Origin: Rhodospirillaceae bacterium
GTDB taxonomy: Bacteria; Pseudomonadota; Gammaproteobacteria; Steroidobacterales; Rariloculaceae
Length of the DNA stretch: 64,000 bases
Assembly: GCA_024638465.1 (NCBI GenBank)
Contig: JAHEKF010000006.1
Coordinates: 10,777 to 74,776 of the forward strand
Reading direction: 5' to 3'
Made by a program: the position numbers and the translations under genes. Shown here one piece after another: positions 1 to 64,000 of the stretch. The number at the start of each line of letters is the position of its first letter. The stretch's first letter is position 1. A model generated the notes under the pieces. That model was given only the letters and a program-made list of their open reading frames with translations, was not told where the DNA came from and did not search any database.

Positions 1-710
1 GCTTCGTTCATGATCTCGATCGCGAGTGGATACTCGGCGCGAAGATAGATGTACCCCTGCGTGGCGCCCACTGCCAATCCCGCAATCGTCATGCCTTCGA
101 TCAGAAGGAACGGATCGCTCTCCATGATCATGCGGTCGGCAAACGTTCCCGAGTCGCCTTCATCCGCATTGCAGGTCACGTACTTCTGCTCGCCTTCCGC
201 ACCGAGCACCGTGTTCCATTTGATGCCGGTCGGAAACGCGGCACCGCCGCGGCCGCGAAGTCCGGATTCCGTGACGATCTCTACAATCTCGGCGCGCTGC
301 AGTTTCACCGCTTCGCCGAGCCCCTCGTAGCCACCGTGTGCGATGTAGTCGTCGAGCGAACGTGGGTCGACGATACCGACGCGTGCGAATGTCAATCGCG
401 TCTGTCCCGCAAGCCAGGGAATTTCCTCGGTGGCACCCAGTGCCCTGGGGTGATCGCCGCCGGCGAGAAAATTCGCGTCGAACAGGCTCGCAATGTCGCC
501 CGCACCGACCGGCCCATAGGCGAGTCGTCGGCCGTCGACCTCGACCTCGACCAGTGGCTCGAGCCAATACAGCCCGCGCGAGCCATTGCGAATGAGGTCG
601 ATCTCGCTGCCGTTCTTCTCAGCGGCCGATTGAATTGCGACCGCCACAGCATCAGCGCCGACGGAGCGTGCCGTCGTATCGGAAGGAACGAAAACCCGCG
701 TAGCGCCCAC
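1..710 (-). CDS. fdsB: NAD-dependent formate dehydrogenase beta subunit (NuoF/51-kDa-like flavoprotein), N-terminal part; continues past the window start
   Basis: Not in the ORF track because there is no stop in the window. My minus-strand translation from GTG 708-710 reads VGATRVFVPSDTTARSVGADAVAVAIQ...ESGLRGRGGAAFPTGIKWNTV...YVTCNADEGDSGTFADRMIME, which are NuoF-type NADH/FMN-site motifs. It starts 1 nt after the stop of the NuoE-like gene, giving fdsG-fdsB order. Confidence 0.8.
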   Translation of the reverse strand, partial: MGATRVFVPSDTTARSVGADAVAVAIQSAAEKNGSEIDLIRNGSRGLYWLEPLVEVEVDGRRLAYGPVGAGDIASLFDANFLAGGDHPRALGATEEIPWLAGQTRLTFARVGIVDPRSLDDYIAHGGYEGLGEAVKLQRAEIVEIVTESGLRGRGGAAFPTGIKWNTVLGAEGEQKYVTCNADEGDSGTFADRMIMESDPFLLIEGMTIAGLAVGATQGYIYLRAEYPLAIEIMNE

Positions 711-711
711 G

Positions 712-1188
712 CTAGCTCTCCGCGAGAAGCTCATCGAGGCGCGCGGCGTCGACACGACCGTGAACTTCGGTGTCGATCATCACCGCCGGCGAGCAGGCAC
801 AGTTACCAAGGCAGTAGATCGGCTCCAGGCTGATACGTCCGTCAGCGGTCGTCTCATGGAAGTCGATGCCGAGGCGCTCCTTCGCATGAGCCTCGAGTTC
901 GCGGGCGCCCATCGACTGACAGGCCTCGGCGCGGCAGACGTAGAGTGTGCGGTCACCCGCCGGCTCGGTCCGAAAAAGATGATAGAAGCTGATAACTCCG
1001 TGGACTTCTGCACGGGACAGGTTCAGCACCTTCGCGACGGGCTCGACGGCCGCGTACGGGACGTACCCGAGCTTGGCCTGGATCGCGTGCAGGATCGGCA
1101 GCAACGCGCCGGGGCGGTCCTTGTGGGCAAGCGCTATCTCGCGCGCGGCGCTTGCCTGGGAATCGGTCGTTGTTACTTCGCTGGAAAT
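712..1188 (-). CDS. fdsG: NAD-dependent formate dehydrogenase gamma subunit (NuoE-like [2Fe-2S] thioredoxin-fold protein)
   Basis: Track ORF 712..1104 contains [12 protein letters not shown]...[16 protein letters not shown]...CRAEACQ...[10 protein letters not shown], the NuoE/FdsG 4-Cys pattern. The homologous N-terminal helix ([14 protein letters not shown]) lies upstream of the TTG at 1104, where no ATG/GTG/TTG exists. I extended the call to ATT 1186-1188, which sits behind a GGGGGTG Shine-Dalgarno. The minimal call is 712..1104. Confidence 0.8.
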
Positions 1189-1294
1189 GAGAACACCCCC
1201 TTTTTTTCCGGCCGGGTATTGTACCTTTCCAACCCTGAAACCGCTGCGGTTCCTGAATTACAGCGCTGCAACGCGCCGACCGGGACCCGCGCCC

Positions 1295-1669
1295 TCAATC
1301 GTGAGCGGCCTGAGGATTGGGGAACGCGTCGGAATCTTCTTCGCCCTCGCGCGGGGCCAGGCAGGCGAAATCCTTCTCTATGAGGATCGAGAGCACGCCG
1401 CCCGCACCGAGCGCCTGCTCGGCCGAGATCGTCACCTCCTGCGGCTCGAGCCACTTCCGGACCGCGTCCACCGGCAGCTTAACGCGTATGCCAGCCCGGT
1501 CGAAACTTGCCACCGGCGCGGAAACGTCGCCAATTTCAAGGCCGTACTCCAGGCGATCACCCGCGGAGAAACCGACGGAGTCCGTTACAGCTCCGGCCTC
1601 GGCAAGTTCCACTGTTTCGGATTGAGACAAGCGAAGGCGCACAGAGTCGCCGCGAATTCTAAGCTTCAT
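1295..1669 (-). CDS. conserved hypothetical protein (MKLRIRGDSVRLRL... type, possibly DUF7009-like)
   Basis: 124-aa ORF with genome-typical codon bias. The N-terminus MKLRIRGDSVRLRLSQSEV resembles a recurrent uncharacterised family, recalled from memory. No Shine-Dalgarno precedes the ATG. Confidence 0.55.
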   Translation of the reverse strand: MKLRIRGDSVRLRLSQSETVELAEAGAVTDSVGFSAGDRLEYGLEIGDVSAPVASFDRAGIRVKLPVDAVRKWLEPQEVTISAEQALGAGGVLSILIEKDFACLAPREGEEDSDAFPNPQAAHD

Positions 1670-1692
1670 TTAGCAAAAAAGGACGTCGATTC

Positions 1693-1709
1693 GAATTGGG
1701 ACCCAATTC
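1693..1709. promoter_or_regulatory. perfect 8-1-8 palindrome GAATTGGG-a-CCCAATTC (candidate operator)
   Basis: Read directly from the sequence. It lies in the 177-nt divergent spacer between the 124-aa gene and the HMG-CoA synthase gene. Confidence 0.4.
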
Positions 1710-1846
1710 TAGACCAGCTTGGGATTCCGGGGATCGACTTTTAAGGTGATTCTGCCGCCATCGGCATATAATCCCGGGTGTGCAGTGCGGACTGTCTAGG
1801 AGAATCGGCCAGTGAGCCACCGGCAAACCGGCCCAGGAGCTTGACG

Positions 1847-3310
1847 ATGAGCAAGGAAGTCGGAATCAGCGGATTTGCCGTCTACGTTCCGCCGTACCGA
1901 GTCGATCTCCAGGATTGGTGCGATTGGACCGATGCACCCTGGGACAAGACCAGCGCCGTCATCGGCAACAGCTTCCGAATGCGCGGTCCGCATCAAAGCG
2001 TCTACACGATGGCTGCGACCGCCGTCATGCGACTCATCGACAATTACGAGATCGACCCGCGACGAGTCGGCTTCCTGGGGCTGGGCACGGAATCCAGTAC
2101 GGACAATTCGGCGGGCGCCGTCATTGTGAAGGGCATGATCGACGAAGCCCTTCGCGCGAGAGGCATGCCGCCCGTCAACCGTCATTGCGAAGTCCCCGAA
2201 CTCAAGCATGCCTGTCTCGGCGGCGTGTACGCAATGAAACACGGCTTGCGTTATCTCGCGCTCGAGGATCAGGATCGCTGCGCGATCGTCGTCAGCGCGG
2301 ATATCGCCGAATACGCGCGCGGCAGCTCCGGAGAGCCGACGCAGGGCGCCGGAGCCGTCGCCATGCTGCTCGAGACCGACCCCGATCTGCTGGAAATCGA
2401 TCTCAAGCGTATCGGCAGCGCTTCGGCGTATCGGGCCGTGGATTTCCGCAAGCCCGTTATGCGCAATCTCATTCGCGGCAAGCTCAACTGCCACTTCCAG
2501 GATCTGCCTGTTTTCAACGGCAAGTACTCGACGACCTGTTACCTGGACGAGACCCTGTATGCGCTCGACGACATGTTGCGCAAGCTCGGATCAGAACCCG
2601 CCGACTACTACAGAAGCCTGGCCGCAGCCTTTATGCATCGACCCTATCACCGCATGCCGATAACGTCCTTCGGGATGAGCTATCTGTTTGGCCTAGCTCA
2701 CAACGGCGCTGCGGGCATTGCCGAGCTCGATCAGCATTGCCAGGACGCGGGAATCGACGTCAATGCCGTGCTTGAAGAAATGCGCTCGGAACCGGACATC
2801 CTGCAACTCGTTCGTGACGGCGATATCGACACGGATGTTTACCCGCTCAGCGTTCAGCTGCTCAAGGAATTCCGCAAGAGCGAACTTTTCAATTCGCAGC
2901 TCGAAACCAAGATGTCGCTCGGTTCCGAACAGATGAAGGATATCGGCAACGTCTACTGCGCCGCGCTACCCGCCTGGATGGCGGCCGGACTCGAGGAGGC
3001 CGCGCTCTCGAATCGCGACCTGACTGGCGAGAAGATACTTGCGGTTGGCTACGGTAGTGGCGACGCCGCCGAAGCGATTCCGATGAAGCTGGCGGAGAAC
3101 TGGCAGGCCGCAGCCCGCAAGATCGCCTTCACGGAAGCGCTCGAACCGAAGCAAAACCTGACGCAGGCGCAGTACGAGATCCTGCACGACACGGGCGACG
3201 CGCCAGGACTCGGCGATCCCGCGGACGGTTTCGTGGTCGAGTCGGTCGGCGCGAGCTCCGATCCGAAATTCAGCGACGAAGGTATCGAGTACTACCGCTA
3301 CCTGAGCTGA
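1847..3310 (+). CDS. mvaS: hydroxymethylglutaryl-CoA synthase (long form, 487 aa)
   Basis: ATG 1847 follows AGGAG at 1835-1839. The sequence has initiation-condensing-enzyme features, with GLGTESSTDNSAG and the catalytic-Cys context ELKHACLGGVYA (ACxGG). It sits adjacent to the remaining mevalonate genes. Confidence 0.85.
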   Translation: MSKEVGISGFAVYVPPYRVDLQDWCDWTDAPWDKTSAVIGNSFRMRGPHQSVYTMAATAVMRLIDNYEIDPRRVGFLGLGTESSTDNSAGAVIVKGMIDEALRARGMPPVNRHCEVPELKHACLGGVYAMKHGLRYLALEDQDRCAIVVSADIAEYARGSSGEPTQGAGAVAMLLETDPDLLEIDLKRIGSASAYRAVDFRKPVMRNLIRGKLNCHFQDLPVFNGKYSTTCYLDETLYALDDMLRKLGSEPADYYRSLAAAFMHRPYHRMPITSFGMSYLFGLAHNGAAGIAELDQHCQDAGIDVNAVLEEMRSEPDILQLVRDGDIDTDVYPLSVQLLKEFRKSELFNSQLETKMSLGSEQMKDIGNVYCAALPAWMAAGLEEAALSNRDLTGEKILAVGYGSGDAAEAIPMKLAENWQAAARKIAFTEALEPKQNLTQAQYEILHDTGDAPGLGDPADGFVVESVGASSDPKFSDEGIEYYRYLS

Positions 3311-3401
3311 CCGCACGCCCCTCGTCCGAGACGCTCGACGAACTATCGGGGCCCTCCCAACAAGTCGCGACCGTCCCTTGCGACTCCACCATTCGTGCGG
3401 T

Positions 3402-4013
3402 TCAGAGCGCTGCGATCTGCTCGTCGAGCAGGCTCAGAAGATCGTCAGGATTACCGTCCTCCAGCGCGGCTCTGTACTCGGCCCGCTTCAACGCGAGATC
3501 ACTGACGCCGTCGGCGATGACATTGATGATCTTCCAGCCCGCGGCAGTCTCGTGCAGAAGGTATTCGATCGGAATAGCCGGCTGCGCATCGCGCCGGATA
3601 GTCGCTGTGACCATCGCGCGCCCGGAATCCAGAATCTTGGTACTTTCGATGCTGAAAGTTTCCGTGGAGACCGTCCTGAAACGAGCCGCATAAGTCATGC
3701 TGCTCAATCGCGCGAATTTCTCGATGAACGTCTCGCGCTGGGCGGCGTCGAAGCCATCCCAATATCTTCGTGTCGCGAACTGCGCGATGAAAGGCAAATC
3801 ATGGGTTTCCGAAATTAGCGGCGCAAGCTGCTCGTATCGCCGGCCGATGGAGTTCGGCTCACTTCGTGCCGCAGCGATCAGTCCCACGTGAAGCGCGTTG
3901 ACGCTGGCAAGCGGTGACTCGTACCCGGCGGATGCCGGACGCTGTGCCAACGCGCCGCTCAGCCAAATCATCGGCAGGATGACGAGCGCGGGTTTTGCGC
4001 AATGAGTCATCAT
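3402..4013 (-). CDS. hpnM: MlaC/Ttg2D-family lipid-binding periplasmic protein, hopanoid-associated (HpnM-like)
   Basis: 203 aa with a signal peptide (PALVILPMIWLSGALA). It has MlaC-like length and helix/sheet pattern. It lies immediately downstream of hpnH in the same operon. Confidence 0.75.
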   Translation of the reverse strand: MMTHCAKPALVILPMIWLSGALAQRPASAGYESPLASVNALHVGLIAAARSEPNSIGRRYEQLAPLISETHDLPFIAQFATRRYWDGFDAAQRETFIEKFARLSSMTYAARFRTVSTETFSIESTKILDSGRAMVTATIRRDAQPAIPIEYLLHETAAGWKIINVIADGVSDLALKRAEYRAALEDGNPDDLLSLLDEQIAAL

Positions 4014-4021
4014 TGAGAGTT

Positions 4022-5143
4022 TTAACGGCGATCTGAGGCGCTGCTGCCAATCTCGTCTACGGGAATCGCCACTCCCGCTGGCTTGCCGTCGTGCAGGACA
4101 GGCAATTCAGGAGCCATCTCGCCGTCGAGACGCGGCCCGAACAGGAAAACGCGGAGCGCTTTTAGCGGGTTTGCGACCGTATGGTCGACGGCCGTGCCTT
4201 CGTAGCCGCAATGCACCATGCAATCATCGCATTTGGGGTTTCGACCCGCGCCATAACGCTCCCAATCGGTCGCTTCCATAAGCTCGCTGAACGTCTCGGC
4301 ATAGCCCTCGTCGACGAGGAGATAGCACGGTTTCTGCCAACCGAAAACGTTATAGGTTGGATTGCTCCAGGGCGTGCACTGATAACTTTGATTGCCTGCG
4401 AGGAAATCCATGAACAGGCTGGATTGATTGAAACGCCATCTGCTGCCGCGCTCGCGGCCGATTTTAAAGATCTCGCGAAATAACCGCTTGGTCTGCCTGC
4501 GGCCGAGAAATACGTCCTGTCTGGGTGCGTGCTGATAGCTGTAGCCCGGCGACACGGTAATCCCTTCGAGCCCGAGAGTCATCGCGTGGTCGAAGAAATC
4601 TGCAACGTCGGCAGCATCCTCTCCATTGAACAACGTGCAGTTTGCCGTAACTCGAAACCCGCGACTGCGCGCAAGCTCGATGGCAGCGACTGCCTTATCG
4701 AACACGCCCTCACGGCAAACCGACTCATCGTGACGTTCGCGGTTACCATCGAGATGCACGGACCACGTGAAGTACGGCGATGGCTCATACTCATCTATCT
4801 TCTGCTGAAGCAGCAACGCATTGGTGCAGAGGTAGACGAATTTCTTGCGCGCGACAATTCCGCGAACGATCTTCGGCATGTCCTTGTGGATCAGTGGCTC
4901 GCCGCCCGGTATTGACACGACGGGCGCGCCGCAGTCATCCACGGCGCGGAGAGCGTCTTCGACCGACACACGCTTCTTCAGAATCTCGGCCGGATAGTCG
5001 ATCTTGCCACAGCCCGCGCAGGCCAGATTGCACTGGAACAGAGGCTCGAGCATGAGAACGAGCGGATAACGCTTTCTGCCGCGGAGCTTCTGCTCGAGTA
5101 TGTAGCGGCCGACACGGTAGGTCTGAACCAGTGGAATGCTCAT
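4022..5143 (-). CDS. hpnH: adenosylhopane synthase, radical SAM (HpnH)
   Basis: The sequence RYPLVLMLEPLFQCNLACAGCGKIDYP contains the CxxxCxxC radical-SAM motif in the characteristic HpnH context. The protein is 373 aa. Its start overlaps the idi stop (ATGA). Confidence 0.92.
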   Translation of the reverse strand: MSIPLVQTYRVGRYILEQKLRGRKRYPLVLMLEPLFQCNLACAGCGKIDYPAEILKKRVSVEDALRAVDDCGAPVVSIPGGEPLIHKDMPKIVRGIVARKKFVYLCTNALLLQQKIDEYEPSPYFTWSVHLDGNRERHDESVCREGVFDKAVAAIELARSRGFRVTANCTLFNGEDAADVADFFDHAMTLGLEGITVSPGYSYQHAPRQDVFLGRRQTKRLFREIFKIGRERGSRWRFNQSSLFMDFLAGNQSYQCTPWSNPTYNVFGWQKPCYLLVDEGYAETFSELMEATDWERYGAGRNPKCDDCMVHCGYEGTAVDHTVANPLKALRVFLFGPRLDGEMAPELPVLHDGKPAGVAIPVDEIGSSASDRR

Positions 5144-5748
5144 GTCGTTGATCGACTCTCGTTCGATATGACGGCGATCGAGCTATCGTTGCCGCCGAGA
5201 ATGTTGTCGAGATACCGGCGTGTAATTTGCGACCATTCCATCTTCAGCCAGGGAGTAAAGCTCTCGGGAGTGGCCGCGATCATCTCATCCATCGATATTG
5301 CGGGAACATAGCGAATTTCGGAGATTTCACGGTCGTTGAAATCAACGGAGCCACTGTACCGGCCGTAGTAGACCCAGCAGTATTCGTGCTCCGCGCCTAC
5401 GGCTCCATATTGCGCCTGATATTTGAACTTGTAGAGGAAATGAAGCGGACACTCGATGGCGAGTTCCTCGGCGAGACGCCGCGAGATAGCCTGCTCCATA
5501 GTTTCCCCAACGCGCGGATGCGAGCAACAGGTATTGGACCAGTATTCCGGCCACAAAGGCTTCTCCGCACTTCGACGTTGCAGCAACAATTCGTCGTCTT
5601 CATTGAACAGGAATATAGAAAACGCCCGATGGAGAATACCGTTTCCGGAATGGCAGTCGCTCTTCGCACTCTGCCCGATCTCGCGGTCGAGTTCATCGAC
5701 AAGAATCAGCTCTTCGCCGGAGCTGGATACGACTTCGCTACGTGCCAT
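5140..5748 (-). CDS. idi: isopentenyl-diphosphate delta-isomerase, type 1 (Nudix fold)
   Basis: Motifs LHRAFSIFLFN, WSNTCCSHP (catalytic Cys) and AEHEYCWVY (catalytic Glu) are present. The track ORF extends to 5865, but the ATG at 5746-5748 (MARSEVVSS...) fits IDI length and gives an 11-nt overlap with the upstream gene. Confidence 0.9.
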   Translation of the reverse strand: MARSEVVSSSGEELILVDELDREIGQSAKSDCHSGNGILHRAFSIFLFNEDDELLLQRRSAEKPLWPEYWSNTCCSHPRVGETMEQAISRRLAEELAIECPLHFLYKFKYQAQYGAVGAEHEYCWVYYGRYSGSVDFNDREISEIRYVPAISMDEMIAATPESFTPWLKMEWSQITRRYLDNILGGNDSSIAVISNESRSTT

Positions 5749-8014
5749 TGAGATCCGCTCCCAGATCGACGCGAATAGCCTGATAGCCAGCCGCACGAAT
5801 CGCGTTGACGACGGACGAGGAATCACCGTCACAGAGTGCAATGATAGAGCCTCCGCCGCCACCACCGGTCAACTTCGCACCCAGTGCGCCGTTTTCTCTT
5901 GCAATATCAACGAGTTGCTCAAGTTCTGGCGTCGAGACCTGAAGCGCATTGAGCATCCCGTGACAGACGTTCATGAGTTCGCCGAGCGTGACCAGGTCCT
6001 CGTCCTGGATCGCCTGCACGCCGCGTAGAACGAGCGCATCGATCTGGTCGAAGATACGCTCGTAGAGCTTGCGGTCCTGTTGCCAGGCCGCGCTGACGCG
6101 ACCCACGGTCTTCGCCGTGAGGCCTTCGTAGCCGGTCATGCCGATCACCATCGGAATCGGGGTCTTGATGTTCAGCGGCTCGACCAGCGGCGGCGTACCG
6201 CTACGAAAAACGAGCGGTTTGCCGTAGCACGCAAGGGTGTTGTCGATCCCGCTCGGGCTGCCGTGCGCAACTTTCTCGGCTTCGAACGCCAGCCGGTTAA
6301 CTTCTGCGTCGTCCAGACCTAACGAGAAGTGCTTGTCGATCGCTCTGACGATCGCAACCGCCATCGCTGCTGACCCGCCGAGTCCCATACTGCGTGGAAC
6401 TTCCGGAAAGACTTCGATTCGCATTGCGCGACCGCTGAGACCGAGTTCATCGAGCATGACGCCGGCCGACATCTCGAATCCGCGGCGCTGGCTCGCGTTG
6501 GGCGACAGCTGAAACTCCACGCCCCAGCGCGGTATCAGAAAGTGGATGCCGTCATCGCAGTCCTCGACCAGCGCCCTGATCGTCATCGGAACCGGCGCTG
6601 CAATCGCATGCCGGCCGTAGACGACCGCGTGCTCACCGAGAATGACCACCTTGCCGTAGCCGACACCGAATTTGTCCTGTTTCTCGAGCTCGCGCTTGCC
6701 TTCACGGCCGCTCGGAACAACGGGATTCGCGATCTCCTCGATGATCTCCTGTGCCTTCCAGACTTTGATCTCACCACTGAGGATCAGGCGCTCCAGGACC
6801 TCATCGAAGATCTCCGCGGGCGCACCCGCCGCGGTCACGACACTTCGTGCATGCAACGTCATGTGACCTTTCTGAATACCTTCTGTCGCGAGAGCGCGTA
6901 TGGCGGCGAAATTCTGTGCCAGACCGGCCGCAGCCATGACCTGGGCGAGTTCGGTCGCGGACTCTACACTGAGCAGACGCATGTTCAGAGCGGCGGTGGG
7001 ATTCGACTCGACGGCGGAACCCACAGTCCCGACTTTCAGCGGCATCTCGAGGCTGCCGCAGAGATTGCCATCCTCGTCCGCCCACCACTTCGTTAAGGAC
7101 GAATACCGTCCACTGCGTGCCGCGAACGCATGCGCGCCGGCTTCGATCGCTCTCCAGTCGTTTCCGGTCGCTATCGCGATCGGATCGATACCGTTCATGA
7201 TGCCTTTGTTATGGGTCGCGGCTCGATACGGATCGACTGCGGCAAATTCGCCGGCGACAATGATTCCGTCGCGCGCCTCTTCGCCGCTGTAGCCGCGGCC
7301 GCTAAGCGCAGCTACCGGAATTCTGCAGTTCGCCCTGACGAGTGCCCGGTCATTCAGATTGGACAAAATTCTTAAGAATACTTCTCCGCCCGTGATCGAC
7401 TCGATCAACGAAGCAACGCCCTCGCACATTCCATTGACGAGATTCGCACCCATCGCATCGCGGGTATCGACGAGCAGATGCACAACCAACATGGGTTTTC
7501 CACTCGACGGCAGCGGATGAACGAACAGCTCTATGTCCTGGGCGCCTCCGCCGCGCGCTACCATCTTCGGATGGAGACTGTTGGCCAGGCTCACGATCTC
7601 CTGGCGACGATCTCTCAACGCCTGCTTCGCGGTCTCGATATCGGGCACGTTTACGACCTGAATCTGGCCGATCAGAATCGGATCGGTCGCTTCCGTTTCG
7701 AAGCCGCCGTTCTCACCGATCAGCTTGGACGCTGAACTCAGCGCCGCAACGACCGAGGGCTCTTCGATTGCCATCGGCACAACGTAGCGTTTGCCGTTGA
7801 CGCGAAGGTTCATGCCCAGCCCCAAAGGCAGACCCATTACGCCGACGACGTTCTCGATCATCTTGTCGGCCGCATCGAGTTCCAGCGTATGTTTCCCGGT
7901 CGCCAGCGCGCGGAAATCGCTACCCGTGAGCAAGCCGCGCTCATGAACCGCGCGTACCCGCTCTTCGACACTCAGCCGGTAGAACTCCGGAATCCTCGAT
8001 CGATCGTCAGTCAC
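5738..8014 (-). CDS. bifunctional class II HMG-CoA reductase (aa 1-430) / mevalonate kinase (aa 449-758) fusion
   Basis: One uninterrupted 758-aa ORF. The N-terminal part carries ENVVGVMGLPLG, AIEEPSVVAA, DAMGANLVN, THNKGIMNGIDPIAIATGNDWRA and QKGHMTLHAR, the class II HMGR catalytic E/K/D/H contexts. The C-terminal part carries GKVVILGEHAVVYG, GLGGSAAMAVAIV and KLTGGGGGGSIIAL, which are GHMP kinase motifs I-III. The start is GTG. Confidence 0.9.
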   Translation of the reverse strand: MTDDRSRIPEFYRLSVEERVRAVHERGLLTGSDFRALATGKHTLELDAADKMIENVVGVMGLPLGLGMNLRVNGKRYVVPMAIEEPSVVAALSSASKLIGENGGFETEATDPILIGQIQVVNVPDIETAKQALRDRRQEIVSLANSLHPKMVARGGGAQDIELFVHPLPSSGKPMLVVHLLVDTRDAMGANLVNGMCEGVASLIESITGGEVFLRILSNLNDRALVRANCRIPVAALSGRGYSGEEARDGIIVAGEFAAVDPYRAATHNKGIMNGIDPIAIATGNDWRAIEAGAHAFAARSGRYSSLTKWWADEDGNLCGSLEMPLKVGTVGSAVESNPTAALNMRLLSVESATELAQVMAAAGLAQNFAAIRALATEGIQKGHMTLHARSVVTAAGAPAEIFDEVLERLILSGEIKVWKAQEIIEEIANPVVPSGREGKRELEKQDKFGVGYGKVVILGEHAVVYGRHAIAAPVPMTIRALVEDCDDGIHFLIPRWGVEFQLSPNASQRRGFEMSAGVMLDELGLSGRAMRIEVFPEVPRSMGLGGSAAMAVAIVRAIDKHFSLGLDDAEVNRLAFEAEKVAHGSPSGIDNTLACYGKPLVFRSGTPPLVEPLNIKTPIPMVIGMTGYEGLTAKTVGRVSAAWQQDRKLYERIFDQIDALVLRGVQAIQDEDLVTLGELMNVCHGMLNALQVSTPELEQLVDIARENGALGAKLTGGGGGGSIIALCDGDSSSVVNAIRAAGYQAIRVDLGADLNGT

Positions 8015-8993
8015 TTGCGTGCCCTTCGATTACCAGTCCGCTTTCATAGATATCCAAATCCAGCACCTTGTAGTCAGCAGCCACAGCCTGTTCGAACGCG
8101 GCAAGAGCATCCGGGTCCTGTGACCAGACGATACCGACATCTCCACCGCCGGCACCACTTATTTTATAGACAAGATCGAACCGCTCCGAGTGCCCCGTGA
8201 TTTTCTTGTGCTCCGTCGTCACGATCTCAGCGCCGATACGGCCCCCAAGCGCGTCCAGAGCATGTCCGTAGGCCTTTACCGCAGCCAGAAATCCGGGCGC
8301 GTCGTTGTCTCTCGCCGCTTCGTGACCTCGCGTTGCCCAATCGGCGAGATGACTTATGATCGCATCTGCCTCCTTCGGGCGCGCATCGCGCCACGCGTCG
8401 AACGCTGTGACGAGGCCGCTCGTGGCCGCGGATTTCCCGGAGTAGATTACTCTGAACTGAACGCCATCCGGCAAAGCGGCGTTCGAGACGTTCGGCTCTC
8501 CACCGTCGTCGAGTGCATAGCAGATGACACCACCCGTCAGGCTGGCGGCGATATCGAGTCCGCTTCCCTTTCCCCCCTGAAAATTCCGATGCAACTCGAT
8601 TAGCCGCCGGAGAGAAGGCGTTGCCGCCAATCCGGCAAAGCGTGACCAGGCTGCATCCCACGCGGTAAGCGCTGCCGCACTCGAGCCGATTCCCAACTTC
8701 TGTCCCTGCTCGAAGAACGCGGCTGTATCGACAGACCCTCGCCACGGCCCGGGAGCGGAATCAGGCGCGATGACGAGGTCCACCAGTGGCGCGCCGCTCG
8801 GCGCACCGACTGCAAAGCTCAGTTCATCAGGCTCGGGAGCCCGAACAGCAAGATGACAGAGATCGTCATCGCTCAACATGATCTCGACGCGACAGAGTCT
8901 GTCTATCGCCATCACGAGTGCGCTGGCACCGCACAGTACGGCGTATTCGCCGAGCAAGACGAGTTTTCCCGGTGCGGTCGCAGTAATCGTCAC
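8007..8993 (-). CDS. mvaK2: phosphomevalonate kinase (GHMP family)
   Basis: GHMP motifs APGKLVLLGEYAVL, GIGSSAAALTAW and KISGAGGGDVGIV are present. The gene sits between the decarboxylase and the HMGR::MK fusion. GTG start, with an 8-nt overlap with the next gene. Confidence 0.85.
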   Translation of the reverse strand: MTITATAPGKLVLLGEYAVLCGASALVMAIDRLCRVEIMLSDDDLCHLAVRAPEPDELSFAVGAPSGAPLVDLVIAPDSAPGPWRGSVDTAAFFEQGQKLGIGSSAAALTAWDAAWSRFAGLAATPSLRRLIELHRNFQGGKGSGLDIAASLTGGVICYALDDGGEPNVSNAALPDGVQFRVIYSGKSAATSGLVTAFDAWRDARPKEADAIISHLADWATRGHEAARDNDAPGFLAAVKAYGHALDALGGRIGAEIVTTEHKKITGHSERFDLVYKISGAGGGDVGIVWSQDPDALAAFEQAVAADYKVLDLDIYESGLVIEGHASD

Positions 8994-8996
8994 GGG

Positions 8997-9968
8997 TCAG
9001 AGCGCTTCCAGACCCGGGCCGAGCCCGCTTTCGATGACATCGATCACGCCGGGCACGCCACGCAGCGCCGTGACCACGGTGGGCACAACATCCGGGGTGC
9101 AAACTGCCTTGACCTGTGGTCCCGCGTCGATCGTGAAAAACACCGGCGTCCCTGCGGCTTGAAGTGCCGCGCAGGCTTGCAGGCACGCGACGGTCGCAGG
9201 GTTCCAGTAAAGCAGCGGTGGTTGGTTGGCCATCGCGGCAGCGTGCATCTTGAGGCAACTGTGTTCAGCGACTCTGGCAAGTGCTGCAAAGTCTTTCGCC
9301 AGTATTGCGCTTCGTCCCAGAGCGAGATCGGCTGCGCTCGTCTCTACCCACGCCGAATAATAGGGCGACGTCGCCGCCGACGCAGCCATGCCGGAGCGTG
9401 ATCCAACCGGCTTCTCGCCGCGGCCGGTAATCGCGATAACGACAACCAAGGGCCACGCAGCTGCGTCCAGAAGTGGTTCCGCATAGCTGTCGCTGCCATC
9501 GACTGCCGAGCCGGCGTGCATCTCCACGAAGCCACCGAAAATCGAGCGGGCAGCTGAGCCGGAACCGCGACGCGCAAGCACGCTCAGCTCTCGCTCCGTC
9601 AGCTCCAGACCGAGTGCGCGGGTCGCCGCCGCGCTCAACGCGGCGAATCCCGAGGCGGATGACGCGAGCCCCGCGCCGGTCGGGAAGTTATTCTCGCTGC
9701 TGACTCTTGCCGGTAGAGTCACGCCAGCGAGTTCGCGTACGAGATCCAGGGTGTTCGAGGCTCGCGCGAGCTGGTCGGGACGGGAAGTGCCGCCGAGCAG
9801 GAACTCGTCACCCGATAATTCGTCCGAGAACTCGACTTCGGTATCGGACCAAAGTCGATCGAGCGTGACCGATATCGATCCCACAGCGGGGATATTCAGC
9901 CTGTCATCCGCCTTTCCCCAGTACTTGATCAGAGCGATATTCGCTCGGGCTCGAACGCGCGCTTTCAT
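8997..9968 (-). CDS. mvaD: diphosphomevalonate decarboxylase
   Basis: ANIALIKYWGKADDRLNIP and GLASSASGFAALS are hallmark MDD motifs. 323 aa. Confidence 0.92.
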   Translation of the reverse strand: MKARVRARANIALIKYWGKADDRLNIPAVGSISVTLDRLWSDTEVEFSDELSGDEFLLGGTSRPDQLARASNTLDLVRELAGVTLPARVSSENNFPTGAGLASSASGFAALSAAATRALGLELTERELSVLARRGSGSAARSIFGGFVEMHAGSAVDGSDSYAEPLLDAAAWPLVVVIAITGRGEKPVGSRSGMAASAATSPYYSAWVETSAADLALGRSAILAKDFAALARVAEHSCLKMHAAAMANQPPLLYWNPATVACLQACAALQAAGTPVFFTIDAGPQVKAVCTPDVVPTVVTALRGVPGVIDVIESGLGPGLEAL

Positions 9969-9977
9969 GTCCCTACC

Positions 9978-10964
9978 CTACAGGTAATGATGCTCGCGAA
10001 ACCAGCCGACCGCGGCGGCAATGGCCTCGACGGGCGGGCGTGACTGGTAGCCGAGCTCCTGCCTGGCTTTTTCGCTGGAGAAGTACATGCGTTTAGCAGA
10101 CATTCGAACAGCGTCGAGCGTGACACGCGGCTCGACAGCCGCGAGCCGCGCCCAGGCTTCCGCCAGAAAGGCGACCGGAATAACGACCCGGTGCGGCAAG
10201 CGAACTGATGGCGGTTTACGCCCGGTTTGCGCGGCGACGAACGCAAGTATTTCGCGAAGGGTCAGGTCCTCACCGCCGAGAATATACCGCTCTCCCAAAT
10301 GACCTTTCTCCAGGGCGAGCAGGTGGCCCTCCGCGACATCATCCACATGAACGACATTGAGGCCGGTATCGACATAGGCCGGAATTCGCCCCGCCGCAGC
10401 GTCGACGATAATCCTCCCGGTCGGCGTTGGCTTGAAATCACCGGGACCGATAGGCGTTGAAGGATTGACCGTAACGACGTCGAGTCCAAGTTTGCGGGCA
10501 CGCTCACCGACCGCGATCTCGGCTCGATACTTCGAGCGCTTATACGTACCGGTCATATCTGCTATCGAAACCGGCGTCTCTTCGTTCGCAGGACGGCCAT
10601 CCGCATGCAGGCCCAGAGTCGCGACACTCGATGTGTACACAACTCGATCGACGCCAGCAGCCGCGGCCGCCTCGATGACGTTGACGGAACCTTCGATGTT
10701 GGTCCGGTTCATGTTTTCCGGGTCCGGAACCCAGATTCGATAGTCGGCCGCGACGTGAAAAACCGCGCGGCAGCCCGACATCGCAGGCGCGAGCGACTCG
10801 CTGACGGTGATGTCGCCTTCGGCGATCTCCGCGTCGAGTCCGGCCAGGTTCTGCCGATCACTGCCTGGACGAACGAATGCCCGCACCCGCTCTCCGCGCG
10901 CCAGCAATGCGCGGACGACGGCAGCACCGACGAAACCGTTGCCGCCTGTAACCAGATTCGTCAC
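9978..10964 (-). CDS. hpnA: hopanoid-associated NAD-dependent sugar epimerase/reductase (HpnA)
   Basis: Contains the Rossmann motif VTGGNGFVGAAVV and the YKRSK (YxxxK) motif of extended SDRs. 328 aa. GTGA overlap with hpnN. Confidence 0.85.
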   Translation of the reverse strand: MTNLVTGGNGFVGAAVVRALLARGERVRAFVRPGSDRQNLAGLDAEIAEGDITVSESLAPAMSGCRAVFHVAADYRIWVPDPENMNRTNIEGSVNVIEAAAAAGVDRVVYTSSVATLGLHADGRPANEETPVSIADMTGTYKRSKYRAEIAVGERARKLGLDVVTVNPSTPIGPGDFKPTPTGRIIVDAAAGRIPAYVDTGLNVVHVDDVAEGHLLALEKGHLGERYILGGEDLTLREILAFVAAQTGRKPPSVRLPHRVVIPVAFLAEAWARLAAVEPRVTLDAVRMSAKRMYFSSEKARQELGYQSRPPVEAIAAAVGWFREHHYL

Positions 10965-13573
10965 GCTGTCCGGAAGATATTCAATAAGGCAGGAAGCACG
11001 ATCAGTGTCGCCGCCAGCGTCGCGATCATACCCATCGTCAATACCTGGCCCATGCTGGACATACCGAGATGAGATGCGAACGCGAGGTTGCCGAAACTTG
11101 CGATCGTGGTAAGTCCGCTGGCAAGCACGGCGCGCGATGTACTCGTGCCACTGATATTCCCGTCCGTCGGCGGCTCTGAGCGCATGCGATGAACGATATG
11201 TATGCCGTTGTCAACGCCGATTCCCAACAGTAACGGCAATGCGATGACGTTGGCGAAGTTGAACTCGAGACCGACCACGACTGTGGCCGCGGCTGTTGCA
11301 GCCGCAGCGAGCAGGACCGGAACAAGGACCAGTAACGCATCGCGCCATCGCGCAAGAAATATAAAAAGGATAATGCTGACGAGGATCAGCGCATAGGTCA
11401 GCGCCAGCTCGAATGAACGCGCTACCGTTCGCCCTGCTTCTTCGTAGACGACCGGCAATCCGGTCGCAGTTCTTACAACGGACCTGACGCTCGACACGAA
11501 GCGCTCGGACTGCATATTGTCCGTCACATCGACTGCCGGCTGGATCTCGATCAGGCGGCTGCCGTCAGTGGCGATCCAGCGATCCAGCAGGTCCGGCGGG
11601 AGGTCCTCTAGCGTGATGGAATTCGCGTAGGAGAGCGCTGTGTCGATCCGTCCGAGCTGCACTGGAAGCGTCCGCAGCAAATCCGAATCGAGACGGACCA
11701 GCTTCGCCTGCCGCGCCATCTCGGGCTGAGAACCGATAACCGCCAGCAGATTTCCAAGCGACGCTCCCAGCGTGACGAGGCTCGGACTCGGCACGGACAC
11801 CGCAGCTACGCGCGCGTTGAGCCCGACGAGCGACGCCAGCAACGCATCGGGCTCAGGTTCGACTGACGCAAAATCCGCAAAGTCCGGCCCGAGCAGCAGG
11901 CCAATGTCTTCCAGCAACAGCAATTTGGTGTCCTGGTCGGACGGGACGAGCGAGGCGGCGGTAGCGACGGAGTCGACTGTATCGAGCTCCGCCAGCGCCT
12001 GAGACCACTCGATTGCTCTGGCCTCATCAGGTGCCAACGCCACCATATTGAGCGGCAGCGCGTCGCCGTCGCGCGCAAGCTCCTGCAGCGTCTGCACCGA
12101 TTCGGTATCCGGATCGCGCAAATTGACCGGGTTGCGATCGAATCCGATTCGCGGCACCAGGATCGCCGACACAACCGCGATCGCGACCGCCGAGATCAGA
12201 ATTTTCCAGGGATAGTCGAGCACGAGCGACAGACAGCCCGCTCCGAGCCACGGCCGCCGTACCCGCGAATCGTCTCTCAGGACCAACGATATCAACGCGG
12301 GAAGCAGCGTGACGCTGACGATGAGACTCAAAAACATGCCTGTTCCGGAAATCAGTCCGAGCTCCGACACGCCGGAGAAAGGCGTTGGGATAAAGGCATA
12401 GAATCCTGCCGCGGTTGTGAAGCTACAGATCACGAGTGAGGTGCCAACGCCGCCGACGGTCGCGACGATCGCCTCGTCGAGTCCGGCGCCATCGCCGCGA
12501 AGCTCGTTCAGGCGCAGGCCAATATGCAGGATGAAGTCGACACCCAGCCCGATATATAAAACGGCGAACGCCACCGAGATCAGGTTCAGATTACCGATGG
12601 TTGCGGCCGCAAACGCAGCGGTTAACGACAGGCCGACGAGCAGTGTCGTAATTGAAATCACGAGCAATGCGACCGAGCGCAACGCCGCGTAAAGGATGGC
12701 GGCGACGAGCAGGAGGGCGGCCAGTCCGGCCACCGCAGCGCCGCGCGTTACGCTCGTCATTTCCTCGTGTTCCATCGCGACGGTACCCGTGACACGCGCA
12801 CGCACGTCGCCAGGCGCGGCCAAAGAGAGCTCGGCAATAATCTCTCGTATCCCCTCGATAGCGGCCGCCGCGGGGCGCGGTGAGGAAAAATCCTGCACCG
12901 GCTGCAGGATCACATAGCGCCTTGCCGGTCCGCCGCGCTCGCCTCCCAGCAATGCCTGCCACGACAGCGCGCGACTCTGGCCGCTCGCGGCGGCATCGAA
13001 CACGCGCGCCGTTTCGGCATAGAGCGGATCCGTCTCCGGCTCCCCATACGCGACGATCTCGGAAACAACATCGACGAATTCCGCGCCCGAGTAGTTCTGC
13101 TTCAGTCGTCCTGTCAGCGGTTGCGCTCGCGCAAGCCGGTCCGTGAGCGACTCGAGTTCGTCCACGTCGAGATACAACATACCGTGACGCTCGAAAAATT
13201 CGCCTGCCCCAGGCACGACGATTCCGCGATAGAGCGCCGGAGTTTCCCGTAGTCGTTCGGCCAGGAGCAGCGCGGCTGCCTCGGCGTCTTCCGCGATTGC
13301 TGCATCGACAACGATGACGATATTTCGATCGCGAATCGGGAATTTCTCGCGGAAAGCAAGGTAATCCTGACGCCATTCGAGCTCCGCGGAGATCATGTCC
13401 GCGGTATCGGTATTAAGCCCCAAATTCCGCGAAGCGAACCAGGCTGACAGTGCCGCCAATGCCATACAGACGACGATTGTGAGTGCGCGACGGCGCAGAA
13501 CCAGCCCGACCCAGACTCGCAACGCTTGCGCAATTCGAATCTCGATCTGACCCTGCTTCATCGCTTCAATCAC
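10961..13573 (-). CDS. hpnN: RND/MMPL-superfamily hopanoid transporter (HpnN)
   Basis: 870 aa with two blocks of about 6 TM helices separated by large soluble loops, which is RND topology. The N-terminus resembles the HpnN family. It is embedded between hpnG and hpnA. Confidence 0.88.
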   Translation of the reverse strand: MIEAMKQGQIEIRIAQALRVWVGLVLRRRALTIVVCMALAALSAWFASRNLGLNTDTADMISAELEWRQDYLAFREKFPIRDRNIVIVVDAAIAEDAEAAALLLAERLRETPALYRGIVVPGAGEFFERHGMLYLDVDELESLTDRLARAQPLTGRLKQNYSGAEFVDVVSEIVAYGEPETDPLYAETARVFDAAASGQSRALSWQALLGGERGGPARRYVILQPVQDFSSPRPAAAAIEGIREIIAELSLAAPGDVRARVTGTVAMEHEEMTSVTRGAAVAGLAALLLVAAILYAALRSVALLVISITTLLVGLSLTAAFAAATIGNLNLISVAFAVLYIGLGVDFILHIGLRLNELRGDGAGLDEAIVATVGGVGTSLVICSFTTAAGFYAFIPTPFSGVSELGLISGTGMFLSLIVSVTLLPALISLVLRDDSRVRRPWLGAGCLSLVLDYPWKILISAVAIAVVSAILVPRIGFDRNPVNLRDPDTESVQTLQELARDGDALPLNMVALAPDEARAIEWSQALAELDTVDSVATAASLVPSDQDTKLLLLEDIGLLLGPDFADFASVEPEPDALLASLVGLNARVAAVSVPSPSLVTLGASLGNLLAVIGSQPEMARQAKLVRLDSDLLRTLPVQLGRIDTALSYANSITLEDLPPDLLDRWIATDGSRLIEIQPAVDVTDNMQSERFVSSVRSVVRTATGLPVVYEEAGRTVARSFELALTYALILVSIILFIFLARWRDALLVLVPVLLAAAATAAATVVVGLEFNFANVIALPLLLGIGVDNGIHIVHRMRSEPPTDGNISGTSTSRAVLASGLTTIASFGNLAFASHLGMSSMGQVLTMGMIATLAATLIVLPALLNIFRTA

Positions 13574-14327
13574 CGGCCATGGCTGCGTCGTCGAACACTA
13601 GACCGTGCGGAACCAGCAGTGCGGAAGCAGCCGCTAGCGATCGACGCGCGGCACGGTAACGACGGAACAGGTTCACAAGACTCGGCCAGTCGCGCGGGTT
13701 GACTAATACCGCCCATGCCGCACCCGGTTTTCGATTGCCGGCCTCGTCAATCCACGCTTCAACGCCGGCCGGCAATGAATCTTCACTAGTATCGACTACG
13801 ACCCGGACAGCGACGAAAGGACGCCTCGCATCTGCTGACGCGCGCGCGATCGCGGCCGATTCCATATCGACTGCAACGGCGCCCGTAGTAGTTGCTATCG
13901 CCGCTTTCTCGGTCGCGGTCTTTAACACGTCAGGCGACTGATAGAGATCGCCTTCATCAACTGGAAACCGCGTTTTGAGACTGCGACAGAGTTGCATACG
14001 CCAGCGAGAGTCCGTGTCGAAAACCGCGCCGGATTGCGCTCGCACTCGCCGCGGCACGACAATCGTGCCGCTCCGAAGCCCGCGTTGCAGGCCACCTGCA
14101 ACTCCCCACGACACGATCGCTGTTGCACCGGCTGCAAGCGCGGTACGCGTTGCGTCATAGGCGCGATCTTGACCGGGACCGCATTGGTACACATGAATCG
14201 GGGACTGGTTAAGTGCGTCGATCCTGGCATCGAGCGAAGCGTGTTCGAATGCGAGCGCCGAAATGACGGCTATGTCGCTCGCCGACCCCGCCTCATCGAT
14301 CGTGTATGGACTAGAGCCGGCCCGCAT
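13566..14327 (-). CDS. hpnG: hopanoid-associated phosphorylase/nucleosidase (adenosylhopane nucleosidase, HpnG)
   Basis: PNP/UDP-family features: AVISALAFE, SWGVAGGL and VAVDMESAAIA. The track ORF starts at 14432, but the ATG at 14325-14327 (MRAGSSPYT...) gives the expected length of about 250 aa and a 17-nt overlap with sqs. Confidence 0.85.
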   Translation of the reverse strand: MRAGSSPYTIDEAGSASDIAVISALAFEHASLDARIDALNQSPIHVYQCGPGQDRAYDATRTALAAGATAIVSWGVAGGLQRGLRSGTIVVPRRVRAQSGAVFDTDSRWRMQLCRSLKTRFPVDEGDLYQSPDVLKTATEKAAIATTTGAVAVDMESAAIARASADARRPFVAVRVVVDTSEDSLPAGVEAWIDEAGNRKPGAAWAVLVNPRDWPSLVNLFRRYRAARRSLAAASALLVPHGLVFDDAAMAGD

Positions 14328-15447
14328 CCAACCGTTCCAGCGGCGACACGCGGGGACGGAGATCGGGACTCGACTCAGGCGACTCCAGCGGCAGTCCGGC
14401 CGCGGCAAGCGAGAACAACGCTCGCAGCACATAGTCGCTACGAAGCGTGAGATTAGTCGCGAATATTGTCGCCTTTACGCTTCGGCGCGAAATCTTGACC
14501 TGCTTCGAAGAAGAGAAATCCGGATTAGCGTGCAGCTTGCGAAGCGTCAGCACTGCCAGACCGATCGCCCAGAGACAGAATTTTCTGATGCCAGCCTCGC
14601 GGCCTGGAATAATGAGCGTGTAGTCGAGCGCCACGCGCAGGTGTCGATGAGCGATCCCGATAAGTTCGTTGAGCCCCTCGCGAAATACATCGGAGCCATG
14701 CTCGCGATCGAGGTTTTCGAGATCGAATTCGGCTTCGCTGAAGACGGAGCGCGGCAGCCAGCACGTCTCGGCCTGCCGATCCTCCCAGATGTCCTTGAGG
14801 ATATTGGTCAGTTGCAGGCCCTGGCCGAACGACAGCGCAAGCCGCATCATTTCTTCGCGACGCGGTTGCAACTCCGGGCAGTGAACGCAAAAAAGCTCTG
14901 TCAGCATCTCGCCAACGACACCGGCAACGAAGTAGCAGTAGTCGGCCAGTTCATCGGTATCCCCGAGGCCGGCAAGACTTTTGCGTCGCTGAAACTCCGG
15001 CATGCCCCGACACATGATTTCAACACAACGCGTTAGTGCCTCGCGCTCCTGCATAGAAAACCCGGAAGTAACGCGGATTACGGTCGCCGTTCCGGCAACC
15101 AGGTCGCGCTCATCATCGAGTGTCCTCGAGGACAGTAGCGGCAGCAGGTCGGCGGAGAACGTTTCCGCATCCTCCTCGCCCCGGACGATCTCGACGAAGC
15201 GCTGGTGAAACTCGGATTTCTGTTCGTTATCGAGCCCGACGTCGTCCTCGATGGTGTCGGCCAGCCGACACAGCAGATACGCGTTTGCGACGACCTGAGC
15301 GAGACGTTCAGGCAACACGGGAATCGTCAGCGCGAAAGTTCGCGAAACGCCCGGCAGTATCTGTTTCTGGTACTCGAGATCGGTCAATGAGTCGACGACC
15401 GGTCCGCTGTTGATTGGCTTCACACTCACCCGGGCCGTTCGCGCCAC
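14311..15447 (-). CDS. sqs: squalene synthase (single-enzyme, FDFT1/Sqs type; trans-isoprenyl diphosphate synthase head-to-head family)
   Basis: Motifs GVSRTFALTIP, CRLADTIEDD (first Asp-rich), YCYFVAGVVGEMLT and GLQLTNILKDIWED are present. The start codon is uncertain because only 22 nt separate it from ispA. Confidence 0.85.
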   Translation of the reverse strand: MARTARVSVKPINSGPVVDSLTDLEYQKQILPGVSRTFALTIPVLPERLAQVVANAYLLCRLADTIEDDVGLDNEQKSEFHQRFVEIVRGEEDAETFSADLLPLLSSRTLDDERDLVAGTATVIRVTSGFSMQEREALTRCVEIMCRGMPEFQRRKSLAGLGDTDELADYCYFVAGVVGEMLTELFCVHCPELQPRREEMMRLALSFGQGLQLTNILKDIWEDRQAETCWLPRSVFSEAEFDLENLDREHGSDVFREGLNELIGIAHRHLRVALDYTLIIPGREAGIRKFCLWAIGLAVLTLRKLHANPDFSSSKQVKISRRSVKATIFATNLTLRSDYVLRALFSLAAAGLPLESPESSPDLRPRVSPLERLDAGRL

Positions 15448-15469
15448 ATCGGTGGTAGGATCAGCGCGT

Positions 15470-16378
15470 ATGATAGCACGCGCCCCAGAGCAGACTTTCG
15501 CGGACCGGCTCGAGCATTATCGTTCGCGCGTCGACGCCGAACTCGAGCAGGTCGTCGCCGGCGCAAAAGACGTGCCCGCGCGACTGCACGATGCGATGAC
15601 CTATTCCGTGCTCGGCGGCGGAAAGCGAATACGCCCGCTGCTGGCTTATGCAAGCGCAGAGCTATTCGAGCTCGACGAGTCGCTTATCGACCCGGTTGCG
15701 GCTGCGGTCGAGCTCGTGCACGCCTATTCGCTTGTCCATGATGACCTGCCTGCTATGGACGACGACGACCTGCGGCGCGGCAGGGCCACGACGCACCGCC
15801 AGTTCGATGAAGCCACCGCGATACTCGCTGGCGACGCGCTCCAGGCTCTCGCGTTCGAAGTCTTGACCAACGATGTCCGACTCGGAAAGAACCCCTCAAC
15901 GCAGATCCAGACCACCCGGCGACTTGCTTCGGCAATCGGGCCCTCTGGAATGGCAGGCGGTCAGGCAATGGATATAGCGGCTGAGGGAGCACGCATCGAC
16001 GAAAAGACGCTGGAAGATATCCACCGCCGGAAGACCGGCGAACTGATTCGCGCGTCGATCGCAATACCGGGAATACTCGCCAGCACGTCTCGCGAGATCT
16101 CCATGGAGCTCGAAGCGTTCGGCAGCGATATCGGGCTGGTATTTCAGATTCGCGACGATTTGCTCGAGGTTGAGCAGGACACGGCAACGTTGGGCAAGAA
16201 CGCCGGCTCGGACGAAGAGAAAGAGAAAGCCACCTACCCGTCGATTCTCGGCGTCAAAGGCGCGGAAAATCGTGCAAGCGAACTTTACTCTCGCGCAATG
16301 CAGAAGCTCGAGAACCTCGGAACGCGGTCTGAAGGGCTACGCTGGGTCTCCGACTACATCATCAATCGTTCGAACTGA
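15470..16378 (+). CDS. ispA: farnesyl diphosphate synthase (geranyltranstransferase)
   Basis: Motifs GGKRIRPLL, VHAYSLVHDDLPAMDDDDLRRG (FARM) and FQIRDDLLE (SARM) are present. ATG 15470 follows GGTAGGA. The track ORF begins earlier, at 15410. Confidence 0.92.
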   Translation: MIARAPEQTFADRLEHYRSRVDAELEQVVAGAKDVPARLHDAMTYSVLGGGKRIRPLLAYASAELFELDESLIDPVAAAVELVHAYSLVHDDLPAMDDDDLRRGRATTHRQFDEATAILAGDALQALAFEVLTNDVRLGKNPSTQIQTTRRLASAIGPSGMAGGQAMDIAAEGARIDEKTLEDIHRRKTGELIRASIAIPGILASTSREISMELEAFGSDIGLVFQIRDDLLEVEQDTATLGKNAGSDEEKEKATYPSILGVKGAENRASELYSRAMQKLENLGTRSEGLRWVSDYIINRSN

Positions 16379-16396
16379 TTTCTACTGTTAGTCCGG

Positions 16397-16975
16397 TTAC
16401 GAAATAGTAACGAGCGTCGTAACGGGGCAGCCGGCGAGCGCGTCGCGACCGTCAAGGAACCCGAGTTCGATGACGAACGCGCAAGCTGCGACGACGCCGC
16501 CCTCTCGCTCTACGAGGTGCCGGACCGCAGCCGCGGTTCCGCCCGTCGCCAGCAGGTCGTCCACGATCAGATAGCGCTTGTCGCTCTCGATGACATCGGC
16601 GTGGAGCTCGAGATGATCGACTCCGTACTCGAGTTCATAGCGAATGCTGACGGACTCTCGCGGCAACTTGCCGCGTTTTCGAACCAGATACATGGGCATA
16701 CCGATTCGAGCCGCCAGCGCAGCACCAAAGATAAAGCCTCGCGACTCGATGGCGAGCATCCCCACCGCATCGACGCTATCAATATTCGCCGCCATGAGCT
16801 CGATTATCGTAGCGAATGCTTCCGGGCTGGAAAGCAACGGAGTAATGTCTTTGTAGACGATCCCCGGCCGCGGGAAGTCCGGAACGTCGCGAATCAATTT
16901 TTCTATTTCGGCAAGCGTCATTCGATAATCGAGATGGCCACGCGAGTTGCTACCGGAACCCGGGTCGGCGACCAT
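16397..16975 (-). CDS. apt: adenine phosphoribosyltransferase
   Basis: Motifs DFPRPGIVYKDITPLL and YLIVDDLLATGGTAAA (PRPP-binding) are present. The start is either ATG 16975, behind a GAGG Shine-Dalgarno, or ATG 16921. The track ORF to 17143 is over-extended. Confidence 0.9.
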   Translation of the reverse strand: MVADPGSGSNSRGHLDYRMTLAEIEKLIRDVPDFPRPGIVYKDITPLLSSPEAFATIIELMAANIDSVDAVGMLAIESRGFIFGAALAARIGMPMYLVRKRGKLPRESVSIRYELEYGVDHLELHADVIESDKRYLIVDDLLATGGTAAAVRHLVEREGGVVAACAFVIELGFLDGRDALAGCPVTTLVTIS

Positions 16976-17015
16976 GTTTTCGCCTCGATAGTAACAAACT
17001 GAATCGATTCGACAG

Positions 17016-18257
17016 ATGGGCCTTGGAACGGCTTTCATGCCACTGGGCATCGGTGCCCTGAACCGGAGCGGCGAAGCACTGCGCCGCCTGGGAATTGATC
17101 CGCCGCGGCTCGATCGAGATAGCCTCGTCGACGCAGCCGTCAACCGTGCGGGATCCGAGGCTTTTGGATCGTGGCCTTTCGACGAACCGCTTGATCGTTT
17201 GCTATCAGCCTACGAACGAGAAGCAGAGCTATCTACCGTCGGTCGCCTCTCGGTACGCGAGATGCTCGTCGGTCTGCTCGAGAATCTGCTTCGCCTGGAA
17301 CGGGAACGAGAACAGAACCCGGCGATCGCCGATGAGGCCATCGCTGCGCCCGTGTTCATTACGGGTCTCCCGCGTACCGGCACGACACTACTGCACGGGC
17401 TAATCGCACAAGACCCCGGGGTACGCACACCGCTCACCTGGGAAGTCATGTATCCGGCGGGCTACAGTTATTCTCCCGGAGAAGTCGCTTCTGCACGACG
17501 CCGAACGAACGCGCGACTGGATTGGGTAAAGCGGCTCGCGCCGGATTTCCAGCGCATACATGACATTGATGCAGACCTGCCTCAGGAGTGCATCGCGATC
17601 ATGGCGCAGGGACTGTTCAGCATCCAGTTCCACACGACGCATAACGTCCCGTGCTATCAGGATTGGTTCGAGCAACAGGGCCAACAGCGCGCATACGAGT
17701 TTCATCATCGCCTGCTACAGCACCTGCAGACAAAGTCACCGAGCGGCCAGTGGGTACTAAAAGCACCCGGACATCTGTTCGGTCTCGGCGAACTGCTGGC
17801 GCAATATCCCGACGCGCGAATCGTGCAGACGCATCGAAACCCGGCAGCGGTCATGGGTTCGATCGCGAGTCTGGTAACGGTGCTGCGACGCGCCTTCAGC
17901 GATCGTATCGATCCCGGGCAGATCGGTGTGGATTGGTGTCGCCGCTGGGGAGACGCGCTCGACCGCAGCTTGTCTGCCCGCGACGAAAACCCGGAGGCGC
18001 CGCTGCTCGATCTCCGCTACGACGAAATCGTCTCGGATCCTCTAGCCGTTGTCGAGCGTCTCTATGGTTTCCTGGGATGGCAGCTGGGCGCAGAAGCGCG
18101 ATCTGCGATGCAATGCTTTCTCGACGCGAACCCGAAGAACAAGTACGGCGCGCATCGCTATTCGCTGCCCGATTTCGGCCTCGACCCGTCGCGACTTCAG
18201 CAACGTTTTGCGAGCTACTGCGAGCGATTCGAGATCCAGCTGACGGCTTCGAGCTAA
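17016..18257 (+). CDS. sulfotransferase family protein
   Basis: Contains the P-loop-like 5'-PSB motif GLPRTGTTLLHG and a later HRNPAAVMGS (3'-PB-like). 413 aa. Confidence 0.75.
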   Translation: MGLGTAFMPLGIGALNRSGEALRRLGIDPPRLDRDSLVDAAVNRAGSEAFGSWPFDEPLDRLLSAYEREAELSTVGRLSVREMLVGLLENLLRLEREREQNPAIADEAIAAPVFITGLPRTGTTLLHGLIAQDPGVRTPLTWEVMYPAGYSYSPGEVASARRRTNARLDWVKRLAPDFQRIHDIDADLPQECIAIMAQGLFSIQFHTTHNVPCYQDWFEQQGQQRAYEFHHRLLQHLQTKSPSGQWVLKAPGHLFGLGELLAQYPDARIVQTHRNPAAVMGSIASLVTVLRRAFSDRIDPGQIGVDWCRRWGDALDRSLSARDENPEAPLLDLRYDEIVSDPLAVVERLYGFLGWQLGAEARSAMQCFLDANPKNKYGAHRYSLPDFGLDPSRLQQRFASYCERFEIQLTASS

Positions 18258-18264
18258 CGTGGGG

Positions 18265-20322
18265 TCAAAACTCCCACCTGGCGCCGAGCCGGAGAGTTCG
18301 CGGCTCTGCTACGCGACTCATCCGACAGTTAACGACATCGCAGTCGATATCCGCCGACGTTAATCCCGGTGGATCGAATCCGTCGACGTAGGCCTCATAG
18401 AAGTAGACGATGTCTTTGCCATCATTGTCGAAGACATTGAGCATCTCCGCGTAAAAAGTGACAGCTCCCATCGTATAGGCTCCGCGCAGATTGACGATCT
18501 TCTGCGATTCGGCACGCTGGGCATTGTCGGGAGTCAGCGCATAAGGACCGAGGTAGCGCAGGCGTGCGCTCGCTTCCCAGTTGCCGCGCGTCGCTGAGAT
18601 TCCGAGTTGCCCGGCATTCTCGAGCGATCCTTCTATAAAGCGACCGTCGGAAACGTCAGTATAACGAGCCTTGCTGTCGGTCCAGACGGCGTCGATACCG
18701 AGCCAGTCACGTGGTTTCCAGAACATCGTCAGCTCGTAACCTTCACGCCGCGATCCACCCTTCGGCTCCACGGAGTTCGAGTCGCCGACGAAAATCAGCT
18801 CGCTGTCGAGATTCAGCCACCAGTAAGTTGTCGTGAATTTGAAGTCACCGACTTCGAAGCGCGCTCCCGCTTCATAGCCCGTCCCCGGCGCCAGCCCCGC
18901 AACCGGATCGACGGGATTGACGACGCCGCGGCCGTCATTCGAGTGAAATCCTCTGCCCCAGCTTGCGTAGAGCTCGGCGTTGTCGTTGAACGCATAGGCC
19001 AGCCCCGCCTTCGGCGACAGCTGCGAATCCGTTTTGCTGCCGTTGGCGCTTCCGGGCGTAATAGCGGTGACATCGAAATCGTAGTGGTCCGCGCGCAGTC
19101 CGGCCATCACGCGTAGCTCGTCAGTCGGCATCCAGGTCGCGTCTACATAGGTGCCGATCGAGATCTCCTGAATATCGTTGTCGCTGATGTTCTCGACGAG
19201 AGAACCGTTTTCAAATTCGTCGAGCCCCACTGGGCCGATATCGTCGTATCGAAACTCGGCGCCGAAGTTGAGGTCGAGGTCGTCGCGATCGACCAGCAAA
19301 CGGTCGAAGCGCCCACCCGTCGTCGTGCGTTTATCGAACTGATTTATCTGGAAATCATAGGTTGGATTGGACTGCATGAACCAGTCGTAATACTGCAGGT
19401 ACGCGGACGCGTCCCAATCGACGCCTGTAAACTGGGCGCCGGCAATCCAGCGCGATGTGTTGCCGCCCGCGCTGGGATCCAGCGAGCAGAATTCGTTCGG
19501 GCATACCGCGCTGCCGATGGCGCGTTCGGGAACCTGCTCAGTCGGATGCCAGTCCCCCTCGTAGCCTGAGAGCGTGAAGGACATCTCGCCGAAGTCTGTC
19601 GACTGCGAATATTTGGCCCAGACGGAAGCATGCTCCAGGCCTTCCTCGCGCTGCCAGGGACCATCGTAGTTCTTGTATTCGCCGATAGCGGTCAACACGC
19701 CTTCGCCAACATCGGTACTTCCGCCGGCCGCGATTCGCCCCCAGCCATTCTGGCCGCTTTCGAGCGCAATATAGCGCGAGTCGAGGCGATTGATCGTGGT
19801 AATAAAGGATGCCGCCGCCATCGAGAAGTCACCGACGTCGGCACGATAGGGTCCTTTGCGATAATCGATTCGCTCGATGATCTGCGGCAATAAACCGTTC
19901 ACGTCGAGATAGCCCTGACCATGGCCATGGGAGCGAAGATTCCATGGCACCCCGTCGACGTAGGTGGAGAAATCCGTCCCATGATCGAGGTTGAAGCCGC
20001 GCAGGAAGTACTGATTGGCCTTGCCGCTTCCAGAGTGTTGCACGGCGACCATTCCCGGGACGGCTTCGAGAATCTCGGCGACACGAAGCATCGGCCTTAC
20101 GAGGAGATCCGCGCCGCCGACCGACCCTTCGCTCGCAGCCCTGGCGTCACCGAGTAGTTCCAGACCGCGCCCGAAGACGATCACCTCTTCGATCACCTCG
20201 CTGGCGGCCGCGTCGGGCTCGGTCGTCTGCGCCGCGCCGTACGATGCAGAAAGCGCGGCAATCAATGCTGTCGCAGCGGTAATGCTACCGGCCGGTCTCG
20301 GCCGGACAGGGCGATCGTCCAT
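18265..20322 (-). CDS. TonB-dependent outer-membrane receptor
   Basis: Has a signal peptide and a plug region (EVIVFG...RVAEILEAVPGMVAVQHSGSGKANQYFLRGFNLDHGTD). A long beta-barrel follows, ending in ...LRLGARWEF with a terminal aromatic residue. Confidence 0.9.
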   Translation of the reverse strand: MDDRPVRPRPAGSITAATALIAALSASYGAAQTTEPDAAASEVIEEVIVFGRGLELLGDARAASEGSVGGADLLVRPMLRVAEILEAVPGMVAVQHSGSGKANQYFLRGFNLDHGTDFSTYVDGVPWNLRSHGHGQGYLDVNGLLPQIIERIDYRKGPYRADVGDFSMAAASFITTINRLDSRYIALESGQNGWGRIAAGGSTDVGEGVLTAIGEYKNYDGPWQREEGLEHASVWAKYSQSTDFGEMSFTLSGYEGDWHPTEQVPERAIGSAVCPNEFCSLDPSAGGNTSRWIAGAQFTGVDWDASAYLQYYDWFMQSNPTYDFQINQFDKRTTTGGRFDRLLVDRDDLDLNFGAEFRYDDIGPVGLDEFENGSLVENISDNDIQEISIGTYVDATWMPTDELRVMAGLRADHYDFDVTAITPGSANGSKTDSQLSPKAGLAYAFNDNAELYASWGRGFHSNDGRGVVNPVDPVAGLAPGTGYEAGARFEVGDFKFTTTYWWLNLDSELIFVGDSNSVEPKGGSRREGYELTMFWKPRDWLGIDAVWTDSKARYTDVSDGRFIEGSLENAGQLGISATRGNWEASARLRYLGPYALTPDNAQRAESQKIVNLRGAYTMGAVTFYAEMLNVFDNDGKDIVYFYEAYVDGFDPPGLTSADIDCDVVNCRMSRVAEPRTLRLGARWEF

Positions 20323-20341
20323 GACGGATACTCCCGGAATT

Positions 20342-20383
20342 CTGTGGCCCGGGTCGTTCAGCGCCCGGGATGGATAGCCACAG
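20342..20383 (-). promoter_or_regulatory. 5'-leader stem-loop of the TonB-dependent receptor mRNA
   Basis: The minus strand reads CTGTGG-ctatccat-CCCGGG-cgctgaacga-CCCGGG-CCACAG. It ends about 20 nt before the GGGAG Shine-Dalgarno and ATG. Confidence 0.4.
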
Positions 20384-20415
20384 CATCTGCGTATCTGCAG
20401 CGATTGTCAGGTCAA

Positions 20416-20433
20416 CAACGGTTAATTAACTGT
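20416..20433. promoter_or_regulatory. 18-bp near-palindrome AACgGTTAATTAACtGTT (candidate operator)
   Basis: 16 of 18 positions are self-complementary. It lies about 95 nt upstream of the receptor ATG, next to a TTGACC -35-like hexamer on the minus strand. Confidence 0.35.
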
Positions 20434-20495
20434 TAGAGGAAGGCATTTTTTCTTTTAATTTTATTAAGTTACAGAACAATCGTCGGTGTCGGAGA

Positions 20496-20891
20496 TTACT
20501 GAAAGCGCCCGTGCCTCTCCAGTATCTCGATCTTGTAGCCGTCGGGATCCTGGACGAAGAAGAAGCGCGCCATCAGTTCTCCCTCCCGGTGGAACTCCTT
20601 GACGTCCGTCGGACCCAACCCCAGCGCAGCGAAGCGGTCGTGTTCCTGCCGCGCATCGTCCACACACACGGCGATATGCCCGTAACCGTCGCCATGGGTA
20701 TAAGGTTCATCGCGATCCTTATTGAGCGTCAATTCGAGCTCGAAATCGTTTTCTTCGTTGCGCAGATAGATCAGCGCAAAATCCTCGAAGTCGTAATGGT
20801 CCTTCACATTCAGATCGAATGCTTTATTGTAGAAATCGATCGACCTGTCCGCGTCAAGAACCCGAATCATCGTATGTATCGCTTTCGCCAT
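20496..20891 (-). CDS. VOC-family protein, glyoxalase I (lactoylglutathione lyase)-like
   Basis: MAKAIHTMIRVLDADRSIDFY...GYGHIAV...FVQDPDGYKIEILE matches the glyoxalase/bleomycin-resistance fold pattern. ATG 20891 follows GGGGAGAGG. Confidence 0.8.
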   Translation of the reverse strand: MAKAIHTMIRVLDADRSIDFYNKAFDLNVKDHYDFEDFALIYLRNEENDFELELTLNKDRDEPYTHGDGYGHIAVCVDDARQEHDRFAALGLGPTDVKEFHREGELMARFFFVQDPDGYKIEILERHGRFQ

Positions 20892-20964
20892 CGGCCTCTC
20901 CCCTCGTGCGTACCCGCATTCTATCGAAATACAATGCATTAACGATGGTTACGAGCTCCGGGAA

Positions 20965-22113
20965 ATGAGCGATCTATCGATAGCGATCGTTGGCGCGGGC
21001 ATGGGAGGTCTGGCTGCGGCCGCAACGCTGCGCCGCGCCGGTATCGATGTCAACGTCTACGAGCAGGCCAGGCGCTTCGAGCGAGTGGGCGCCGGGATCC
21101 AGATGATGCCCAATTCGATGAAAGTCTTGCGTGAGATCGGAATCGAGGACGATCTCAAGGCCTCGTCGTTCAGACCTTACTCGCACCTGAATCGAGCCTG
21201 GGACACCGGAGAGGTTCTTCGAGAGCTGCCGATGCCGGAAGAGCTTTTCGGCGCCCCTTATCTCTGCATGCACCGTGCAGATCTCGTCGCTGCGCTTGCC
21301 GGCAGGATTCCCGCGGACTGCGTGCACTTCGGCAAGAAGTTAAAGGGCCTCGAGGGGAAAGCAGACAACGTAGCGCTCGATTTCGAAGACGGCAGTCGCA
21401 TCGTCGCCGATGCCGTCGTCGGTGCGGACGGCGTTCACTCGCTGATAAGGGAAATCATTGTCGGCCCGGATCAACCGATTCACAAAGGACGAATCGCATA
21501 CCGTGCAGTGTACTCAACCGATCGACTCAAAGGGCGCGACATCGGGCCATCGCGAACCAAGTGGTGGGGGATTGATCGCCATATCGTCATCTATTACGTG
21601 ACTCACTCCCGTTCGGAAATCTATTTCGTGACCAGCGTCCCCGAACCGGCGGACTGGGTCACCCCGGAATCGTGGTCGGCCAAAGGCGATATCGAAGAAG
21701 TCAGAGCGGCCTATGAAGGCTTTCACGAGGACGTCCGCGCCGTTCTCGACGCCTGCCCCGACTGTCACAAATGGGCGATTCTGGAACGCGAACCACTGCC
21801 TGCATGGAGCGACGGACGCGTTGTCTTACTCGGCGATGCCTGCCATCCGATGACGCCCTATATGGCGCAAGGCGCGGCGCAGGCCATCGAGGATGCAGCC
21901 ATTCTGGCGCGCTGCCTGAAGTCCGACGGCGATGTCGAAACGGCGTTTGCGCGATACGAAGCCCACCGAAAACCGCGGACTTCACGAATTCAGGCAATCT
22001 CGAGCGCCAACACCTGGATGCAGGGCGGAGAGCAGGACACGAGCTGGCTATACGGCTACGACGCCTGGAATGCTCCACTCGACGAACCGGGCTCGATCGG
22101 CACCGCGGACTGA
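20965..22113 (+). CDS. FAD-dependent aromatic-ring monooxygenase (salicylate / 6-hydroxynicotinate 3-monooxygenase-like)
   Basis: Contains IAIVGAGMGGLAAA (GxGxxG) and LLGDACHPMTPYMAQGAAQAIEDA. 382 aa, with overall resemblance to NicC-type enzymes as recalled from memory. Confidence 0.8.
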   Translation: MSDLSIAIVGAGMGGLAAAATLRRAGIDVNVYEQARRFERVGAGIQMMPNSMKVLREIGIEDDLKASSFRPYSHLNRAWDTGEVLRELPMPEELFGAPYLCMHRADLVAALAGRIPADCVHFGKKLKGLEGKADNVALDFEDGSRIVADAVVGADGVHSLIREIIVGPDQPIHKGRIAYRAVYSTDRLKGRDIGPSRTKWWGIDRHIVIYYVTHSRSEIYFVTSVPEPADWVTPESWSAKGDIEEVRAAYEGFHEDVRAVLDACPDCHKWAILEREPLPAWSDGRVVLLGDACHPMTPYMAQGAAQAIEDAAILARCLKSDGDVETAFARYEAHRKPRTSRIQAISSANTWMQGGEQDTSWLYGYDAWNAPLDEPGSIGTAD

Positions 22114-22121
22114 CGTAGTCA

Positions 22122-23486
22122 ATGGACAACGATTCCGCACGCACCGGCGCGCGTCTCACGGCGCGCATGGAGAACGTGCCATTTTCGCGCTGGCATCGAA
22201 AACCGCGGATCGTGATGGGCAGCGCGACTTTCTTCGACGCGTTCGACGCATTGTCGCTGGCGTTCGCGTTACCCGTGCTGATTACGCTCTGGGACATCAC
22301 ACCTGGCCAGATCGGTATCCTGATCTCGGCAAGTTATCTCGGACAGCTTATCGGTGCGCTCTTGTTCAGCTCTATCGCGGAGCGCTTCGGACGCACGCGC
22401 GGCGCTACCGCAGCCGTCTTCATCATGTCGATCATGAGCCTGGCCTGTGCGCTCGCCGGCAATTTCAATGCATTGCTTGCAACCCGATTCGTACAGGGTA
22501 TTGGCATTGGCGGCCACATGCCGGTCGCGGCCGCGTATATCAATGAGTTATCGCAAGCAATCGGCCGCGGCCGGTTTTTCATGCTATACGAGATGATCTT
22601 TCCGATCGGCCTCATGGCGACAGGCCAGATCGGCGCGCGTGTGGTGCCGTCTTTCGGCTGGCAGGCGATGTTTCTAATCGGTGCGATTCCCGGACTCCTC
22701 ATCGCATGGCTCGTCTGGCGCCTGCCCGAATCGCCACGCTGGCTCATCAGCAAGGGGCGCTTCCGGCAGGCGGAAGCGGTCATCGAGGATATTGAAGCAA
22801 GCACTGAAAAGCGCCTCGATCCGACCCTTTCGCTGGACGCACTACCAGAACCGGCTACGAACGCGAAAAAGGCAACTTCCTGGCGCGAGCTATTGTCGGC
22901 AACCTTCAGAGCGCGCACGTTGACCGTCTGGGTTCTTTGGGCCAGCGCCTATTTCATCGCGAATGGCCTGAACAACTGGATGCCAACGCTCTACAACACC
23001 GTTTACGGACTCGAACTTCAGGATTCGCTGTTCGCCGCATCGTTGACGAACCTGACTCAGGTCGCCCTGCTGCTCGTCTGCGCGTTCACCATCGATCGCA
23101 TCGGACGTCGGCGCTGGGTAACGGCATCGTTTATTCTCGGCGCGATCATGCTGAGCCTGCTCGGCAGCTTCGGCGCTCAGAGCGTGATCGCGCTCATGAT
23201 TCTCGGCACACTGAGCTACGGCATCATCGGTTCGAGCAACGCGGTTCTGTACCTGTATACGCCGGAAATTTATCCGACCCGAATGCGCGCGATAGGTACG
23301 GGACTGGCGACGTCATGGCTCAGGCTGGCCTCGGCTGCAGCACCGGCGATGGTCGGCCTGATGGTGGACTCGAGCGGCATCGCTTCCGTGTTCTTGATGT
23401 TCGCGGGCGTTGCGGTCGTCGGCGCGATCGCGGCGACGCGCATGCTCGAGACGCAGAACCGGCGCCTCGAAGATATCGCTCAATAG
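22122..23486 (+). CDS. MFS transporter (metabolite:H+ symporter type)
   Basis: 454 aa with about 12 TM segments, the motif-A-like AERFGRTRG, and the sugar-porter-like PESPRWL. Confidence 0.85.
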   Translation: MDNDSARTGARLTARMENVPFSRWHRKPRIVMGSATFFDAFDALSLAFALPVLITLWDITPGQIGILISASYLGQLIGALLFSSIAERFGRTRGATAAVFIMSIMSLACALAGNFNALLATRFVQGIGIGGHMPVAAAYINELSQAIGRGRFFMLYEMIFPIGLMATGQIGARVVPSFGWQAMFLIGAIPGLLIAWLVWRLPESPRWLISKGRFRQAEAVIEDIEASTEKRLDPTLSLDALPEPATNAKKATSWRELLSATFRARTLTVWVLWASAYFIANGLNNWMPTLYNTVYGLELQDSLFAASLTNLTQVALLLVCAFTIDRIGRRRWVTASFILGAIMLSLLGSFGAQSVIALMILGTLSYGIIGSSNAVLYLYTPEIYPTRMRAIGTGLATSWLRLASAAAPAMVGLMVDSSGIASVFLMFAGVAVVGAIAATRMLETQNRRLEDIAQ

Positions 23487-23590
23487 CGCCGCGAGCTATC
23501 CTCAGTCACGCTGATCCGGCGACCGAGATCTGCTAGATTTATTCCGTTCCGGTCTATCGACACGCACCGGACGCCTGGCAGGAGATCGAC

Positions 23591-24121
23591 ATGAAACGCT
23601 TCACCGCACTAATCGCGCTGTGCGCACTACCCGTCGTCGGGTCCGCTCAGGACGGGGCGCTGGCAGAAAATCACGTCATCGTCCACGAGAAGCTGCACAC
23701 GTCCGGCCAGCCCGACGAGACACAGCTCTCGAGCCTGAGTGACCGTGGTTTCGGACTCGTCATTAATCTCGCGCCGCCGTCAGCGCGGAATGCCGTGCAT
23801 ACGGAAGGCCAGCTCGTCACCGAGGACGGCATCGCTTACGTCAACATTCCCGTCGTTTGGCAGACCCCCTCCTATGACGACTTCGCTCTCTTCAGCGCAG
23901 TCATGAACGAAGCAGGAGATCGTCAGGTACTGGTGCATTGCATGGTCAACGCGCGCGCTTCGATGTTCACGTTTCTCTATCAGGCGGTGCATGGTGGCGT
24001 GCCGGTCGAAGAAGCTTACGAGGTCGTCAAACAGGTCTGGGCGCCCGAAGAAGCTCCCCAGTGGGTCGACTTCGGCAACCGGGTGCTCGAGCGCCACGGC
24101 ATCGCGCACGATCTGTTCTAG
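23591..24121 (+). CDS. secreted PTP-like/DUF442-type phosphatase-fold protein
   Basis: Has a signal peptide (ALCALPVVGSAQ) and an HCMVNARAS Cys-Arg loop resembling the DUF442/beta-lactamase-hydrolase-like phosphatase fold. Confidence 0.6.
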   Translation: MKRFTALIALCALPVVGSAQDGALAENHVIVHEKLHTSGQPDETQLSSLSDRGFGLVINLAPPSARNAVHTEGQLVTEDGIAYVNIPVVWQTPSYDDFALFSAVMNEAGDRQVLVHCMVNARASMFTFLYQAVHGGVPVEEAYEVVKQVWAPEEAPQWVDFGNRVLERHGIAHDLF

Positions 24122-24133
24122 CGGCTTCCTCCA

Positions 24134-25327
24134 ATGCGCGGATCGAGATTCCTCCTCGCCGGTCTGGTCGCCGGCGCCAATTCGACTGTCGCTCAATCGC
24201 CTCTGTACACGGAAGTTACCGATACGTATCTCCCGGCGGGTATCGCGGGGCGTTGCATGGACGCAGCGGCCGGCGATGCGGATGGTGATGGCGATCTCGA
24301 TATCGCGCTTGCGCTCGAGTTCGAACCGAATATTCTTCTGCTCAACGATGGCCGCGGCCGATTCGAAAACCGGTCCGATCAAATCCCGCGCGAGGTACAT
24401 GACAGCGAAGATGTCGAATTCGCCGATCTCGATGGAGATGGCGATCTCGATCTGTTTCTCGTCAGCGAAGACGATGAGACTAACGAACTCTACCTTAACG
24501 ATGGAAGCGGACGTTTCATCGATGCGAGCCATCGTATTCCCGTCACGGACGTCTCCAATGGACATGCCATTCTGGATATCGACAACGACGGCGACATGGA
24601 TTTATTGATTGGCAATCAGGGGCCGAACAGACTCCTGATTAACGACGGTGAGGCAGGCTTCACCGATCGATCCGCCGAACTATGGCCGAACGATTCGCCT
24701 ACGCAAGATCTCGAAGTGGTCGATATCGACGACGACGGCGATCTCGATGTCATTGTTGCAAACGAAGCGCAGAACCGGCTGTTTCTCAACGACGACGGCA
24801 TGCTCATCGACGCCACCGCAGCGCGGCTGCCTGCCCGTGAGGACGAGACACGAGAAATTCGGGCCGCCGACGTGGACGGCGACGGCGATCCGGACCTGCT
24901 CGTCGCGAATGTCAGCTTCGTAACGCCCTGGTCGCGGCAAGACCGTTTACTCATCAATAGTGGAGACGGGTTCTTCGCAGACGCGGGCTCCGATGCCTTG
25001 CCCGCCGACAACCGCGACCACTTCACGATCCAGGCAGCAGATCTCGATTCCGACGGTGACCTTGATGTCATCACGCCGCATTCTGTGGTCAGGGGCGGGG
25101 CAGGCGATTACCGCGTGCTGCTAAACGATGGCCGCGGCAATTTCTCCGAGTCGGCAGCAGGCAGCGTGATTCCCGCGACGGCAGACGGAAACGGATTCGA
25201 TGTCGAGGTCGCCGATTTCGACGGCGATGGAGACGACGACTTGTTCTTCTGTAACCGCAGTTCGGTCGCGAATCCCGGTGCAGGAGTCGCTTCCGGTGGC
25301 CAACCGCGTCTCCTGCTGCGCAACTAG
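24134..25327 (+). CDS. FG-GAP/VCBS repeat beta-propeller protein (CRTAC1/ASPIC-like)
   Basis: Seven or more repeats of D-x-D-G-D-G-D-L-D followed by ...LLNDG.G.F. (for example GDADGDGDLDIALA, DLDGDGDLDLFLV, DIDNDGDMDLLIG). A signal peptide is present. Confidence 0.85.
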   Translation: MRGSRFLLAGLVAGANSTVAQSPLYTEVTDTYLPAGIAGRCMDAAAGDADGDGDLDIALALEFEPNILLLNDGRGRFENRSDQIPREVHDSEDVEFADLDGDGDLDLFLVSEDDETNELYLNDGSGRFIDASHRIPVTDVSNGHAILDIDNDGDMDLLIGNQGPNRLLINDGEAGFTDRSAELWPNDSPTQDLEVVDIDDDGDLDVIVANEAQNRLFLNDDGMLIDATAARLPAREDETREIRAADVDGDGDPDLLVANVSFVTPWSRQDRLLINSGDGFFADAGSDALPADNRDHFTIQAADLDSDGDLDVITPHSVVRGGAGDYRVLLNDGRGNFSESAAGSVIPATADGNGFDVEVADFDGDGDDDLFFCNRSSVANPGAGVASGGQPRLLLRN

Positions 25328-25331
25328 GCTG

Positions 25332-26534
25332 CTAGAACTCGTGGAGCGGTTCCGGCTCGCTCGCGGCCAGCCAGAGCAACGCGAACGCGGCTATCAGCAG
25401 CGCCGGAATCATTGCGAACTGAACCGTGGTCCAGCCGTAGCCATGCAATAGCGCGCCGGAGAGAAAAGACGAAAACGCGACGAGCCCGAACACGAAGAAA
25501 TCGTTGATACCCTGTACCTTAGCTCGCTCAGCAGCGAAATGGGTCGTTCCGAGCAGGCTCGTCGAGCCGACGAAACCGAAATTCCAGCCAAGACCGAGTG
25601 CTATCAGCGACACATAGAAGTACTCGAGTTCGACGCCGCTGATCGCAATAACGCCCGCTATCGTCAGAAACATCAATCCGGCTCCAATTACGCGCAGATG
25701 TCCGAATCGCAGAATAATCGAGCCGGTGAAGAAGCTCGGCGCGAACATTGCGATCGCATGCCAGCGCACGACATCGGCTGCCTGAGCCGTCGAGAAACCA
25801 TGCCCATCCATGGCCAGCGACGTCGCGGTCATTACCAGCGCCATGACACCGTAGGACGCCATCGCGCAGACAACGGCAACGAGCGTCGTACGCTGGCGGA
25901 AGATTTCTCCAAGCGGTCGGGCGCCGTCCGTAACAGGATCGCGCTTCCGCGGTTTCGGTATTTCGAGGAAAAAGAAACAGAACGAGCCGATCACATTCAG
26001 CAGAAAGACCGAGGCATACGCGCCCGCATACGGTACGGGATCGAAAAAATCCGCGGTCGTACGCACGACTTCCGGTCCGATCACCGCGGCGAGCAGCCCG
26101 CCCGCCAGCACCCAGGAGATCGCTTTCGGCCCGAATTTCTCGGACGCGGTATCCGCAGCGGCAAACCGAAAATAGCCCTGTGTCGATTGGTAGATACCGG
26201 TGCACGCGGTGCCGAGGAGCAGCAACTCGAATCGGCCAACCAGCAAGGCTATTGTGCTGATTACGCCTCCGGCAGCACCAGCGGTCGTGCCGAGCAGAAA
26301 TCCGAGCCGGCGACCGTAGCGACCCATGAACAGTGACACGGGCCCGGTCATGCACATCGTAACCAGCAGCATCAGGCTGATCGGTAATGTCGCCAGCGCC
26401 TTGTTGTCGGCCAGCAGAAAACCTGCCAACCCGCCCAGGATGATGTTCACCGGCATCTGTGCGCCAAGAATAGCGTGTGCGGTGAACAGCACGGCAACGT
26501 TGCGCTTCGCGCGACGGTCATCCGGTTGGGACAT
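25332..26534 (-). CDS. MFS transporter
   Basis: 400 aa with 12 hydrophobic segments and the motif-A-like FMGRYGRRLG. It lies directly downstream of the acyl-CoA ligase gene. Confidence 0.85.
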   Translation of the reverse strand: MSQPDDRRAKRNVAVLFTAHAILGAQMPVNIILGGLAGFLLADNKALATLPISLMLLVTMCMTGPVSLFMGRYGRRLGFLLGTTAGAAGGVISTIALLVGRFELLLLGTACTGIYQSTQGYFRFAAADTASEKFGPKAISWVLAGGLLAAVIGPEVVRTTADFFDPVPYAGAYASVFLLNVIGSFCFFFLEIPKPRKRDPVTDGARPLGEIFRQRTTLVAVVCAMASYGVMALVMTATSLAMDGHGFSTAQAADVVRWHAIAMFAPSFFTGSIILRFGHLRVIGAGLMFLTIAGVIAISGVELEYFYVSLIALGLGWNFGFVGSTSLLGTTHFAAERAKVQGINDFFVFGLVAFSSFLSGALLHGYGWTTVQFAMIPALLIAAFALLWLAASEPEPLHEF

Positions 26535-26545
26535 AGAAACGACTA

Positions 26546-28180
26546 CTATTCAGAAGGCAACGCGTACTCGGCGAACTGCTCGCGCAACCTGAGCTTGGAA
26601 ATTTTGCCCGTCGCAGTATGCGGAAGCTCATCGACGAATTCCACAGCGTCCGGAATCCACCAATCTGCGACTTTGCCCTTGAACGAAGCCAGCAGGTCGT
26701 CCTTATCCGGCTTTGCGTTATCCGCCGACACGACGACGAGCAACGGCCGTTCGCTCCATTTCTCATGACGCACACCGATCACGGCCGCTTCGCGGACACC
26801 AGGATGCGCGACCGCATGATTCTCGAGCTCGATCGAGCTGATCCATTCGCCGCCGGACTTGATGACATCCTTGGTGCGATCGGTGATCTGCATGTAGCCG
26901 TTCGCGTCGATCGTCGCGACATCGCCGGTCGAAAACCAGCCATCCTCGTCATGCGAGTCGCTTGGTCCATCCTGTCCAAAGTAGCCGTCGCAGACCCACC
27001 AGCCTCGCACTCGCAGATCGCCAAAAGCCTTGCCATCCCAGGGCAACTCCTTTCCTTCGTCGCCGACAATTTTCATGTCGATCCCGAAAACACCGCGTCC
27101 CTGTTTCACGCGCAATGAATCGTTATCTTCCCGCGAGAGCTTCTCCATCCCGCGCTTCGGTGCGTTGACCGTACCGACCGGACTCGTCTCGGTCATACCC
27201 CAGGCATGCAGAGTTCTGACGCCGTGCTTCTGCTCGAATTCGTCCATGATGGTCAGTGGACAAGCGGCGCCACCGATAACGGTACGATCGAGGCTTGGGA
27301 CGGTCTTGCCTGAGTCGCGGAGGTAAGCGAGCAGCGCAAGCCAGACTGTGGGCACGCCGAGCGCAAGCGTAACTCCCTCTGCTTCGATGAGGCTCTGGAG
27401 CGATTCGCCGTCCGCCATCTTCGGCCCCGGGAAAACGAGCTTGGCGCCCGTAATCGCCGCCGAAAACGGCGATCCCCAGGCATTGACGTGGAACATCGGC
27501 ACGACCGGCAGCACCACGTCTCGATTGCAGAGGTTCAGAGCGTCGGGCAGGCAGCTCGCATAGGCGTGCAGGACCGTCGACCGGTGGCTGTAGAGAACAC
27601 CCTTGGGATTGCCCGTAGTCCCCGAGGTATAGCAGAGCATATTCGCTGTATTTTCATCTAGTTGCGGCCAGTCATAGTCGTCTGACTCCGCTCCGAGGAG
27701 CGTCTCGTAACAGACCAGATCGAGCGAACTCCTTTCCGGCATGTTGTCAGCCGACGTCAGGACAACGTAGGTCGCGACGGTCGGCAGTTTGTCGGCCAAA
27801 CTCTCGACCAGCGGCAGGAAAGCGATATCGAAAAACAACGCCCGGTTCGCAGCGTGATTAATAATGTAGACGAGTTGTTCGGCGAACAGCCTCGGATTGA
27901 CCGTATGAAGAACTCTACCGGCACATGACACCCCGAAATAAAGTTCGAGATGACGGTAGTCGTTCCATGCCAGCGACGCGACGCGCTGACCACGTTCGAC
28001 GCCGAGTCGCTCGAGCACATTCGCGAGTTGGCGCGCACGTCGGAAAACATCGTGGTACGTGCACCGATGCAGCGGTCGATCGGCGGTTATTGACACAACT
28101 TCTGAATTACCATGATGACGTTCAGCGAAGTGCATGATTTCGCTAACCGTCAGTGGTGTCGTCATCATCCTGCCTAACAC
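26546..28180 (-). CDS. long/medium-chain fatty-acid--CoA ligase (AMP-binding superfamily)
   Basis: Contains the AMP-binding signature [19 protein letters not shown], plus WFSTGDVA and GKISK at the C-terminus. GTG 28180 follows a GGAG Shine-Dalgarno. Confidence 0.9.
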
Positions 28181-28276
28181 GACATTCTCCGTTGTTCTTG
28201 TTCGTTTCGGCTCAAACTATACCGCCTGGCAGGATTAGAGTTTGCGCTGTCGCCCTGGCGTGATAATAATCCGCGC

Positions 28277-29119
28277 ATGCGAGCTTATTCCACGCGCGAG
28301 GTTGCAGACCTTCTTGGAGAATCACCAGCCCGCATTCGCAGCTACGCACGCGCCGATCTCGTCTCTCCGGATCGCACAGCTGCCGGCCATTACCGCTTCT
28401 CTTTTCAGGACCTGGTCATGCTCCGGGCCGCGAAAGATCTGGTCGACGCCGAGCTCGACAGCAAGCGAATGTGGCGCGCGTTGCGAGCATTGCGGGAATC
28501 CCTGCCCTCTGATCGGCCGCTGAGTTCCGTTCGTGTCATGGCGGATGGCGATCGCGTTGTCGTTCGCGAGAGAAATCGCAGCTGGGATCCCGAGACCGGT
28601 CAAACGATCATGGAGTTTCCGGTCGAGACGCTGACCAACAAGGTTGCGCCGCTAGTGCTCGAATCAGCGGTATTGGCCAAGTCACGAGCCAGCACGGGAG
28701 ACGAGTGGTTCGACCTCGGACTCGAGTTTGACCAGATAGGCGCACGTGATGACGCCTGTGCGGCGTACCGGGAAGCGCTGGCGCTCGATTCCGGTCACGT
28801 CAACGCACGCATCAATCTCGGCCGTTTGCTGCACAACGACCGCGCCTACCGTCAGGCGGAGGAACTCTATCGCGAAGCCCTGCGCATCGATCCGGCGAAC
28901 TCGATCGCCGCTTTCAATCTTGGTGTCGTACTCGAAGATCAGGGTGCGCTGCAGGAAGCGATGGAGACGTACCGCCACGCGTTAACCGTGGACCCGAGCA
29001 TCCCGGACGTGCATTACAACATCGCTCGACTCTACGAGCACCAGGGCGACCAGCAATCGGCACGCCATCATTTCTCGCGCTTTCGCGCGCTCCGCAGCCA
29101 GCGAGACGATTTAACATAA
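28277..29119 (+). CDS. MerR-type HTH domain fused to TPR repeats (putative regulator)
   Basis: The N-terminus YSTREVADLLGESPARIRSYARADLV...YRFSFQDLVMLR matches a MerR HTH. The C-terminal half has repeated A..YREAL..DP....A..NLG units, which are TPR repeats. Confidence 0.75.
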   Translation: MRAYSTREVADLLGESPARIRSYARADLVSPDRTAAGHYRFSFQDLVMLRAAKDLVDAELDSKRMWRALRALRESLPSDRPLSSVRVMADGDRVVVRERNRSWDPETGQTIMEFPVETLTNKVAPLVLESAVLAKSRASTGDEWFDLGLEFDQIGARDDACAAYREALALDSGHVNARINLGRLLHNDRAYRQAEELYREALRIDPANSIAAFNLGVVLEDQGALQEAMETYRHALTVDPSIPDVHYNIARLYEHQGDQQSARHHFSRFRALRSQRDDLT

Positions 29120-29123
29120 CACT

Positions 29124-29142
29124 GAATCCGGTTCACGGATTC
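29124..29142 (+). terminator. stem-loop after the MerR-TPR gene (no U-tract)
   Basis: GAATCCG-gttca-CGGATTC starts 5 nt after the TAA. It lacks a T-run, so terminator function is uncertain. Confidence 0.35.
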
Positions 29143-29466
29143 ACGGTCGAAAAACCCCTTCTGTCAACGACTTAAGCGCGGCACCGTTGTACCTCGCAAC
29201 AGCTGACGCAAGGACAGAGCCATGGAATCGATCACAATGAAATTGCCTCCCGGACGCGAAAGCGATCGGCGTATTGTGCGATTCTGGGGCGAGCGCCGCC
29301 TGCACGATTTCGCCGACACCGGAGTCTTCACGATCTCGACAGCTGCATCGGACACTTGTCCGCACGACACGCCCCACAAACGTGGCGGCAACGAGACCCT
29401 AGCCAATTTGTTAATCGAGGTTAACGGCAGGCTCGACCTCGCAGACAGCGAGTGCGGCGGCGATCC

Positions 29467-30579
29467 CTATGAACGCGACGAGTTCTCCAGGCGCAGGATC
29501 TCGTCATAGAGCGCCAGCGTCTTCTCGACCGTCGTTTCCACCCGAAAATCCGTGGCAATCCGAACGCGCGCCTGCTTACCGAGCTGCCGGCAACGATCGC
29601 GATCGTGATAGAGGCTCGATAGCGCCTGACCCAACGCACTCACATCGCCCGCCGGAACGACCAGACCGGACTGGTCGTTCTCCACGAGTTCAGGGTTACC
29701 TCCCGAATCACTGACGACCGGTGTCGTTTCGTAGGCCATCGCCTCGATGACCGAACGCGGCAAACCCTCGCGCTTGAGACTCGGCAGCACGGACACGTCC
29801 GATGCGGCCATCAACGACGGCGCGTCGGTACGATATCCGAGGACGTGGATGCGCTCGCGATGAGGAGATTTCGCGATCTGATCGGCGATCGGCACCGAGT
29901 CCATGCCGTTGCCAATCAATAGCACATGGACGCGCGAATCTTCGGGAATCGCGCTGAGGGACTCGACGAAGAGCGGAACGCCTTTGCGCGGGCGCACGTT
30001 CGTCACACAGCAGATCACGAACGCATCCCCGGAAATACCCAGCGTCGTCAGATCCGCAGGCTCATCTTGATACCAGGCGAGATCATGTCCCTTGTGAATC
30101 GTCACCAGACGTTCCTCGGGCAGATGCAGACCGAAGCCGCCGAGATCCAGCAAGCCTTTCCTCACGGCCTCTGCCACGCAAATGATTCTATCGACCCGCG
30201 GATTGAGAAAACTCATCCAGTCCATCGGATTGAGGTAGCTGATGTTCCCCACAATGCCGCGATATAGAACGAGCCTGGTGCTATTGCCTTTCGCGGCGGC
30301 AAGTCCGTTCACGATCGGCATCTTTCGAAACAGGTGCGTGATATGCGGCCGGTGCTCCGCCAAATGCCCGCGAATTACCTCCCTTCCCGCACGATCAAAT
30401 TTACTTCGCAGTCTGAGTATCGAATGCGGAACGCCCGCGTCACGAAGCCAATCGATTTGCGCGGACTCTTCCCACAACAGCACTTTGAGATCGACGCCCG
30501 CACGATGCAGGCCGATGAACGTGCCGGTTTCCGGACGATCGGCCGCGTCCGTGATCGCGAGGACTCTGAGCTCACTCAT
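29467..30579 (-). CDS. glycosyltransferase family 4 (GT-B fold)
   Basis: Contains the Ex7E region KREGLPRSVIEAMAYETTPVVSDSGGNPELV. 370 aa. Confidence 0.85.
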   Translation of the reverse strand: MSELRVLAITDAADRPETGTFIGLHRAGVDLKVLLWEESAQIDWLRDAGVPHSILRLRSKFDRAGREVIRGHLAEHRPHITHLFRKMPIVNGLAAAKGNSTRLVLYRGIVGNISYLNPMDWMSFLNPRVDRIICVAEAVRKGLLDLGGFGLHLPEERLVTIHKGHDLAWYQDEPADLTTLGISGDAFVICCVTNVRPRKGVPLFVESLSAIPEDSRVHVLLIGNGMDSVPIADQIAKSPHRERIHVLGYRTDAPSLMAASDVSVLPSLKREGLPRSVIEAMAYETTPVVSDSGGNPELVENDQSGLVVPAGDVSALGQALSSLYHDRDRCRQLGKQARVRIATDFRVETTVEKTLALYDEILRLENSSRS

Positions 30580-30718
30580 AGCGTTTTCGGCAGCTTAGAA
30601 AGGAAATTAATGGCAGCTTCTCGAATTGCCCGGAATCGGCCGCCATCCCCTTTCGCTGTCGCAGGAAGAGAACTTGGGCAGACAATCAATAACCGCTATG
30701 CTTTAAATAAGAGGGACG

Positions 30719-31090
30719 TTGCATCCTAGACGGACACTCGCAGCTATGAAAGAGGAATACGCAGAACTCCAGAGCCTATTGCTGGCTAAACGTGAGGAAC
30801 TCACGGCTCGTCTCGAGCGCCTCAAGGATAATCTTACGTCTGGTCGCAGCGCGGACTCGCAGGAACAGGCACAGGAGCTCGAGAATGCGGAAGTCGTCGA
30901 CGCGCTCGGAAACGAAGCTCGGCTCGAGCTCAGCAAGATCGCGATAGCCCTGGAGCAAATGAAGACTGACACCTACGGCGAGTGCGTCAATTGCGGCGAG
31001 GAGATTCCGCTGGCGCGACTTAAAGCGTATCTGTTTGCGGACCGCTGCATCCGTTGCGCGACCGCCGAAGAACAGCGCAGCGCGCGCTAG
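30719..31090 (+). CDS. DksA/TraR-family C4 zinc-finger protein
   Basis: Has an N-terminal coiled coil and C-terminal CVNCGEEIPLARLKAYLFADRCIRC (CxxC-x17-CxxC). The start is either TTG 30719 or ATG 30746. Confidence 0.8.
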   Translation: MHPRRTLAAMKEEYAELQSLLLAKREELTARLERLKDNLTSGRSADSQEQAQELENAEVVDALGNEARLELSKIAIALEQMKTDTYGECVNCGEEIPLARLKAYLFADRCIRCATAEEQRSAR

Positions 31091-31093
31091 CCA

Positions 31094-34000
31094 TCAGCGG
31101 ACTAATTCCGGCCATTTCTCGAGCAGTACCTCGCGCTGTTGTGCCGTTTCGGCGGCTGCTTTAGCCTTGACCGGCCCAAATCCCCGGATCTCCTCGGGAA
31201 GGCTCGCCAGTTCGAGCGCAACTGCAAAGTAACGCTCATCCAGCCGCTCAGCTATCGCAGTCAGAATCGCTTCGTACTCGGCGAGCAGCCGACGCTCGAG
31301 CTTCCGGTCGGCGGTGTAGGAAAACGGATCGAGGCGACTACCGCGCAGAAACCGCATCCTGGCGAGCCCGCGCAGCAACACGATCGACCAGGCGCCAAAT
31401 GCCCGTTTCCGTGGACGACCCGTATTCGGATCCATCCCTGAAATCCACGGCGGCGAAAAATGGAACTCCAGTTTTGGCTCACCCTCGTACTCGTCGCGAA
31501 GCTTGTCGAGAAATTCCGTTTCCGTGTACAGACGTGCAACTTCATACTCGTCCTTGTACGCGAGTAACTTGAAGTAGCTTCGGGCAACGGCCTCCGCCAA
31601 CGCCGATGACTCCGGTAAGATTTTCTTCTCGACTTCCTGAATGCTTGCGACCGCATCTCGATAGCGATTCGCGTAATCGCCATCCTGATACTGTGTCAGG
31701 TATTCCGCGCGACGTTCGATCGTTTCCTTCAACGACCCTGCAACGCGTTCCTGCGGGTTGGCGCCATTTGAAAGCCGCTCGGTTTCCGCAGTGTCAACGA
31801 CGGAATAGCGGCCCCAATTCAGTGCCAGCTTGTTGCGCTCGACATTGGTACCGAAAAGCTCGAGCGCGCGATCGAGCGCCGCCACGCTGACCGGCAACAG
31901 CCCGCGCTGCAGCGCCGCGCCCAGCAGGAAGACATTGGCCGACAACGCGTCGCCCGTCAGTGCGTACGCCAGGCGGGAAGCGTCGACGGCATGGAAACCA
32001 TCATCGCGGCTTGCATCCCGCAGTGCGAGCAGCAGCGCCTGGCCGGGAAATTCGAGATCCCTCTCGTGAATAAAATCGGGTGGCATCTCCTCGTGTGAGT
32101 TCACGAGAACCGAGGTGCGGTCTGTCGACAGCCTGATCAGCGTGTCCTTGCCGGCAGCGACGAGCAGATCACCGCCCAGCAGCAGATCGACCTGACCAAC
32201 GGGTATCCTTGCACCGTGGAGCTCATCGCTACTATCGGCGACTCGCAGATGCGACAGCACGGCCCCGAATTTCTGCGCAAGCCCGGTCTGGTCCAACTCC
32301 ATCACCGCCTTGCCCTCCAGATGCGCGGCCAGACCGATCAACCCGCTCGTCGTCACGACGCCAGTCCCGCCAACGCCAGCAACGAGTACGTTATATGGCT
32401 TCGACAGGTCCGGCATCGGCGGTTCAGGAAGATCCGGCAATTTGTCGAGCGATAGCGCGGCGGGCGCTTTGGGTACAGCGTCGCGCAGCGTAACGAAGCT
32501 CGGGCAGAATCCGTCGAGGCAACTGTAGTCGCGATTGCAGGCCGACTGGTTAATCGTACGCTTGCGCCCGAATTCGGTCTCTACAGGCACGACCGAGAGG
32601 CAGTTCGAGACCTGGTTGCAGTCCCCGCAGCCTTCGCAGACCAGCTCGTTGATTACGACGCGGCGTGAAGGCGTCTCGATGAGCCCCCGTTTACGTTTCC
32701 GACGCAGCTCGGCAGCACAGGTCTGCACATAGATGAGCGCCGAGACCCCGGGCTGCTCGCGAAGACGCAACTGAACGCGGTCAAGCTCGCTTCGGTGATG
32801 CACGGCGACCTCTGCTGGTAGCTGCGAATCGTTTTTCATTCGCTCGGGATCGTCCGTGACAACGACGACGGGTTTCACACCCTCGGCCACGAGCTGCCGG
32901 GCAACCTGACCAGCGCTGAAATTTCCTTCGACCGGTTGCCCACCAGTCATTGCGACGGCATCGTTGTGCAAAACCTTGTAGGTCATGTTGACGCCGGATG
33001 CGACAGCCGCGCGAATCGCGAGCGATCCCGAATGCGCGTAAGTGCCGTCGCCGATGTTCTGGAAGACGTGGCCCGTGTCCGTGAATGGCGCGTGACCGAT
33101 CCAGCTCGCGCCTTCGCCGCCCATTTGCGTATAGGTCTCGGTGTTTCTTCCCATCCAGGCGACCATGAAGTGGCAACCGATACCGGCTATCGCACGACTA
33201 CCATCCGGCACTCTCGTCGAGGTGTTATGCGGACAGCCGGAACAAAAATGCGGCTTGCGCACGGCGTTACCGGAAACCTGTGCGATCGCTTCGTCCTTGC
33301 GCGTAAGGTAAGCGAGACGCGAATCAATGGAAGAGCTCGGGAAGAAACGCGCCAGGCGCTTTCCGAGCGCAGCGGCAACGACACCCGTATTCAGTTCACC
33401 GGTCGACGGCAGAAGCCGTTCGCCGCGCTCATCGCGCTTGCCTACGATTGTCGGCCTTGCGCTGCCCGCAGTATCGAACAGCAGTTCCTTGAACTGCGAC
33501 TCGATCAGGCTGCGCTTCTCCTCGATGACGAGGATCTCTTCGAGTCCGTCTGCGAACGCGCGGGCGCCGGCCGGTTCGAGCGGCCAGCTCATGCCGACTT
33601 TGTAGAGGCGGATGCCAACTTCGCTCGCGCGCCCCGGAGAGAGCCCAAGATCTTCAAGCGCCTGCATTGTGTCGGAATGCGCCTTTCCCGACGTCACGAT
33701 CCCGAATCGCGGCTGCGGCCCGTCGATGATCGTTCGATCGACGTTGTTGGCGCGAGCGAACGCAGCAACGGCATCGAGCCTCAATCCGTGCAACCGCGTC
33801 TCCTGGTCGAGCGGCGGATCCGGCCAGCGAATACCGGGCCCGTCCGGCGGCATCTCGAAGGAAGGCTCGACGAGGGCGAAGCTGTCGTGATCGAAGTCGA
33901 TCGTCTGAGACGCGTCCGCCGTCTCCGGAATCGACTTCATTCCCACCCAGCAACCGCTGAAGCGGGACAGGCCGTAGCCGAGCAAGCCGAATTCGATCAA

Positions 34001-34537
34001 CTCCTGCACGGTGGTCGGATTCAGTACCGGCATCATCGCATCGATGAACGCGAATTCGCTCTGGTGCGCGATCGTCGACGACTTGCAATTGTGATCGTCG
34101 CCGGCCGCAACAAGGACGCCACCGTAACGCGAAGTACCGGCGGAGTTACCGTGTTTTAGCGCGTCGCTCGCGCGATCCACGCCAGGACCTTTCCCGTACC
34201 AGAGGCTGAATACGCCGTCGTAGCGTGTTTCCGGAAAAAGCGTCGCTTGCTGGCTGCCCCAAATTGCGGTCGCGGCCAGCTCCTCATTGACGCCGGGCTG
34301 AAAGTGAATCCCGGCCTTCTCGATCGCTTTGCCTGCCCGCCAGATCTCGCGATCGAGACCGCCGAGCGGCGAGCCACGGTAGCCCGACACGAAGCCGGCC
34401 GTGCGCAGCCCGGCGCGCTCGTCCCGGCGCCGCTGAATCAATAGCGTTCGGACGAGCGCCTGCAGACCGGTGAGGAAAACGGCGTGCTTATCGAGCTGAT
34501 AGCACTCGTCGAGTCGGTTAATTTGCCTCAGCGCCAC
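31094..34537 (-). CDS. indolepyruvate/2-oxoacid:ferredoxin oxidoreductase family protein (fused alpha-beta, 1147 aa)
   Basis: The N-terminus FLTGLQALVRTLLIQRRRDERAGLRTAGFVSGYRGSPLGG is typical of the fused Ior family. A Cys cluster CEGCGDCNQVSNC and a C-terminal IorB-like half are also present. Confidence 0.88.
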   Translation of the reverse strand: MALRQINRLDECYQLDKHAVFLTGLQALVRTLLIQRRRDERAGLRTAGFVSGYRGSPLGGLDREIWRAGKAIEKAGIHFQPGVNEELAATAIWGSQQATLFPETRYDGVFSLWYGKGPGVDRASDALKHGNSAGTSRYGGVLVAAGDDHNCKSSTIAHQSEFAFIDAMMPVLNPTTVQELIEFGLLGYGLSRFSGCWVGMKSIPETADASQTIDFDHDSFALVEPSFEMPPDGPGIRWPDPPLDQETRLHGLRLDAVAAFARANNVDRTIIDGPQPRFGIVTSGKAHSDTMQALEDLGLSPGRASEVGIRLYKVGMSWPLEPAGARAFADGLEEILVIEEKRSLIESQFKELLFDTAGSARPTIVGKRDERGERLLPSTGELNTGVVAAALGKRLARFFPSSSIDSRLAYLTRKDEAIAQVSGNAVRKPHFCSGCPHNTSTRVPDGSRAIAGIGCHFMVAWMGRNTETYTQMGGEGASWIGHAPFTDTGHVFQNIGDGTYAHSGSLAIRAAVASGVNMTYKVLHNDAVAMTGGQPVEGNFSAGQVARQLVAEGVKPVVVVTDDPERMKNDSQLPAEVAVHHRSELDRVQLRLREQPGVSALIYVQTCAAELRRKRKRGLIETPSRRVVINELVCEGCGDCNQVSNCLSVVPVETEFGRKRTINQSACNRDYSCLDGFCPSFVTLRDAVPKAPAALSLDKLPDLPEPPMPDLSKPYNVLVAGVGGTGVVTTSGLIGLAAHLEGKAVMELDQTGLAQKFGAVLSHLRVADSSDELHGARIPVGQVDLLLGGDLLVAAGKDTLIRLSTDRTSVLVNSHEEMPPDFIHERDLEFPGQALLLALRDASRDDGFHAVDASRLAYALTGDALSANVFLLGAALQRGLLPVSVAALDRALELFGTNVERNKLALNWGRYSVVDTAETERLSNGANPQERVAGSLKETIERRAEYLTQYQDGDYANRYRDAVASIQEVEKKILPESSALAEAVARSYFKLLAYKDEYEVARLYTETEFLDKLRDEYEGEPKLEFHFSPPWISGMDPNTGRPRKRAFGAWSIVLLRGLARMRFLRGSRLDPFSYTADRKLERRLLAEYEAILTAIAERLDERYFAVALELASLPEEIRGFGPVKAKAAAETAQQREVLLEKWPELVR

Positions 34538-34550
34538 GATTTTCCGGTTA

Positions 34551-35540
34551 TCAGGGATCGGGATGATCCGAAATGAGTTTCACAAAGTCATTCATGCCAA
34601 CGTTACCGCCGCTCAGAACGATTCCGACGCAACCGTAAGACTTCGCGGCACCCGCAAGCACATCTGCCAATGCGACCGCGCCGGAAGGCTCGAGCACGAG
34701 TTTGAGATGGCGCATTGCGAAAGCCATCGCATGGCATGCCTGCGCGTCCGACACTGCGTGGCCGCCAGTCAGCACCTCCCGGTTGATCGCGAAAGTGATC
34801 GCTCCCGGTTTATCGGCCATGAGCGCATCGCACAGTGTCTCGGGATGGCCCTTAACGACCTGCCGGCTATCCGCTTCGAGCGACCGTCGGGTTTCGTCGT
34901 AGCCTTCTGGCTCGACTGCGAAAATTTCGCAGTCGGGATACTCGGCCCTGACACTCAAGCCGCATCCCGCGATAAGCCCACCACCGCCGCATGGCGCGAA
35001 CATCGCATCCAGAGTCAGTCCCTCGGCACTCGCATAGGCTGCCAGCTCGATGCCAACCGTTCCCTGCCCGGCAATGATGTCGGGATGATCGAATGCGGGC
35101 ACGAGTGCCGCGCCTTTTTCCTCCGCGACATGCGCTGCGATATGTTCGCGATCCTCACGGTAGCGATCGTACAGCACGATGTCCGCACCGAGCGTCCGGG
35201 TATTGAACTGCTTGATCTTGGGCGCATCCTGCGGCATGACGATCGTGGAATCGACGCCGAGCCACTTCGCGGCAAGCGCGACCCCCTGAGCGTGATTTCC
35301 GGACGAGTAAGCAACGACGCCAGAGCTACGCTCGGTATGGCTGAGCTGGAGCAGTCGATTGAGTGCGCCCCGGATCTTGAAAGTGCCAGCGTGCTGCAGT
35401 GACTCGACCTTCACCAGGATCCGGCTGCCGGCTCGCTGGTTGAGGACTTCGGACTCCAGAATTGGTGTCGCGACAAGCCAGTCCCGAAGCCGCCCCGCAG
35501 CTTCTTCGATGTCATCGATTGTCGGCAGGACGTGAGCCAT
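34551..35540 (-). CDS. threonine/serine dehydratase (PLP-dependent, fold type II)
   Basis: Contains the PLP-Lys motif ESLQHAGTFKIRGA, plus SSGNHAQGVA and GGGGLIAG. The track ORF (to 36215) is over-extended antisense into the CDF gene, so I start the call at ATG 35538-35540 (MAHVLPTIDD...). Confidence 0.88.
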   Translation of the reverse strand: MAHVLPTIDDIEEAAGRLRDWLVATPILESEVLNQRAGSRILVKVESLQHAGTFKIRGALNRLLQLSHTERSSGVVAYSSGNHAQGVALAAKWLGVDSTIVMPQDAPKIKQFNTRTLGADIVLYDRYREDREHIAAHVAEEKGAALVPAFDHPDIIAGQGTVGIELAAYASAEGLTLDAMFAPCGGGGLIAGCGLSVRAEYPDCEIFAVEPEGYDETRRSLEADSRQVVKGHPETLCDALMADKPGAITFAINREVLTGGHAVSDAQACHAMAFAMRHLKLVLEPSGAVALADVLAGAAKSYGCVGIVLSGGNVGMNDFVKLISDHPDP

Positions 35541-35666
35541 GAGCCTCGAGATGCCCGAATTCCAGGCGACCACTATAGTCGACCAGGTCATTGTCGCCCT
35601 AGTCGCTGCCCGAAAACCCGCCCGCCACTTCCCCGCGATCGATTTGACTGAGACAATCGCGTCCCC

Positions 35667-36614
35667 ATGCATCAAGACAGACTGAAGATTTGGCAGCACT
35701 CGCACTCCTTCGGCCAGCATATTAAGCGGCCGGGAGAATCGCGCACGCTGATCGTTATCGCGCTGACAAGCGCCATGATGCTGATCGAGATCGGTGCCGG
35801 CGTGATGTTCGGATCGATGGCGCTGCTGGCAGACGGTCTCCACATGGCGTCGCATACGGCGGCGTTGAGCATTAATGCGTTCGCCTATGTCTATGCCCGC
35901 CGCCACGCCCACAACGAAGGCTTCAGCTTCGGTACGGGTAAGGTCAATACGCTCGGCGGCTTCACGGGAGCTGTGCTGCTTGCGGGCTTCGCTCTGTTCA
36001 TGGCTTGGGAGAGCGTCGAACGGCTGCTCTCGCCGGTAGAGATCGCGTTCAATCAGGCGATCATCGTCGCCGCCATGGGACTCATCGTGAATGGCGTTTC
36101 GGTCGTAATACTCGGACACAATCATTCGCATGGCGACGAGTCGGCGCACGGCGAAGATGACCACCATCACCATCATCACCACCACGACCACAACCTGCTG
36201 GCGGCGTATTTGCACGTATTAGCCGACGCGCTAATCTCGGTGCTTGCGATATTCGCGTTATTGGCCGCGAAGTATTTCGGCCTGATCTGGGCAGATCCGG
36301 CGATGGGTGTCGTTGGCGCGATTTTGGTCGCGCGCTGGTCGCTCGGGCTGGTTCGAAGTACGGCGCAGATCCTGCTCGATCGAAACGCGCCGGATGAACT
36401 CTGCGAGGCGGTACGCGAGTGTATCGAATCGGAGGATGACAACCGCGTCGTCGACCTGCATGTCTGGTCCGTTGGCCCGAATATCTACTCTGCAATTGTC
36501 GCCCTCGTGACCCACCATCCGAAATCGCCGGCACACTACAAGGCGTTGATCCCGAAGAAACACAACGTCGTGCACGTGACGATCGAGGTTCACGCCTGCG
36601 ACGACACGCCATAG
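35667..36614 (+). CDS. cation diffusion facilitator (CDF) metal efflux protein with His-rich loop
   Basis: Contains LLADGLHMASH and YLHVLADALISV (HxxxD metal sites in TM2/TM5), the loop HGEDDHHHHHHHHDHN, and a C-terminal cytoplasmic domain. Confidence 0.9.
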   Translation: MHQDRLKIWQHSHSFGQHIKRPGESRTLIVIALTSAMMLIEIGAGVMFGSMALLADGLHMASHTAALSINAFAYVYARRHAHNEGFSFGTGKVNTLGGFTGAVLLAGFALFMAWESVERLLSPVEIAFNQAIIVAAMGLIVNGVSVVILGHNHSHGDESAHGEDDHHHHHHHHDHNLLAAYLHVLADALISVLAIFALLAAKYFGLIWADPAMGVVGAILVARWSLGLVRSTAQILLDRNAPDELCEAVRECIESEDDNRVVDLHVWSVGPNIYSAIVALVTHHPKSPAHYKALIPKKHNVVHVTIEVHACDDTP

Positions 36615-36620
36615 AGACTG

Positions 36621-38105
36621 ATGACGGCCAATGGCGACAACACGGCGGGCGACGCGCCGACTTCACGCCCGCTGGTAAAGCTCGAGAACGTCGACGTCGC
36701 ACTTGCGGGCAACCGCGTGCTTCACGATCTGAACTGGGAACTGCACGCCGGAGAGCATTGGGCGATAGTCGGCGCCAACGGCAGCGGTAAGACCAGTTTT
36801 CTGCGGCTTGTCGCCGGCAATCTCTGGCCTGCGCCAAATAGTGGTAATCGACGCTATGACTTCGACGGCGATATCCAGATCGACGCCGTCCAGGCGCTCG
36901 AACGAATCACTCTGGTTGGGCACGAACTGCAGGATCGCTACACCAGACTTGGCTGGAACTTCGATGCCGTCGATGTCGTGTTGTCGGGCCTGAAGCGAAC
37001 CGACGTCCCGCGACACGAAACGGATCCGCAGGACCGTATCCGCGCCCGTGGCCTGCTGCGCAAACTCAAGCTGCTACATCTTGCCGAAAAGCCGTTCCTT
37101 GAACTCTCACGTGGCCAGCAACGCCGGGTCCTGATTGCGCGAGGACTTGCGTTCAAACCCGTCATCCTGATTCTCGACGAACCCGTCGCCGGGCTGGACG
37201 CCGAGTCGCGCCGCGCACTCAACGAAACGATCGAGCAGATCAGCGAAGACATCACGGTCCTGTGTTCTTACCACGAAGCCGCAAACCTGCCGCGTAACAT
37301 GAATCGAATCTTGCGGCTGGCCGCCGGCCACGTGACCGAGGTCGGCTCGATCGAACCGGGCAGCGACGCCTTCGGCGATCATTCGCGTGACAGCACGCCG
37401 CCACGACCCATCTCTCCCGTGACCACCGACCCCGACAAGGTCGTCATCGACGTCGCGAACGCGAGTATCTGGATCGACAAGCAGCGCGTTCTCGTCGACA
37501 TCAACTGGCGCCTGCTCGAAGGTGAGCACTGGCAGGTCATCGGCGCCAACGGCGCGGGCAAAAGCACGTTTCTGCGACTGCTGCACGGTCAGCTCCGTCC
37601 GGCGAAAGGCGGCTCGATAGAGTTTCCCGCGATTGACGATCCGGACAACGTCTGGTCGCTCCGAAGGCAGATCGCATGGGTATCACCCGAGCTTCAGGCC
37701 GGCTACTGGTATCCGTCTACCGTTTACCAGTGCATCGCGTCGGGCTTCGACTCCAGTATCGGGCAAACGCGCCGCTTGAAGCCCGATGAAGCCGAACTCG
37801 TCGACGAGCTACTCGAGCAGTTCGAGCTGTCGGATTTAAGCAAACGCAACGTGAAGGCACTTTCATACGGGCAGTTTCGCCGTGTCCTGATCGCTCGCGC
37901 GGTCGTCCATAGCCCTAAAGTCCTGCTGCTCGACGAGCCCTGGGAGGGCCTCGATCCCGGCAACCTCGAGCTCATCATGCACGAGCTGACGCAGATCATC
38001 GCGCGGGGCTCCCAGCTCATCTGCGCGACTCACTTCCATCGCCACGCCGAGCAGTTCAACAGAGAGCTGGTTCTCGAGAAAGGTCGGATCGCGCGGGCCG
38101 GATGA
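36621..38105 (+). CDS. ABC ATPase with two tandem nucleotide-binding domains (ModF-like)
   Basis: Has two Walker A motifs (GANGSGKTS, GANGAGKST), two ABC signatures (LSRGQQRR, LSYGQFRR) and two Walker B motifs (ILILDEP, VLLLDEP). No TM domain. 494 aa. Confidence 0.85.
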   Translation: MTANGDNTAGDAPTSRPLVKLENVDVALAGNRVLHDLNWELHAGEHWAIVGANGSGKTSFLRLVAGNLWPAPNSGNRRYDFDGDIQIDAVQALERITLVGHELQDRYTRLGWNFDAVDVVLSGLKRTDVPRHETDPQDRIRARGLLRKLKLLHLAEKPFLELSRGQQRRVLIARGLAFKPVILILDEPVAGLDAESRRALNETIEQISEDITVLCSYHEAANLPRNMNRILRLAAGHVTEVGSIEPGSDAFGDHSRDSTPPRPISPVTTDPDKVVIDVANASIWIDKQRVLVDINWRLLEGEHWQVIGANGAGKSTFLRLLHGQLRPAKGGSIEFPAIDDPDNVWSLRRQIAWVSPELQAGYWYPSTVYQCIASGFDSSIGQTRRLKPDEAELVDELLEQFELSDLSKRNVKALSYGQFRRVLIARAVVHSPKVLLLDEPWEGLDPGNLELIMHELTQIIARGSQLICATHFHRHAEQFNRELVLEKGRIARAG

Positions 38106-38106
38106 C

Positions 38107-38134
38107 GTTTCCGCGGAAACAATTTCTAGAAATT
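38107..38134. repeat. two abutting perfect 14-bp palindromes
   Basis: GTTTCCGCGGAAAC is immediately followed by AATTTCTAGAAATT. They begin 2 nt after the ModF-like stop, at the left edge of the low-GC island. Confidence 0.6.
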
Positions 38135-38167
38135 GCTTTAACTTCGGTTGCTAAACGGGTCGGGGCT

Positions 38168-38191
38168 GCTTCTGGCCGCCGGCAAACGTTC
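38168..38191 (+). repeat. island repeat copy A
   Basis: GCTTCTGGCCGCCGGCAAACGTTC. The core GCTTYTGGCCG is exact. 63 nt after the ModF-like stop. Confidence 0.7.
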
Positions 38192-38332
38192 GCGATGCCA
38201 ATTTGTGTGGCGTGATCTGCACAATATGTGTAGCCTGACTCAACAAGTCGAGGGTCAAGACTGTCGAACCGATCGTGGCGATCATGGCTCTCGGACACGC
38301 AAACCGTTTTGGCGACATGACTCTGGAGACTT

Positions 38333-38887
38333 ATGGTTTTTCCAAGAGTCGAAATATATACCTACGCCATCGATGAATCCGACTTGATCGAATTCGTTGA
38401 TGATGCCTGGTTAGCATTTGCGCGAGATAACGGTGCAGCTGAACTGACTCGCGACTCAGTTATTGGAAGGAGATTGTGGGATTTCATTGACGGCTCGGGT
38501 ACTCGACACTTCTATCGCGCGTTGTTCGAACGAATCAGGCTCGAGCAGTTAGAGACCGTTATCCCCTTTCGCTGCGACTCTCCGGAGCTGCAACGCTGGA
38601 TGGAGCTGCGTGTGCTCGGTGCTTCGAAGGGCCGGATAGAGTTCAGTGGACGCCTCTTGCGGGCAGAAAAACAACTTCACGTGCCTCTAATCAACTCATT
38701 GCTCGCCGGCCCGAAGCAGCGGTTTTCGATATGCAGTTTGTGTAGGCGAGTTCACGCGTTTGGCGAGTGGTTGGAGCCAGAAGTGGCGATGCAGCGGTTT
38801 CATGTGTTTGAGACAGTCCATGAACCGGCAGTCGAGCATCTTGTCTGCGATCAGTGCGCAGAACTCCTTGGCAATGCGCATGCGTAG
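38333..38887 (+). CDS. hypothetical protein; PAS-like N-terminal part plus C-terminal CxxC...CxxC
   Basis: 184-aa ORF in a low-GC stretch. The C-terminal ICSLCRRV...VCDQCAELL suggests a Zn-ribbon. I recognised no family. Confidence 0.6.
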   Translation: MVFPRVEIYTYAIDESDLIEFVDDAWLAFARDNGAAELTRDSVIGRRLWDFIDGSGTRHFYRALFERIRLEQLETVIPFRCDSPELQRWMELRVLGASKGRIEFSGRLLRAEKQLHVPLINSLLAGPKQRFSICSLCRRVHAFGEWLEPEVAMQRFHVFETVHEPAVEHLVCDQCAELLGNAHA

Positions 38888-38917
38888 TTGAGCGATAGCA
38901 GATATGGACGAGCAGCC

Positions 38918-38941
38918 GCTTTTGGCCGCAAGGATCCGTAA
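38918..38941 (+). repeat. island repeat copy B
   Basis: GCTTTTGGCCGCAAGGATCCGTAA. 31 nt after the stop of gene 38333..38887. Confidence 0.7.
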
Positions 38942-38987
38942 ACGAACAGTTAATATGCACGGAGCTGCATAAGCTGGGGGACAAGAA

Positions 38988-39464
38988 TTGAAGAAGCTCG
39001 ACTTCGGACAGGTCATCGGAATACTTGCGAATCTAGGCGTTATTGCGGGAATAGTATTTCTAGCTGTCGAGCTGCGGCAGAACAATGAACTGCTGATCGC
39101 AGAGGCGAGAGCTATGCGAACGAATCTCAGACAAGCAGACACCACTCTTGTCCTTGAGAACCCGGATCTGGGTCGTGCTCTGATAAAGCACAGGAACGAC
39201 GAGCAGCTGTCACAGTACGAGATCCAGTTGGTCAACCTGTACGTCGACTTCGTTCTTATCAATTTTCAGAACGCATATCTCGACTCCGTACGGGGATTAT
39301 CTGATTACGAGGACATTCCGGTCGAAGCCTGGAGAAAGAACTTCGGTCAGGATCCGTTGCCCTACGGATGGGTTCACATGCTCGACTACTGGCGAGAAAC
39401 CAGAGGTTTGGGTGGCTGGGACGAGGGATTTGTTGAATGGATGGAAGAAACCATAATTGAGTAA
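38988..39464 (+). CDS. hypothetical protein with N-terminal TM anchor
   Basis: 158 aa with a TTG start, one hydrophobic helix (VIGILANLGVIAGIVFLAV) and a helical soluble part. Its stop codon abuts repeat copy C. Confidence 0.55.
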   Translation: MKKLDFGQVIGILANLGVIAGIVFLAVELRQNNELLIAEARAMRTNLRQADTTLVLENPDLGRALIKHRNDEQLSQYEIQLVNLYVDFVLINFQNAYLDSVRGLSDYEDIPVEAWRKNFGQDPLPYGWVHMLDYWRETRGLGGWDEGFVEWMEETIIE

Positions 39465-39478
39465 CGTCAGGCACGGCC

Positions 39479-39502
39479 GCTTCTGGCCGGAGGCGGCCGT
39501 CT
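39479..39502 (+). repeat. island repeat copy C (centre of a 44-nt hairpin, 39464-39507)
   Basis: GCTTCTGGCCGGAGGCGGCCGTCT. The flanking arms ACGTCAG[GC]ACGGCCGC / GCGGCCGTCTGGCGT pair around it. 15 nt after the stop at 39464. Confidence 0.75.
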
Positions 39503-39591
39503 GGCGTGAGTAAATTTCTAGGGTGAATGGCAGTTGCTCGGGGTCCACGTCAATATCGGCCTCGAGCGTAGACGAAAAAGGGGGAGATAAA

Positions 39592-40338
39592 GTGGAAAGC
39601 AGCTCTTCGCTAATGACCTCAGCATTGCCAACCCGCGGTATGACATTGCGGCGAAAATTCTATGTAGCGTTGGCCATTCTGATGACGTTGACAGTAATCG
39701 TCGGTTTCTGGCCGTCGTACTATGGTCCGCTGACTCAAGGTGCGACGCAGGTTTCCTGGATTCTGCATTTTCACGGTGTCATTTACATGGGCTGGATGGG
39801 GCTGTTCATTACGCAGACGGTGCTTGCGGCAAGCGGTAGGGTTAGAGCGCATCGTTCAGTCGGATCGATTGGTATCGGTTACGGGATCGCTGTCTTGATC
39901 GTAGGCGTGATTGTGAGCTTTGCCGCGCCCATCATGCACGTGAATGCCGGAGAGTGGACTATCGACCAGGCCGCGGCTTTCCTTCCGATTCCGCTCGGAG
40001 ATATGGTGTTGTTTGGTGGCTTGTTTGGGGCAGCGATCGCATACCGTCAGAAATCGGAGATTCATAAGCGTTTGATGCTTTTGGCGACAGTTGCGCTATT
40101 GTTCGCTGCCGTATTTCGGCTGAACGCAGCCGGGTGGGCATCGTTGCCCGCGGCGATCTTCCTCTGGTACGTCCCAGTGATTCTCGGTATAGCGTACGAT
40201 GGTTTACGGCAGGGGCGTGTTCACCCCGTGTATTGGATAGGCGCCGCCGCTATGGGAATCTCGCTGTTGAAATTACCGCTAGGAACCACTGGTTTCTGGC
40301 TTGGTTTCGGTGGGCGGCTTATCGAGTCCTTAAGCTGA
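39592..40338 (+). CDS. hypothetical multi-pass membrane protein
   Basis: GTG 39592 follows a GGGGGAG Shine-Dalgarno; the track ORF starts at 39523. There are about 6-7 hydrophobic segments, with conserved-looking HFHGVIYMGW. Confidence 0.65.
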   Translation: MESSSSLMTSALPTRGMTLRRKFYVALAILMTLTVIVGFWPSYYGPLTQGATQVSWILHFHGVIYMGWMGLFITQTVLAASGRVRAHRSVGSIGIGYGIAVLIVGVIVSFAAPIMHVNAGEWTIDQAAAFLPIPLGDMVLFGGLFGAAIAYRQKSEIHKRLMLLATVALLFAAVFRLNAAGWASLPAAIFLWYVPVILGIAYDGLRQGRVHPVYWIGAAAMGISLLKLPLGTTGFWLGFGGRLIESLS

Positions 40339-40353
40339 GGGAGCGTAATCTCT

Positions 40354-40377
40354 GCTTTTGGCCGGAAGAAGCCGTAG
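40354..40377 (+). repeat. island repeat copy D
   Basis: GCTTTTGGCCGGAAGAAGCCGTAG. Imperfect arms (CTCTGCTTTT / AAGAAGC-cgt-AGAG) surround GGCCGG. 16 nt after the stop at 40338. Confidence 0.75.
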
Positions 40378-40435
40378 AGGTCGGGTCGATGCTTATTGCA
40401 CAGAGCTAGCTTTTGTCTAGTGGCGAAGTGAGATA

Positions 40436-40987
40436 GTGCTGTACGCGGCGTATGGATCTAATTTACACCCTGCTCGGCTAGGGAGGCGTTTGCCTTCAGC
40501 CACTCTCTTGGGAAAGGGTGTCGTTTCCAATCGAACGCTACGGTTTCATAAGCGTGGCAAGGATGGTTCTGCGAAGTGCGACATTATTCCCGGAAAGGAC
40601 AAGGTCTTTGTGGCTGTTTATAGAATCGGCCCTCGTGAGAAAGCCCGGTTGGATCGAATCGAAGGTAGAGGAATCGGCTATGTAGTCGAGTCTCTCAACG
40701 TGCCGAGTTATGGCGAGTGTTTCACATACGTCGCCATCGATACTCATGTTGACGAATTTCTCAAGCCTTTTTCTTGGTACAAGGAACTCGTTGTCATAGG
40801 AAGCGAATATCTGCAGTTTCCTCGGCACTACGTGAATCGGATCGCGTCGCATCAGTCGGTGGATGACCCGAATGCTGAACGGCATGCCGAACAGATGAGA
40901 ATCGTTCACTGGGCAAAACGCGGGATGAAACTCGGCGCCCAAAATACGACTGCTTCTGGCCGGGGGAAGTCACCTGTTAAAAGTTGA
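40436..40987 (+). CDS. gamma-glutamylcyclotransferase (AIG2/GGCT-like) family protein
   Basis: The N-terminal LYAAYGSNLHPARL is the YGSNL hallmark of the GGCT fold. GTG start. The 3' tail reads through repeat copy E. Confidence 0.7.
   Translation: MLYAAYGSNLHPARLGRRLPSATLLGKGVVSNRTLRFHKRGKDGSAKCDIIPGKDKVFVAVYRIGPREKARLDRIEGRGIGYVVESLNVPSYGECFTYVAIDTHVDEFLKPFSWYKELVVIGSEYLQFPRHYVNRIASHQSVDDPNAERHAEQMRIVHWAKRGMKLGAQNTTASGRGKSPVKS
40952..40975 (+). repeat. island repeat copy E (inside the 3' end of the GGCT-like ORF)
   Basis: GCTTCTGGCCGGGGGAAGTCACCT. The arms GACT[GC]TTC / GGGAAGTC pair. Confidence 0.7.
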
Positions 40988-41121
40988 CTTGCAAGCCGAC
41001 GCGCATGTGCGGACCACGGCCCCATCTATCTTGTAGCGCGGCGAGGAAAGGCTCATCCTCCGCGATAGGAGAACGGTTTAATCGGTCTGCAGTTCTTTGT
41101 GTAGCCCGATGGAGGTCATCT

Positions 41122-41616
41122 GTGACAATAATTCGACACGCGATCATAGCGTCAGCAATGACTGCAGCGGCCTGTTCACCGCCTTCCCCGGATACGAGTC
41201 GAACAGAATCCGCGGGCCCACCCGCTCCTGCTCAGGTCGCGGCATTGATCTCGGCCGCCGTGCCGGACGTCACCATCACGAGCGGCGAGCTCAGCGCCGG
41301 CAACGATCAGTACGAAGTTACTGGCACGTTGCCGAACGGCGACGAGATCGAGATCGACATAGTGCGGTCCGATGGTGAGTGGGCCGTCCAGGAGATCCAG
41401 CGCGATGTCGAGTGGTCGTCCGTGCCCGGGCCTGTCCGTGCGGCAGCTGCCGCCGCACCGGGTTCGTTTGAGCCGGTTCGCGTCATCGAGAGCTTGCAGA
41501 CGGCTGACGGCTCGGTCGTCTATGAATTGTTTCGGCAGGCAGCCGGCTCGGGCGCCTCGCGCGGTCCAGCGATGGAGGTGCGCTGGTTTGAAGGTACAGC
41601 AGAGGTGATACCTTGA
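41122..41616 (+). CDS. PepSY-like lipoprotein
   Basis: GTG 41122 lies 6 nt after GGAGG. It has the lipobox-like ASAMTAAAC|S and two YEV/YEL-type PepSY-like half-domains (DQYEVTGTLPNGDEIEIDI; GSVVYELF). The track ORF from 40984 is over-extended. Confidence 0.65.
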   Translation: MTIIRHAIIASAMTAAACSPPSPDTSRTESAGPPAPAQVAALISAAVPDVTITSGELSAGNDQYEVTGTLPNGDEIEIDIVRSDGEWAVQEIQRDVEWSSVPGPVRAAAAAAPGSFEPVRVIESLQTADGSVVYELFRQAAGSGASRGPAMEVRWFEGTAEVIP

Positions 41617-41672
41617 ATAACGACAAACACCTCTGCGATACCCAACGTCCGATCGTCCGAATGGATACGCAA

Positions 41673-41698
41673 GCTTCCAGCCAGCTGGGGTCGTAGAG
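41673..41698 (+). repeat. island repeat copy F (degenerate)
   Basis: GCTTCCAGCCAGCTGGGGTCGTAGAG. It shares GCTTC and CGTAGAG at the same offset as copy D. 57 nt after the stop at 41616. Confidence 0.45.
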
Positions 41699-41706
41699 CG
41701 GAAGGC

Positions 41707-42231
41707 TTGAAATTGAACCCATCCGGGAACCTGAAAACGCTTACCAACTACAAGGCCTGGGCCAATAGGCGCCTTTATCGAGCCCTTGACGGTATTTCAG
41801 ACGATGCGCTTGCCGCGAATCGGGCGACGCGGCTCGGAAGCATTTTGACGACGCTGAATCACTCGTACGCGATGGATCTTGTCTGGCAAGCGCATCTGGA
41901 GAGTCGCCCACACGGTTTTTCGACCAGGCGTCCGATTCTGTTCACCGCACTCGACGAACTGTGTTCTGCTCAGACGACGATCGACCAATGGTATGTCGAA
42001 TACGCCGCCGAACTGGAACCAGCGCAGGCAAAAGAAGTAGTCCCGTTCGAATTCATCGACGGAGGCCATGGAGACATCACTCGCGGCGAGATCGTGTTCC
42101 ATGTCGTGAACCATGCAACGTATCACCGAGGACACGTCACCGACGCGATGCTGCAGATTCCCATGCGACCGCCCGTGACCGACTTCCCGGTCTTTCTTCG
42201 CGACGAATCCTGCGATCAGCCCGCGCGGTGA
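41707..42231 (+). CDS. DinB-family (four-helix-bundle metal-dependent) protein
   Basis: Contains NYKAWANRRLY...LNHSYAMDLVW...HVVNHATYHRGH, the DinB/YfiT His-triad pattern. TTG start. Confidence 0.75.
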   Translation: MKLNPSGNLKTLTNYKAWANRRLYRALDGISDDALAANRATRLGSILTTLNHSYAMDLVWQAHLESRPHGFSTRRPILFTALDELCSAQTTIDQWYVEYAAELEPAQAKEVVPFEFIDGGHGDITRGEIVFHVVNHATYHRGHVTDAMLQIPMRPPVTDFPVFLRDESCDQPAR

Positions 42232-42265
42232 TCTCGCAGCGGTCACGAATCGCGAGAGCGCGGAA

Positions 42266-42289
42266 TCTGGCGAAGAAGGTAATTCCGTA
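42266..42289 (+). repeat. island repeat copy G (weak/degenerate)
   Basis: TCTGGCGAAGAAGGtaattCCGTA resembles the right half of copy D with a 5-nt insertion. 35 nt after the DinB-family stop. Confidence 0.3.
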
Positions 42290-42468
42290 TCCATCCTGGA
42301 CATCGAGAGAGAGATCGACGGGGGCGCGGATGCCGAAGTGGCGCGTATCGTCGTCGGAACAGACGATGCCCAGTCGCAACGGTTACCGGCGTTGGAGATG
42401 AGCCATATCTATTGGATGTTACCCGCGCGACGGTTGCCGACTGGATGGACAGATTAGCCAGGATCAGG

Positions 42469-42834
42469 CTAATTCATCCGCAAGGCTTTTAACTTTCGCG
42501 TGTGATGGAAGTAGTCCTCGGGTGAATCGTCGGTCTCTTCCTTCGGAGGCTCGTACCTGAACCTGCCGGTCGCCATATCGGCTAATTCTTCGAGTGTTCT
42601 TCTCTCTGTCAATGCACTGATCGGCAGCACATATTCATGGATTTGCGCTGCATCGTATTCTTGCTCGTCGGTATCGGACGGGTCTGCCTCTTCCGGATTC
42701 GAGGGCTCCCGCAACTCGTTCATCAGGAACTCGATAATTTCACTCGAGTCCAGTAGCGCGGCATCGTCGTCGGTCGCAGCGGGCGATTCCTCTCTCTCGT
42801 TCCGTTCGCGCTGCTCTTTCTTGATCTCGCTCAT
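42469..42834 (-). CDS. hypothetical highly acidic protein (121 aa, about 28% Asp+Glu)
   Basis: ORF with an ATG start. The composition was counted by hand from the track translation. No recognisable family. Confidence 0.5.
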   Translation of the reverse strand: MSEIKKEQRERNEREESPAATDDDAALLDSSEIIEFLMNELREPSNPEEADPSDTDEQEYDAAQIHEYVLPISALTERRTLEELADMATGRFRYEPPKEETDDSPEDYFHHTRKLKALRMN

Positions 42835-42886
42835 GTTGCCGTGGTGACAGAAACGACGCCTTGGGTGAATTTACCGGGCCGAAGAA

Positions 42887-43108
42887 CTACTTGAGCCCGA
42901 CCCAATGAAGAAGCTGCCGCCACCAGGGCCTGCGATCTCGCGTCGACAGTTTCTCCTGGTCATCCGCGGCGTCGTTCTCGAGCCTGTCCAGGATGTCCCT
43001 CGCCGACAGTACCTGCGCGGTCGTGGTCAGGTCGCTTTCGACGGGTTCTTCGTCGAAGGCGCTGTCAGCATCAGGAATAGCCATCGCGCGACGATAGCGC
43101 CGGCGCAT
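42887..43108 (-). CDS. hypothetical small protein (65-73 aa)
   Basis: ORF upstream of, and co-oriented with, the acidic protein gene. It has an acidic N-terminal half and a basic/aromatic tail (RRPWWRQLLHWVGLK). The start is either 43108 or 43084. Confidence 0.4.
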   Translation of the reverse strand: MRRRYRRAMAIPDADSAFDEEPVESDLTTTAQVLSARDILDRLENDAADDQEKLSTRDRRPWWRQLLHWVGLK

Positions 43109-43224
43109 CGCGGCATTCTGTGAGCTGGATCACGGTCCGGTGAATAGAGGAATTACGTCACATTCCGGTTTTACCGAATGCCCGGGTTTGGGGAGATTCG
43201 GCCACGTAGCGCACCGATTTGAGC

Positions 43225-43242
43225 GGAATTCAGACGAATTCC
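43225..43242. promoter_or_regulatory. perfect inverted repeat GGAATTC-agac-GAATTCC (candidate operator)
   Basis: Read directly from the sequence. It lies 75 nt upstream of the DUF6152-like gene start, in a 208-nt divergent spacer. Confidence 0.35.
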
Positions 43243-43316
43243 AGCCGATTTCTGCTCGAATAAAGCCCTGAACTCGGTAGAATCAGATCAGACATCGCCA
43301 TTCGAGAGGCACCCCC

Positions 43317-43703
43317 GTGGCGCACAAACGACTGTCCATATTGGTTCTCGGTTTAGGCCTTGCGCTCTTCGACCATCCAGCGCAAGCGCATCATTCCGAG
43401 CTGGCCGAGTTCGATCCGAACCAGCCTGTCAGCGTGACGGGCATACTGCGCAAGGTCGAGTGGCAAAACCCGCACGTCTGGTTTTTCGTGGATGTAACGG
43501 AAGCAGACGGCACGGTGACCACCTGGGGCTTTTCGACGTCGCCGCCGGGATCATTGATGCGACGAGGGGTCACGAAAGATGCGATGCGGATCGGCGCCGT
43601 AGTCAACGTCGAAGGCTCACGCGCGCGCGACGGGTCTAACCACTCATCGACACGGCGATTCACGTTCGAAGACGGTACCGCCGTGCTCGCACGACCGGAA
43701 TAA
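43317..43703 (+). CDS. secreted DUF6152-like protein
   Basis: The signal peptide ends AQA, so the mature N-terminus is HHSELAEFD. The sequence VEWQNPHVWFFVDV...TWGF...PGSLMRRG resembles the DUF6152 family, recalled from memory. GTG start. Confidence 0.7.
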   Translation: MAHKRLSILVLGLGLALFDHPAQAHHSELAEFDPNQPVSVTGILRKVEWQNPHVWFFVDVTEADGTVTTWGFSTSPPGSLMRRGVTKDAMRIGAVVNVEGSRARDGSNHSSTRRFTFEDGTAVLARPE

Positions 43704-43720
43704 CGAGAGGGAGGACAACA

Positions 43721-44491
43721 ATGCGCAAACAGTGGATCGGCTCGGTAATCGTGCTGGCGGCGATACTGCTCGGGGGGCCCTCGCAGGCACAGTCTGAGCA
43801 GGAAGTGCCGCGAATGGCGGACGGCAAGCCGGATTTTTCCGGAATCTACACACCTCCGGCCACGGTCAATGGAACCGGCCCACGCGGCAACCTGATCTTC
43901 AACGAGCCTAATCTGGCTCCGGTGAAACCCGGCGCAGAGAGTCTGCTTTATATTCCACGTACCGGCGATGCGCGGATCGATGAACCACGCGCGATGTGCC
44001 TGCCGGCGGGATTCCCGTCCGGGATGCTTTACATCCTGCCCATCCAGTTTATCCAGAATCCGGACTACCTTGTCATTATTCCGGAACTACAGCGTGCGGC
44101 TCGAATCATTCCGACGGACGGGCGTCCGCACCGCGAAGGGCTCGAGCCATCGTATTACGGCGATTCCGTCGGGCACTGGGAAGACGACACACTGGTCATC
44201 GAGACTGTCAATTTCAAACGCTGGATCCTCGACGACTACCACTACACGGACCCGACAAAGAGCCGCTGGCATAGCGATGCGATGACGACGACCGAACGCT
44301 TGCGCCGTGTGGGCAACACACTCGAGTACCAGATCACAATCGACGACCCGAAGATTTTCGAGCATCCCTGGTCGCAGGATTTCGAGCTGACGCTGCGACC
44401 GGACTGGGAGCCGCTGGGCCTGCTCGAGTATGCCTGCGAGGCAGGCAATCGCTGCGCCGGTGGCGACTGTAGCGGAGATGCTCCGCCTTAG
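43721..44491 (+). CDS. secreted hypothetical protein (frequent partner of DUF6152-type genes)
   Basis: 256 aa with a signal peptide (VLAAILLGGPSQAQ). It begins 17 nt after the preceding gene. I recognised no family. Confidence 0.7.
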   Translation: MRKQWIGSVIVLAAILLGGPSQAQSEQEVPRMADGKPDFSGIYTPPATVNGTGPRGNLIFNEPNLAPVKPGAESLLYIPRTGDARIDEPRAMCLPAGFPSGMLYILPIQFIQNPDYLVIIPELQRAARIIPTDGRPHREGLEPSYYGDSVGHWEDDTLVIETVNFKRWILDDYHYTDPTKSRWHSDAMTTTERLRRVGNTLEYQITIDDPKIFEHPWSQDFELTLRPDWEPLGLLEYACEAGNRCAGGDCSGDAPP

Positions 44492-44545
44492 AGGCTTTGT
44501 CCTGCGAGTACCTCGAATCACACCGACCGAGTTTCACTTCGAGAC

Positions 44546-45370
44546 ATGAAACCGAAAGCGCTACCAATCACGCGTCTTATCGTGTTTCTGATAAGCATTC
44601 AGTGCGGGACGCTGTCGGCTCAGGTCGCGGAGGACGAGGCGCTCGTCGAAGCGCTTGCGTCGACGGGAGAGATTCGCGCCGCATTTCTCGGCGCCAACCC
44701 CGTGCAGATCCAGATCGATTTGCAGACCGGTGAGATCGGCGGACCTGCTGCCGACGTTGCCAGGGAGATCGCGCGCCGGCTCGGCACTGCGCTATCCATT
44801 CAACCGCTCTCGGGTGTACCCGCAGTCATCGAAGCCGTCAGCAGCGGCTCCGCAGACATCGGCTTTATCGCTTACGACACCACTCGCGCGCAGCGTGTTT
44901 CGTTCACTCAGGCCTATATCTACGGTCACAACAGCTATATCGTCCGTACGGACTCCGCGCTGCGGAGCTTCGCCGACGTCGATCGTGAAGGCATGCGTAT
45001 CGCGGCGATCTCCGGTAACGCTGTCGATTTGCACCTCGGACGTACACTCGAAAATGCTGAACTGGTTCATCTGGCCAGAGGGACGCAGGACGAGGAAGCG
45101 GCCAGGATGATTCTCGCCGGAGAAATCGATGCTTACGCCGCGAACAAGCAACGTCTCGCCGCAGTCATCGCCGTAGAACCTCGCGTTCGCGTACTCGACG
45201 GAAGCGTTCTTCCGGTGGAACAGTCAATCGTGGTTGCACACGAAAACGCGGACTTGCTGCCGCCACTGAACCTGTTGATCGACGAGCTTCGAACTTCCGG
45301 TGTTCTGCAGGAGATCGTTGATCGATATAGCATCGCCGGCGTTGAAGTCGCGCCGGGCGGCGGACGCTAG
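44546..45370 (+). CDS. periplasmic substrate-binding protein, family 3 (PBP2-type), orphan
   Basis: Has a signal peptide and a two-lobe SBP pattern (ADIGFIAYDTTRAQRVSF...; IDAYAANK). No permease or ATPase gene is adjacent. Confidence 0.7.
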   Translation: MKPKALPITRLIVFLISIQCGTLSAQVAEDEALVEALASTGEIRAAFLGANPVQIQIDLQTGEIGGPAADVAREIARRLGTALSIQPLSGVPAVIEAVSSGSADIGFIAYDTTRAQRVSFTQAYIYGHNSYIVRTDSALRSFADVDREGMRIAAISGNAVDLHLGRTLENAELVHLARGTQDEEAARMILAGEIDAYAANKQRLAAVIAVEPRVRVLDGSVLPVEQSIVVAHENADLLPPLNLLIDELRTSGVLQEIVDRYSIAGVEVAPGGGR

Positions 45371-45381
45371 ACCCGGTCTGA

Positions 45382-45573
45382 ATGCTGCCGAGCGAAGTAA
45401 TCGACTGTCCCTATTGTGGCGAGACGATCGAAGTGGTCATTGACGATTCTGTTGATCAGCAGGAATACGTGGAAGACTGTTCGGTTTGCTGCCGGCCAAT
45501 CAACATAGCCACTTCGGTCGATCATCGAGGCGAGGTCAGCGTACGCTGCTGGACCGATACCGAGATCTTTTAG
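45382..45573 (+). CDS. CPXCG-motif cysteine-rich small protein
   Basis: 63 aa containing CPYCGE...CSVCCRP, which matches the family name pattern. Confidence 0.75.
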
Positions 45574-45959
45574 GCCTGCGGCTGGAGGCGGCGAACTTCA
45601 TTGAAGTTCGACCAATGCGCGCCGGCGAGAATCAGGCTGCCGACGACACTAATGACAATTTCGAGGTATTCGGGCCAGGTGCCGTGACCCGTTAACGCCG
45701 CGACCGTCAGCAGGCTCATACCAACGAGGCCGAAACTGGCAATTTCCGGTCGTCGATGGCCGCGAAAACCGAGATAGAACCCGAGCAAACTCGTCGGTAG
45801 CACGACCCATAGCATGAACCAGTGGAAATGCGCATCTCCTCCGAAACGAACGGCAGCCAGCGGCAGCGTTGCGACGAGCAGCGTCACGGCCAGGCAATGT
45901 GCAAGGCAGATGGCTGATAGCGCGATCGCGAGCCGGTCGAGTTGCCGGGAGGGGCTCAT
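45570..45959 (-). CDS. MerC-domain membrane protein
   Basis: [19 protein letters not shown] is the MerC-type N-terminal Cys pair within TM1. Four TM helices. 129 aa. Confidence 0.75.
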
Positions 45960-46142
45960 GGTCGATAGGGAACTAGCGTGGTTGGCCGAAACGTGGCGGG
46001 CAAGGATACCGCAGTGCGCTCAGGGTCGCTATCGCCAGCCTCCGGGTTGTGCGGCCATGACGCTGGCGCCTTCAGCGCACGCTCGCTAACATCGCCGCTC
46101 GGAGATGGAACCGACAAGCAGCCAGGCGGAGCACACTGGGCC

Positions 46143-46904
46143 ATGGAATTGAAAAGCAAGACCGTAATCATTACAGGCGCAGCGCGCGGACTGGGTGCCG
46201 CCATTGCACAGGGACTGGCTAGCCAGGGAGCCGATCTCGCACTGGTAGACCTCGACACCGACTCACTGAATGCAACACAGAATGCGTGTGAACAGCTCGG
46301 CGTGGTCTCGCGTCGCTATGCGGCGAACGTCGCAGATGAATCGCAAGTCGTCTCCTGCGTGAGCCAGATCGCGGAGGACTTCGGACGTATCGACGGGCTC
46401 GTCAATAACGCCGGAATTCTCCGCGACGGCTTGCTCGTAAAAGCCAAGGACGACGAGATCGCAAGCAAAATGAGTCTCGATGACTGGCAAGCCGTCATCG
46501 ACGTCAACCTCACGGGTGTGTTCCTGTTTGGTCGCGAAGCGGCCGAACGAATGATTTTGTTCGGCGATGGCGGCTGCATCGTCAATATCTCGAGCATTTC
46601 CCGCTTCGGTAATTTCGGCCAGAGCAATTACTCCGCGGCAAAAGCCGGTGTAGCCGCACTGACTGTAGTGTGGTCGAAGGAACTCGCGCGTCACGGAATT
46701 CGCGTCAATGCAATCGCGCCGGGATTCGTTAATACGGAAATGGTCGCCAGCATGAAACCTGAAGTTCTCGAGCGCGCGAAGTCGCATATTCCACTCGGCC
46801 GGCTTTGCGAGCCTGACGAGATCGCGCACGCAGCGATCTTTCTGTTCGAGAACGACTACATGGATGGTCGCGTCATCGAAATCGACGGGGCACAGCGACT
46901 CTGA
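46143..46904 (+). CDS. short-chain dehydrogenase/reductase (FabG-like)
   Basis: Starts at ATG 46143 (MELKSKTVIITGAARGLG, i.e. TGxxxGxG). Also has NNAG and YSAAK (YxxxK). The track ORF from 45978 is over-extended. Confidence 0.88.
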   Translation: MELKSKTVIITGAARGLGAAIAQGLASQGADLALVDLDTDSLNATQNACEQLGVVSRRYAANVADESQVVSCVSQIAEDFGRIDGLVNNAGILRDGLLVKAKDDEIASKMSLDDWQAVIDVNLTGVFLFGREAAERMILFGDGGCIVNISSISRFGNFGQSNYSAAKAGVAALTVVWSKELARHGIRVNAIAPGFVNTEMVASMKPEVLERAKSHIPLGRLCEPDEIAHAAIFLFENDYMDGRVIEIDGAQRL

Positions 46905-46910
46905 TCGAAT

Positions 46911-46943
46911 AAGAAAACGCCGCGGCCCCTGGAGACCGCGGCG
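46911..46943 (-). terminator. rho-independent terminator of glnK-amtB
   Basis: The minus strand reads CGCCGCGG-tctccagggg-CCGCGGCG followed by TTTTCTT, 22 nt after the amtB stop. Confidence 0.8.
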
Positions 46944-46964
46944 TCCAATCGTACTAGACCGATT

Positions 46965-48212
46965 TTATTCCGGCGCAGACGTGAATTCGGGATAGGCCTC
47001 CAGGCCACATTCCCCGACGTCCACACCTTCGTACTCTTCCTCTTCCGAGACCCGGATTCCCAGAATGGCTTTCAGTATCGTCCAGACGACCAGGCTCGTT
47101 ACGAACACCCAGACGAAAATCGCCGCGATACCAAGCAGCTGGGCGCCGAACGAAGCATCGGAATTCGTCAGGGGAACCGCCAGCAGCCCCCAGATTCCGA
47201 CGACACCGTGCACCGATATCGCACCGACCGGGTCGTCAATCTTGAACATTCGGTCCATGAAGACGATTGACGGCACGACGATCAACCCACCAACGCCACC
47301 GATCAACGTCGCGGCCAGCGGCGCCGGCGTTAGCGGTTCCGCCGTAATCGCAACCAGACCGGCGAGCGCGCCGTTCAGCGCCATCGTGAGATCGGCCTTG
47401 CCGAACCACAGCTGCGACAGCAGAAGCGCGGCGACAAGCCCGCCCGCGGCGGCCATGTTCGTGTTGACGATGACCAATGACACGGCGTTGGCTTCGTCGA
47501 CGTTCGAGATCATGAGCTCCGAGCCGCCATTGAAACCGAACCAGCCCAACCAGAGGATCAGCGTGCCAAGAGCCGACAGAGGAAGGTTCGCACCCGGTAT
47601 CGCCCGAACCTCACCAGCCGGACCATACTTGCCTTTTCGTGCCCCGAGCAGCAGTACACCCGCGAGAGCGGCTGCCGCACCACACATGTGCACGACACCG
47701 GAGCCGGCGAAATCGGAGAAGCCGGCCGCGTCGAGCCAGCCGCCGCCCCATTTCCAGTAGCCCTGGATCGGATAGATGAATCCGGTAAGGACAACTGCGA
47801 AGGCGAAGAACGACCAGAGCTTCATGCGCTCAGCGACCGCACCAGACACGATCGACATCGCAGTCGCAACAAACACGACCTGGAAGAAGAAGTCTGACAA
47901 CCCGGAATAGTAAGGCGCGTCGTCACCGCCGGCGATCACATCGGCGGCAGCGTTGTCGGCACTCGTCAACATACTGATGCCAGGAATGAAGCCGTTGCCA
48001 TCGCCGTACATGATGCCGTAGCCGCAAACCATGTACATGATGCAGGCAATCGAATAAAGGCCGACGTTCTTCGTCAGAATTTCGGCGGTGTTTTTCGCGC
48101 GTACCAGACCAGCTTCCAGCATCGTGAAGCCGGCCGCCATCCACATGACGAGCGCACCCATCACGAGAAAGTAGAAGGTGTCCAGCGCGTAACTGAGTTC
48201 TGCAATTTCCAT
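46965..48212 (-). CDS. amtB: ammonium transporter
   Basis: 415 aa with 11-12 TM helices and Amt signatures (DFAGSGVVHM, AISVHGVVGIWG). It lies downstream of glnK. Confidence 0.95.
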   Translation of the reverse strand: MEIAELSYALDTFYFLVMGALVMWMAAGFTMLEAGLVRAKNTAEILTKNVGLYSIACIMYMVCGYGIMYGDGNGFIPGISMLTSADNAAADVIAGGDDAPYYSGLSDFFFQVVFVATAMSIVSGAVAERMKLWSFFAFAVVLTGFIYPIQGYWKWGGGWLDAAGFSDFAGSGVVHMCGAAAALAGVLLLGARKGKYGPAGEVRAIPGANLPLSALGTLILWLGWFGFNGGSELMISNVDEANAVSLVIVNTNMAAAGGLVAALLLSQLWFGKADLTMALNGALAGLVAITAEPLTPAPLAATLIGGVGGLIVVPSIVFMDRMFKIDDPVGAISVHGVVGIWGLLAVPLTNSDASFGAQLLGIAAIFVWVFVTSLVVWTILKAILGIRVSEEEEYEGVDVGECGLEAYPEFTSAPE

Positions 48213-48230
48213 TGTTATCTCCTTTCTGCC

Positions 48231-48695
<465 letters not shown>

Positions 48696-48730
48696 TTAAT
48701 GAACTTGAAGGTCGCTGGACCGAGCGCAAC

Positions 48731-48747
48731 CGCACTAAAATGGTGCC
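48731..48747. promoter_or_regulatory. NtrC-type upstream activator site
   Basis: CGCACTAAAATGGTGCC matches the dyad TGCACC-N5-GGTGCA. It lies about 70 nt upstream of the sigma-54 promoter, with an A/T-rich tract (48672-48695) in between. Confidence 0.65.
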
Positions 48748-48863
48748 GGGACGCACTAAATCCGGGCGCGCCGTAAGAGCGGGTCGCGAGAGCCGCGGGC
48801 AGATTTCCCTGCGCTCCACGGCGTCGTCTTCCGGGCTATGATGCAAATAAAAAAGGAGCCGCC

Positions 48864-49427
48864 ATGTTGACGATGACTTCGCTCTGGGCCGCCGTACTCA
48901 TCGCGGCGATCCTCACCTGGATCGCCTCAGCACTGATCTGGACCGTTCTTCCCTGGCACAAGAACGACTATTCGCGACTCCCCGACGAAGACCCGGCGCT
49001 CGCAAGCCTGCGTCCTCAGGGCTTGCTACCCGGGCAGTACCACTTCCCGTATATGGCGTCACCCGGCGACGTCAAGGATCCAGCCGTACGGGAGAAGCTC
49101 GAAGCGGGTCCGGCCGGGTTCATGACGGTGCTGCCGCGTGGCGTCCCGAATATGGGCAAGAGCATGGCGTTGAGCTTTGCGTTCAACCTCTTCGTCAGTG
49201 CGGCTGTTGCTTATGTTGCGTCGCGAACCATTGCCGCAACCGCAGACTATCTCGAGGTGTTTCGAGTCACGGGAACGGTCGCGTGGCTGGCCTACGGAAT
49301 GGCGGTCATACCTGACGCGATCTGGTTCGGACGCCCCTGGTCCATAGTGGCGAAGTACATCCTGGATGCGTTTATATACGGTTTGCTGACAGCCGGCGCG
49401 TTCGGCTGGCTCTGGCCCGCGATCTAG
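48864..49427 (+). CDS. hypothetical membrane protein
   Basis: 187 aa behind a strong Shine-Dalgarno (AAGGAG). It has an N-terminal TM helix plus 3 C-terminal TM helices. I recognised no family. Confidence 0.65.
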   Translation: MLTMTSLWAAVLIAAILTWIASALIWTVLPWHKNDYSRLPDEDPALASLRPQGLLPGQYHFPYMASPGDVKDPAVREKLEAGPAGFMTVLPRGVPNMGKSMALSFAFNLFVSAAVAYVASRTIAATADYLEVFRVTGTVAWLAYGMAVIPDAIWFGRPWSIVAKYILDAFIYGLLTAGAFGWLWPAI

Positions 49428-49744
49428 AAATCTTCGGGCGCGACCGTCAGGGTCAAACCATCAAGCTCGTCGCTCATCATGATCTGGCAACTCAGACGCG
49501 ATCGATCGGGATCGAAAGACGACAGGTGCCCGACAAGATCCTGCTCTTCGCTGCTACGCGTGCCGAGCTTTGCTGTCCAATCCGCGTCGATGAACACATG
49601 GCAGGTCGCGCAGGAACAAAGCCCGCCACAGATTGCGTCTACGCTCGCATCGAGATCGCGAATATTCTCCATGACGGAAATACCATTCGTCGCCTCGACT
49701 TCGAGTGCAACAGCATTGCGATTGGTGACATTGATTTTCGGCAC
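49424..49744 (-). CDS. [2Fe-2S] ferredoxin, adrenodoxin/putidaredoxin type
   Basis: CGGLCSCATCHVFID...LSCQI gives the C-x5-C-x2-C...C ligands. GTG 49744 yields (M)PKINVTN and 106 aa, as in homologues. The alternative is ATG 49810. Confidence 0.8.
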   Translation of the reverse strand: MPKINVTNRNAVALEVEATNGISVMENIRDLDASVDAICGGLCSCATCHVFIDADWTAKLGTRSSEEQDLVGHLSSFDPDRSRLSCQIMMSDELDGLTLTVAPEDF

Positions 49745-49840
49745 AAATTGGGATTCTTGCGAAGACGGGGCGGCACTATAGCAGAATGAACTCAGCAGAG
49801 AACGTAACATTGCGACGCCACTTCCGGTCTTGATTAGCAG

Positions 49841-50536
49841 ATGCCAGAAACTCAGCACATCCAACCGAGCTTAGAATCCTGCCTCGTTGTTTTTTTCAAG
49901 GCACCGGATCGCGCCAAGCGGCGGCTGGCAAACGAAATCGGCGACCTTGCGACACGCGCCGCGACGCACCTTTGGGACTGCATCGTGGAAGACGTGGACA
50001 GCTGGCGCGGCTCGGTTTGCTACGCGCCGGCGGAACTCAGCGATGCCGCCTGGCTGTCACGACAGCTGAATACGCCCCATGCGGCAGTTCTTCAGCACGG
50101 CCGCAATCTCGGCGAAAGAATCAACCATGTCGACCGGGTACTTCGCCACGGTGGCGAACGCAAGCTGATCTTCATCGGCACTGACTGCCCGGCGATGCAG
50201 CCGGAATATCTCGAGCGCGCCGATGCCTTGCTCGAAGACTTCGACGTGGTGCTGGGTCCTGCGGCGGACGGTGGCGTCGTCCTGATGGGAGCGCGCGCCG
50301 CGTGGCCGCCGCTAGCGGATCTGCCATGGAGTACCAACGCGCTGCACGAGGAGCTGAATCGTGCCTGCATGGCTCAGGGGAAGTCGGTCGTCGACCTCGA
50401 GCAACGCGCGGATGTCGACACGGTCGCCGAGTTACTCGCGGCGCGCAGAGATCTGGAAGACGACCGACGGCCTGCGCGGCGAGCGCTGTACAACTGGCTC
50501 AAGGAGCCGAATCCCGTCTGGACCGGACACTCCTGA
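49841..50536 (+). CDS. DUF2064/TIGR04282-type nucleotidyl/glycosyl-transferase-like protein ('rSAM/selenodomain-associated transferase 1')
   Basis: Contains CLVVFFKAPDRAKRRL...IFIGTDCPAM...VLGPAADGGVVLMG, the CofC/MobA-like fold pattern of DUF2064. The family assignment is from memory. Confidence 0.7.
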   Translation: MPETQHIQPSLESCLVVFFKAPDRAKRRLANEIGDLATRAATHLWDCIVEDVDSWRGSVCYAPAELSDAAWLSRQLNTPHAAVLQHGRNLGERINHVDRVLRHGGERKLIFIGTDCPAMQPEYLERADALLEDFDVVLGPAADGGVVLMGARAAWPPLADLPWSTNALHEELNRACMAQGKSVVDLEQRADVDTVAELLAARRDLEDDRRPARRALYNWLKEPNPVWTGHS

Positions 50537-51249
50537 TGCGAAATGCGAAACCGATTCTGCTCGCGATCATGGTGGTCGTCATGCTCACAGCCGTGGCATT
50601 GCTGCCTGTCGCGGATTGGCTCGCGATTGGCGTTACGTGGATCGAAGCGCATCGCACCCTCGCGTGGATCGCTTTTATAGCAACCTATATCGTGGCGACC
50701 GTGCTCGTCGTACCAGCCGCCATTCTCACTCTCGGTGCAGGGTTCGTGTTCGGGCTCCCACTCGGCGTTGTGCTCGTCTCCCTGGGTAGCGTACTGGGCG
50801 CTTCGGCGGCATTTCTCGTCGGCCGTTTTTTCGCCCGAGATTGGGTCGCCAGACATATAGAGGGATTGCCGCGCTTCCAGGCGCTGGACCGAGCCACGCA
50901 TCACGAGGGTTTCGTTATCGTTTTTCTCACGCGCCTTTCGCCCTTGTTTCCCTTCAATCTCATCAACTACGGCCTGGCGCTAACCAGCGTCAAGTTTCGG
51001 GACTATTTCTTCGCTTCCTGGATCGGCATGCTCCCGGTTACGATTCTGTACGTCTATATCGGCTCTCTGGCCAGTGAACTGGCGGAGCTGACCAGTGGCG
51101 AGGTGGGCGGCGGCATGGCAAGGACGGTATTTTTCATCGTCGGACTCCTCGCGACCGTCGTCCTGACCGTCGTGATTACGCGCAAGGCGACCAGGACGCT
51201 GGCCGAGCATCTAGCGGCGGAATCCGCGGCAGAGGACTCCCCGCCTTGA
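50536..51249 (+). CDS. TVP38/TMEM64 (DedA-related) family membrane protein
   Basis: The start ATG 50536 overlaps the preceding TGA (TGATG). It has 5-6 TM helices and the characteristic LTRLSPLFPFNLINYGLALT. The track ORF from 50302 is over-extended. Confidence 0.85.
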   Translation: MRNAKPILLAIMVVVMLTAVALLPVADWLAIGVTWIEAHRTLAWIAFIATYIVATVLVVPAAILTLGAGFVFGLPLGVVLVSLGSVLGASAAFLVGRFFARDWVARHIEGLPRFQALDRATHHEGFVIVFLTRLSPLFPFNLINYGLALTSVKFRDYFFASWIGMLPVTILYVYIGSLASELAELTSGEVGGGMARTVFFIVGLLATVVLTVVITRKATRTLAEHLAAESAAEDSPP

Positions 51250-52697
51250 GTCTGCAATATCCGGGAAGTGAGTTCGACGATGTCTGGCGAAAGCTGACGT
51301 TTCCTGACGACCACGTCAATCCGGTACCGCAATCGCGCTACCACCTGGTCGTTATCGGCGCCGGATCGGCCGGGTTGATTTCCGCCATCGGCGCCGCAGG
51401 ACTCGGCGCGCGCGTCGCACTCGTCGAGCGGGACGCAATGGGCGGCGATTGTCTGAACATCGGCTGTGTGCCGTCCAAAGCACTTCTCGAATACACACGC
51501 AGGCACGAAACGCCTGTGAGCTTCGATGATGCCTATCGCTGGCTGCGGCGGGTCCGATCGGAAATTTCGGCGCACGACTCGGTCGAGCGCTACAGGACCG
51601 CCGGCGTCGATGTCTTTCTGGGAAACGCCCGACTCGAAGACGACGGTACGGTCGTCGTCGGAGACAGCCGCCTCAATGCGCGACGAATCGTCATTGCCAC
51701 CGGCGCTCGCGCATCCCTGCCGCCAATTCCGGGCCTGAGCGACACCGAGCCACTGACGAACGAGACACTGTTCGATCTCAAATCGCCGCCGTCGGCACTC
51801 GCCATACTGGGCGCCGGCGCGATCGGTTGCGAAATGGCACAGGCGTTCGCGCGACTCGGCGTCGACGTCCAGCTTTTCGAAATGGCAGAGCGTGTTTTAC
51901 CGCTCGAGGAGGAAGAAGCGAGCACGGCTGTGGAATCGGCACTGAAGCGCGCCGGTGTCACGCTGCATCTAAACGCTGCTGTCACTTCCGCGGCGCGTAA
52001 TGAGGCCGGCGTGACGCTACGGACAGACGACCTCCAGATAACGACCGACCAGGTTCTGGTGGCCGCGGGGCGTCGTGCAAATACCGAAGGTCTCGGGCTG
52101 GAGGCCGCCGGCGTCGCCATCGAAGACGGTCTGGTCAAGGTCGACGCGAAGATGCGTACGACCAACAACAAGATCTTCGCCGCGGGTGACATCTGCTCGA
52201 AGGCCCAGTTCACCCACAATGCGGATGCTCAAGCGAGGATCGTCGTACAGAACGCATTGTTCGCTGCCACTGCGAGCGCCGACAAGCTCATCATTCCTCA
52301 CTGCACCTACACCAAACCGGAAGTCGCGCACGTCGGTCGCAGCCGCCGGGATCTGGCTGCCGATAATACGGATTTCGACGTTTACCGCGTCAACCTCGGT
52401 GAGCTCGATCGTAGTCGTACGGCAGGAGATACCGATGGCTATGTCGAAGTACTGACGCGAAAAGGCCGCGACGGCATCCTCGGTGCGACGATCGTCGCGC
52501 ACGACGCCGGCGACCAGATAGCCGCTCTGTGTCTGGCGATGGCTCATGGCATCGGGCTCGCCGGTTTCGGCAAAGCGGTACTGCCCTATCCCACTCGCGC
52601 GGAGTACTTGCGCCGACTGGCCGACGCCTATAATCGGACACGCCTCACGGATCGCACGAAAGCGCTGATGTCCCACTGGTTTCGCTGGAGCGCATGA
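51246..52697 (+). CDS. pyridine nucleotide-disulfide oxidoreductase, class I (mercuric reductase/dihydrolipoamide dehydrogenase-like, no NmerA)
   Basis: Contains VVIGAGSAGL (FAD), the redox-active disulfide GGDCLNIGCVPSK, LAILGAGAIGCE (NAD(P)H) and a C-terminal dimerisation domain. TTGA overlap with the upstream gene. Confidence 0.85.
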   Translation: MSLQYPGSEFDDVWRKLTFPDDHVNPVPQSRYHLVVIGAGSAGLISAIGAAGLGARVALVERDAMGGDCLNIGCVPSKALLEYTRRHETPVSFDDAYRWLRRVRSEISAHDSVERYRTAGVDVFLGNARLEDDGTVVVGDSRLNARRIVIATGARASLPPIPGLSDTEPLTNETLFDLKSPPSALAILGAGAIGCEMAQAFARLGVDVQLFEMAERVLPLEEEEASTAVESALKRAGVTLHLNAAVTSAARNEAGVTLRTDDLQITTDQVLVAAGRRANTEGLGLEAAGVAIEDGLVKVDAKMRTTNNKIFAAGDICSKAQFTHNADAQARIVVQNALFAATASADKLIIPHCTYTKPEVAHVGRSRRDLAADNTDFDVYRVNLGELDRSRTAGDTDGYVEVLTRKGRDGILGATIVAHDAGDQIAALCLAMAHGIGLAGFGKAVLPYPTRAEYLRRLADAYNRTRLTDRTKALMSHWFRWSA

Positions 52698-53413
52698 TGC
52701 CCGCTCACGCCGTATCGATAATCGTTCCGGTGCTGGCCGATTCGGCCGCGCTAGCTGCGCTGGTAGCGCGAATTCGGAAGTGGCCCGAGCAGCCCGCCGA
52801 AATTCTGGTCGTCTCCGCCGGGCCGAACAGGGAACTGCAGGAACGCTGCAGTGCGCTTCGATGCGGCTTTCTGGAATCAACCCGCTGCCGCGGCGTTCAG
52901 CTCGATGCCGGAGCTCGGGCGGCGAGCGCGGATATTCTCTGGTTCATGCATGCCGATGCAGGACCGCATCGCGACAGTCTCGGTGCGATCGCTGCCGCAA
53001 TCGACGCAGGTGCGATCGGCGGGTTCTTCCGCTTCAGGCTCGGCGGGCGGGCGGCGTGGTGGAAAGCACTGCTCGATCGATTGACAGGTCTGCGGGTTCG
53101 GCTTGGCGGCATCCCGTATGGGGATCAGGGTCTGTTCGTCGCACGGGCAGCCTACGAAATCTCGGGCGGTTTCGCTCCGCAACCGCTCTTCGAGGAGGTA
53201 GCGCTCGTCAAATCGTTGCGTCGGCAGGGGCACTTTCGCGCGCTTTCACTGCCCATAGAGGTAGACGCACGACGCTGGGAGCGCGACGGCTGGTTGTCGC
53301 GAAGCCTGAGCAACCGGATGCTTGCGCTTCGATACAGTCTCGGCTCGTCCGCCGAGAACCTCGCCGAGCACTATGACAGGGTAGCAGTGACTGACAGGAA
53401 AGCGACATCGTGA
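52694..53413 (+). CDS. GT2-like glycosyltransferase, TIGR04283 type ('rSAM/selenodomain-associated transferase 2')
   Basis: Contains VSIIVPVLADS (GT-A N-terminus), ILWFMHADA and PYGDQGLFV. ATGA overlap with the upstream gene. The family assignment is from memory. Confidence 0.7.
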   Translation: MMPAHAVSIIVPVLADSAALAALVARIRKWPEQPAEILVVSAGPNRELQERCSALRCGFLESTRCRGVQLDAGARAASADILWFMHADAGPHRDSLGAIAAAIDAGAIGGFFRFRLGGRAAWWKALLDRLTGLRVRLGGIPYGDQGLFVARAAYEISGGFAPQPLFEEVALVKSLRRQGHFRALSLPIEVDARRWERDGWLSRSLSNRMLALRYSLGSSAENLAEHYDRVAVTDRKATS

Positions 53414-54315
53414 GCGCAGCAGATCCGTTGACCCACACACCGGACGCTGAACCGCGGGGCTATATCGATCCCGGCGCGCTGCGCGAACTTTGGTTCCATA
53501 CCGGGACGGCTTGTAACCTCGATTGCCCTTTCTGTCTCGAAGGATCGAAACCCGGGGACACTCGACTCGACAGGATCAGGCTAGACGACGCACGGCCGCT
53601 GATCGACGAGGCCGTCGAACTCGGCGTCGAACAATTCTCGTTTACAGGCGGTGAGCCATTCATCGTCAAAGACTTCGTCAACATTCTGCAATACGCGTCG
53701 GAGACAAAGCCCTGCCTTGTATTGACGAACGGCACGGACGTGGTCTTGAAACGCATGCGGCAGATCGAGACGCTGACAGATCAGCCTAATCCGATCGCAT
53801 TTCGGGTCAGCATCGATTTTCCGGATGAGTCACGCCATGAAGCCGCTCGCGGAGCGGGCAACTTCGCGAAATCCTGGCTGTGTCTCTCGGAGCTTCACGC
53901 GCGCGGATTCAAAGTCTCGATCGCGCGTCAGATCGGTTCGGACGAAGACGAGAAATCCGTAACGGCAGCCTACAAAGCGCTGTTCCGAACGTACGGCCTG
54001 CCCGAGGACACGACAATCGTGTCTTTTCCCGATTTTCTCACGCCCGGCTGTCATCCACAGGTGCCGCATATCACGGAACACTGCATGACGACTTACCATA
54101 CGGAGGAATCTCGCGCGGCGTTTATGTGCGCTTTCTCCAAGATGATTATCAAGAAGAGTGGCCGCATGCGCGTCTACGCATGCACGCTCGTTGACGACGA
54201 CGAGACCTATGACCTGGGCGGTACGCTGGCGGAGAGCCTCGGGAAACGCGTCATGATGCGCCACCACCGCTGCTACAGCTGCTTCGCGTTCGGCTCTTCC
54301 TGCAGCGAACTCTGA
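53410..54315 (+). CDS. radical SAM protein with C-terminal Cys-rich domain (ArsS/TIGR04167-like)
   Basis: Contains the CxxxCxxC motif TACNLDCPFC, FTGGEPF, and the C-terminal CMTTY...MCAFSKM...YACTL...HHRCYSCFAFGSSCSEL. GTGA overlap with the upstream gene. Confidence 0.75.
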   Translation: MSAADPLTHTPDAEPRGYIDPGALRELWFHTGTACNLDCPFCLEGSKPGDTRLDRIRLDDARPLIDEAVELGVEQFSFTGGEPFIVKDFVNILQYASETKPCLVLTNGTDVVLKRMRQIETLTDQPNPIAFRVSIDFPDESRHEAARGAGNFAKSWLCLSELHARGFKVSIARQIGSDEDEKSVTAAYKALFRTYGLPEDTTIVSFPDFLTPGCHPQVPHITEHCMTTYHTEESRAAFMCAFSKMIIKKSGRMRVYACTLVDDDETYDLGGTLAESLGKRVMMRHHRCYSCFAFGSSCSEL

Positions 54316-54332
54316 GACGAGCGGGGAAGCGC

Positions 54333-55322
54333 TCAGGCCGGGAAGAAATCGATCGGCTTGGTCGTCGTGATCGCTTCTACGTCCCTGGCTTCGAACTGGA
54401 ACAACAGGACGCGCTGCACGAGCTTCTGCTCGAGATCGGGATCGCCGAGCTCCGAGGATACGACCTCGCAAAAACTCACGGTGCCGCTTGGCTCAATCGT
54501 CAGGCGCAGCAACAGCTTTCCTACGAGCAGCGGATTCGAACGAAGCGCGCGGTTGTAGAGAGCGAAGATAGCGCCTTTGTTGCGATCGAACACGAGCTCG
54601 ATCTCCTCACGGCTACGCGAAGGCAGGTTACTTGACCCGGCCCGCGCGGTGTCACCGCCGACAGGTGCTAATCCCTCGAGCGGATTGTCGACCTGCGTGG
54701 TCGCGCGTGCGACCAGACCGCTCCCGCCCGTCGTTCGGCTGAACGAACTCGTATCGATGCCTCCGCTGGAGCTCTGCGCAGCCGATGTGATCAGTGAACG
54801 ATCGGTCGACGGCGCGTCGCTTTCAGTCGCTCCGACGACGTCGGTCTCGCCGAGACTTTCCAAAGCCTCGTTGTCACGCAGAGATGCGAGCTCTGCTGCA
54901 AACGGCAACAAGCCGGCAACGCTGGCCCGCTCGCGAGCGGCCTGCACGTTCTCGACCGGTTCCGCAGGTGCGATCGGCTCGAGCGGAACTTCCACGACTG
55001 GCTCGGGCTCGGGCACCGCTTCCGGTTCGACGAGCTGCTCGACCACCGGTTCCGGCTCCGGAATCGGTTCTTCCTCCACGACTACCGGCGGCGGGGGTGG
55101 CGGCGGCGCTTCACGCTCGAGCACCAGCCGTGCGAAGCGATTCGGTATCTCTTCGATTTCGGCCGGGTCAGGCTCGGGTAGCGGCACGACGCCCAGAATG
55201 ACGCTGAGCAACAGGAGCAAACCGGCGGCCCGCACGGCAATACGCCGAAACGCCTGATCCTGTTCCCCACCGGTAACCCAGGGCAGATCGTAGACGCGAT
55301 ACAAGGATAACGCTGTCGCCAT
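54333..55322 (-). CDS. TonB-like energy-transducer with AgmX/PglI-type C-terminal domain
   Basis: Has an N-terminal TM anchor and a Pro/Glu-rich spacer (EAPPPPPPPVVVEEEPIPEPEPVVEQLVEPEAVPEPEP). The C-terminus is ELVFDRNKGAIFALYNRALRSNPLLVGKLLLRLTIEPSGTV. Confidence 0.8.
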   Translation of the reverse strand: MATALSLYRVYDLPWVTGGEQDQAFRRIAVRAAGLLLLLSVILGVVPLPEPDPAEIEEIPNRFARLVLEREAPPPPPPPVVVEEEPIPEPEPVVEQLVEPEAVPEPEPVVEVPLEPIAPAEPVENVQAARERASVAGLLPFAAELASLRDNEALESLGETDVVGATESDAPSTDRSLITSAAQSSSGGIDTSSFSRTTGGSGLVARATTQVDNPLEGLAPVGGDTARAGSSNLPSRSREEIELVFDRNKGAIFALYNRALRSNPLLVGKLLLRLTIEPSGTVSFCEVVSSELGDPDLEQKLVQRVLLFQFEARDVEAITTTKPIDFFPA

Positions 55323-55326
55323 CGGT

Positions 55327-55860
55327 CTAGCCGCCGGAACCTGTCAGTGTCGCGATCTGCACGTCGGAGGACACCTGCATCACTGCCAGGGAAAGCTGCC
55401 CGTACTCCGCATCCGTACAGGTCGCCATGATGCGCTTCAATAACGAATACGGAATTTCCTTGTCGCCCATTATCGTAACTTCGCGACCGGCGACATCTTC
55501 GCGAGCATCCTGCCGCAGGGTTCGGTCCGTTTGACTCTGCAAAGCGGCGCGCAGCTCGGGAATGATCAGCTCTTCGCGCTGCATGATTTCGGGAACGTTC
55601 GCAACGCGCCGACCCTGAACGAGTAGATCGCTGTCAGTCACCGTCACGACAACGGTTTCGCGCGCGCGTTGCTCTGCAACAGATTCGGGCAGAGCCATGT
55701 CCTTCGCATTGGGTAACGTCTGCACCTCGCCGGAATTAACCAGCAGGAAGAACACGAGAATCGTAAAGATATCCATCAGGGATACGAGATTCAGCGAGAC
55801 ACCGCGCTTGTGCCTCGCATGGTGGCGCTCCATTCGCGCCGCTCGACTCGTGTACCGCAT
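55327..55860 (-). CDS. exbD: ExbD/TolR-family biopolymer transport protein (paralogue 2)
   Basis: Contains LNLVSLMDIFTILVFFLL (single TM, with Asp in the TM helix) and a periplasmic domain. 177 aa. Confidence 0.88.
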   Translation of the reverse strand: MRYTSRAARMERHHARHKRGVSLNLVSLMDIFTILVFFLLVNSGEVQTLPNAKDMALPESVAEQRARETVVVTVTDSDLLVQGRRVANVPEIMQREELIIPELRAALQSQTDRTLRQDAREDVAGREVTIMGDKEIPYSLLKRIMATCTDAEYGQLSLAVMQVSSDVQIATLTGSGG

Positions 55861-55872
55861 CGCGCCCGCCCC

Positions 55873-56376
55873 CTATTGCATCATCGGCGCGTCGCCGATT
55901 GCGATTTCCGGAAACAGCTCCAGCTTCGCGACGACCAGACGCTCTTCGTCGGCTCTCTCGAAAACGCGGACCTTGTCCATAACGTCGACCAGCGACTGGT
56001 AAGAAATTTCAGGCTCGAGCAGCAAGGTAGCGTCGAGCTTATCGGGAAACTGCCGTTTTACGGTCGCGAGGAAAGCACCAAGCTCGTCAAGATCATATCC
56101 CTGATCCGTGTTTTCGATTCGCGTCAACAGGCCGCCGTTGCGATCGCCAACATCGATCGAATCTTCGCGTACGATAATCTCGAGATTGAGTTCCGCTTCC
56201 GGCGGCTCGCTCGAATCTCCCTGAGATGTCGGCAGATTGAGCTCGAGAATCGCGACCTGCGAGAAGACCGCCGTAATCAGCAGGAACGGCACAAGAATCA
56301 CCATCAGATTCATGAACGCGGTGATATTGAGTTCCACAGCTTCGGTGCGGCGGGCTCGAGAGCGACGATGACGCAT
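55873..56376 (-). CDS. exbD: ExbD/TolR-family biopolymer transport protein (paralogue 1)
   Basis: Contains LNITAFMNLMVILVPFLL and a periplasmic domain. 167 aa. Confidence 0.88.
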   Translation of the reverse strand: MRHRRSRARRTEAVELNITAFMNLMVILVPFLLITAVFSQVAILELNLPTSQGDSSEPPEAELNLEIIVREDSIDVGDRNGGLLTRIENTDQGYDLDELGAFLATVKRQFPDKLDATLLLEPEISYQSLVDVMDKVRVFERADEERLVVAKLELFPEIAIGDAPMMQ

Positions 56377-56379
56377 CGG

Positions 56380-57039
56380 TTAACTCGCGGTTTCAGTCGA
56401 TTTGGCTTCCGAGTGTTCCGTCAATGCGTTCAGGAACTTCACCGATGCCATCTCGAGGCTGTCGACAATTTCAGTTGTCTTCGTCTGCAAAAGCGTGTGC
56501 ATGAGCAATAGTGGAATCGCGACCATGAGGCCGAAGGCCGTCGTGTTCATCGCAACCGAGATGCTGGCCGAGAGGAGATCGGCTTTCTCAGCGGGATTGG
56601 CATTCGATACCGCCGTGAACGCACGGATCAGGCCAATGATAGTGCCAAGCAACCCGAGCAGCGTTGCGATATTCGCGAACGTCGCGAGGTAATGCGTACG
56701 CTTTTCGAGTTGCGGCATGACTTCCATGAGACTCTCTTCCATCGCTTTTTCGACGTCTTCGCGACGCCGGGATGAACGCACACGTGAGAGGCCATAACTC
56801 AAGATCGTCGCTATCGCCGCTTTCGACTTCCCCGTGATCTGAACGGCGTTACTGAAGTTGCCGGCTTTAAGATGTGGCGTAATCTTTTTCCAGATCGACT
56901 TGTTTTTCACCGTAGCAGTGGTCAGATATAGCCATCGCTCGATCGCTATGGCCAACCCGAGAGCCAGCACGATCACGATCGGGTACATGAATACGCCGCC
57001 TTCCTGGAAAAACCCAACAATGGTGGAAAAGACTTCCAT
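56380..57039 (-). CDS. exbB: MotA/TolQ/ExbB proton-channel protein
   Basis: 219 aa with 3 TM helices and the conserved C-terminal block ATLLGLLGTIIGLIRAF...AMNTTAFGL. Confidence 0.9.
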   Translation of the reverse strand: MEVFSTIVGFFQEGGVFMYPIVIVLALGLAIAIERWLYLTTATVKNKSIWKKITPHLKAGNFSNAVQITGKSKAAIATILSYGLSRVRSSRRREDVEKAMEESLMEVMPQLEKRTHYLATFANIATLLGLLGTIIGLIRAFTAVSNANPAEKADLLSASISVAMNTTAFGLMVAIPLLLMHTLLQTKTTEIVDSLEMASVKFLNALTEHSEAKSTETAS

Positions 57040-57044
57040 GTCAC

Positions 57045-57443
57045 TTACTCCTTATCGCCTTCCAAAAAGAGGGCGTCGTAGTACTCGAGATGCCGTTCGA
57101 ATTCTTCCGGGTCGATGGGTGCAAGAACCTCATCGAGCAGTGTGTTCACCGGGCGACCGACCAGGTCGCCCAGGTCAGAACTCTTCCAGGGCACGATATA
57201 CAGAACCTTAGGCAGTTCCTGGCTTCCGGTAACGGAAGTAGTTCCCAAATTCAAAGTATCCATAACGCGGCGGGACGGCGCCGTGCTCGCGACTTCTGGC
57301 AAATTGCTGACGTCGACCGCGGGTTCGAGGTTCGCAACGTCAGGAAGCTCGGGCTTCTCGGAGGTCTCGGCGTCCTGTGCCCGCGCGGCGCCGAAAGTGC
57401 ATAACAAGCCCAGTGCGACCGCTGTCCGTAGAAAGATATTCAT
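57045..57443 (-). CDS. secreted hypothetical protein (132 aa) of the Exb/TPR operon
   Basis: Has a signal peptide (ALGLLCTFGAARAQ). Its start overlaps the upstream stop by 4 nt, and it ends 5 nt before exbB. Confidence 0.65.
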   Translation of the reverse strand: MNIFLRTAVALGLLCTFGAARAQDAETSEKPELPDVANLEPAVDVSNLPEVASTAPSRRVMDTLNLGTTSVTGSQELPKVLYIVPWKSSDLGDLVGRPVNTLLDEVLAPIDPEEFERHLEYYDALFLEGDKE

Positions 57444-58129
57444 CGCGAGAGCTCCTGAGCGACACGCTGTGGCTCGGCCGGTACGCCGAGGCGGCGCCTG
57501 AGATCCACGATCCAGCCAGCGACCGCCCGGTCGGGCTCCGTCAGCAGCGCCTGATAGCGCTCGTAGTTCGCGAGCGCGTCGGCCGGGCGACGCAGGTAGA
57601 CGTCAAGCAGGATGCCGAGATTCATGTAGGCGAATGCGTAATCCGGGTCCGCAGCGATCGCACGCTCATACGCCGCTTCCGCATCCGTGAATCGTCCTTG
57701 CGAGCGCCTGAGAATTCCGAGCTGATTGTTGGCGGCCGGGTGCTCCGGATCCAGACTGAGCGCGAGCTGCAGCGCTTCATCGGCGTCTTCGAATTTCTCG
57801 TTCTCGCGATACACGATCGCGAGATTGACGTACGGCCCCGCATAATCCCGGTACTCCAGGATAAGATGTTCGAGTTCGAGCTCGGCTTCGACGAGATCGC
57901 CCTGATCCATCGCCGAGAGCGCGCGTCCGTAAGATGTCAGCGCATCTTCGGGGATCGAGTCCTCGCCGGCACCCGGATCTACCGCGTCCGCGGAAATCGA
58001 ACCGCCCGAAGTTGCGCAGGCCTGCAGGATCAATACCGTCAGGGCCAGGCCTCCCGCTCTAATCAAGCGTGCGGTGCGTGGATCTGTCACTTCAGCGAAT
58101 CGCCGCCACATAGCGTTCTCCTGTCTCAT
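57440..58129 (-). CDS. TPR-repeat lipoprotein
   Basis: Has the lipobox LILQAC|A followed by 4-5 TPR units (...EAAYERAIAADPDYAFAYMNLG...). The start is either 58129 or 58111. Confidence 0.8.
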   Translation of the reverse strand: MRQENAMWRRFAEVTDPRTARLIRAGGLALTVLILQACATSGGSISADAVDPGAGEDSIPEDALTSYGRALSAMDQGDLVEAELELEHLILEYRDYAGPYVNLAIVYRENEKFEDADEALQLALSLDPEHPAANNQLGILRRSQGRFTDAEAAYERAIAADPDYAFAYMNLGILLDVYLRRPADALANYERYQALLTEPDRAVAGWIVDLRRRLGVPAEPQRVAQELSR

Positions 58130-60908
58130 GTTTTGCGTACCGCACGGGCATCAACTCAGCCAGCGCTACGAGACTCTTCTTTACCCAGTCGTCGTAGATG
58201 CCGTCTGCCGTGCGCGCGGCATTCAGTTCGTGTAATTCGATTGCCTGCTCTTCGAACGGGAATGCCTGTTCTTCGAGCAGGATGTCGTACTGTGAGATTT
58301 CAAGCGGAGTCAGCCCCTCCGGGCGCTCGGAATCGAACAGATCGCGACTTAGCGAGTGATAGAGGTTGGCAATCTCGAAGGTTGCCGCCGTCGTCACTTC
58401 GGCGACACCGTAATCGGCAGCGGCGCCATACGCTCCCAGAGCGCGCTCCATGCGTTCCCGCTTCAGAGAGAGGCTGTCCTCTAACGGCACAACCAGCCGC
58501 ACCGCATTGAATGCGTCGCGCGCGGGAACGCTAAGCTCGAGTGCAGCGTGTGCGGCGAGATATCGCGTCCGGTCGGTGCGGGCCGCTCCTGCACGGCCAT
58601 CTGCCTCGACGATGGCAGAGAGCCAGCGCATCCGCTCCGGGTAATCGTCCATCGCGATCGCGAGCTCCGCCAACGTGTGCTGCACTTCGACGGCTTCATT
58701 GATCGGTTCCGGATACTGCGTGACGTAACGCTCGTAGCTCGCCCGTGCCGCGGCGTTCTCGCCGGCGCCGGCGTAAAGTTCGGCAGCCTGCCAAAGCGCG
58801 TCCCGTCTGACTTCTGCCGGACCGTCAGCAGTTGCGATGCGGTCGAACTCGTTCGCGGCCAGCACGTTCGCGCCACTCGTCAAATAGGCAACGGCCAGCT
58901 TGGCCGTGACGTCGGATGCGAGCTCATGATCGGGATAGCGTTCGCGGAAATCGACGAGGACATCGATGGCCTGCGGCCAGTCTTCCAGCTGAATCAGACC
59001 CGCGGCCGCATCGTAACGCGCAGTCGCAACGATAGACGAGCCTGGCACGGTCCGGGCCACTCGAAGGAAATGCGCGACAGCCTCCGCATGCAGGCTGGCC
59101 GATCGTGCCAGTTCACCCTGCTTATAGATGGAAGACGCGAGCCGTTCACTGAGCTCGGTGTGTTCGGGCGCCGCCGCGGGCGTAAGCGCCAGCAGCTCGA
59201 GATAGCCGGTTTCGGCCTCGGCGAAGTTCGCCAAGTCGAACGAAGAGTGAGCAATTACGGTCCACGCGGTTCGTTTGAGTTCAGCATCGGCAGATGGGAA
59301 GAACTCGATTAATGCAGAACCGGTGGTCCTGGCGCGCTCAAAGTCGCCAAGCGCAAACAGCATCTCCGCGGAGTTGGTCAGGACCGGCGCTGCCTGCTCG
59401 TGGGCGGGAAACGTCGCTGCAAACCGTAGCCCGCTCTCGATTCGTTGCGCATGCCAGTCGACTCGCGCACTCCCATCGAGCGTCTCTTCATGGGTTGCGT
59501 AAGCGAGTAGTGCCGCGTAGGCTGCTTCGCCACTGCGTGCGTGAGACGCATAGCCGTACGCAGTGTGCTCATACTCGACAGCCGCATCGCGGTAGTTGCC
59601 ACTCTCGAACAGGACTTCTGCGAGCAGAAATCGCGTGTTGGCCGCGTCGGTACCATCCGGAAAAGTGTCCAGATAGGTTCGGTACCAGTACGCCGCCGTT
59701 TCATAGCTTTCGGCGGCTCCGGAAAGCTGTGCTTGCGCATGGCTATGCGACGCAAGCTCACCGAGATTCGCTTTAAGCGCAGCAACGACTTCCGGTTGCT
59801 GCTCGAACGAGTTGAGCGCCCAGTATCGGCTATCCGCGCCGTAGTCCTGAACAAAGCCACGCTTCGCATCGATAACGAGCTCCGCGAAACCACCCGTCTC
59901 GTAGGCTTTCATCGCCTCGATGTACATCAGCGGAGCCTTGGCGTGATACGGATCGTGTTCGACGAACGCCCGATAGGCGCGCGCTGTATCCTGATAACGT
60001 TCGCTCTCGAGATATAACTCGCCGAGCGATGAGTAGATAACGTAGGCGTAGAACGGCGTGCCCGTTCTCTCGAAAAACTCCGAAATCGTTTTCGGTCCGT
60101 CAAGGTAGGAAAAACTGATCGAAAGAACGCGAAGCGTATCTGTAAGAAGTTCCTGTTCAGCCCGCCCCATATCGGCATAGGCGGATCCGACGTCGGCATG
60201 CGGAGTTTCCACCTTGAACTTGATATCGAGCAGGCCGAAGAACGATGAAAAGCTCTCTTCGAATCGCTGTTGCTTAAACAACGACCAGCCATGTTTGTAT
60301 AGAGACTGCTCGAGAAACTGCGCGCCGCCGCTTTCGATCATCTGCCTGTACGCTCGTTCCGCTTCGTCGTATCGTTGCTGAACGAACAGCGATTCGCCGC
60401 GACGAAAATGAGCTTCCGCGAAATGCGGCGTCTGCGGAAATTCGCTAACGAGTCGATCGAGAGTTTTCAGCGCTTCCTCTGTTTGACCCGCGATCTCGTA
60501 GGCGCGTGCCAACTGATACAGCACGAGATCGTTCTTTTCATAGTCGGGGTAGCTGCTCAGCAAAGTTTGATAGAGGTGCACCGCGTCACCGAACTCGCCT
60601 CCCAGCGACTCGAGATTCTGCTGTAACTGCTCAACCTCTGCCGCCTCGAGTTGCAGGTCGGCGAGCCTGCGCATTCCTTCCGCCTGCAGCTCGGGATCGG
60701 TCGATGCGAGATCGAGGAACAGGCGGTAACTCTCGATTGCTTTCGACTGGCTGTCGTTGATGGCAGCTTCCGTATCTATCTCGATCGCCTGAGACTCGAG
60801 GTCGGCTATCGTAGGCGCATCCTCGGCGCGATCTTCGTCGCGACCGAAAGGCCATGGCAGCCACAAGCCCGCCATTGTCACCACCAACAGGGCAGTCGCA
60901 CCGTTCAT
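58092..60908 (-). CDS. large TPR-repeat protein (938 aa)
   Basis: Has an N-terminal TM/signal segment followed by TPR/Sel1-like helical repeats throughout (YQLARAYEIAGQTEEALKTLDRLVSEFP...). 4-nt overlap with the upstream gene. Confidence 0.85.
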   Translation of the reverse strand: MNGATALLVVTMAGLWLPWPFGRDEDRAEDAPTIADLESQAIEIDTEAAINDSQSKAIESYRLFLDLASTDPELQAEGMRRLADLQLEAAEVEQLQQNLESLGGEFGDAVHLYQTLLSSYPDYEKNDLVLYQLARAYEIAGQTEEALKTLDRLVSEFPQTPHFAEAHFRRGESLFVQQRYDEAERAYRQMIESGGAQFLEQSLYKHGWSLFKQQRFEESFSSFFGLLDIKFKVETPHADVGSAYADMGRAEQELLTDTLRVLSISFSYLDGPKTISEFFERTGTPFYAYVIYSSLGELYLESERYQDTARAYRAFVEHDPYHAKAPLMYIEAMKAYETGGFAELVIDAKRGFVQDYGADSRYWALNSFEQQPEVVAALKANLGELASHSHAQAQLSGAAESYETAAYWYRTYLDTFPDGTDAANTRFLLAEVLFESGNYRDAAVEYEHTAYGYASHARSGEAAYAALLAYATHEETLDGSARVDWHAQRIESGLRFAATFPAHEQAAPVLTNSAEMLFALGDFERARTTGSALIEFFPSADAELKRTAWTVIAHSSFDLANFAEAETGYLELLALTPAAAPEHTELSERLASSIYKQGELARSASLHAEAVAHFLRVARTVPGSSIVATARYDAAAGLIQLEDWPQAIDVLVDFRERYPDHELASDVTAKLAVAYLTSGANVLAANEFDRIATADGPAEVRRDALWQAAELYAGAGENAAARASYERYVTQYPEPINEAVEVQHTLAELAIAMDDYPERMRWLSAIVEADGRAGAARTDRTRYLAAHAALELSVPARDAFNAVRLVVPLEDSLSLKRERMERALGAYGAAADYGVAEVTTAATFEIANLYHSLSRDLFDSERPEGLTPLEISQYDILLEEQAFPFEEQAIELHELNAARTADGIYDDWVKKSLVALAELMPVRYAKHETGERYVAAIR

Positions 60909-62791
60909 TGGGCGGCTCCCGCAACCGCTTCCGCGGTCGTCGACTGCAACTGCGCCGTAGCGCGGTCGTAGATCGACGCAAGCGCGAAACGAGCCTGGAC
61001 GCGATAAGTGGTAAGTCGATCGTAGCGCGACTGAAGCTCTTCGACCGCAACGCTCTCGAGATGACTGGCCTGTCGCTCCATAGCGGCATCGACCTGCGCA
61101 GAGAGCGTTAACACACGCGGCGTGAGACTATCGATATCGGCCGTCAGAGTCGAAAATTCGCTCGGCCAATCGCCACGTGCGCTGTCGACTGTCGCGTAAC
61201 CTCGACGGACATCTTCGAGCTCAGTTTCGAGATCGCGCAGATCGCGCTGATGACGCCAAAGTCTCACCCGGTATTCGCGCTCCAGATTCCATCGCAGCAA
61301 GCCCTCGAGTACTCGTTGCTTGTGAGCGAGTTCCGCCGTACGCGGGTCTCCCGCCATCGACGTAAGCAGCGGGCGCATCGCGCGCAGACGTCGCCACTGA
61401 TCCTGCTCTTCCGGTGTCGCTAGCGCGACGAAATCCTGCTCGGCTTCTGCGGATATCAGCCTGGCGCGGTAACTTTCGACCTGCGAAGTCATTACTTCGA
61501 GGTCGACTCCGGCGAGGTGCCCGTCCACTCGCGGCAAGCGCTGATCGAAAGCGCGTTGTCGCGTATCGAGGATGTCGTCGAACGCACTGAGGCTGCGTAT
61601 CCAATGGTCGAGATTGGAACGCAGGAAAGTCAGGTCGCGGTAATTTTTCAGACCCTCCTGAAACCGATGCGAAGCTACCAGTTCGTACAGATAGCGAGTC
61701 TCGTCCGACTCTGGCAATTCGTCGAGTTGCCACTGCCAGCCGGACGCATCGACGCTGTCGGTATCGAGCAAACTCGCTATCAGCTCGCCTTCCTGGATCG
61801 AGTCAATCGACCCTTCGAGCCGGACAAGTTCGGCATCGAAAGCCGCGATCGCCTGAAGGTAGTGGTCCGCTGCCTGCTCATTCGCGCCGAGTTGGCTGAA
61901 CGCGTACGGAACGGCAAGCAACGCCTCTTGTGCCGCCGTGTCACGCAGGCTTCGGTCCCGTAACTCGAGCCAGGGAACGAGGGCAGCTTCGAAACTTTCG
62001 AGTTCGGCGTAAGACCAGCCGACACCGAGCAGTGCTCGCGTCGAGAACGGACCATTCAGTCGCACGCGCTGTAGCGATGCCCTGCCTTCCAGAGGTCGAT
62101 TCGCCTGCAGCCAGGCGTAGCCCAACGCGACATTCGCCTTGTCTCGAAGACCCTCCACGCCGGCTTCAACCGCATCGAGCTGGCCTACGTCATCGAGAAC
62201 CGCGATGCCGTCAGCGACCCGGTCCAGACGAACGAGAGCAACGCCGATATTGTATTTCGCATAGCCAACCCAGTCGGCACCGGGATCGGGCCATGCCTGC
62301 AGCACGGCGAGCGCTTCGTCGTAGCGCTCCTGGTCCATCAGGACCGTTGCGGAGAGGAGCTGCCGCTCCGGCTCGAGCTCGGAATCGAGCTCGTTCTGAA
62401 TTCGACCCAGGGCCGCAGCGGCCTCGTCGAGATAGCCGCGCTGGTACCAGATTTTCGCGAGGAAAAGCCATGCGCGATCATGCACTTCGGGTTCGACCGC
62501 GCCCTCGAGAAGGCGCTCGAAAATTGCCCCGGCAAGCTGGTGCTGCCCATACGAGAGATAGAGACCGCCGAGTAACAGCTCGCCCTCGGCTGCATGATGC
62601 TGCAGCTCACCGCGCTCTTGCGCCGCCAGTAGCCGCGTTAACGCTGAGAAATAGTCATCCTGATAAAAGTAGAATAGAACTTCGCCGTAAGCGAGATCTC
62701 GCACTCCGCTTTGCGGCGCATCTGCTGCGTTGACCCCGGTCGACGTCAGCAGCGCGGCGACGACCAGCGTCCTGTGCCATTTCCGAGTCAC
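60905..62791 (-). CDS. TPR + coiled-coil protein (628 aa)
   Basis: Has a signal peptide (VVAALLTSTGVNA), an N-terminal half of TPR-like repeats, and a C-terminal half that is heptad-rich. Confidence 0.8.
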   Translation of the reverse strand: MTRKWHRTLVVAALLTSTGVNAADAPQSGVRDLAYGEVLFYFYQDDYFSALTRLLAAQERGELQHHAAEGELLLGGLYLSYGQHQLAGAIFERLLEGAVEPEVHDRAWLFLAKIWYQRGYLDEAAAALGRIQNELDSELEPERQLLSATVLMDQERYDEALAVLQAWPDPGADWVGYAKYNIGVALVRLDRVADGIAVLDDVGQLDAVEAGVEGLRDKANVALGYAWLQANRPLEGRASLQRVRLNGPFSTRALLGVGWSYAELESFEAALVPWLELRDRSLRDTAAQEALLAVPYAFSQLGANEQAADHYLQAIAAFDAELVRLEGSIDSIQEGELIASLLDTDSVDASGWQWQLDELPESDETRYLYELVASHRFQEGLKNYRDLTFLRSNLDHWIRSLSAFDDILDTRQRAFDQRLPRVDGHLAGVDLEVMTSQVESYRARLISAEAEQDFVALATPEEQDQWRRLRAMRPLLTSMAGDPRTAELAHKQRVLEGLLRWNLEREYRVRLWRHQRDLRDLETELEDVRRGYATVDSARGDWPSEFSTLTADIDSLTPRVLTLSAQVDAAMERQASHLESVAVEELQSRYDRLTTYRVQARFALASIYDRATAQLQSTTAEAVAGAAQ

Positions 62792-62794
62792 GCC

Positions 62795-63367
62795 TTACTC
62801 CCACTCCGTGACGATGAATTCCGGTTGCAGCTTCTGCTCCCTGTCGGAAATGCTGAGTTCGACATACTTGGGTCCTATACCCTTATCGAAGACAAGGGTG
62901 GCACCGCGACGATAATCGCGCTCGTGAGGACCCCCTCCGGTGAATATCGCGACCAGCTCGTGCTCGCCGGCGCGGACGTTACCGAGAAATAGCTGGTGTA
63001 CGCCGCCGCGTATCAGTGCGTCAACTTCACGCGCGGTATACAGATAATTCGCAACATTCTCTCCATCCAGCGTGATCTGCACGGAATCCAGTGCAAAAAA
63101 CTCACCGACGTCCATCGATACGAAAACGGCCACCTGTGTATTGGCCGGGAACAGCAGTTCTTCTTCGAGCAGGAACAGGTCGCGATTAAGATCCATAACC
63201 GATGTCTTGAGGTCCTGGATGTCTTCATCGAGCGTTCGAAATTCCGCTTGCCCTGTCGCTTCAGCGATCTGAAATTCCGCCAATGGCGCCGCGGGCGCGT
63301 CCTGGGCAATGGCCGCCTCGCCGAACCACGCGAGTAATAGCAAGCCGCAGGTACTGATAAATCTCAT
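62795..63367 (-). CDS. secreted hypothetical protein (190 aa) of the Exb/TPR operon
   Basis: ATG 63365-63367 lies 6 nt after GGAG; the track's TTG at 63379 is less likely. Has a signal peptide (LLLLAWFGEAAIAQ). I recognised no family. Confidence 0.7.
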   Translation of the reverse strand: MRFISTCGLLLLAWFGEAAIAQDAPAAPLAEFQIAEATGQAEFRTLDEDIQDLKTSVMDLNRDLFLLEEELLFPANTQVAVFVSMDVGEFFALDSVQITLDGENVANYLYTAREVDALIRGGVHQLFLGNVRAGEHELVAIFTGGGPHERDYRRGATLVFDKGIGPKYVELSISDREQKLQPEFIVTEWE

Positions 63368-63395
63368 AACAGTCTCCAAACTTTCCCTTGGGCGA

Positions 63396-63908
63396 TTACT
63401 CTGCGAGCAATCGTTCCACGATCTCCGAATAGTGCTCGACGTTGCCGCGCTCGTAGCCCTGGATCACTTCGCGAATGACGCCTTCGCGATCGATCAGCAG
63501 TGCTACTGGGAGCGATTCGATGTCGTACATCCGGCTCACTTCGAGAGCGGAGTCGTCGAGCATGGGATAACCGAGTTCCAACGCGTCAACATCTTCACGG
63601 AGACTCGACGACAGACGATCCATACTGACGGAGAGCGGCTGCAGACCGGCATCGCCGTGGACGTCGTTGAGCTCGCGGATACCGGCCAGCTGCGCGCGGC
63701 ATTCGCCGCACCAGTTCGCCCAGAACGTCAATACGACAACGTCGCCGCGATACTCCGACAGACGCGTGTTCTCGCCTTCGAAGCTCTTCAGAACGAAATC
63801 GGGAGCACGCTCGCCACCGAGCTGTATCGCGGCACAAGCGACGCTGGTAAAAAACAACAGGAACAGTCCGCGAACCAGTCCCGAAGAGAAGTCATGCGTC
63901 AATCGCAA
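63396..63908 (-). CDS. TlpA/ResA-like periplasmic thiol:disulfide oxidoreductase (thioredoxin fold)
   Basis: Has a membrane anchor/signal and the CxxC active site VLTFWANWCGECRAQL. TTG start. Confidence 0.85.
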   Translation of the reverse strand: MRLTHDFSSGLVRGLFLLFFTSVACAAIQLGGERAPDFVLKSFEGENTRLSEYRGDVVVLTFWANWCGECRAQLAGIRELNDVHGDAGLQPLSVSMDRLSSSLREDVDALELGYPMLDDSALEVSRMYDIESLPVALLIDREGVIREVIQGYERGNVEHYSEIVERLLAE

Positions 63909-64000
63909 ATCCGTATCCTTCGTCGCTCATCCTTGAGCTTCCGACACGCAGAGAACCCTCTCGCGGTACCGGGCTGAAGTGACTAATGTGCCTGCCGATC

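Follow-up and report, generated by a model that had tools for sequence, protein, structure and literature searches.

Mevalonate and hopanoid-associated genes interleaved in a conserved gene block of uncultured Gammaproteobacteria

Why should mevalonate genes lie between hopanoid-associated (hpn) genes, and does the IPP that they would provide serve hopanoids or the whole cell? We addressed this question in a stretch of 64,000 nt (hereafter the window) and in a comparison set of 80 related species-level MAG loci.

Organization of the locus

The ORF list and a reading of the junctions place ten genes on the minus strand, from 15423/15447 down to 3402, in the order sqs, hpnG, hpnN, hpnA, mvaD (MVD), PMK, HMGR::MK, idi, hpnH and hpnM, with hmgS converging on the 3' end of this operon and ispA diverging from its 5' end. 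A first-pass annotation of the same DNA had given this order and both flanking genes, all of which the ORF list and family calls reproduced; only its 5' limit of 15447 shifts, the likely true start of sqs being a GTG at 15423. The other likely true starts are the ATG codons at 14327 (hpnG), 5748 (idi), 15470 (ispA) and 1847 (hmgS).

The junctions are tight. On the minus strand, the idi stop and hpnH start share ATGA (5140-5143), the hpnN stop and hpnA start share GTGA (10961-10964), and the 8-nt junctions of PMK with HMGR::MK (8007-8014) and of hpnG with hpnN (13566-13573) read GTGACTGA and GTGATTGA, respectively; direct reading matched the earlier description of all four exactly. With the most plausible starts, HMGR::MK and idi share 11 nt (5738-5748) and sqs and hpnG share 17 nt (14311-14327), while the remaining operon junctions are gaps of 3-9 nt. 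Because the genes are all co-oriented and either overlap or lie no more than 9 nt apart, a spacing conserved between species, they likely form a single transcription unit, as had been claimed; promoter-like and terminator-like sites inside the block did not exceed the shuffled expectation in a scan whose simple sigma-70 promoter model is blind to non-canonical promoters.

Both ends of the block carry candidate control elements. The 46-bp spacer between ispA and sqs contains most of a 28-bp inverted repeat, GTGnTAnnAT-N8-ATnnTAnCAC (15452..15479), which reaches past the spacer boundary into the first ispA codons and occurs once in the window (0.00 matches expected). This junction carries one exact copy in each of 22 loci and one copy with a single mismatch in each of 6 others; hpn-less loci are among them. 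Since the repeat overlaps the ispA SD and ATG, its conservation is partly translational, and we regard it as a candidate shared operator of ispA and sqs. At the other end, the convergent stops of hmgS and hpnM are separated by a 91-nt spacer (3311..3401) with a long hairpin (RNA fold of 3305-3410, -47.7 kcal/mol, z = -2.0 vs shuffles). As this hairpin has no U-tract, we infer its terminator function rather than recognize it: it could possibly act as a bidirectional terminator.

Family assignments

The mevalonate pathway, previously described as complete, holds from acetoacetyl-CoA onward, and no thiolase was found in the window. The hmgS gene (1847..3310, plus strand), with AGGAGC upstream of its ATG, has TIGR01835 as its top family but under the cut-off (171 bits vs 360); the top PDB matches of its product are HMG-CoA synthases (E=2.7e-30), and the orthologue in relative L087 has Pfam HMG_CoA_synt_N. 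HMGR::MK (5738..8014, minus) is one ORF of 758 aa that joins a class II HMG-CoA reductase (residues ~5-390; TIGR00532, 416 bits vs 260) to a mevalonate kinase (residues ~454-747; TIGR00549, 238 vs 163), and its motifs ENVVG, DAMGAN and GHMTLH, as well as the kinase GHMP motif MGLGGSAA, are all intact. Its set of three Pfam domains occurs in >120 clusters at 90% identity; HMGR-MK fusions are common in metagenomes. The diphosphomevalonate decarboxylase gene mvaD (8997..9968, minus) passes TIGR01240 (281 vs 171) and encodes MVD-like_N and MDD_C domains, and idi (5140..5748, minus), a type 1 IPP isomerase gene, passes both NF002995 (165 vs 127) and TIGR02150 (158 vs 106); its ATG has a GGGAGC-type RBS and agrees with the 202-aa gene call in L087. 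The third GHMP kinase (8007..8993, minus) can be assigned by context as a putative phosphomevalonate kinase: it scores 69 bits against the TIGR01220 cut-off of 166, matches mevalonate kinases weakly too, has 3k17 (Lin0012, E=4e-12) as its top PDB match, contains APGKLVLLGEY and GIGSSAA, and in the relatives' loci always lies between MVD and HMGR::MK.

The first operon gene, sqs (14311..15423, minus), is predicted to encode a one-step eukaryote-type squalene synthase. It matches Pfam SQS_PSY (184 bits) and falls under the cut-off of its best NCBIfam family (TIGR01559, 111 vs 287); the top PDB matches are squalene synthases (E=1.5e-21), both Asp-rich motifs (DTIED and DIWED) are present, and the GTG start is conserved in the cross-species alignment. 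The farnesyl diphosphate synthase gene ispA (15470..16378, plus; start set by alignment) passes NF045485 (354 vs 275) and has apt downstream in opposite orientation, its usual dxs neighbour being gone.

Among the hpn genes (all minus), hpnH (4022..5143; Radical_SAM and DUF3463), for a radical-SAM adenosylhopane synthase, passes TIGR03470 by a wide margin (550 vs 225) and is 76-86% identical in relatives. The genes for a hopanoid-associated NAD-dependent sugar epimerase/SDR, hpnA (9978..10964; TIGR03466, 490 vs 368), and for an RND/MMPL-type hopanoid transporter, hpnN (10961..13573; TIGR03480, 842 vs 752), also pass, although HpnN is under the stricter NF052374 (616 vs 1100); hpnN starts at GTG 13573 or ATG 13561, and the L087 gene call is 866 aa. 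Two products fall short of the cut-offs of their top families, namely the HpnG-like nucleoside phosphorylase, a putative adenosylhopane nucleosidase (13566..14327; PNP_UDP_1; TIGR03468, 160 vs 187, orthologues 142-165), and the HpnM-like periplasmic MlaC-family lipid-binding protein (3402..4013; Pfam MlaC, 113 bits; TIGR03481, 148 vs 160, orthologues in relatives 137-157). The earlier family calls are therefore borne out at curated NCBIfam cut-offs for HpnH, HpnA, HpnN (TIGR03480), HMGR, MK, MVD, IDI and FPP synthase, and not for HpnM, HpnG, Sqs, HMGS and PMK. The hpnB gene, found in most relatives, is missing in the window. No shc was detected in the window or in any of the 80 neighbourhoods (within 10 kb of the operon), so that the cluster alone could not produce a hopanoid and hopanoid synthesis would need a gene located out of view.

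Conservation of the block and loss of the hpn genes

In 30 of the 80 loci, all from uncultured Gammaproteobacteria including Candidatus Rariloculaceae, hpn genes directly adjoin mevalonate genes, with the complete order in 13 and a partial one in 17; a JGI contig of 94% identity, whose genes were called independently, has the same order. The tight start/stop overlaps are kept between species at only 40-87% protein identity. Chance does not explain the arrangement, since order and junctions are repeated in dozens of species-level genomes. Purifying selection acts on all 12 genes (dN/dS 0.036-0.224; HMGR::MK 0.036, hmgS 0.040, hpnH 0.045, hpnM 0.17, hpnG 0.22), and gene order is stable across the clade even though dS is already ~1 between its two closest members.

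The two parts of the block differ in persistence. In about ten relatives the hpn genes are gone and sqs-MVD-PMK-HMGR::MK-idi is retained; one of the hpn-less loci (L067) has lost sqs too and keeps the mevalonate block. On a single-protein NJ tree of HMGR::MK, built without support values, hpn-less operons branch in three or more distinct places, one of which adjoins the subclade of the window. In L001, an in-frame HpnG(1-~191)::HpnA(314-328) fusion directly before MVD is a deletion scar. These losses and the scar show that the mevalonate block is the core that stays constant, with the hpn genes as dispensable passengers. The sister clade has the HMGR::MK-idi pair alone in an unrelated context, which argues that the mevalonate genes are older than their association with hpn.

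General or dedicated precursor supply

We read the locus, with a probability of about 0.6, as an isoprenoid-lipid super-operon conserved within an uncultured gammaproteobacterial clade (Candidatus Rariloculales and relatives) and made up of a mevalonate core and accessory hpn genes. HMG-CoA made by the convergently encoded HmgS would be converted by the fused HMGR-MK to mevalonate and then mevalonate-5-phosphate, which PMK, MVD and type 1 IDI would process to IPP and DMAPP. FPP would come from IspA, whose gene is transcribed divergently, and Sqs would join two FPP into squalene. Cyclization to diploptene would fall to a squalene-hopene cyclase encoded at some other locus, and the diploptene would be adenosylated by HpnH, relieved of its adenine by HpnG, modified by HpnA (and HpnB in most relatives) and moved as hopanoids to the outer membrane by HpnN and HpnM. 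The 46-bp sqs/ispA control region would most likely drive co-transcription of the ten genes. The mevalonate block would be indispensable, probably as the main or only IPP source of the cell, and the hpn genes would be cargo that became embedded on both sides of it early in the clade and has repeatedly been deleted since.

The first-pass annotation had proposed instead a dedicated IPP supply for hopanoids. A housekeeping MEP pathway could indeed coexist with a private mevalonate supply for squalene and extended hopanoids, by analogy with some Streptomyces, in which mevalonate cassettes adjoin terpenoid gene clusters. The mevalonate genes do lie between hpn genes in one tight block on a single strand, which sqs opens and from which ispA diverges, and the MEP route is usual in most Proteobacteria; moreover, our search for Dxs, Dxr, IspG and IspH, which found none in the window and the 80 loci, covered 1.44 Mb, or ~0.5% of each genome. 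We nevertheless consider this reading doubtful. Retention of the mevalonate block in some ten lineages after full hpn loss implies that it is independent of hopanoid tailoring; accessory cassettes are typically patchy, whereas these genes are clade-wide, apparently vertical and, with HMGR::MK and hmgS, among the most constrained in the block; the same fusion stands in the sister clade outside any hpn context, and ispA has no dxs after it. A general isoprenoid supply for the cell is thus more likely than a private one. The hpn losses, the constraint and the lack of dxs and other MEP genes at the loci fit mevalonate as the general IPP route, possibly the sole one; the organism may lack the MEP pathway.

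Two further readings concern the hpn genes and their transcription. The HpnH, HpnG, HpnA, HpnN and HpnM homologues might process or export some other squalene-derived or polyprenyl lipid, which would suit the lack of shc at every locus, the sub-threshold HpnG and HpnM scores in every relative tested, HpnN under NF052374, the secondary matches of HpnA and HpnN to the sterol proteins SdmB and BstA, and the retention of sqs in most hpn-less lineages, where squalene must have another use. We find this improbable, as HpnH far exceeds its cut-off, HpnA, HpnN (TIGR03480) and the relatives' HpnB pass equivalog-type cut-offs, the sterol-family matches are far under theirs (244 vs 600 and 191 vs 1400), and the co-occurrence of five or six hopanoid-associated families is hard to explain otherwise; some known hopanoid producers, too, have shc outside their hpn clusters. 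Least credible is passive packing, a functionless adjacency in which several internal promoters give separate hpn and mevalonate transcripts. Non-canonical promoters would escape our scan and hpn genes can be deleted with the mevalonate genes undisturbed, but overlaps of 4-17 nt leave no space for intergenic promoters, and their conservation between such divergent species, like the stable order, speaks against it.

The arrangement, mevalonate genes nested between hpn genes, is real and, as far as we found, undescribed, yet assembled from known parts: the order is common in MAGs, but our literature search found no published account of this operon, and the first-pass annotation likewise knew of no described operon interleaved in this way. 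Canonical hpn clusters (Zymomonas mobilis, Rhodopseudomonas palustris TIE-1, Burkholderia, Methylobacterium) likewise contain hpnA, hpnG, hpnH, hpnN and hpnM, and share hpnB with relatives of the window. Several hpn clusters hold ispH and dxs. Precursor genes beside hopanoid genes are a known theme, isoprenoid genes having been drawn adjoining shc loci (bioRxiv 10.1101/2025.07.29.667474). Here, in contrast to canonical clusters, the embedded supply is mevalonate rather than MEP, squalene would come from one-step SQS rather than HpnCDE, the defining gene shc is neither in nor near the cluster, and the mevalonate block divides the hpn genes of one operon into two groups. The hopanoid cluster SCO6759-6771 of Streptomyces coelicolor, with its polyprenyl synthase, ispG and dxs, similarly brings together at one locus hpnH and the functions of precursor supply, prenyl diphosphate synthesis and squalene synthesis; it differs in its extra MEP gene copies, shc and hpnCDE, its actinobacterial host and the lack of a transporter module.

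Bacterial mevalonate operons, such as mvaA-idi-hcs-mvk-pmk-mvd of Paracoccus zeaxanthinifaciens and the Gram-positive mvaK1-mvaD-mvaK2, share the classical MK, PMK and MVD route, class II-type HMGR, HMGS and gene clustering, and the cassette beside terpenoid clusters in Streptomyces sp. CL190 is likewise physically attached to a terpenoid pathway. Unlike these, the present operon has HMGR and MK in one polypeptide, type 1 IDI, sqs in first position, hopanoid genes on board and a clade-wide rather than strain-specific distribution. Enterococcus MvaE, an acetoacetyl-CoA thiolase fused to HMG-CoA reductase, is also a bifunctional mevalonate enzyme with a class II HMGR, but here the partner is the downstream mevalonate kinase, C-terminal to HMGR, so that the fusion would join two consecutive activities. 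Proteins of ~750-800 aa with HMGR at the C terminus also appear among the database matches.

Gene content and layout of the operon

Ten consecutive ORFs occupy the minus strand of the window from 15447 down to 3402 with no break in the ORF table, and plus-strand ORFs flank the block on both sides, one ending at 3310 and another beginning near 15410. From the family identities of the genes, established by profile scores and motifs, we could confirm the order sqs-hpnG-hpnN-hpnA-MVD-PMK-HMGR::MK-idi-hpnH-hpnM that the first-pass annotation had proposed. Direct reading of the sequence likewise reproduced its junctions exactly: ATGA at 5140–5143, GTGA at 10961–10964, GTGACTGA at 8007–8014 and GTGATTGA at 13566–13573. 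The most plausible starts are ATG 5748 for idi (minus strand, an 11-nt overlap with HMGR::MK), ATG 14327 for hpnG (minus strand, a 17-nt overlap with sqs) and ATG 1847 for the convergent hmgS (plus strand), and with these starts the other gaps in the operon measure 3–9 nt. The genes thus share one strand in ORFs that overlap or nearly abut, an organization kept across species. Inside the block, scans returned sigma-70-like promoters (6 versus 4.7±2.3 expected) and terminator-like hairpins (20 versus 14.7±4.1 expected) at background level. The proposal that the ten genes form one transcription unit therefore holds as a prediction, given the tight, conserved junctions and the outcome of these scans.

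The hopanoid assignments divide when set against curated family thresholds. HpnH (TIGR03470, 550.1 versus 225.05 bits) and HpnA (TIGR03466, 489.8 versus 367.65 bits) pass, and HpnN passes TIGR03480 (841.5 versus 751.85 bits) but not the newer equivalog NF052374 (616 versus a cut-off of 1100). HpnG (160.4 versus 187.1 bits) and HpnM (147.9 versus 160.1 bits, with a Pfam MlaC domain) fall below their cut-offs; these families are still their best matches (E values 1e-43 to 1e-48), and both genes keep synteny with hpnH, hpnA and hpnN. Because the orthologues from five relatives also score just below the thresholds (142–165 for HpnG and 137–157 for HpnM, n=5 each), the shortfall is a trait of the clade and not a flaw of the copies in the window. 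A sterol (Bst/Sdm) system was considered as well and ruled out, since scores for these families lie far under their cut-offs.

The mevalonate (MVA) genes include a single 758-aa ORF (5738–8014, minus strand) in which both a class II HMG-CoA reductase (416 bits against a curated NCBIfam cut-off of 260) and a mevalonate kinase (238/163) pass, placing consecutive steps on one polypeptide. Diphosphomevalonate decarboxylase (281/171), type 1 IDI (165/127) and the FPP synthase IspA (354/275) pass as well. The hmgS product lies below every NCBIfam cut-off (171 versus 360); all of its top PDB matches are HMGS, and its orthologue on a related JGI metagenome contig carries PF01154. The third GHMP kinase matches TIGR01220 weakly (69 bits versus a cut-off of 166), has 3k17 as its best PDB match and is taken as PMK from its position between MVD and HMGR::MK. 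The catalytic and ATP-binding motifs of HMGR, MK, PMK, MVD and SQS are intact. No thiolase-family match that could represent acetoacetyl-CoA thiolase was found among the window ORFs scanned, so the pathway, described as complete in the first-pass annotation, is so from acetoacetyl-CoA onward but lacks the thiolase within the window.

The HMGR-MK architecture is common in metagenomes: over 120 clusters (90% identity) share at least 79% identity with the query, and a further ~15–20 50%-identity representatives are co-linear with it over their full length. Public annotation of the fusion reads only 'HMG-CoA reductase, degradative'. A catabolic role of this kind was ruled out by its fusion to MK and its grouping with PMK, MVD, IDI and HMGS.

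A source of squalene is encoded by sqs, whose product matches Pfam SQS_PSY at 184 bits, contains both Asp-rich motifs and has squalene synthases as its best PDB matches; against the equivalog TIGR01559 it scores 111 bits and does not reach the cut-off of 287. No squalene-hopene cyclase gene (shc) was found in the regions covered: there was no SQHop_cyclase Pfam match among the window ORFs, and neither the window nor 80 related loci with 10-kb flanks contained a long ORF with DxDDT and QW motifs. Nor was one present 3' of hpnH in locus L008, which lacks hpnM and hmgS at that position and continues with hpnB, an unknown ORF and a sulfate ABC transporter.

Distribution of the locus and turnover of the hpn genes

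The related loci come from a species-level scan (one genome per species) that used the HMGR::MK protein as query and yielded 80 loci, mapped by tblastn with the 12 window proteins. All belong to metagenome-assembled genomes (MAGs) of uncultured Gammaproteobacteria from soil, fen, lake and deep-sea samples, some labelled Candidatus Rariloculaceae or Rariloculus and others mislabelled Rhodospirillaceae or Chromatiales. The full gene order is present in 13 of the 80, and 17 more retain hpn/MVA adjacency, cut by contig ends or with partial loss. Junctions are kept too, PMK/HMGR::MK and hpnN/hpnA being mostly 4-nt overlaps and MVD/PMK gaps measuring 0–3 nt. On the JGI metagenome contig, HMGR::MK is 94% identical to that of the window and independent gene calls give an identical 12-gene layout; in this comparison dN/dS is 0.036–0.224 for all 12 genes at a dS of ~0.8–1.2. 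Exact protein look-up for the window matched only one 1.9-kb Logan contig. As judged from these comparisons, the arrangement is real, old and functional.

The hpn complement varies around a constant core. Some ten loci have no hpn gene and read ispA< >sqs-MVD-PMK-HMGR::MK-idi <hmgS (L004, L019, L021, L022, L027, L029, L032, L035, L036 and L067, the last also without sqs), and two others (L039 and L043) lack hpnN and hpnM. In a neighbor-joining tree of HMGR::MK, the hpn-containing form extends across the clade, including the deepest branch (L037), and hpn-less forms occupy three or more separate positions, including one next to the subclade of the window. At ~7540–8000 of locus L001, directly upstream of MVD, one ORF encodes HpnG residues 1–~191 followed, in the same frame, by the C-terminal 15 residues of HpnA. 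This ORF is a deletion scar, left by the loss of ~3.9 kb that took away the 3' portion of hpnG, the whole of hpnN and the greater part of hpnA. A search of the sqs/MVD and idi/hmgS spacers of the hpn-less loci for gene remnants gave a clear scar only in L001. Most relatives carry an additional gene, hpnB, between hpnH and hpnM (TIGR03469, 398–428 bits versus 379), for instance at 13984–15144 in L033 and 13997–15157 in L008, and also in L013, L020 and others; it is missing from this position in the window, L003, L023, L034, L037 and L038. The picture suggested by these sequences is of a constant MVA core that, early in the history of the clade, acquired hpn genes on either side and has since lost them, completely or partially, on several occasions. 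Full, hpnN/hpnA-less and hpn-less operons form a natural deletion series in which the attachment of an accessory lipid pathway to a core, and its detachment, could be studied.

A sister clade at ~65% identity (L040, L042 and L044–L079) has only the HMGR::MK-idi pair among unrelated neighbors; annotation of one such neighborhood (L051) returned unrelated genes and no added hpn or MVA context. Another member, L059, has two HMGR::MK-idi copies in inverted orientation, 4.8 kb apart.

IPP supply and a candidate shared operator

Some hopanoid clusters of Alphaproteobacteria and Streptomyces contain ispH and dxs, and in some Streptomyces MVA cassettes are joined to terpenoid clusters. A system of the Streptomyces type, in which a housekeeping MEP pathway coexists with an accessory MVA cassette of dedicated function, would agree with the first-pass annotation, which had read the operon as a dedicated supply for hopanoids. 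Such a cassette would be expected to have a patchy spread tied to its product pathway, but the MVA block occurs in all ~40 clade members and survives where the hpn genes have been deleted, so a dedicated role is probably not the right reading. The block also counts among the most strongly constrained portions of the locus, and ispA in the window lacks its usual xseB and dxs partners. As a weak test, E. coli Dxs, Dxr, IspG and IspH queries gave no tblastn match in 1.44 Mb, comprising the 64-kb window and up to 20 kb per relative. Because the MVA block is clade-wide, highly constrained and outlives the loss of hpn, and because ispA stands without its usual partners and no MEP gene was found in that sample, the MVA genes probably provide the general route to IPP.

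The cross-species DNA alignment places the starts of sqs (GTG 15423) and ispA (ATG 15470) on either side of a 46-bp divergent spacer. A 28-bp inverted repeat, GTGnTAnnAT-N8-ATnnTAnCAC, extends from this spacer into the first ispA codons (15452–15479) and overlaps both the Shine-Dalgarno sequence and the start codon of that gene. It occurs once in the window, against 0.00 matches expected. In the relatives it is again present as a single copy at this junction, with an exact match in 22 loci and one mismatch in 6 more; hpn-less loci and the sqs-less L067 are among them. The outer GTG/CAC arms are kept even where the encoded residue varies (Ala or Thr). From this conservation and the recurrence at one junction, we infer a candidate operator shared by ispA and the sqs operon. 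No regulator gene was found near the repeat. Beyond ispA, a 413-aa Sulfotransfer_3 protein (17016–18257, plus strand) is syntenic with apt and ispA beside the operon in ~20 relatives, some of them hpn-less. At the opposite end of the operon, the 91-nt convergent spacer between hpnM and hmgS folds into a stable hairpin (-47.7 kcal/mol, z = -2.0). An Rfam scan of the whole window matched no family, and thus returned no riboswitch or leader.

Proposed route, significance and neighboring features

In the route that we propose, HmgS would form HMG-CoA, which HMGR-MK would convert to mevalonate-5-phosphate and PMK, MVD and IDI to IPP and DMAPP. IspA would then produce FPP and Sqs squalene, and an shc located elsewhere in the genome would yield diploptene. 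HpnH and HpnG would assemble the ribosyl side chain, to be modified by HpnA and, in lineages that have it, HpnB; HpnN and HpnM would carry the hopanoids to the outer membrane. Co-transcription, together with regulation linked to ispA, could balance precursor supply against triterpenoid output. On a larger scale, we tentatively propose, with a probability of roughly one in three (about 0.35), that an order-level, environmentally widespread clade of uncultured Gammaproteobacteria has replaced the MEP pathway by MVA and encodes the steps that lead from HMG-CoA to the export of extended hopanoids in a single super-operon, with the consecutive HMGR and MK steps fused and a single palindromic operator in common with ispA.

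Hopanoids rank among the main membrane lipids of bacteria and also serve as geological biomarkers, and their carbon and hydrogen isotope signatures differ according to the origin of IPP from MEP or MVA. If the proposal is true, the hopanoids of this clade would bear the isotopic imprint of MVA instead of MEP, a difference that would matter for how hopane biomarkers are read, and a widespread proteobacterial lineage with mevalonate-derived squalene, and probably bacteriohopanepolyols, would constitute an unrecognised source type. The operon, a naturally compact module that leads from acetoacetyl-CoA to squalene and includes the fused HMGR-MK, is also of metabolic-engineering interest.

Precursor-supply genes in or beside hopanoid clusters are already known in the case of MEP genes, and isoprenoid genes have been drawn beside shc loci (bioRxiv 10.1101/2025.07.29.667474). 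What is new is the combination: MVA genes share one operon with hpn genes for tailoring and transport, squalene comes from a one-step SQS, the cluster has no shc, and HMGR and MK are fused. In contrast to HpnCDE-type hopanoid clusters, the one-step SQS stands in for HpnCDE. Full-text literature searches returned no description of either the operon or the fusion; the arrangement, which the first-pass annotation had regarded as undescribed, recurs in dozens of MAG loci and is common but, as far as these searches extend, undescribed.

The remainder of the window contains several other features. A TonB-dependent receptor is encoded at 18265–20322. A 1147-aa single-chain protein of the indolepyruvate ferredoxin oxidoreductase family (31094–34537, minus strand; NF009588, 1562 bits) adjoins a 554-aa PLP-dependent threonine/hydroxyaspartate dehydratase-like protein with a long N-terminal extension. 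Between 38000 and 42000 the GC content drops to 0.53–0.56, the GC skew turns positive and several ORFs have no Pfam match; this segment may be a foreign insert. A plus-strand cassette at 49841–54315 encodes a TIGR04282-like (DUF2064) protein, a VTT/DedA membrane protein, an FAD disulfide oxidoreductase, a TIGR04283 'arsenosugar biosynthesis' glycosyltransferase (187.5 bits versus 182) and a radical SAM protein. Finally, the minus strand at 54333–62791 carries an ExbB-ExbD-ExbD set and, after it, two TPR proteins of very large size (938 and 628 aa).

Follow-up and report, generated by a model that had tools for sequence, protein, structure and literature searches.

We found that one 758-aa protein joins a class II HMG-CoA reductase (HMGR) to a mevalonate kinase (MK) in a single chain. 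It is encoded in the 64,000-nucleotide stretch of DNA that was analysed (hereafter, the window), at positions 5738..8014 of the minus strand (Table 1). Its reading frame contains no internal stop, and translation of the plus strand over the same positions gives many stops. The original prediction had proposed a single 758-aa frame with this span and no internal stop, which translation from a GTG start bears out, but it had left the strand unsaid. The GTG at 8014 is supported as the start because alignments with homologues of 745-760 aa extend over 98-100% of the protein (100% for all except one). We consider it likely, with a probability of roughly 0.85, that the protein is a true bifunctional biosynthetic enzyme that places both activities together in a 1:1 ratio, draws the reductase reaction forward kinetically and probably supplies hopanoid synthesis.

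Table 1. The fusion gene, its domains and neighbouring genes, in window coordinates
Feature	Position	Strand	Basis or remark
HMG-CoA synthase (HMGS)	1778..3310	+	Family matches; divergent transcription
hpnM	3402-4013	-	TIGR03481, 148 bits, slightly below cut-off of 160
hpnH	4022-5143	-	TIGR03470, 550 bits; with hpnM directly downstream of IDI
Type 1 isopentenyl-diphosphate isomerase (IDI), 202 aa	5140..5748	-	NF002995 and TIGR02150; ATG at 5748
HMGR-MK fusion gene	5738..8014	-	GTG start 8014-8012; TAG stop 5740-5738
MK (GHMP) domain, aa 449-758	5741..6670	-	TIGR00549, PDB matches, Foldseek
Inter-domain linker, aa 431-448, PVVPSGREGKRELEKQDK	6671..6724	-	pLDDT <50; unconserved
Class II HMGR domain, aa 5-430	6725..8002	-	TIGR00532; ~50% identity to PmHMGR/Delftia HMGR; Foldseek
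Divergent GHMP kinase, probably phosphomevalonate kinase (PMK)	8007..8993	-	TIGR01220 69 bits, TIGR00549 65 bits, both below cut-offs
MDD	8997..9968	-	Diphosphomevalonate decarboxylase; TIGR01240 281 bits (cut-off 171); Pfam MVD-like_N and MDD_C
hpnA	9978-10964	-	490 bits, above cut-off
hpnN RND transporter	10961-13573	-	842 bits, above cut-off
hpnG-like phosphorylase	13566-14432	-	160 bits, slightly below cut-off
Squalene-synthase-like SQS_PSY protein	14311-15447	-	Match below cut-off
Farnesyl diphosphate (FPP) synthase	15410..16378	+	NF045485, 354 bits; divergent transcription

Both halves of the protein score above the curated cut-offs of their families. The reductase half matches Pfam HMG-CoA_red (PF00368) at aa 16-389 with 368 bits against a cut-off of 27, spanning profile positions 2-368 of 368, and NCBIfam TIGR00532 with 416 bits (cut-off 260). 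The kinase half matches positions 3-276 of the 276 in the NCBIfam mevalonate kinase profile TIGR00549 with 237.7 bits (cut-off 163), as well as Pfam GHMP_kinases_N at aa 520-597 and GHMP_kinases_C at aa 667-744. These domain matches are far beyond chance, and no thiolase family among the Pfam and NCBIfam profiles matched the protein.

The motifs and the linker that had been picked out in the original prediction are all in place in full-protein numbering. The reductase carries AIEEPSVVAA (aa 82-91), DAMGAN (aa 186-191), THNKGIMNGID (aa 267-277), GNDWRA (aa 284-289) and QKGHMTLHAR (aa 381-390), and the kinase carries GHMP motifs I (GKVVILGEHAVVYG, aa 454-467), II (GLGGSAAMAVAIV, aa 544-556) and III (KLTGGGGGGS, aa 714-723). 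E85, K270, D286 and H384 align to E83, K267, D283 and H381 of the Pseudomonas mevalonii enzyme (PmHMGR), whose catalytic roles we take to be established, and each is either invariant or conserved to at least 90% in an alignment of 20 diverse fusions. In the same alignment, K455, H462, S548, E580 and D591 of the kinase are invariant; four of these (K455, S548, E580 and D591) presumably correspond to K13, S146, E193 and D204 of rat MK. Judged by their residues, both domains are catalytically complete, and we infer that the C-terminal domain phosphorylates mevalonate in an ATP-dependent reaction. With both cut-offs exceeded and the catalytic residues of both enzymes intact, the predicted single polypeptide is confirmed as a genuine HMGR and MK.

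Comparison with solved structures agrees with these assignments. The stand-alone HMGRs of P. mevalonii, Delftia acidovorans and Burkholderia cenocepacia (1QAX, 6DIO and 6P7K) are ~50% identical to the reductase part over 420 residues and share its fold (TM 0.87-0.93, as found by Foldseek for PmHMGR and Delftia HMGR), its catalytic Glu, Lys, Asp and His and its three-helix flap, but these enzymes stop after the flap, whereas the window protein runs on into the kinase. The flap covers about aa 379-429, with helices at 379-394, 402-412 and 417-428 of the structure model (whose numbering is that of the full protein minus one). The class II fold comes without a membrane anchor or N-terminal extension, the domain starting at residue 5. 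PDB mevalonate kinases match the other half at E 1e-42 to 1e-22. The stand-alone MKs of L. major (2HFS/2HFU), S. aureus (2X7I) and M. mazei (6MDE) are ~30% identical to it with TM 0.79-0.86 (Foldseek, for the L. major and M. mazei enzymes), and share GHMP motifs I-III and the Lys, Ser, Glu and Asp residues. They differ in being free proteins, for which feedback by prenyl diphosphates or diphosphomevalonate has been characterised. Sequence and Foldseek comparison found no PDB chain that spans both domains.

One of the two domains could conceivably be a catalytically dead pseudo-enzyme with a regulatory or scaffolding function. Decay of a domain is possible in this architecture, since the HMGR motifs are eroded in P0134, a distant fused cluster, with DAREPA for DAMGAN, TDCDCRA for TGNDWRA and GIRPRDS for GIQKGHM, and a Pfam HMGR score down to 167 bits. 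However, neither the window protein nor any member of its clade has lost a catalytic or motif residue in either domain. Both domains have a dN/dS of 0.02-0.07, which indicates strong purifying selection, and the cassette holds no second HMGR or MK gene. A dead domain is therefore highly improbable here.

The fusion is also not a product of faulty data. Two genes could in principle have been merged during sequencing or assembly by a missed stop or indel at about nt 6671-6724, and errors or pseudogenes do occur, as in a MAG of Nakamurella lactea (L034) whose MK part is interrupted by a frame break. Nevertheless, this explanation is effectively refuted. At least 120 clusters (90% clustering, best 120 listed) are 79-94% identical to the window protein, are 745-760 aa long and have all three Pfam domains; the best 120 come from independent assemblies in four data sources (NCBI, JGI, ENA and Logan), and their junctions lack a stop or frameshift. 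The same stop-free single frame is present in the 58 fused loci that we fetched, among them the complete, long-read chromosomes OZ253541.1, OZ241345.1 and OY762279.1 and the cultured isolates Cryobacterium psychrotolerans CGMCC 1.5382 and Endozoicomonas sp. G2_2. In three separate metagenomes, a relative at 94% identity sits within an identical order of 12 genes. Finally, the linker aligns in frame and without gaps to relatives at 94% and 78% identity, with strong purifying selection on either side of it.

About 20 more distant full-length fused representatives, at 35-66% identity, extend the distribution further. The main fused clade includes Gammaproteobacteria, Acidobacteriota, Calditrichota, Actinomycetota, Myxococcota and others, and the architecture occurs in at least six phyla in public data, so the idea that it is peculiar to the window did not hold. 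Uncultured bacteria commonly carry the HMGR-MK fusion, as do some cultured ones.

Public annotation of these fusions gives only the name “HMG-CoA reductase, degradative”. Class II reductases of the NADPH type have the motif (H/Y)xSxxxR and those of the NADH type Dx(V/L)xxxL (PMC13488460); the first position is Asp in NADH enzymes, where it sets the specificity, and His or Tyr in NADPH enzymes (PMC12292504). The cofactor helix of the fusion is H148-P-K-M-V-A-R154, which fits positions 1 and 7 of the former motif and does not fit the latter: His148 replaces the NADH-specifying Asp (D146 in PmHMGR), and Arg154 is at position 7. In the main fused clade, the His is found in 50 of 53 proteins and the Arg in all 53, and position 3 is K, N, R or Q, compared with Ser in characterised NADPH enzymes. 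The reductase probably uses NADPH or both cofactors, which, given this third position, is a prediction. Since the HPKMVAR helix is of the NADPH type, the “degradative” label is probably wrong, and it also masks the kinase half in databases.

That label raises the question of a catabolic enzyme, in which the reductase would run from mevalonate to HMG-CoA, the oxidative direction of the P. mevalonii enzyme, and the kinase would have some other role. The best curated family match is indeed the “degradative” family TIGR00532, and the three nearest solved structures, at ~50% identity, are NADH-dependent, oxidative-type enzymes with Dx(V/L)xxxL. By contrast, His148 and Arg154 form an NADPH-type signature, and a kinase that consumes mevalonate would compete with its oxidation. 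The gene is flanked by HMGS, PMK, MDD and IDI, which make up a complete biosynthetic lower pathway, and no HMG-CoA lyase-like match was seen among the ORFs scanned. A catabolic role is thus very improbable, even slightly more so than a dead domain.

The neighbourhood of the gene is conserved. The order MDD > PMK > HMGR-MK recurs across the 58 fused loci, with a PMK-like gene immediately upstream of the fusion in most of them and IDI directly downstream in 45. In the window, the TGA stop of the PMK-like gene overlaps the GTG start of the fusion, and the ATG of IDI overlaps its 3′ end by 11 nt; an identical 202-aa IDI call with an identical overlap is seen in three related loci (L081-L083). Although the scores of the PMK-like gene are below both family cut-offs, its product is probably a phosphomevalonate kinase. 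The divergently transcribed HMGS gene probably starts later than called, because its orthologue in L081 has 487 aa, and the same probably applies to FPP synthase (302 aa in L081).

The window cassette, MDD > PMK > HMGR-MK > IDI, lies inside a hopanoid (hpn) cluster. The gene order of the upstream same-strand block (9978..15447) is the same in L081, and hpn genes adjoin the fusion in 17 of the 58 fused loci. Among the window ORFs scanned we found neither a squalene-hopene cyclase gene (shc/hpnF), which may lie outside the window, nor a thiolase gene. From this context, the mevalonate pathway here probably feeds hopanoid synthesis; to call it “dedicated to hopanoids” is tentative.

The two domains are connected by an 18-aa linker whose sequence is unconserved and whose length varies widely across homologues. 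Its dN/dS is noisy: comparison with the 94% relative gives 0.06, and with the 78% relative about 1.4. An AF2 monomer model has a mean pLDDT of 86. The value is near 90 in each domain and falls below 50 in the linker alone, so the model predicts two well-folded domains on a disordered tether with an undefined interface. Its pTM is only 0.55, with inconsistent packing between the domains, so it does not support any inter-domain geometry.

These features bear on whether the fusion channels mevalonate in the strict sense, i.e., whether an HMGR dimer or hexamer and an MK dimer dock such that mevalonate passes from site to site without mixing with the bulk. The two steps are consecutive, and the fusion is an ancient one, kept across phyla under strong purifying selection. 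Moreover, the linkers of some fused lineages are about 11-15 residues shorter, and Trp419, which lies in the last flap helix just ahead of the linker, could be a docking residue: it is present in 51 of 53 proteins of the main fused clade versus none of 24 unfused relatives. However, L053 and L064, which are independent fusions, lack Trp419, as do more distant fused clusters, so it may be a mere clade marker. The idea is somewhat weakened by a linker that is predicted to be disordered, varies in length and evolves fast, and by the inconsistent packing, which was modelled for the monomer only. Channelling of mevalonate is unproven, and we regard it as unlikely.

Variant architectures also speak to this point. 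The HMGR-MK fusion has arisen at least twice, and the reversed order, MK-HMGR, exists among relatives. Three relatives (L041, P0122 and P0124) are triple HMGR-MK-IDI fusions, and others join HMGR to squalene synthase or prenyl synthase. Given that IDI catalyses a non-consecutive step and that HMGR has these other partners, co-expression or co-localisation fits better than a dedicated mevalonate tunnel. The variants even suggest that simple co-expression is possibly the sole selective advantage.

A related explanation gives the fusion no kinetic role: an adjacent, translationally coupled hmgr-mvk pair would have lost a stop codon, and the resulting “Rosetta-stone” merger, neutral or of weak advantage, would do no more than fix their co-expression. 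Suitable precursors exist: unfused, adjacent HMGR > MK pairs whose frames overlap or closely abut are found in Virgibacillus, Oceanobacillus and Paucisalibacillus (about 50-55% identical to the window protein) and in Myxococcus and Corallococcus (about 43-52%). The multiple origins, the reversed order, the disordered and variable tether and the behaviour of IDI, which overlaps the fusion in the window and is fused to it in the three triple fusions, are all consistent with such a merger. On the other hand, the main clade keeps the fusion across phyla without reversion, the exception being the apparently frameshifted N. lactea MAG, and recurrent independent origin suggests some advantage. A merger without kinetic consequences is a real possibility, albeit one that we do not favour.

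The mechanism that is best supported combines co-localisation, 1:1 stoichiometry and kinetic pulling. The N-terminal HMGR would make mevalonate from HMG-CoA, with NADPH or both cofactors as the probable reductant, and the C-terminal GHMP-type MK would convert mevalonate and ATP to mevalonate-5-phosphate. The domains fold separately, with the short flexible tether coming after the mobile flap of the reductase, and the fusion would secure synthesis of both activities in a 1:1 ratio and at the same place. The effectively irreversible kinase step could then trap mevalonate where it is made, pull the freely reversible class II reductase toward biosynthesis and curb the loss of mevalonate; this kinetic benefit is one that we infer. 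The fusion gene is translationally coupled within its cassette, and with the hpn cluster, squalene synthase and FPP synthase nearby, the output would probably go to hopanoids.

A bolder version holds that the fusion is the covalent core of a mevalonate metabolon that channels HMG-CoA through to IPP, in a self-contained cassette that spread horizontally over at least six phyla as a dedicated supply of precursors for hopanoids or other triterpenoid membrane lipids. This proposal is doubtful, about as much so as strict channelling. Hints of a metabolon are the coupled cassette, the IDI that some lineages carry in the same chain and, on the reductase flap, the fusion-clade-specific Trp419 as a possible docking element. 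If true, it would mean a separate precursor supply, possibly in bacteria that also have the MEP pathway.

The HMGR-MK fusion appears never to have been studied before. A literature search found no paper that characterises one, and with no solved structure found either, the original prediction's statement that no characterised example was known is borne out. A 2026 review of bacterial isoprenoid pathways names MvaE and IspDF as the only natural fusions, with MvaE the sole one in the mevalonate pathway, in line with the original prediction. MvaE of Enterococcus faecalis is likewise a natural bifunctional protein with a class II HMGR domain, and the E. faecalis HMGR chain 7m1z (labelled acetyl-CoA C-acetyltransferase) matches the HMGR part of the window protein at E 1e-86. 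However, the partner in MvaE is an N-terminal acetoacetyl-CoA thiolase, and the protein covers the non-consecutive steps 1 and 3, whereas the partner in the window fusion is a C-terminal GHMP kinase and the steps are the consecutive 3 and 4. IspDF is also a widespread bacterial fusion of two enzymes for isoprenoid precursors, but belongs to the MEP pathway, has unrelated folds and catalyses non-consecutive steps; it is a precedent for such fusions not necessarily implying direct channelling. The hmgr-mvk pairs of Virgibacillus, Oceanobacillus, Myxococcus and Corallococcus share the HMGR-then-MK order and 43-55% identity over aligned segments, but encode two polypeptides and are arranged as HMGR > MK > MDD > PMK, in contrast to MDD > PMK > HMGR-MK > IDI.

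The fusion gene occupies 5738..8014 on the minus strand, where one 758-aa ORF begins with a GTG start and has zero internal stops. The original prediction described a continuous fusion of class II HMG-CoA reductase (HMGR) and mevalonate kinase (MK), and its coordinates were right; it left the strand unstated. A plus-strand reading of this interval was rejected, its translation being packed with stops. Every motif quoted in the prediction occurs at the residues given for it, and the linker, PVVPSGREGKRELEKQDK, lies at aa 431-448 as had been proposed, equivalent to nt 6671-6724. Domain matches are listed in the table. The contig index has no record of the exact protein, and no Rfam families or tRNAs were found in the window.

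Features of the fusion and its surroundings, and other HMGR fusions encountered. Positions marked aa are residues of the window fusion; L041 is one of the loci compared, and P numbers denote protein clusters.
Feature	Position or size	Strand	Record	Remarks
HMG-CoA_red	aa 16-389	-	Pfam	window fusion; 368 bits
GHMP_kinases_N	aa 520-597	-	Pfam	window fusion
GHMP_kinases_C	aa 667-744	-	Pfam	window fusion
TIGR00532	aa 5-389	-	NCBIfam	window fusion; 416 bits vs cut-off 260
TIGR00549, mevalonate-kinase equivalog	aa 454-727	-	NCBIfam	window fusion; 238 bits vs cut-off 163
GHMP kinase, probable divergent phosphomevalonate kinase (PMK)	8007-8993	-	NCBIfam	69 bits vs PMK cut-off 166; 65 bits vs MK cut-off 163
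Squalene-forming enzyme	14311-15447	-		closer to single-enzyme squalene synthase TIGR01559 (111 bits, below cut-off) than to HpnC/HpnD
Mevalonate cassette inside hpn cluster	1778-16378			order FPPS< SQS> HpnG> HpnN> HpnA> MDD> PMK> HMGR-MK> IDI> HpnH> HpnM> HMGS<
Reversed MK-HMGR	704 aa		P0142, HOX44197.1	Myxococcota
Triple HMGR-MK-IDI (type 1 Nudix isomerase)	L041:9472-12303			Woeseiaceae MAG
Triple HMGR-MK-IDI	952 aa		P0122, MDJ0721259.1	Desulfobacterales MAG
Triple HMGR-MK-IDI	928 aa		P0124	
HMGR-squalene/phytoene synthase	720 aa		P0150	
HMGR-polyprenyl synthase	786 aa		P0159	

In a search of 5.8 billion proteins, the best 120 clusters listed are 79-94% identical to the window fusion and 745-760 aa long, with query coverage of 98-100%. 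All contain the three Pfam domains; the source assemblies are those of NCBI, JGI, ENA and Logan. Among 1.84 billion representatives (50%-identity clustering), searched without filters, we found about 20 more full-length fused clusters at 35-66% identity, whose domain order was checked with local phmmer, as well as many fragments that cross the junction. A locus scan using one genome per GTDB species yielded 80 loci, and a stop-to-stop ORF check placed both domains in one ORF at approximately 53 of them. Fused loci include the complete chromosomes OZ253541.1, OZ241345.1 and OY762279.1, and two cultured isolates carry the fusion (Cryobacterium psychrotolerans CGMCC 1.5382 and Endozoicomonas sp. 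G2_2). At 94% identity, cluster P0001 is the closest protein. It was seen in three separate JGI metagenomes, with a gene order matching that of the window exactly, and the gene caller gives one 760-aa product at these loci.

An assembly artefact, in which a missed stop or an indel in the linker merged two genes, is effectively excluded by the identical architecture in independent assemblies, complete chromosomes and the two isolates. Moreover, codon alignments of the fusion with its 94% and 78% relatives are gap-free in the linker, and dN/dS is 0.02-0.07 in the HMGR and MK domains on either side. The original prediction had raised both the risk of a merge and the distribution of the architecture. 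Comparison of independent assemblies revealed no stop or frameshift at the junction in relatives, and database searches found the architecture to be widespread and named only as HMGR. The HMGR-MK fusion is a real bifunctional enzyme, widespread, uncharacterised and wrongly named, and it involves no new chemistry. Both of its activities are textbook ones, and it leaves current understanding standing; its value lies in annotation correction, as a natural engineering part and as a tractable test of the effect of metabolic fusions.

We found no description or characterisation of an HMGR-MK fusion in the literature or in solved structures, although a passing mention in a comparative-genomics study is possible. 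This agrees with the original prediction, which knew of no characterised fusion of this kind. Among the natural fusions listed in a 2026 review, MvaE is the only one from the mevalonate pathway; IspDF is listed for the MEP pathway. MvaE joins thiolase to HMGR, whereas the window fusion joins HMGR to MK.

Two kinds of irregular locus were noted in the scan. In a Nakamurella lactea MAG (L034:9929-12669), MK is split over two frames, the first encoding HMGR and the N-terminal half of MK and the second the C-terminal half. The break is a putative assembly frameshift or pseudogene. A related locus, L016, carries an intact fusion gene. The longer frames at L061 (1535 aa stop-to-stop), L012 and L047 were rejected as bigger fusions: they contain no additional Pfam domain, so their surplus length represents upstream open frame in GC-rich DNA.

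The HMGR part shares approximately 50% identity with class II enzymes whose structures are solved, from Delftia, P. mevalonii and Burkholderia. Its residues E85, K270, D286 and H384 align to the catalytic E83, K267, D283 and H381 of P. mevalonii, and are invariant or almost so across 20 diverse fusions. The MK part matches solved mevalonate kinases with E-values from 1e-42 to 1e-22, and its K455, H462, S548, E580 and D591 are invariant among these fusions. That one of the two domains is catalytically dead could be proposed given the decayed reductase domain of a distant cluster, P0134, but is contradicted by the intact motifs of the window fusion and by purifying selection on both domains. P0134 itself (763 aa, metagenomic) has an intact kinase. 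Its reductase reads DAREPA, TDCDCRA and GIRPRDS at the positions of DAMGAN, TGNDWRA and GIQKGHM, with a Pfam HMGR score of only 167 bits, and may be a pseudo-reductase domain.

An AlphaFold2 model of the fusion, built on an alignment of the 20 diverse fusions, has a mean pLDDT of 86 and approximately 90 within each domain. Values below 50 occur only at full-protein residues 431-443, in the linker, and in the C-terminal tail. Since pTM is only 0.55, the mutual orientation of the HMGR and MK domains is undefined. When the halves were matched separately with Foldseek, TM scores were 0.87-0.93 for HMGR and 0.79-0.86 for MK; no PDB chain in this search spanned both. The linker comes directly after the reductase's three-helix flap, the element that shuts over the active site in class II enzymes. 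The linker sequence is unconserved, and homologues differ in linker length by as much as about 25 residues, the shortest linkers still having about 10-13 residues.

The last flap helix, just ahead of the linker, contains W419 (nt 6758-6760; motif IKxWKA). This residue is present in 51/53 members of the main fused clade, i.e. fusions in cassettes ordered diphosphomevalonate decarboxylase (MDD) > PMK > HMGR-MK, versus 0/24 unfused relatives. It was rejected as a universal fusion signature because it is missing from the independent fusions L053 and L064 and from distant fused clusters. W419 could be either a docking residue or just a clade marker.

On the best-supported reading, the fusion is a bifunctional enzyme with domains that act independently yet are tethered. 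The tether would give 1:1 stoichiometry and proximity of HMGR and MK, and mevalonate would be trapped on formation by the ATP-driven kinase step, which would tilt the readily reversible reaction of the class II reductase toward synthesis. Reversibility was demonstrated both ways for a relative (PMC12292504). Direct channelling of mevalonate through a structured HMGR-MK interface seems improbable. The two enzymes do catalyse consecutive steps, and the conservation of W419 in the main fused clade would suit an interface. However, the disordered, variable linker and the undefined domain geometry point to co-expression or co-localisation rather than a tunnel, the independent fusions lack W419, and isopentenyl-diphosphate isomerase (IDI), which catalyses a non-consecutive step, is also fused in some relatives. 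The tethered enzyme offers a test case for whether a class II reductase, itself reversible, is biased when attached to a kinase whose step is irreversible.

The GTG start of the fusion overlaps the stop of the GHMP kinase gene upstream, and a type 1 IDI gene downstream (ATG at 5748) shares 11 nt with the end of the fusion. Similar GHMP kinases adjoin the fusion across phyla, and the orthologue in locus L081 has no Pfam match on record. This protein probably represents a divergent PMK family outside the reach of current models. MDD, hpnA, hpnN, an hpnG-like gene and a squalene-synthase-like gene lie further upstream on the same strand, hpnH and hpnM lie downstream of the fusion block, and the HMG-CoA synthase and FPP synthase genes are divergent, at either side of the block.

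The MDD > PMK > HMGR-MK cassette is kept across the loci compared. IDI is directly downstream of the fusion in 45/58 fused loci, and hpn genes adjoin it in 17/58, especially in MAGs of Rhodanobacteraceae and in the window's lineage; a cassette within an hpn cluster also occurs in L005, L006, L010, L011, L014 and L081. The position of the cassette inside the hpn cluster suggests that hopanoids have a precursor supply of their own, and hints at one for the membrane triterpenoids of environmental Gammaproteobacteria. We found no description of this arrangement in the literature. Squalene-hopene cyclase, thiolase, MEP-pathway genes and hpnE were not found among the window ORFs scanned.

Public records that we examined are named “hydroxymethylglutaryl-CoA reductase, degradative” or plain “hydroxymethylglutaryl-CoA reductase”. 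The “degradative” label originates with the family model TIGR00532. Eight records under the “degradative” name (TDJ29074.1, TDJ46228.1, MCZ6585056.1, HEY5623153.1, HEY8520784.1, MDJ0721259.1, MEM9172938.1 and HOX44197.1) carry a full MK domain, and two also carry IDI. The catabolic role that the name implies for the reductase conflicts with the gene context as well as with the cofactor helix. Under Miller and Kung's rule, as quoted in a 2026 paper, Dx(V/L)xxxL in this helix corresponds to NADH and (H/Y)xSxxxR to NADPH (PMC13488460). Mutagenesis in 2025 found that the Asp determines NADH specificity, its position being occupied by His or Tyr in NADPH-dependent class II enzymes (PMC12292504). 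In our alignment, D146, L148 and L152 of P. mevalonii correspond to H148, K150 and R154 of the window fusion. Across the main fused clade, His occupies position 1 in 50/53 and Arg occupies position 7 in 53/53, with K/N/R/Q at position 3. Given this H148/R154-type helix, we predict NADPH or dual cofactor use, although we can only infer it because position 3 differs from the canonical Ser. The predicted cofactor use would fit a biosynthetic role.

Because the records are named for HMGR only, name-based reconstructions are likely to score MK (and in some lineages IDI) as absent, and they may take a biosynthetic HMGR for a catabolic one. Woeseiaceae, Rhodanobacteraceae, Nevskia and Calditrichaceae are among the groups concerned.

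We made rough neighbour-joining trees, one for HMGR and one for MK, and in each the MDD > PMK > HMGR-MK fusions form one clade. Its members in Gammaproteobacteria are Ca. Rariloculaceae (the closest genome representative to the window fusion, 78%), Nevskia, Dokdonella, Rhodanobacteraceae, Woeseiaceae and Salinisphaera; the others are Acidobacteriota, Calditrichaceae, Balneolaceae, Nakamurella, Cryobacterium and a Myxococcales MAG. Such mixed taxa within a single clade suggest one old fusion that may have spread partly via horizontal transfer. The gene order is HMGR-MK > MDD in L053 (unclassified bacterium), where PMK follows, and in L064 (Ignavibacteriaceae MAG). In these rough trees, L053 lies beside unfused Myxococcota genes for MK, and for HMGR it falls with L064 outside the main fused clade, positions that indicate an independent fusion event. 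In Virgibacillus, Oceanobacillus, Paucisalibacillus, Myxococcus and Corallococcus, HMGR and MK are separate neighbouring genes in that order, with frames that overlap or nearly touch; such pairs are likely the precursor state.

HMGR seems to be a recurrent fusion partner in isoprenoid clusters. With at least two independent origins and a reversed version, HMGR-MK is a clean Rosetta-stone example. HMGR and mevalonate handling are classic bottlenecks in engineered mevalonate pathways, in which synthetic fusions and scaffolds are widely used. Natural HMGR-MK and HMGR-MK-IDI proteins, probably of the NADPH or dual type, would serve as ready-made parts.

Elsewhere in the window, at ~38000-42000, GC content falls to 0.53-0.56 and the GC skew becomes positive. 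The small plus-strand ORFs there mostly lack a Pfam match, the exceptions being AIG2-like and DinB-family proteins. This region may be a small acquired island. A 554-aa ORF at 34551-36215 (minus strand) matches threonine/hydroxyaspartate dehydratase only in residues 227-550; its N-terminal 226 aa have no family assignment, and either they are an extra domain or the real start is further in.

Follow-up and report, generated by a model that had tools for sequence, protein, structure and literature searches.

Which role is played by a short sequence, GCTTYTGGCCG, that recurs just behind consecutive genes of unrelated function, i.e., is it a recombination site, a REP- or terminator-like element or the remnant of a MITE? 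All positions below refer to the window, i.e., the whole 64-kb stretch of DNA that was analysed.

The repeat and the insertion in the window

The 11-mer is present in five exact copies (A to E) in the window, all on the + strand, at 38168, 38918, 39479, 40354 and 40952. The chance expectation obtained from shuffles is 0.07 and none of 100 shuffles reached five copies, thus the five copies reported in the initial annotation are real. Copies A to D lie 62, 30, 14 and 15 nt, respectively, past the stops of consecutive + strand ORFs and copy E is contained in the 3' tail of ORF 40436-40987 (which matches AIG2_2 / GGACT), as had been described. The features are listed below; scores are those of the R1 covariance model.

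36621-38105, + strand: left-flank core gene, double ABC-ATPase, ModF-like (Pfam ABC_tran 1.3e-50; NCBIfam ModF-like)
38106-46050, no strand: insertion of ~7.9 kb specific to the genome of the window (G000), between two core genes that lie side by side in five congeners
38107-38190, + strand: left-border repeat ending in copy A, GTTTCCGCGGAAAC AATTTCTAGAAATT GCTTTAACTTC...GCTAAAC...
38333-42231, + strand: six co-oriented module genes (ORF list, family searches)
38908-38962, + strand: copy B, the best-preserved type-1 element of the window (45.3 bits, E 2.5e-13)
39469-39523, + strand: copy C, right-hand extension degenerate (45.8 bits)
40344-40398, + strand: copy D, core then CCGTAGAGGTCGGGTCGA (37.5 bits)
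40942-40996, + strand: copy E, core inside the 3' tail of the AIG2-like ORF, then GTTAAAAGTTGAC (43.8 bits)
41673-41700, + strand: claimed degenerate copy, not a family member (fold z = -0.61)
42266-42289, + strand: claimed degenerate copy, not a family member (fold z = -0.63)

In the five congeners (G001, G002, G003, G005 and G007), 25-350 nt separate the ABC-ATPase gene from a downstream SDR gene whose homologue starts at 46143 in the window; synteny of the ABC-ATPase gene is kept in six congeners. The insertion contains the repeat-punctuated modules (38.1-42.3 kb) and further accessory genes without repeats. The module genes encode a 184-aa protein without family, a 158-aa small membrane protein, a membrane protein of about 250-271 aa and AIG2/GGCT-like, PepSY-like and DinB proteins, i.e., functions that are unrelated to each other and mostly unknown. 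The 38-41 kb stretch has 53% GC (vs. about 60%) and a reversed GC skew.

In copy B the core is followed by GTTAATATGCA-N6-TGCATAA-GCTGGGGGA and a TTG start at 38988, and this right-hand extension agrees with the genus consensus. The CCGTAGAGGTCGGGTCGA of copy D resembles the type-2 tail GAGACTGAGTCTAAAT of other contigs (compared with the copies of C62, C64 and C71). Copy A keeps the core GCTTCTGGCCG only (R1 matches 18 nt, model positions 10-27, 8 bits) and is part of another, longer border repeat, with 88-93% identical segments at two other places of the same genome (C86:77648 and C124:5218). Copies A, C, D and E have kept the core without the leader part. The array of the window is an old, partly decayed one, with one well-preserved copy, three copies whose extensions are degenerate and one reduced to its core.

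Only copy C has well-paired arms, with the announced stem of 19 bp and a 2-nt bulge (DNA, -17.8 kcal/mol, z = -4.0). In the four other copies folding is not better than in shuffles, so the sequence is conserved beyond its pairing, as had also been stated. The degenerate copies proposed at 41673 and 42266 must be withdrawn: R1, with filters off and E <= 10, has no match at either position and their folding is not unusual.

Anatomy and distribution of the repeat

The 11-mer is the centre (left-arm end plus spacer) of a composite, lineage-specific palindromic intergenic repeat of 55-90 bp. The dyad core consists of 12-bp arms (GAATGTCCGCTT / AAGCGGACATTC) flanking a TGGCCG spacer, the right arm varying as AAGC(A/G)G(A/C)C(A/G)TTC. 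The canonical 3' side is GTTAAC-N-GTTAATATGCA-N6-TGCATAT-CTGGGGGA, where CTGGGGGA is a ribosome-binding site. Type-1 copies have a one-sided extension that leads from TTAAC-N-GTTAA through ATATGCA-N6-TGCATAT to the GGGGGA ribosome-binding site and into the next gene. The consensus over 146 distinct copies is CCGAATGTCCGCTTA-TGGCCGAAAGCAGCCGTTCGTTAAC-AGTTAATATGCA. Some copies of the genus are full long palindromes with outer arms, GCATATTAAC.GTTAAC...GTTAAC.GTTAATATGC.

In these 146 copies, arm pairing is 79.9% (79.3% in shuffles) and no compensatory change was found; the arms vary independently. The repeat is thus not a selected hairpin; a double-stranded site composed of two half-sites, or hybrid sites, would account for this variation. 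The suggested MITE origin is not supported in general: outer inverted arms are found in about a fifth of canonical copies, and the GAGTAA direct repeat on both sides of copy C is seen at that copy only.

The motif is specific to the island within the window and not within the genome, where 22 exact copies and 36 model matches were found (24 elements of at least 20 bits, on 13 contigs). The repeat is present in all eight genomes of the genus (1-60 model matches each) and absent from most sister genera. In pattern scans, species genomes contributed 36 loci and metagenomes at least 120 contigs. The hosts of the arrays are uncultured marine Gammaproteobacteria, with the arrays in variable islands. 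Copies are counted in tens and are strongly clustered, rather than dispersed in the hundreds that the initial annotation had taken as the mark of an ordinary REP family. It must be noticed that many contigs of G064, a genome from another family, carry the bare hairpin dispersed in a REP-like manner, without arrays of the window kind. There it often forms a doublet, the second hairpin having the same stem; type-2 copies are sometimes doublets too. The core may therefore be an ordinary repeat, either co-opted or passive.

Arrays and module junctions

Among 292 elements on 131 contigs, 146 of the 154 neighbouring pairs are on the same strand (95%). Their spacing has a median of 1165 bp (IQR 653-1564; range in arrays 0.4-2.7 kb). 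An element commonly starts 0-80 nt past the upstream stop, and 61 of 262 locus ends are within 150 nt of an element. The repeat is localized in the short spacers of co-oriented accessory genes and points with the genes; given this position and orientation, it marks the joints of one- or two-gene modules. Small arrays of such modules build up between housekeeping genes at many places of the chromosome, and the head of an array is found next to housekeeping genes, not next to recombinases. For about 8 of 42 copies, the distance from the end of the element to a start codon with a Shine-Dalgarno sequence is 19-27 nt, the genes being unrelated. An expression signal would also agree with such a fixed spacing.

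The neighbours of near-identical modules differ from genome to genome. In all eight informative junction pairs (L093/L091, L031/L032, L124/L176, L147/L156 with two junctions, L123/L126, L108/L168 and L095/L163; modules 93-99% identical), homology is lost inside the element: in the spacer (three), at the left-arm start (one), after the right arm (one), after GTTAATATGCA (two) or further out in the type-2 tail (one). Gene-content breakpoints do occur at the motif, and the idea that module boundaries coincide with it is borne out by these junctions. More generally, 16 of 36 true breakpoints are at most 76 nt from an element, while such windows represent an estimated ~4-9% of the searched sequence; for 10 of 18 unique breakpoints, no detected element is close by. 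The modules of the window itself were not found in any other arrangement, and two Logan contigs are identical to the window. A homologue of the window gene 44546-45370 is flanked by repeats in G001 and G002 and preceded by one in G003, with different neighbours.

The junctions are spread over several positions, which counts against a precise site-specific exchange, since this would give one crossover point. No dedicated recombinase is consistently linked to the elements: only XerC and XerD are constant across the genus, and small tyrosine recombinases are found beside elements only sporadically (G001:C13, L213, L223). The recombination core site proposed initially is thus retained for its 12-bp arms around TGGCCG and for the boundaries at the motif; a fixed junction and a dedicated recombinase are missing.

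Explanations and known systems

We see about an even chance that the repeat is a portable junction for the gain, loss and exchange of gene modules. When two copies recombine, a module would be excised or inserted, each of the joints then carrying a hybrid repeat. Either a site-specific reaction within the core or RecA, via the 55-90 bp of shared sequence, could bring about the exchange; it may rely on homologous recombination only. The creation of the arrays by recombination at the repeat is what we infer, and any naming of the acting enzyme would be inferred as well. It is possible, though rather unlikely, that the repeat is an ordinary REP/BIME- or MITE-like palindrome of accessory spacers, shuffled incidentally by occasional homologous recombination and without a dedicated cassette-boundary role. 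The dispersed hairpins of G064, the copy number of 1 to 60 among congeners, the scatter of junctions along the element, the full long palindromes and the GAGTAA repeat around copy C agree with it. On the contrary, the copies are counted in tens and are strongly clustered, 95% of neighbours have the same, gene-aligned orientation, which is not required of a symmetric selfish palindrome, and a conserved one-sided extension leads up to the next ribosome-binding site. Moreover, HUH transposition that depends on a hairpin needs the stem, and covariation of the arms is missing. RAYT (PF01797) was not found in G000 or in 10 other element-bearing genomes, while the same search was positive in 6 of 14 controls; a RAYT-REP system is thus ruled out (0/11). 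From the initial proposal of a REP or terminator-like element only the lineage-specific palindromic repeat is kept, given the missing RAYT, the missing T-tract and the tens of clustered copies.

An expression element acting in cis and common to accessory genes would explain the arrays by the fact that each gene carries its own signal; we consider it improbable. The dyad would then serve either as a site for an operator or activator, its centre ~37 bp upstream of a weak -10 (TAATAT), or as an mRNA 3' stabiliser for the upstream gene, and the extension would be a shared 5' leader with a ribosome-binding site. Orientation following the genes, the above spacing to the start codon and invariant positions that are dyad-symmetric with uncompensated variable ones (typical of a dimeric DNA-binding site) are in favour. 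Nevertheless, there is no sigma-70-like promoter or intrinsic terminator at any window copy, no Rfam family match and no regulator gene linked to the arrays, four window copies keep the core without the leader part, and the homology breaks and contig ends inside the element are left unexplained. A terminator is ruled out (no T-tract). Very improbable, and already largely refuted here, is a decayed or atypical integron cassette array (CALIN), the repeat being a divergent attC and the integrase missing from the assemblies. An attC covariance model built from 19 attC sites of three relatives recovers unseen attC in L020 (12 sites) and L024; it finds none in the window, in 13 array loci and in seven of the eight genus genomes. 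No IntI was found in the eight genus genomes (two of them 95-96% complete with many elements), nor in about 190 array contigs; attC is thus ruled out. Integron arrays of relatives are without the window repeat, its junctions are not at G|TT, the left R''-like box is missing in most copies, and small arrays are many per genome, beside housekeeping genes. All this outweighs the integron-like layout (small, functionally unrelated genes in one orientation, each stop closely followed by one repeat), integron integrases in 27 of 81 relatives (common in sister genera) and full-length copies ending TATTAAC...GTTAATA, loosely like R''/R'.

Several known systems resemble the repeat in part. As in intrinsic terminators or mRNA-stabilising 3' hairpins, a GC-rich inverted repeat lies just past stops and is oriented with transcription; it differs by the missing T-tract, by four of five window copies folding no better than shuffled sequences and by the missing compensatory change. 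With REP/BIME/REPIN mobilised by RAYT (Bertels and Rainey 2011, PMC3116915) are shared short imperfect extragenic palindromes, lineage specificity, occasional doublets (G064, type-2 copies) and variable copy number; the window repeat differs by the absence of RAYT in 11 genomes, tens instead of hundreds of copies, clustering in gene-punctuated co-oriented arrays, its one-sided extension and a stem that is not maintained.

Integron arrays and CALINs (Cury et al. 2016, PMC4889954; Neron et al. 2022, PMC9024848) likewise have modules in one orientation that mostly hold a single gene (functions unrelated or unknown), an imperfect palindrome a few bases after each stop, 0.4-2.7 kb spacing, content hypervariable between genomes and assemblies that break at the repeats. 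Unlike attC, the window repeat is conserved in its centre and 3' extension, not in terminal R/L boxes, its arms are without the attC pattern, and it is not recognised by the attC model that performs well on relatives; a genome has many small arrays instead of one platform with attI and Pc. The pdif modules of Acinetobacter (XerC/XerD; PMC6449649, PMC13141974) differ in that the window site is unlike dif (11-6-11, AT-rich; no dif-like 28-mer in G000), and in that the window repeats are co-oriented (95%) instead of alternating and chromosomal instead of plasmid-borne. The likeness is that small accessory modules are bounded by short two-arm dyad sites with a central spacer and are shuffled between replicons while encoding no recombinase themselves, and that XerC and XerD are the sole universal host tyrosine recombinases.

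Copies in the window and form of the repeat

The motif GCTTYTGGCCG occurs five times in the window, where 0.07 copies are expected, always on the + strand and at the coordinates first reported. These copies and the repeat bordering them on the left are the following.

38107-38165: left-border repeat, twin palindromes GTTTCCGCGGAAAC and AATTTCTAGAAATT, then GCTTTAACTTC..GCTAAC
38168 (+): copy A
38918 (+): copy B
39479 (+): copy C
40354 (+): copy D
40952 (+): copy E

The initial annotation placed one copy after each gene and counted two more, degenerate, at 41673 and 42266. Copies indeed lie 14-62 nt 3' of the stops of + strand ORFs, except copy E, which is inside the tail of an ORF (40436-40987). 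A covariance model of the repeat family (R1) gives 37-46 bits for copies B, C, D and E; its match to copy A is limited to an 18-nt core. At 41673 and 42266 there is no R1 match with the filters off at E <= 10 (E-values of R1, and of the attC model R2 used below, are rough), and folding is no better than that of shuffled sequence. Thus the observation holds for five copies, four of them full, and fails for the two degenerate ones. The 19-bp bulged stem described for copy C is real (-17.8 kcal/mol, z = -4.0) and exceptional, i.e., copies A, B, D and E fold no better than shuffled sequence. The direct repeat GAGTAA is likewise seen at copy C only.

Copy A is the end of a separate border repeat of ~70 nt, which recurs in the genome of the window (G000) at C86:77648-77719 and C124:5215-5287 and leads into the core hairpin at these two positions too. 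A relic of the border sequence (ccattctagaaatgacttcg) is retained in the empty site of the congener G005. The border motif TTCTAGAAATNNNTTTAA was found in none of the fetched loci.

The canonical form was read from better-preserved copies of congeners, and a consensus was drawn from 146 distinct copies. It comprises: (i) an optional 5' part, GCATATTAAC-N-GTTAAC; (ii) the core, i.e., GAATGTCCGCTT, (A)TGGCCG(A) and AAGC(A/G)G(A/C)C(G/A)TTC; (iii) a 3' part, GTTAAC-N-GTTAATATGCA, N6, TGCATAT and CTGGGGGA, followed by 5-9 nt and a start codon. The 11-mer reported first is made up of the spacer and the part of the left arm next to it. This form, with its one-sided extension to the ribosome-binding site, is called type 1. 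Type 2 has the same core followed by GAGACTGAGTCTAAAT, often with a second hairpin of the same stem (contigs C62, C64, C71 and C86, loci L095/L163); copy D is probably of type 2. Outer inverted arms are found in a minority of copies, TATTAAC...GTTAATA being present in about a fifth of the canonical copies of the genus.

Longer repeats were also seen in G000. A repeat of up to ~390 nt on C62:35822-36207 and C71:1409-1784 is 88% identical over 389 nt, with TTTATGCACGTTTTCAGAWATATGCGAATG between a leading type-1-like hairpin and a closing type-2 element. Its core part is also found at C59:~4870-4960 and C64:~60-160. On C59, a tRNA-like sequence (…GGTAGCTCAGCTGGATAGAGCG…) lies at ~600-640, minus strand, just downstream of a repeat doublet.

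Stem pairing over the 146 copies concerns 79.9% of cells, vs. 79.3% after shuffling of the arms among copies, and at two stem positions the majority of copies lack a pair. A selected hairpin was therefore discarded: the helix found by RNAalifold has only 4 bp (TGGC/GCCG), and the 10-bp stem is no better than shuffles, whether in the copies of G000 or in the 146 copies. Dyad symmetry is seen at the invariant positions and compensation is lacking at the variable ones, which speaks for a double-stranded site of two half-sites and against a folded strand. A linkage analysis, looking for a crossover hotspot between the arms, gave an association that decays within a few bases everywhere, even inside one arm. 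It is secure that the element is a composite repeat, specific to the lineage and built on a dyad core.

Distribution and array organization

All genomes are MAGs and the array contigs are short. The motif had been presumed to be specific to the island, with a genome-wide search as the proposed check. The search was run and this specificity is not retained: in G000 (3.26 Mb, 153 contigs, 88% complete) the exact motif was counted 22 times, and a score of 20 bits or more is reached by ~24 elements, which occupy 13 contigs and are mostly clustered, often at contig ends. With R1, the element is found in all eight genomes of the genus (1-60 matches each, both strands counted). Most sister genera in the family and order have no match. 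G064, a member of a different family within the order, has ~40 weaker R1 matches, which correspond to the bare hairpin, often as a doublet, and are spread over many contigs.

A degenerate pattern of 27 nt, specific for type 1, was used to scan species genomes and metagenomes. The former gave 36 loci, mostly in deep-sea or sediment Gammaproteobacteria MAGs as judged from isolate names, one of them in a MAG labelled Candidatus Rariloculaceae, i.e., the family of the window's genome. The metagenome scan gave at least 120 contigs with the element. Several of the 36 loci are short contigs binned as Gemmatimonadales, Chloroflexota, Alphaproteobacteria or Planctomycetaceae. Such short array contigs in MAGs of unrelated phyla include L072, L075, L077-L079, L084, L086 and L098 (Gemmatimonadales MT2bin.7), L071, L081 and L101. 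Since L101, labelled Planctomycetaceae, is 99% identical to contig C51 of the congener G003, these assignments are probably binning errors, and the odd composition or coverage of the arrays is their probable cause.

Neighbouring elements are on the same strand in 146 of 154 pairs (95%; 292 elements, 131 contigs), with a median spacing of 1165 bp (IQR 653-1564, 5-95% range 440-2741). Locus ends fall within 150 nt of an element in 61 of 262 cases. An element usually starts 0-80 nt 3' of the stop of the upstream co-directional ORF. It is also secure that the repeat sits between co-oriented accessory genes, in variable and insertion-prone arrays. In the window, the modules contain unrelated genes, most of them without known function, with AIG2/GGCT-like, PepSY-like and DinB proteins among their products, and a 158-aa cassette protein has only distant paralogues within the genus.

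Secreted DUF6152-like proteins of ~120 and ~340 aa, with a predicted mature N-terminus HHS, are a recurrent cargo beside the repeat in several arrays (window 43317-43703; G000 C119 2755-3786 and other array contigs). A 0.5-kb spacer (~2930-3410) separates two divergent arrays on G000 C120 (1600-7000), with elements at 1639 and ~2916 on the - strand and at 4245, 5680 and 6966 on the + strand; no recombinase was detected there.

Insertion, module junctions and recombinases

In five congeners (G001, G002, G003, G005 and G007) 25-350 nt separate the ABC-ATPase gene (36621-38105 in the window) from the SDR gene downstream of it (start 46143 in the window), so that the stretch from 38106 to ~46050 is a 7.9-kb insertion in G000. 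At 38-41 kb, GC is 53% vs. ~60%, and the sign of the GC skew flips. The repeat is confined to the left 4 kb of the insertion. In its right part, the gene 44546-45370 has no adjoining repeat in G000. The homologue of this gene has different neighbours in congeners: repeats lie on both sides of it in G001:C32 and G002:C45, and a repeat lies upstream of it in G003:C153.

Array loci were compared all-vs-all, which gave pairs at 93-99% identity with homology ending inside contigs. All the pairs that could be inspected near an element lose homology within it, as follows.

Module junctions in pairs of array loci
L093/L091: identical across upstream gene, left arm and GCTTCTGGCCG, divergence after
L124/L176: common from the spacer rightwards
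L147/L156, first junction: common from the spacer rightwards
L031/L032: break at the start of the left arm
L123/L126: break directly 3' of the right arm
L147/L156, second junction: break after GTTAATATGCA
L108/L168: break after GTTAATATGCA
L095/L163: divergence within the type-2 tail

Of 36 true breakpoints, 16 are at most 76 nt away from an element, and windows of this kind make up an estimated ~4-9% of the sequence. The expectation that module boundaries elsewhere would coincide with the motif is thus borne out at the scale of the element, but not at a single fixed base. The junction evidence comes from eight pairs, none of which includes the window's own modules; for these, no other arrangement was found, and two Logan contigs, matched in runs SRR12825415 and SRR12825417, have the identical order. 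The coincidence of the repeat with the joints of reshuffled modules is secure.

Strong PF00589 matches number two in seven of the eight genus genomes (XerC and XerD, at C37 and C114 in G000), only one being recovered in G001; other tyrosine recombinases are sporadic in the genus. A recombinase at array heads was discarded, the upstream flanks of three arrays (G003, G005) being housekeeping genes (pantothenate kinase, enoyl-CoA hydratase, nitronate monooxygenase, cytochromes). Some recombinases do adjoin elements: a 206-aa FimB/XerA-like protein is directly before an element in L227 (G001:C13, 44-664), and the metagenome loci L213 (~355-590) and L223 (14-225) have C-terminal fragments of a small tyrosine recombinase, ending ...HTVRYTEL..DRFNGFW.D. 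These are leads, not an association.

Possible roles and comparison with known systems

The most likely role is that of a portable junction, by which modules are gained, lost and exchanged, belief and doubt in it being about equal. The data fit plain homologous recombination between copies as well as they fit a site-specific reaction, since the junction positions are scattered and no enzyme is linked to them. A passive repeat of the REP or MITE kind is a rather unlikely reading. The element is, as REP/REPIN are, a short imperfect palindrome in extragenic space. It differs from them in copy number (1-60 per genome and mostly clustered in G000, instead of high and dispersed) and in its pairing, which is not that of a stem maintained for single-stranded recognition. 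A RAYT-REP system is ruled out, as Y1_Tnp (PF01797) has no match in G000 (88% complete) and in 10 other element-bearing genomes, the control being positive in 6 of 14. As for a MITE, outer inverted arms are seen in a minority of copies and the direct repeat GAGTAA at copy C only, and no pair of filled and empty sites was found. A shared expression signal is very unlikely. About 8 of 42 elements end 19-27 nt before a start codon with a Shine-Dalgarno sequence, the downstream genes being unrelated. A terminator or a sigma-70 promoter is ruled out, neither being present at the window copies: there is no terminator-like site and no T-run (the sequence 3' of the stem is TCGGTTAAC...), and no sigma-70-like promoter. 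No known RNA family matches the element in Rfam; the one match obtained, a sub-threshold one to int-alpA (30.6 bits vs. a gathering value of 35.8), lies away from the element in L026, 5579-5646 (-), inside an array contig of G001.

Module exchange could go as far as a second cassette system, independent of integrons, in which modules are captured and reshuffled at the dyad site by a recombinase encoded elsewhere, taking the niche of the sister-genus integrons; this is an unlikely reading. The site would be a double-stranded, lox/dif-like dyad, with TTAAC-N-GTTAA as an accessory block besides the 12-bp arms and their TGGCCG spacer. The arrays themselves would not encode the recombinase, for which XerC/XerD of the host would be candidates, as would a small tyrosine recombinase of the FimB kind, e.g., the 206-aa protein beside an element in G001:C13. 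The host does have the XerC and XerD that Xer dif modules need. In such modules, however, the flanking sites are opposite in orientation, whereas here 95% of neighbours have the same one, and nothing in the core resembles the proteobacterial dif consensus. In G000 no dif-like 28-mer was found within 7 mismatches or by looser patterns. A partial likeness to dif on the XerD side, shown by TGCATATTAAC-TGTTAA, was dropped because it requires a 2-nt gap.

If module exchange at the repeat is real, accessory genes would have here an integron-like organization without attC or IntI, in an abundant lineage of uncultured marine and sediment Gammaproteobacteria whose sister genera have classical integrons. 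The repertoire of cassette systems would be widened, and a defined short DNA site would be available for testing a new recombination activity. If the element is only REP-like, it is still a RAYT-less, array-forming palindromic family with a stem that is not maintained. It must also be noted that the array contigs, which are short and have the repeat at their ends, are placed in MAGs of unrelated phyla, so that the accessory genes of this lineage are probably misassigned in a systematic manner.

The comparison with attC sites is the most detailed. As a control, R2, an attC covariance model built from 19 sites of three relatives, recovers attC sites that it had not seen, 12 of them in L020 and additional ones in L024. 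The same model has no match in the window, in 13 array loci and in seven of the eight genus genomes. IntI (TIGR02249) is over the cut-off in none of the eight genus genomes vs. 27 of 81 relatives, and none was found in ~190 array contigs. An attC/integron system is ruled out by these two results. A decayed attC array is highly improbable: the paired boxes RYYYAAC...GTTRRRY are found in no window copy, the left AAC box is lacking at the symmetric position, the GTT box is not seen at its aligned place in copies C and D, and, as to the G|TT boundary of the R' box, no more than two junctions would fit a boundary near GTTAAT, three others being in the central spacer. Sedentary chromosomal integrons were seen in sister genera: L017 (G023), L018 (G012), L019 (G010), L020 (G033) and L024 (G064). 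Their attC sites are homogeneous, Xanthomonas-like and ~100 nt long (GCCTAACAATGCGCTGCAG...GCTGAGCTTGGTCGTTAGGC), L017 having at least 19 cassettes. The arrays of these integrons have classical GCCTAAC...GTTAGGC attC sites and are without the present element. The element is securely outside the attC, RAYT-REP and terminator classes, and the window-type arrays share with attC/CALIN arrays the common orientation of the cassettes and the single site 3' of every ORF.
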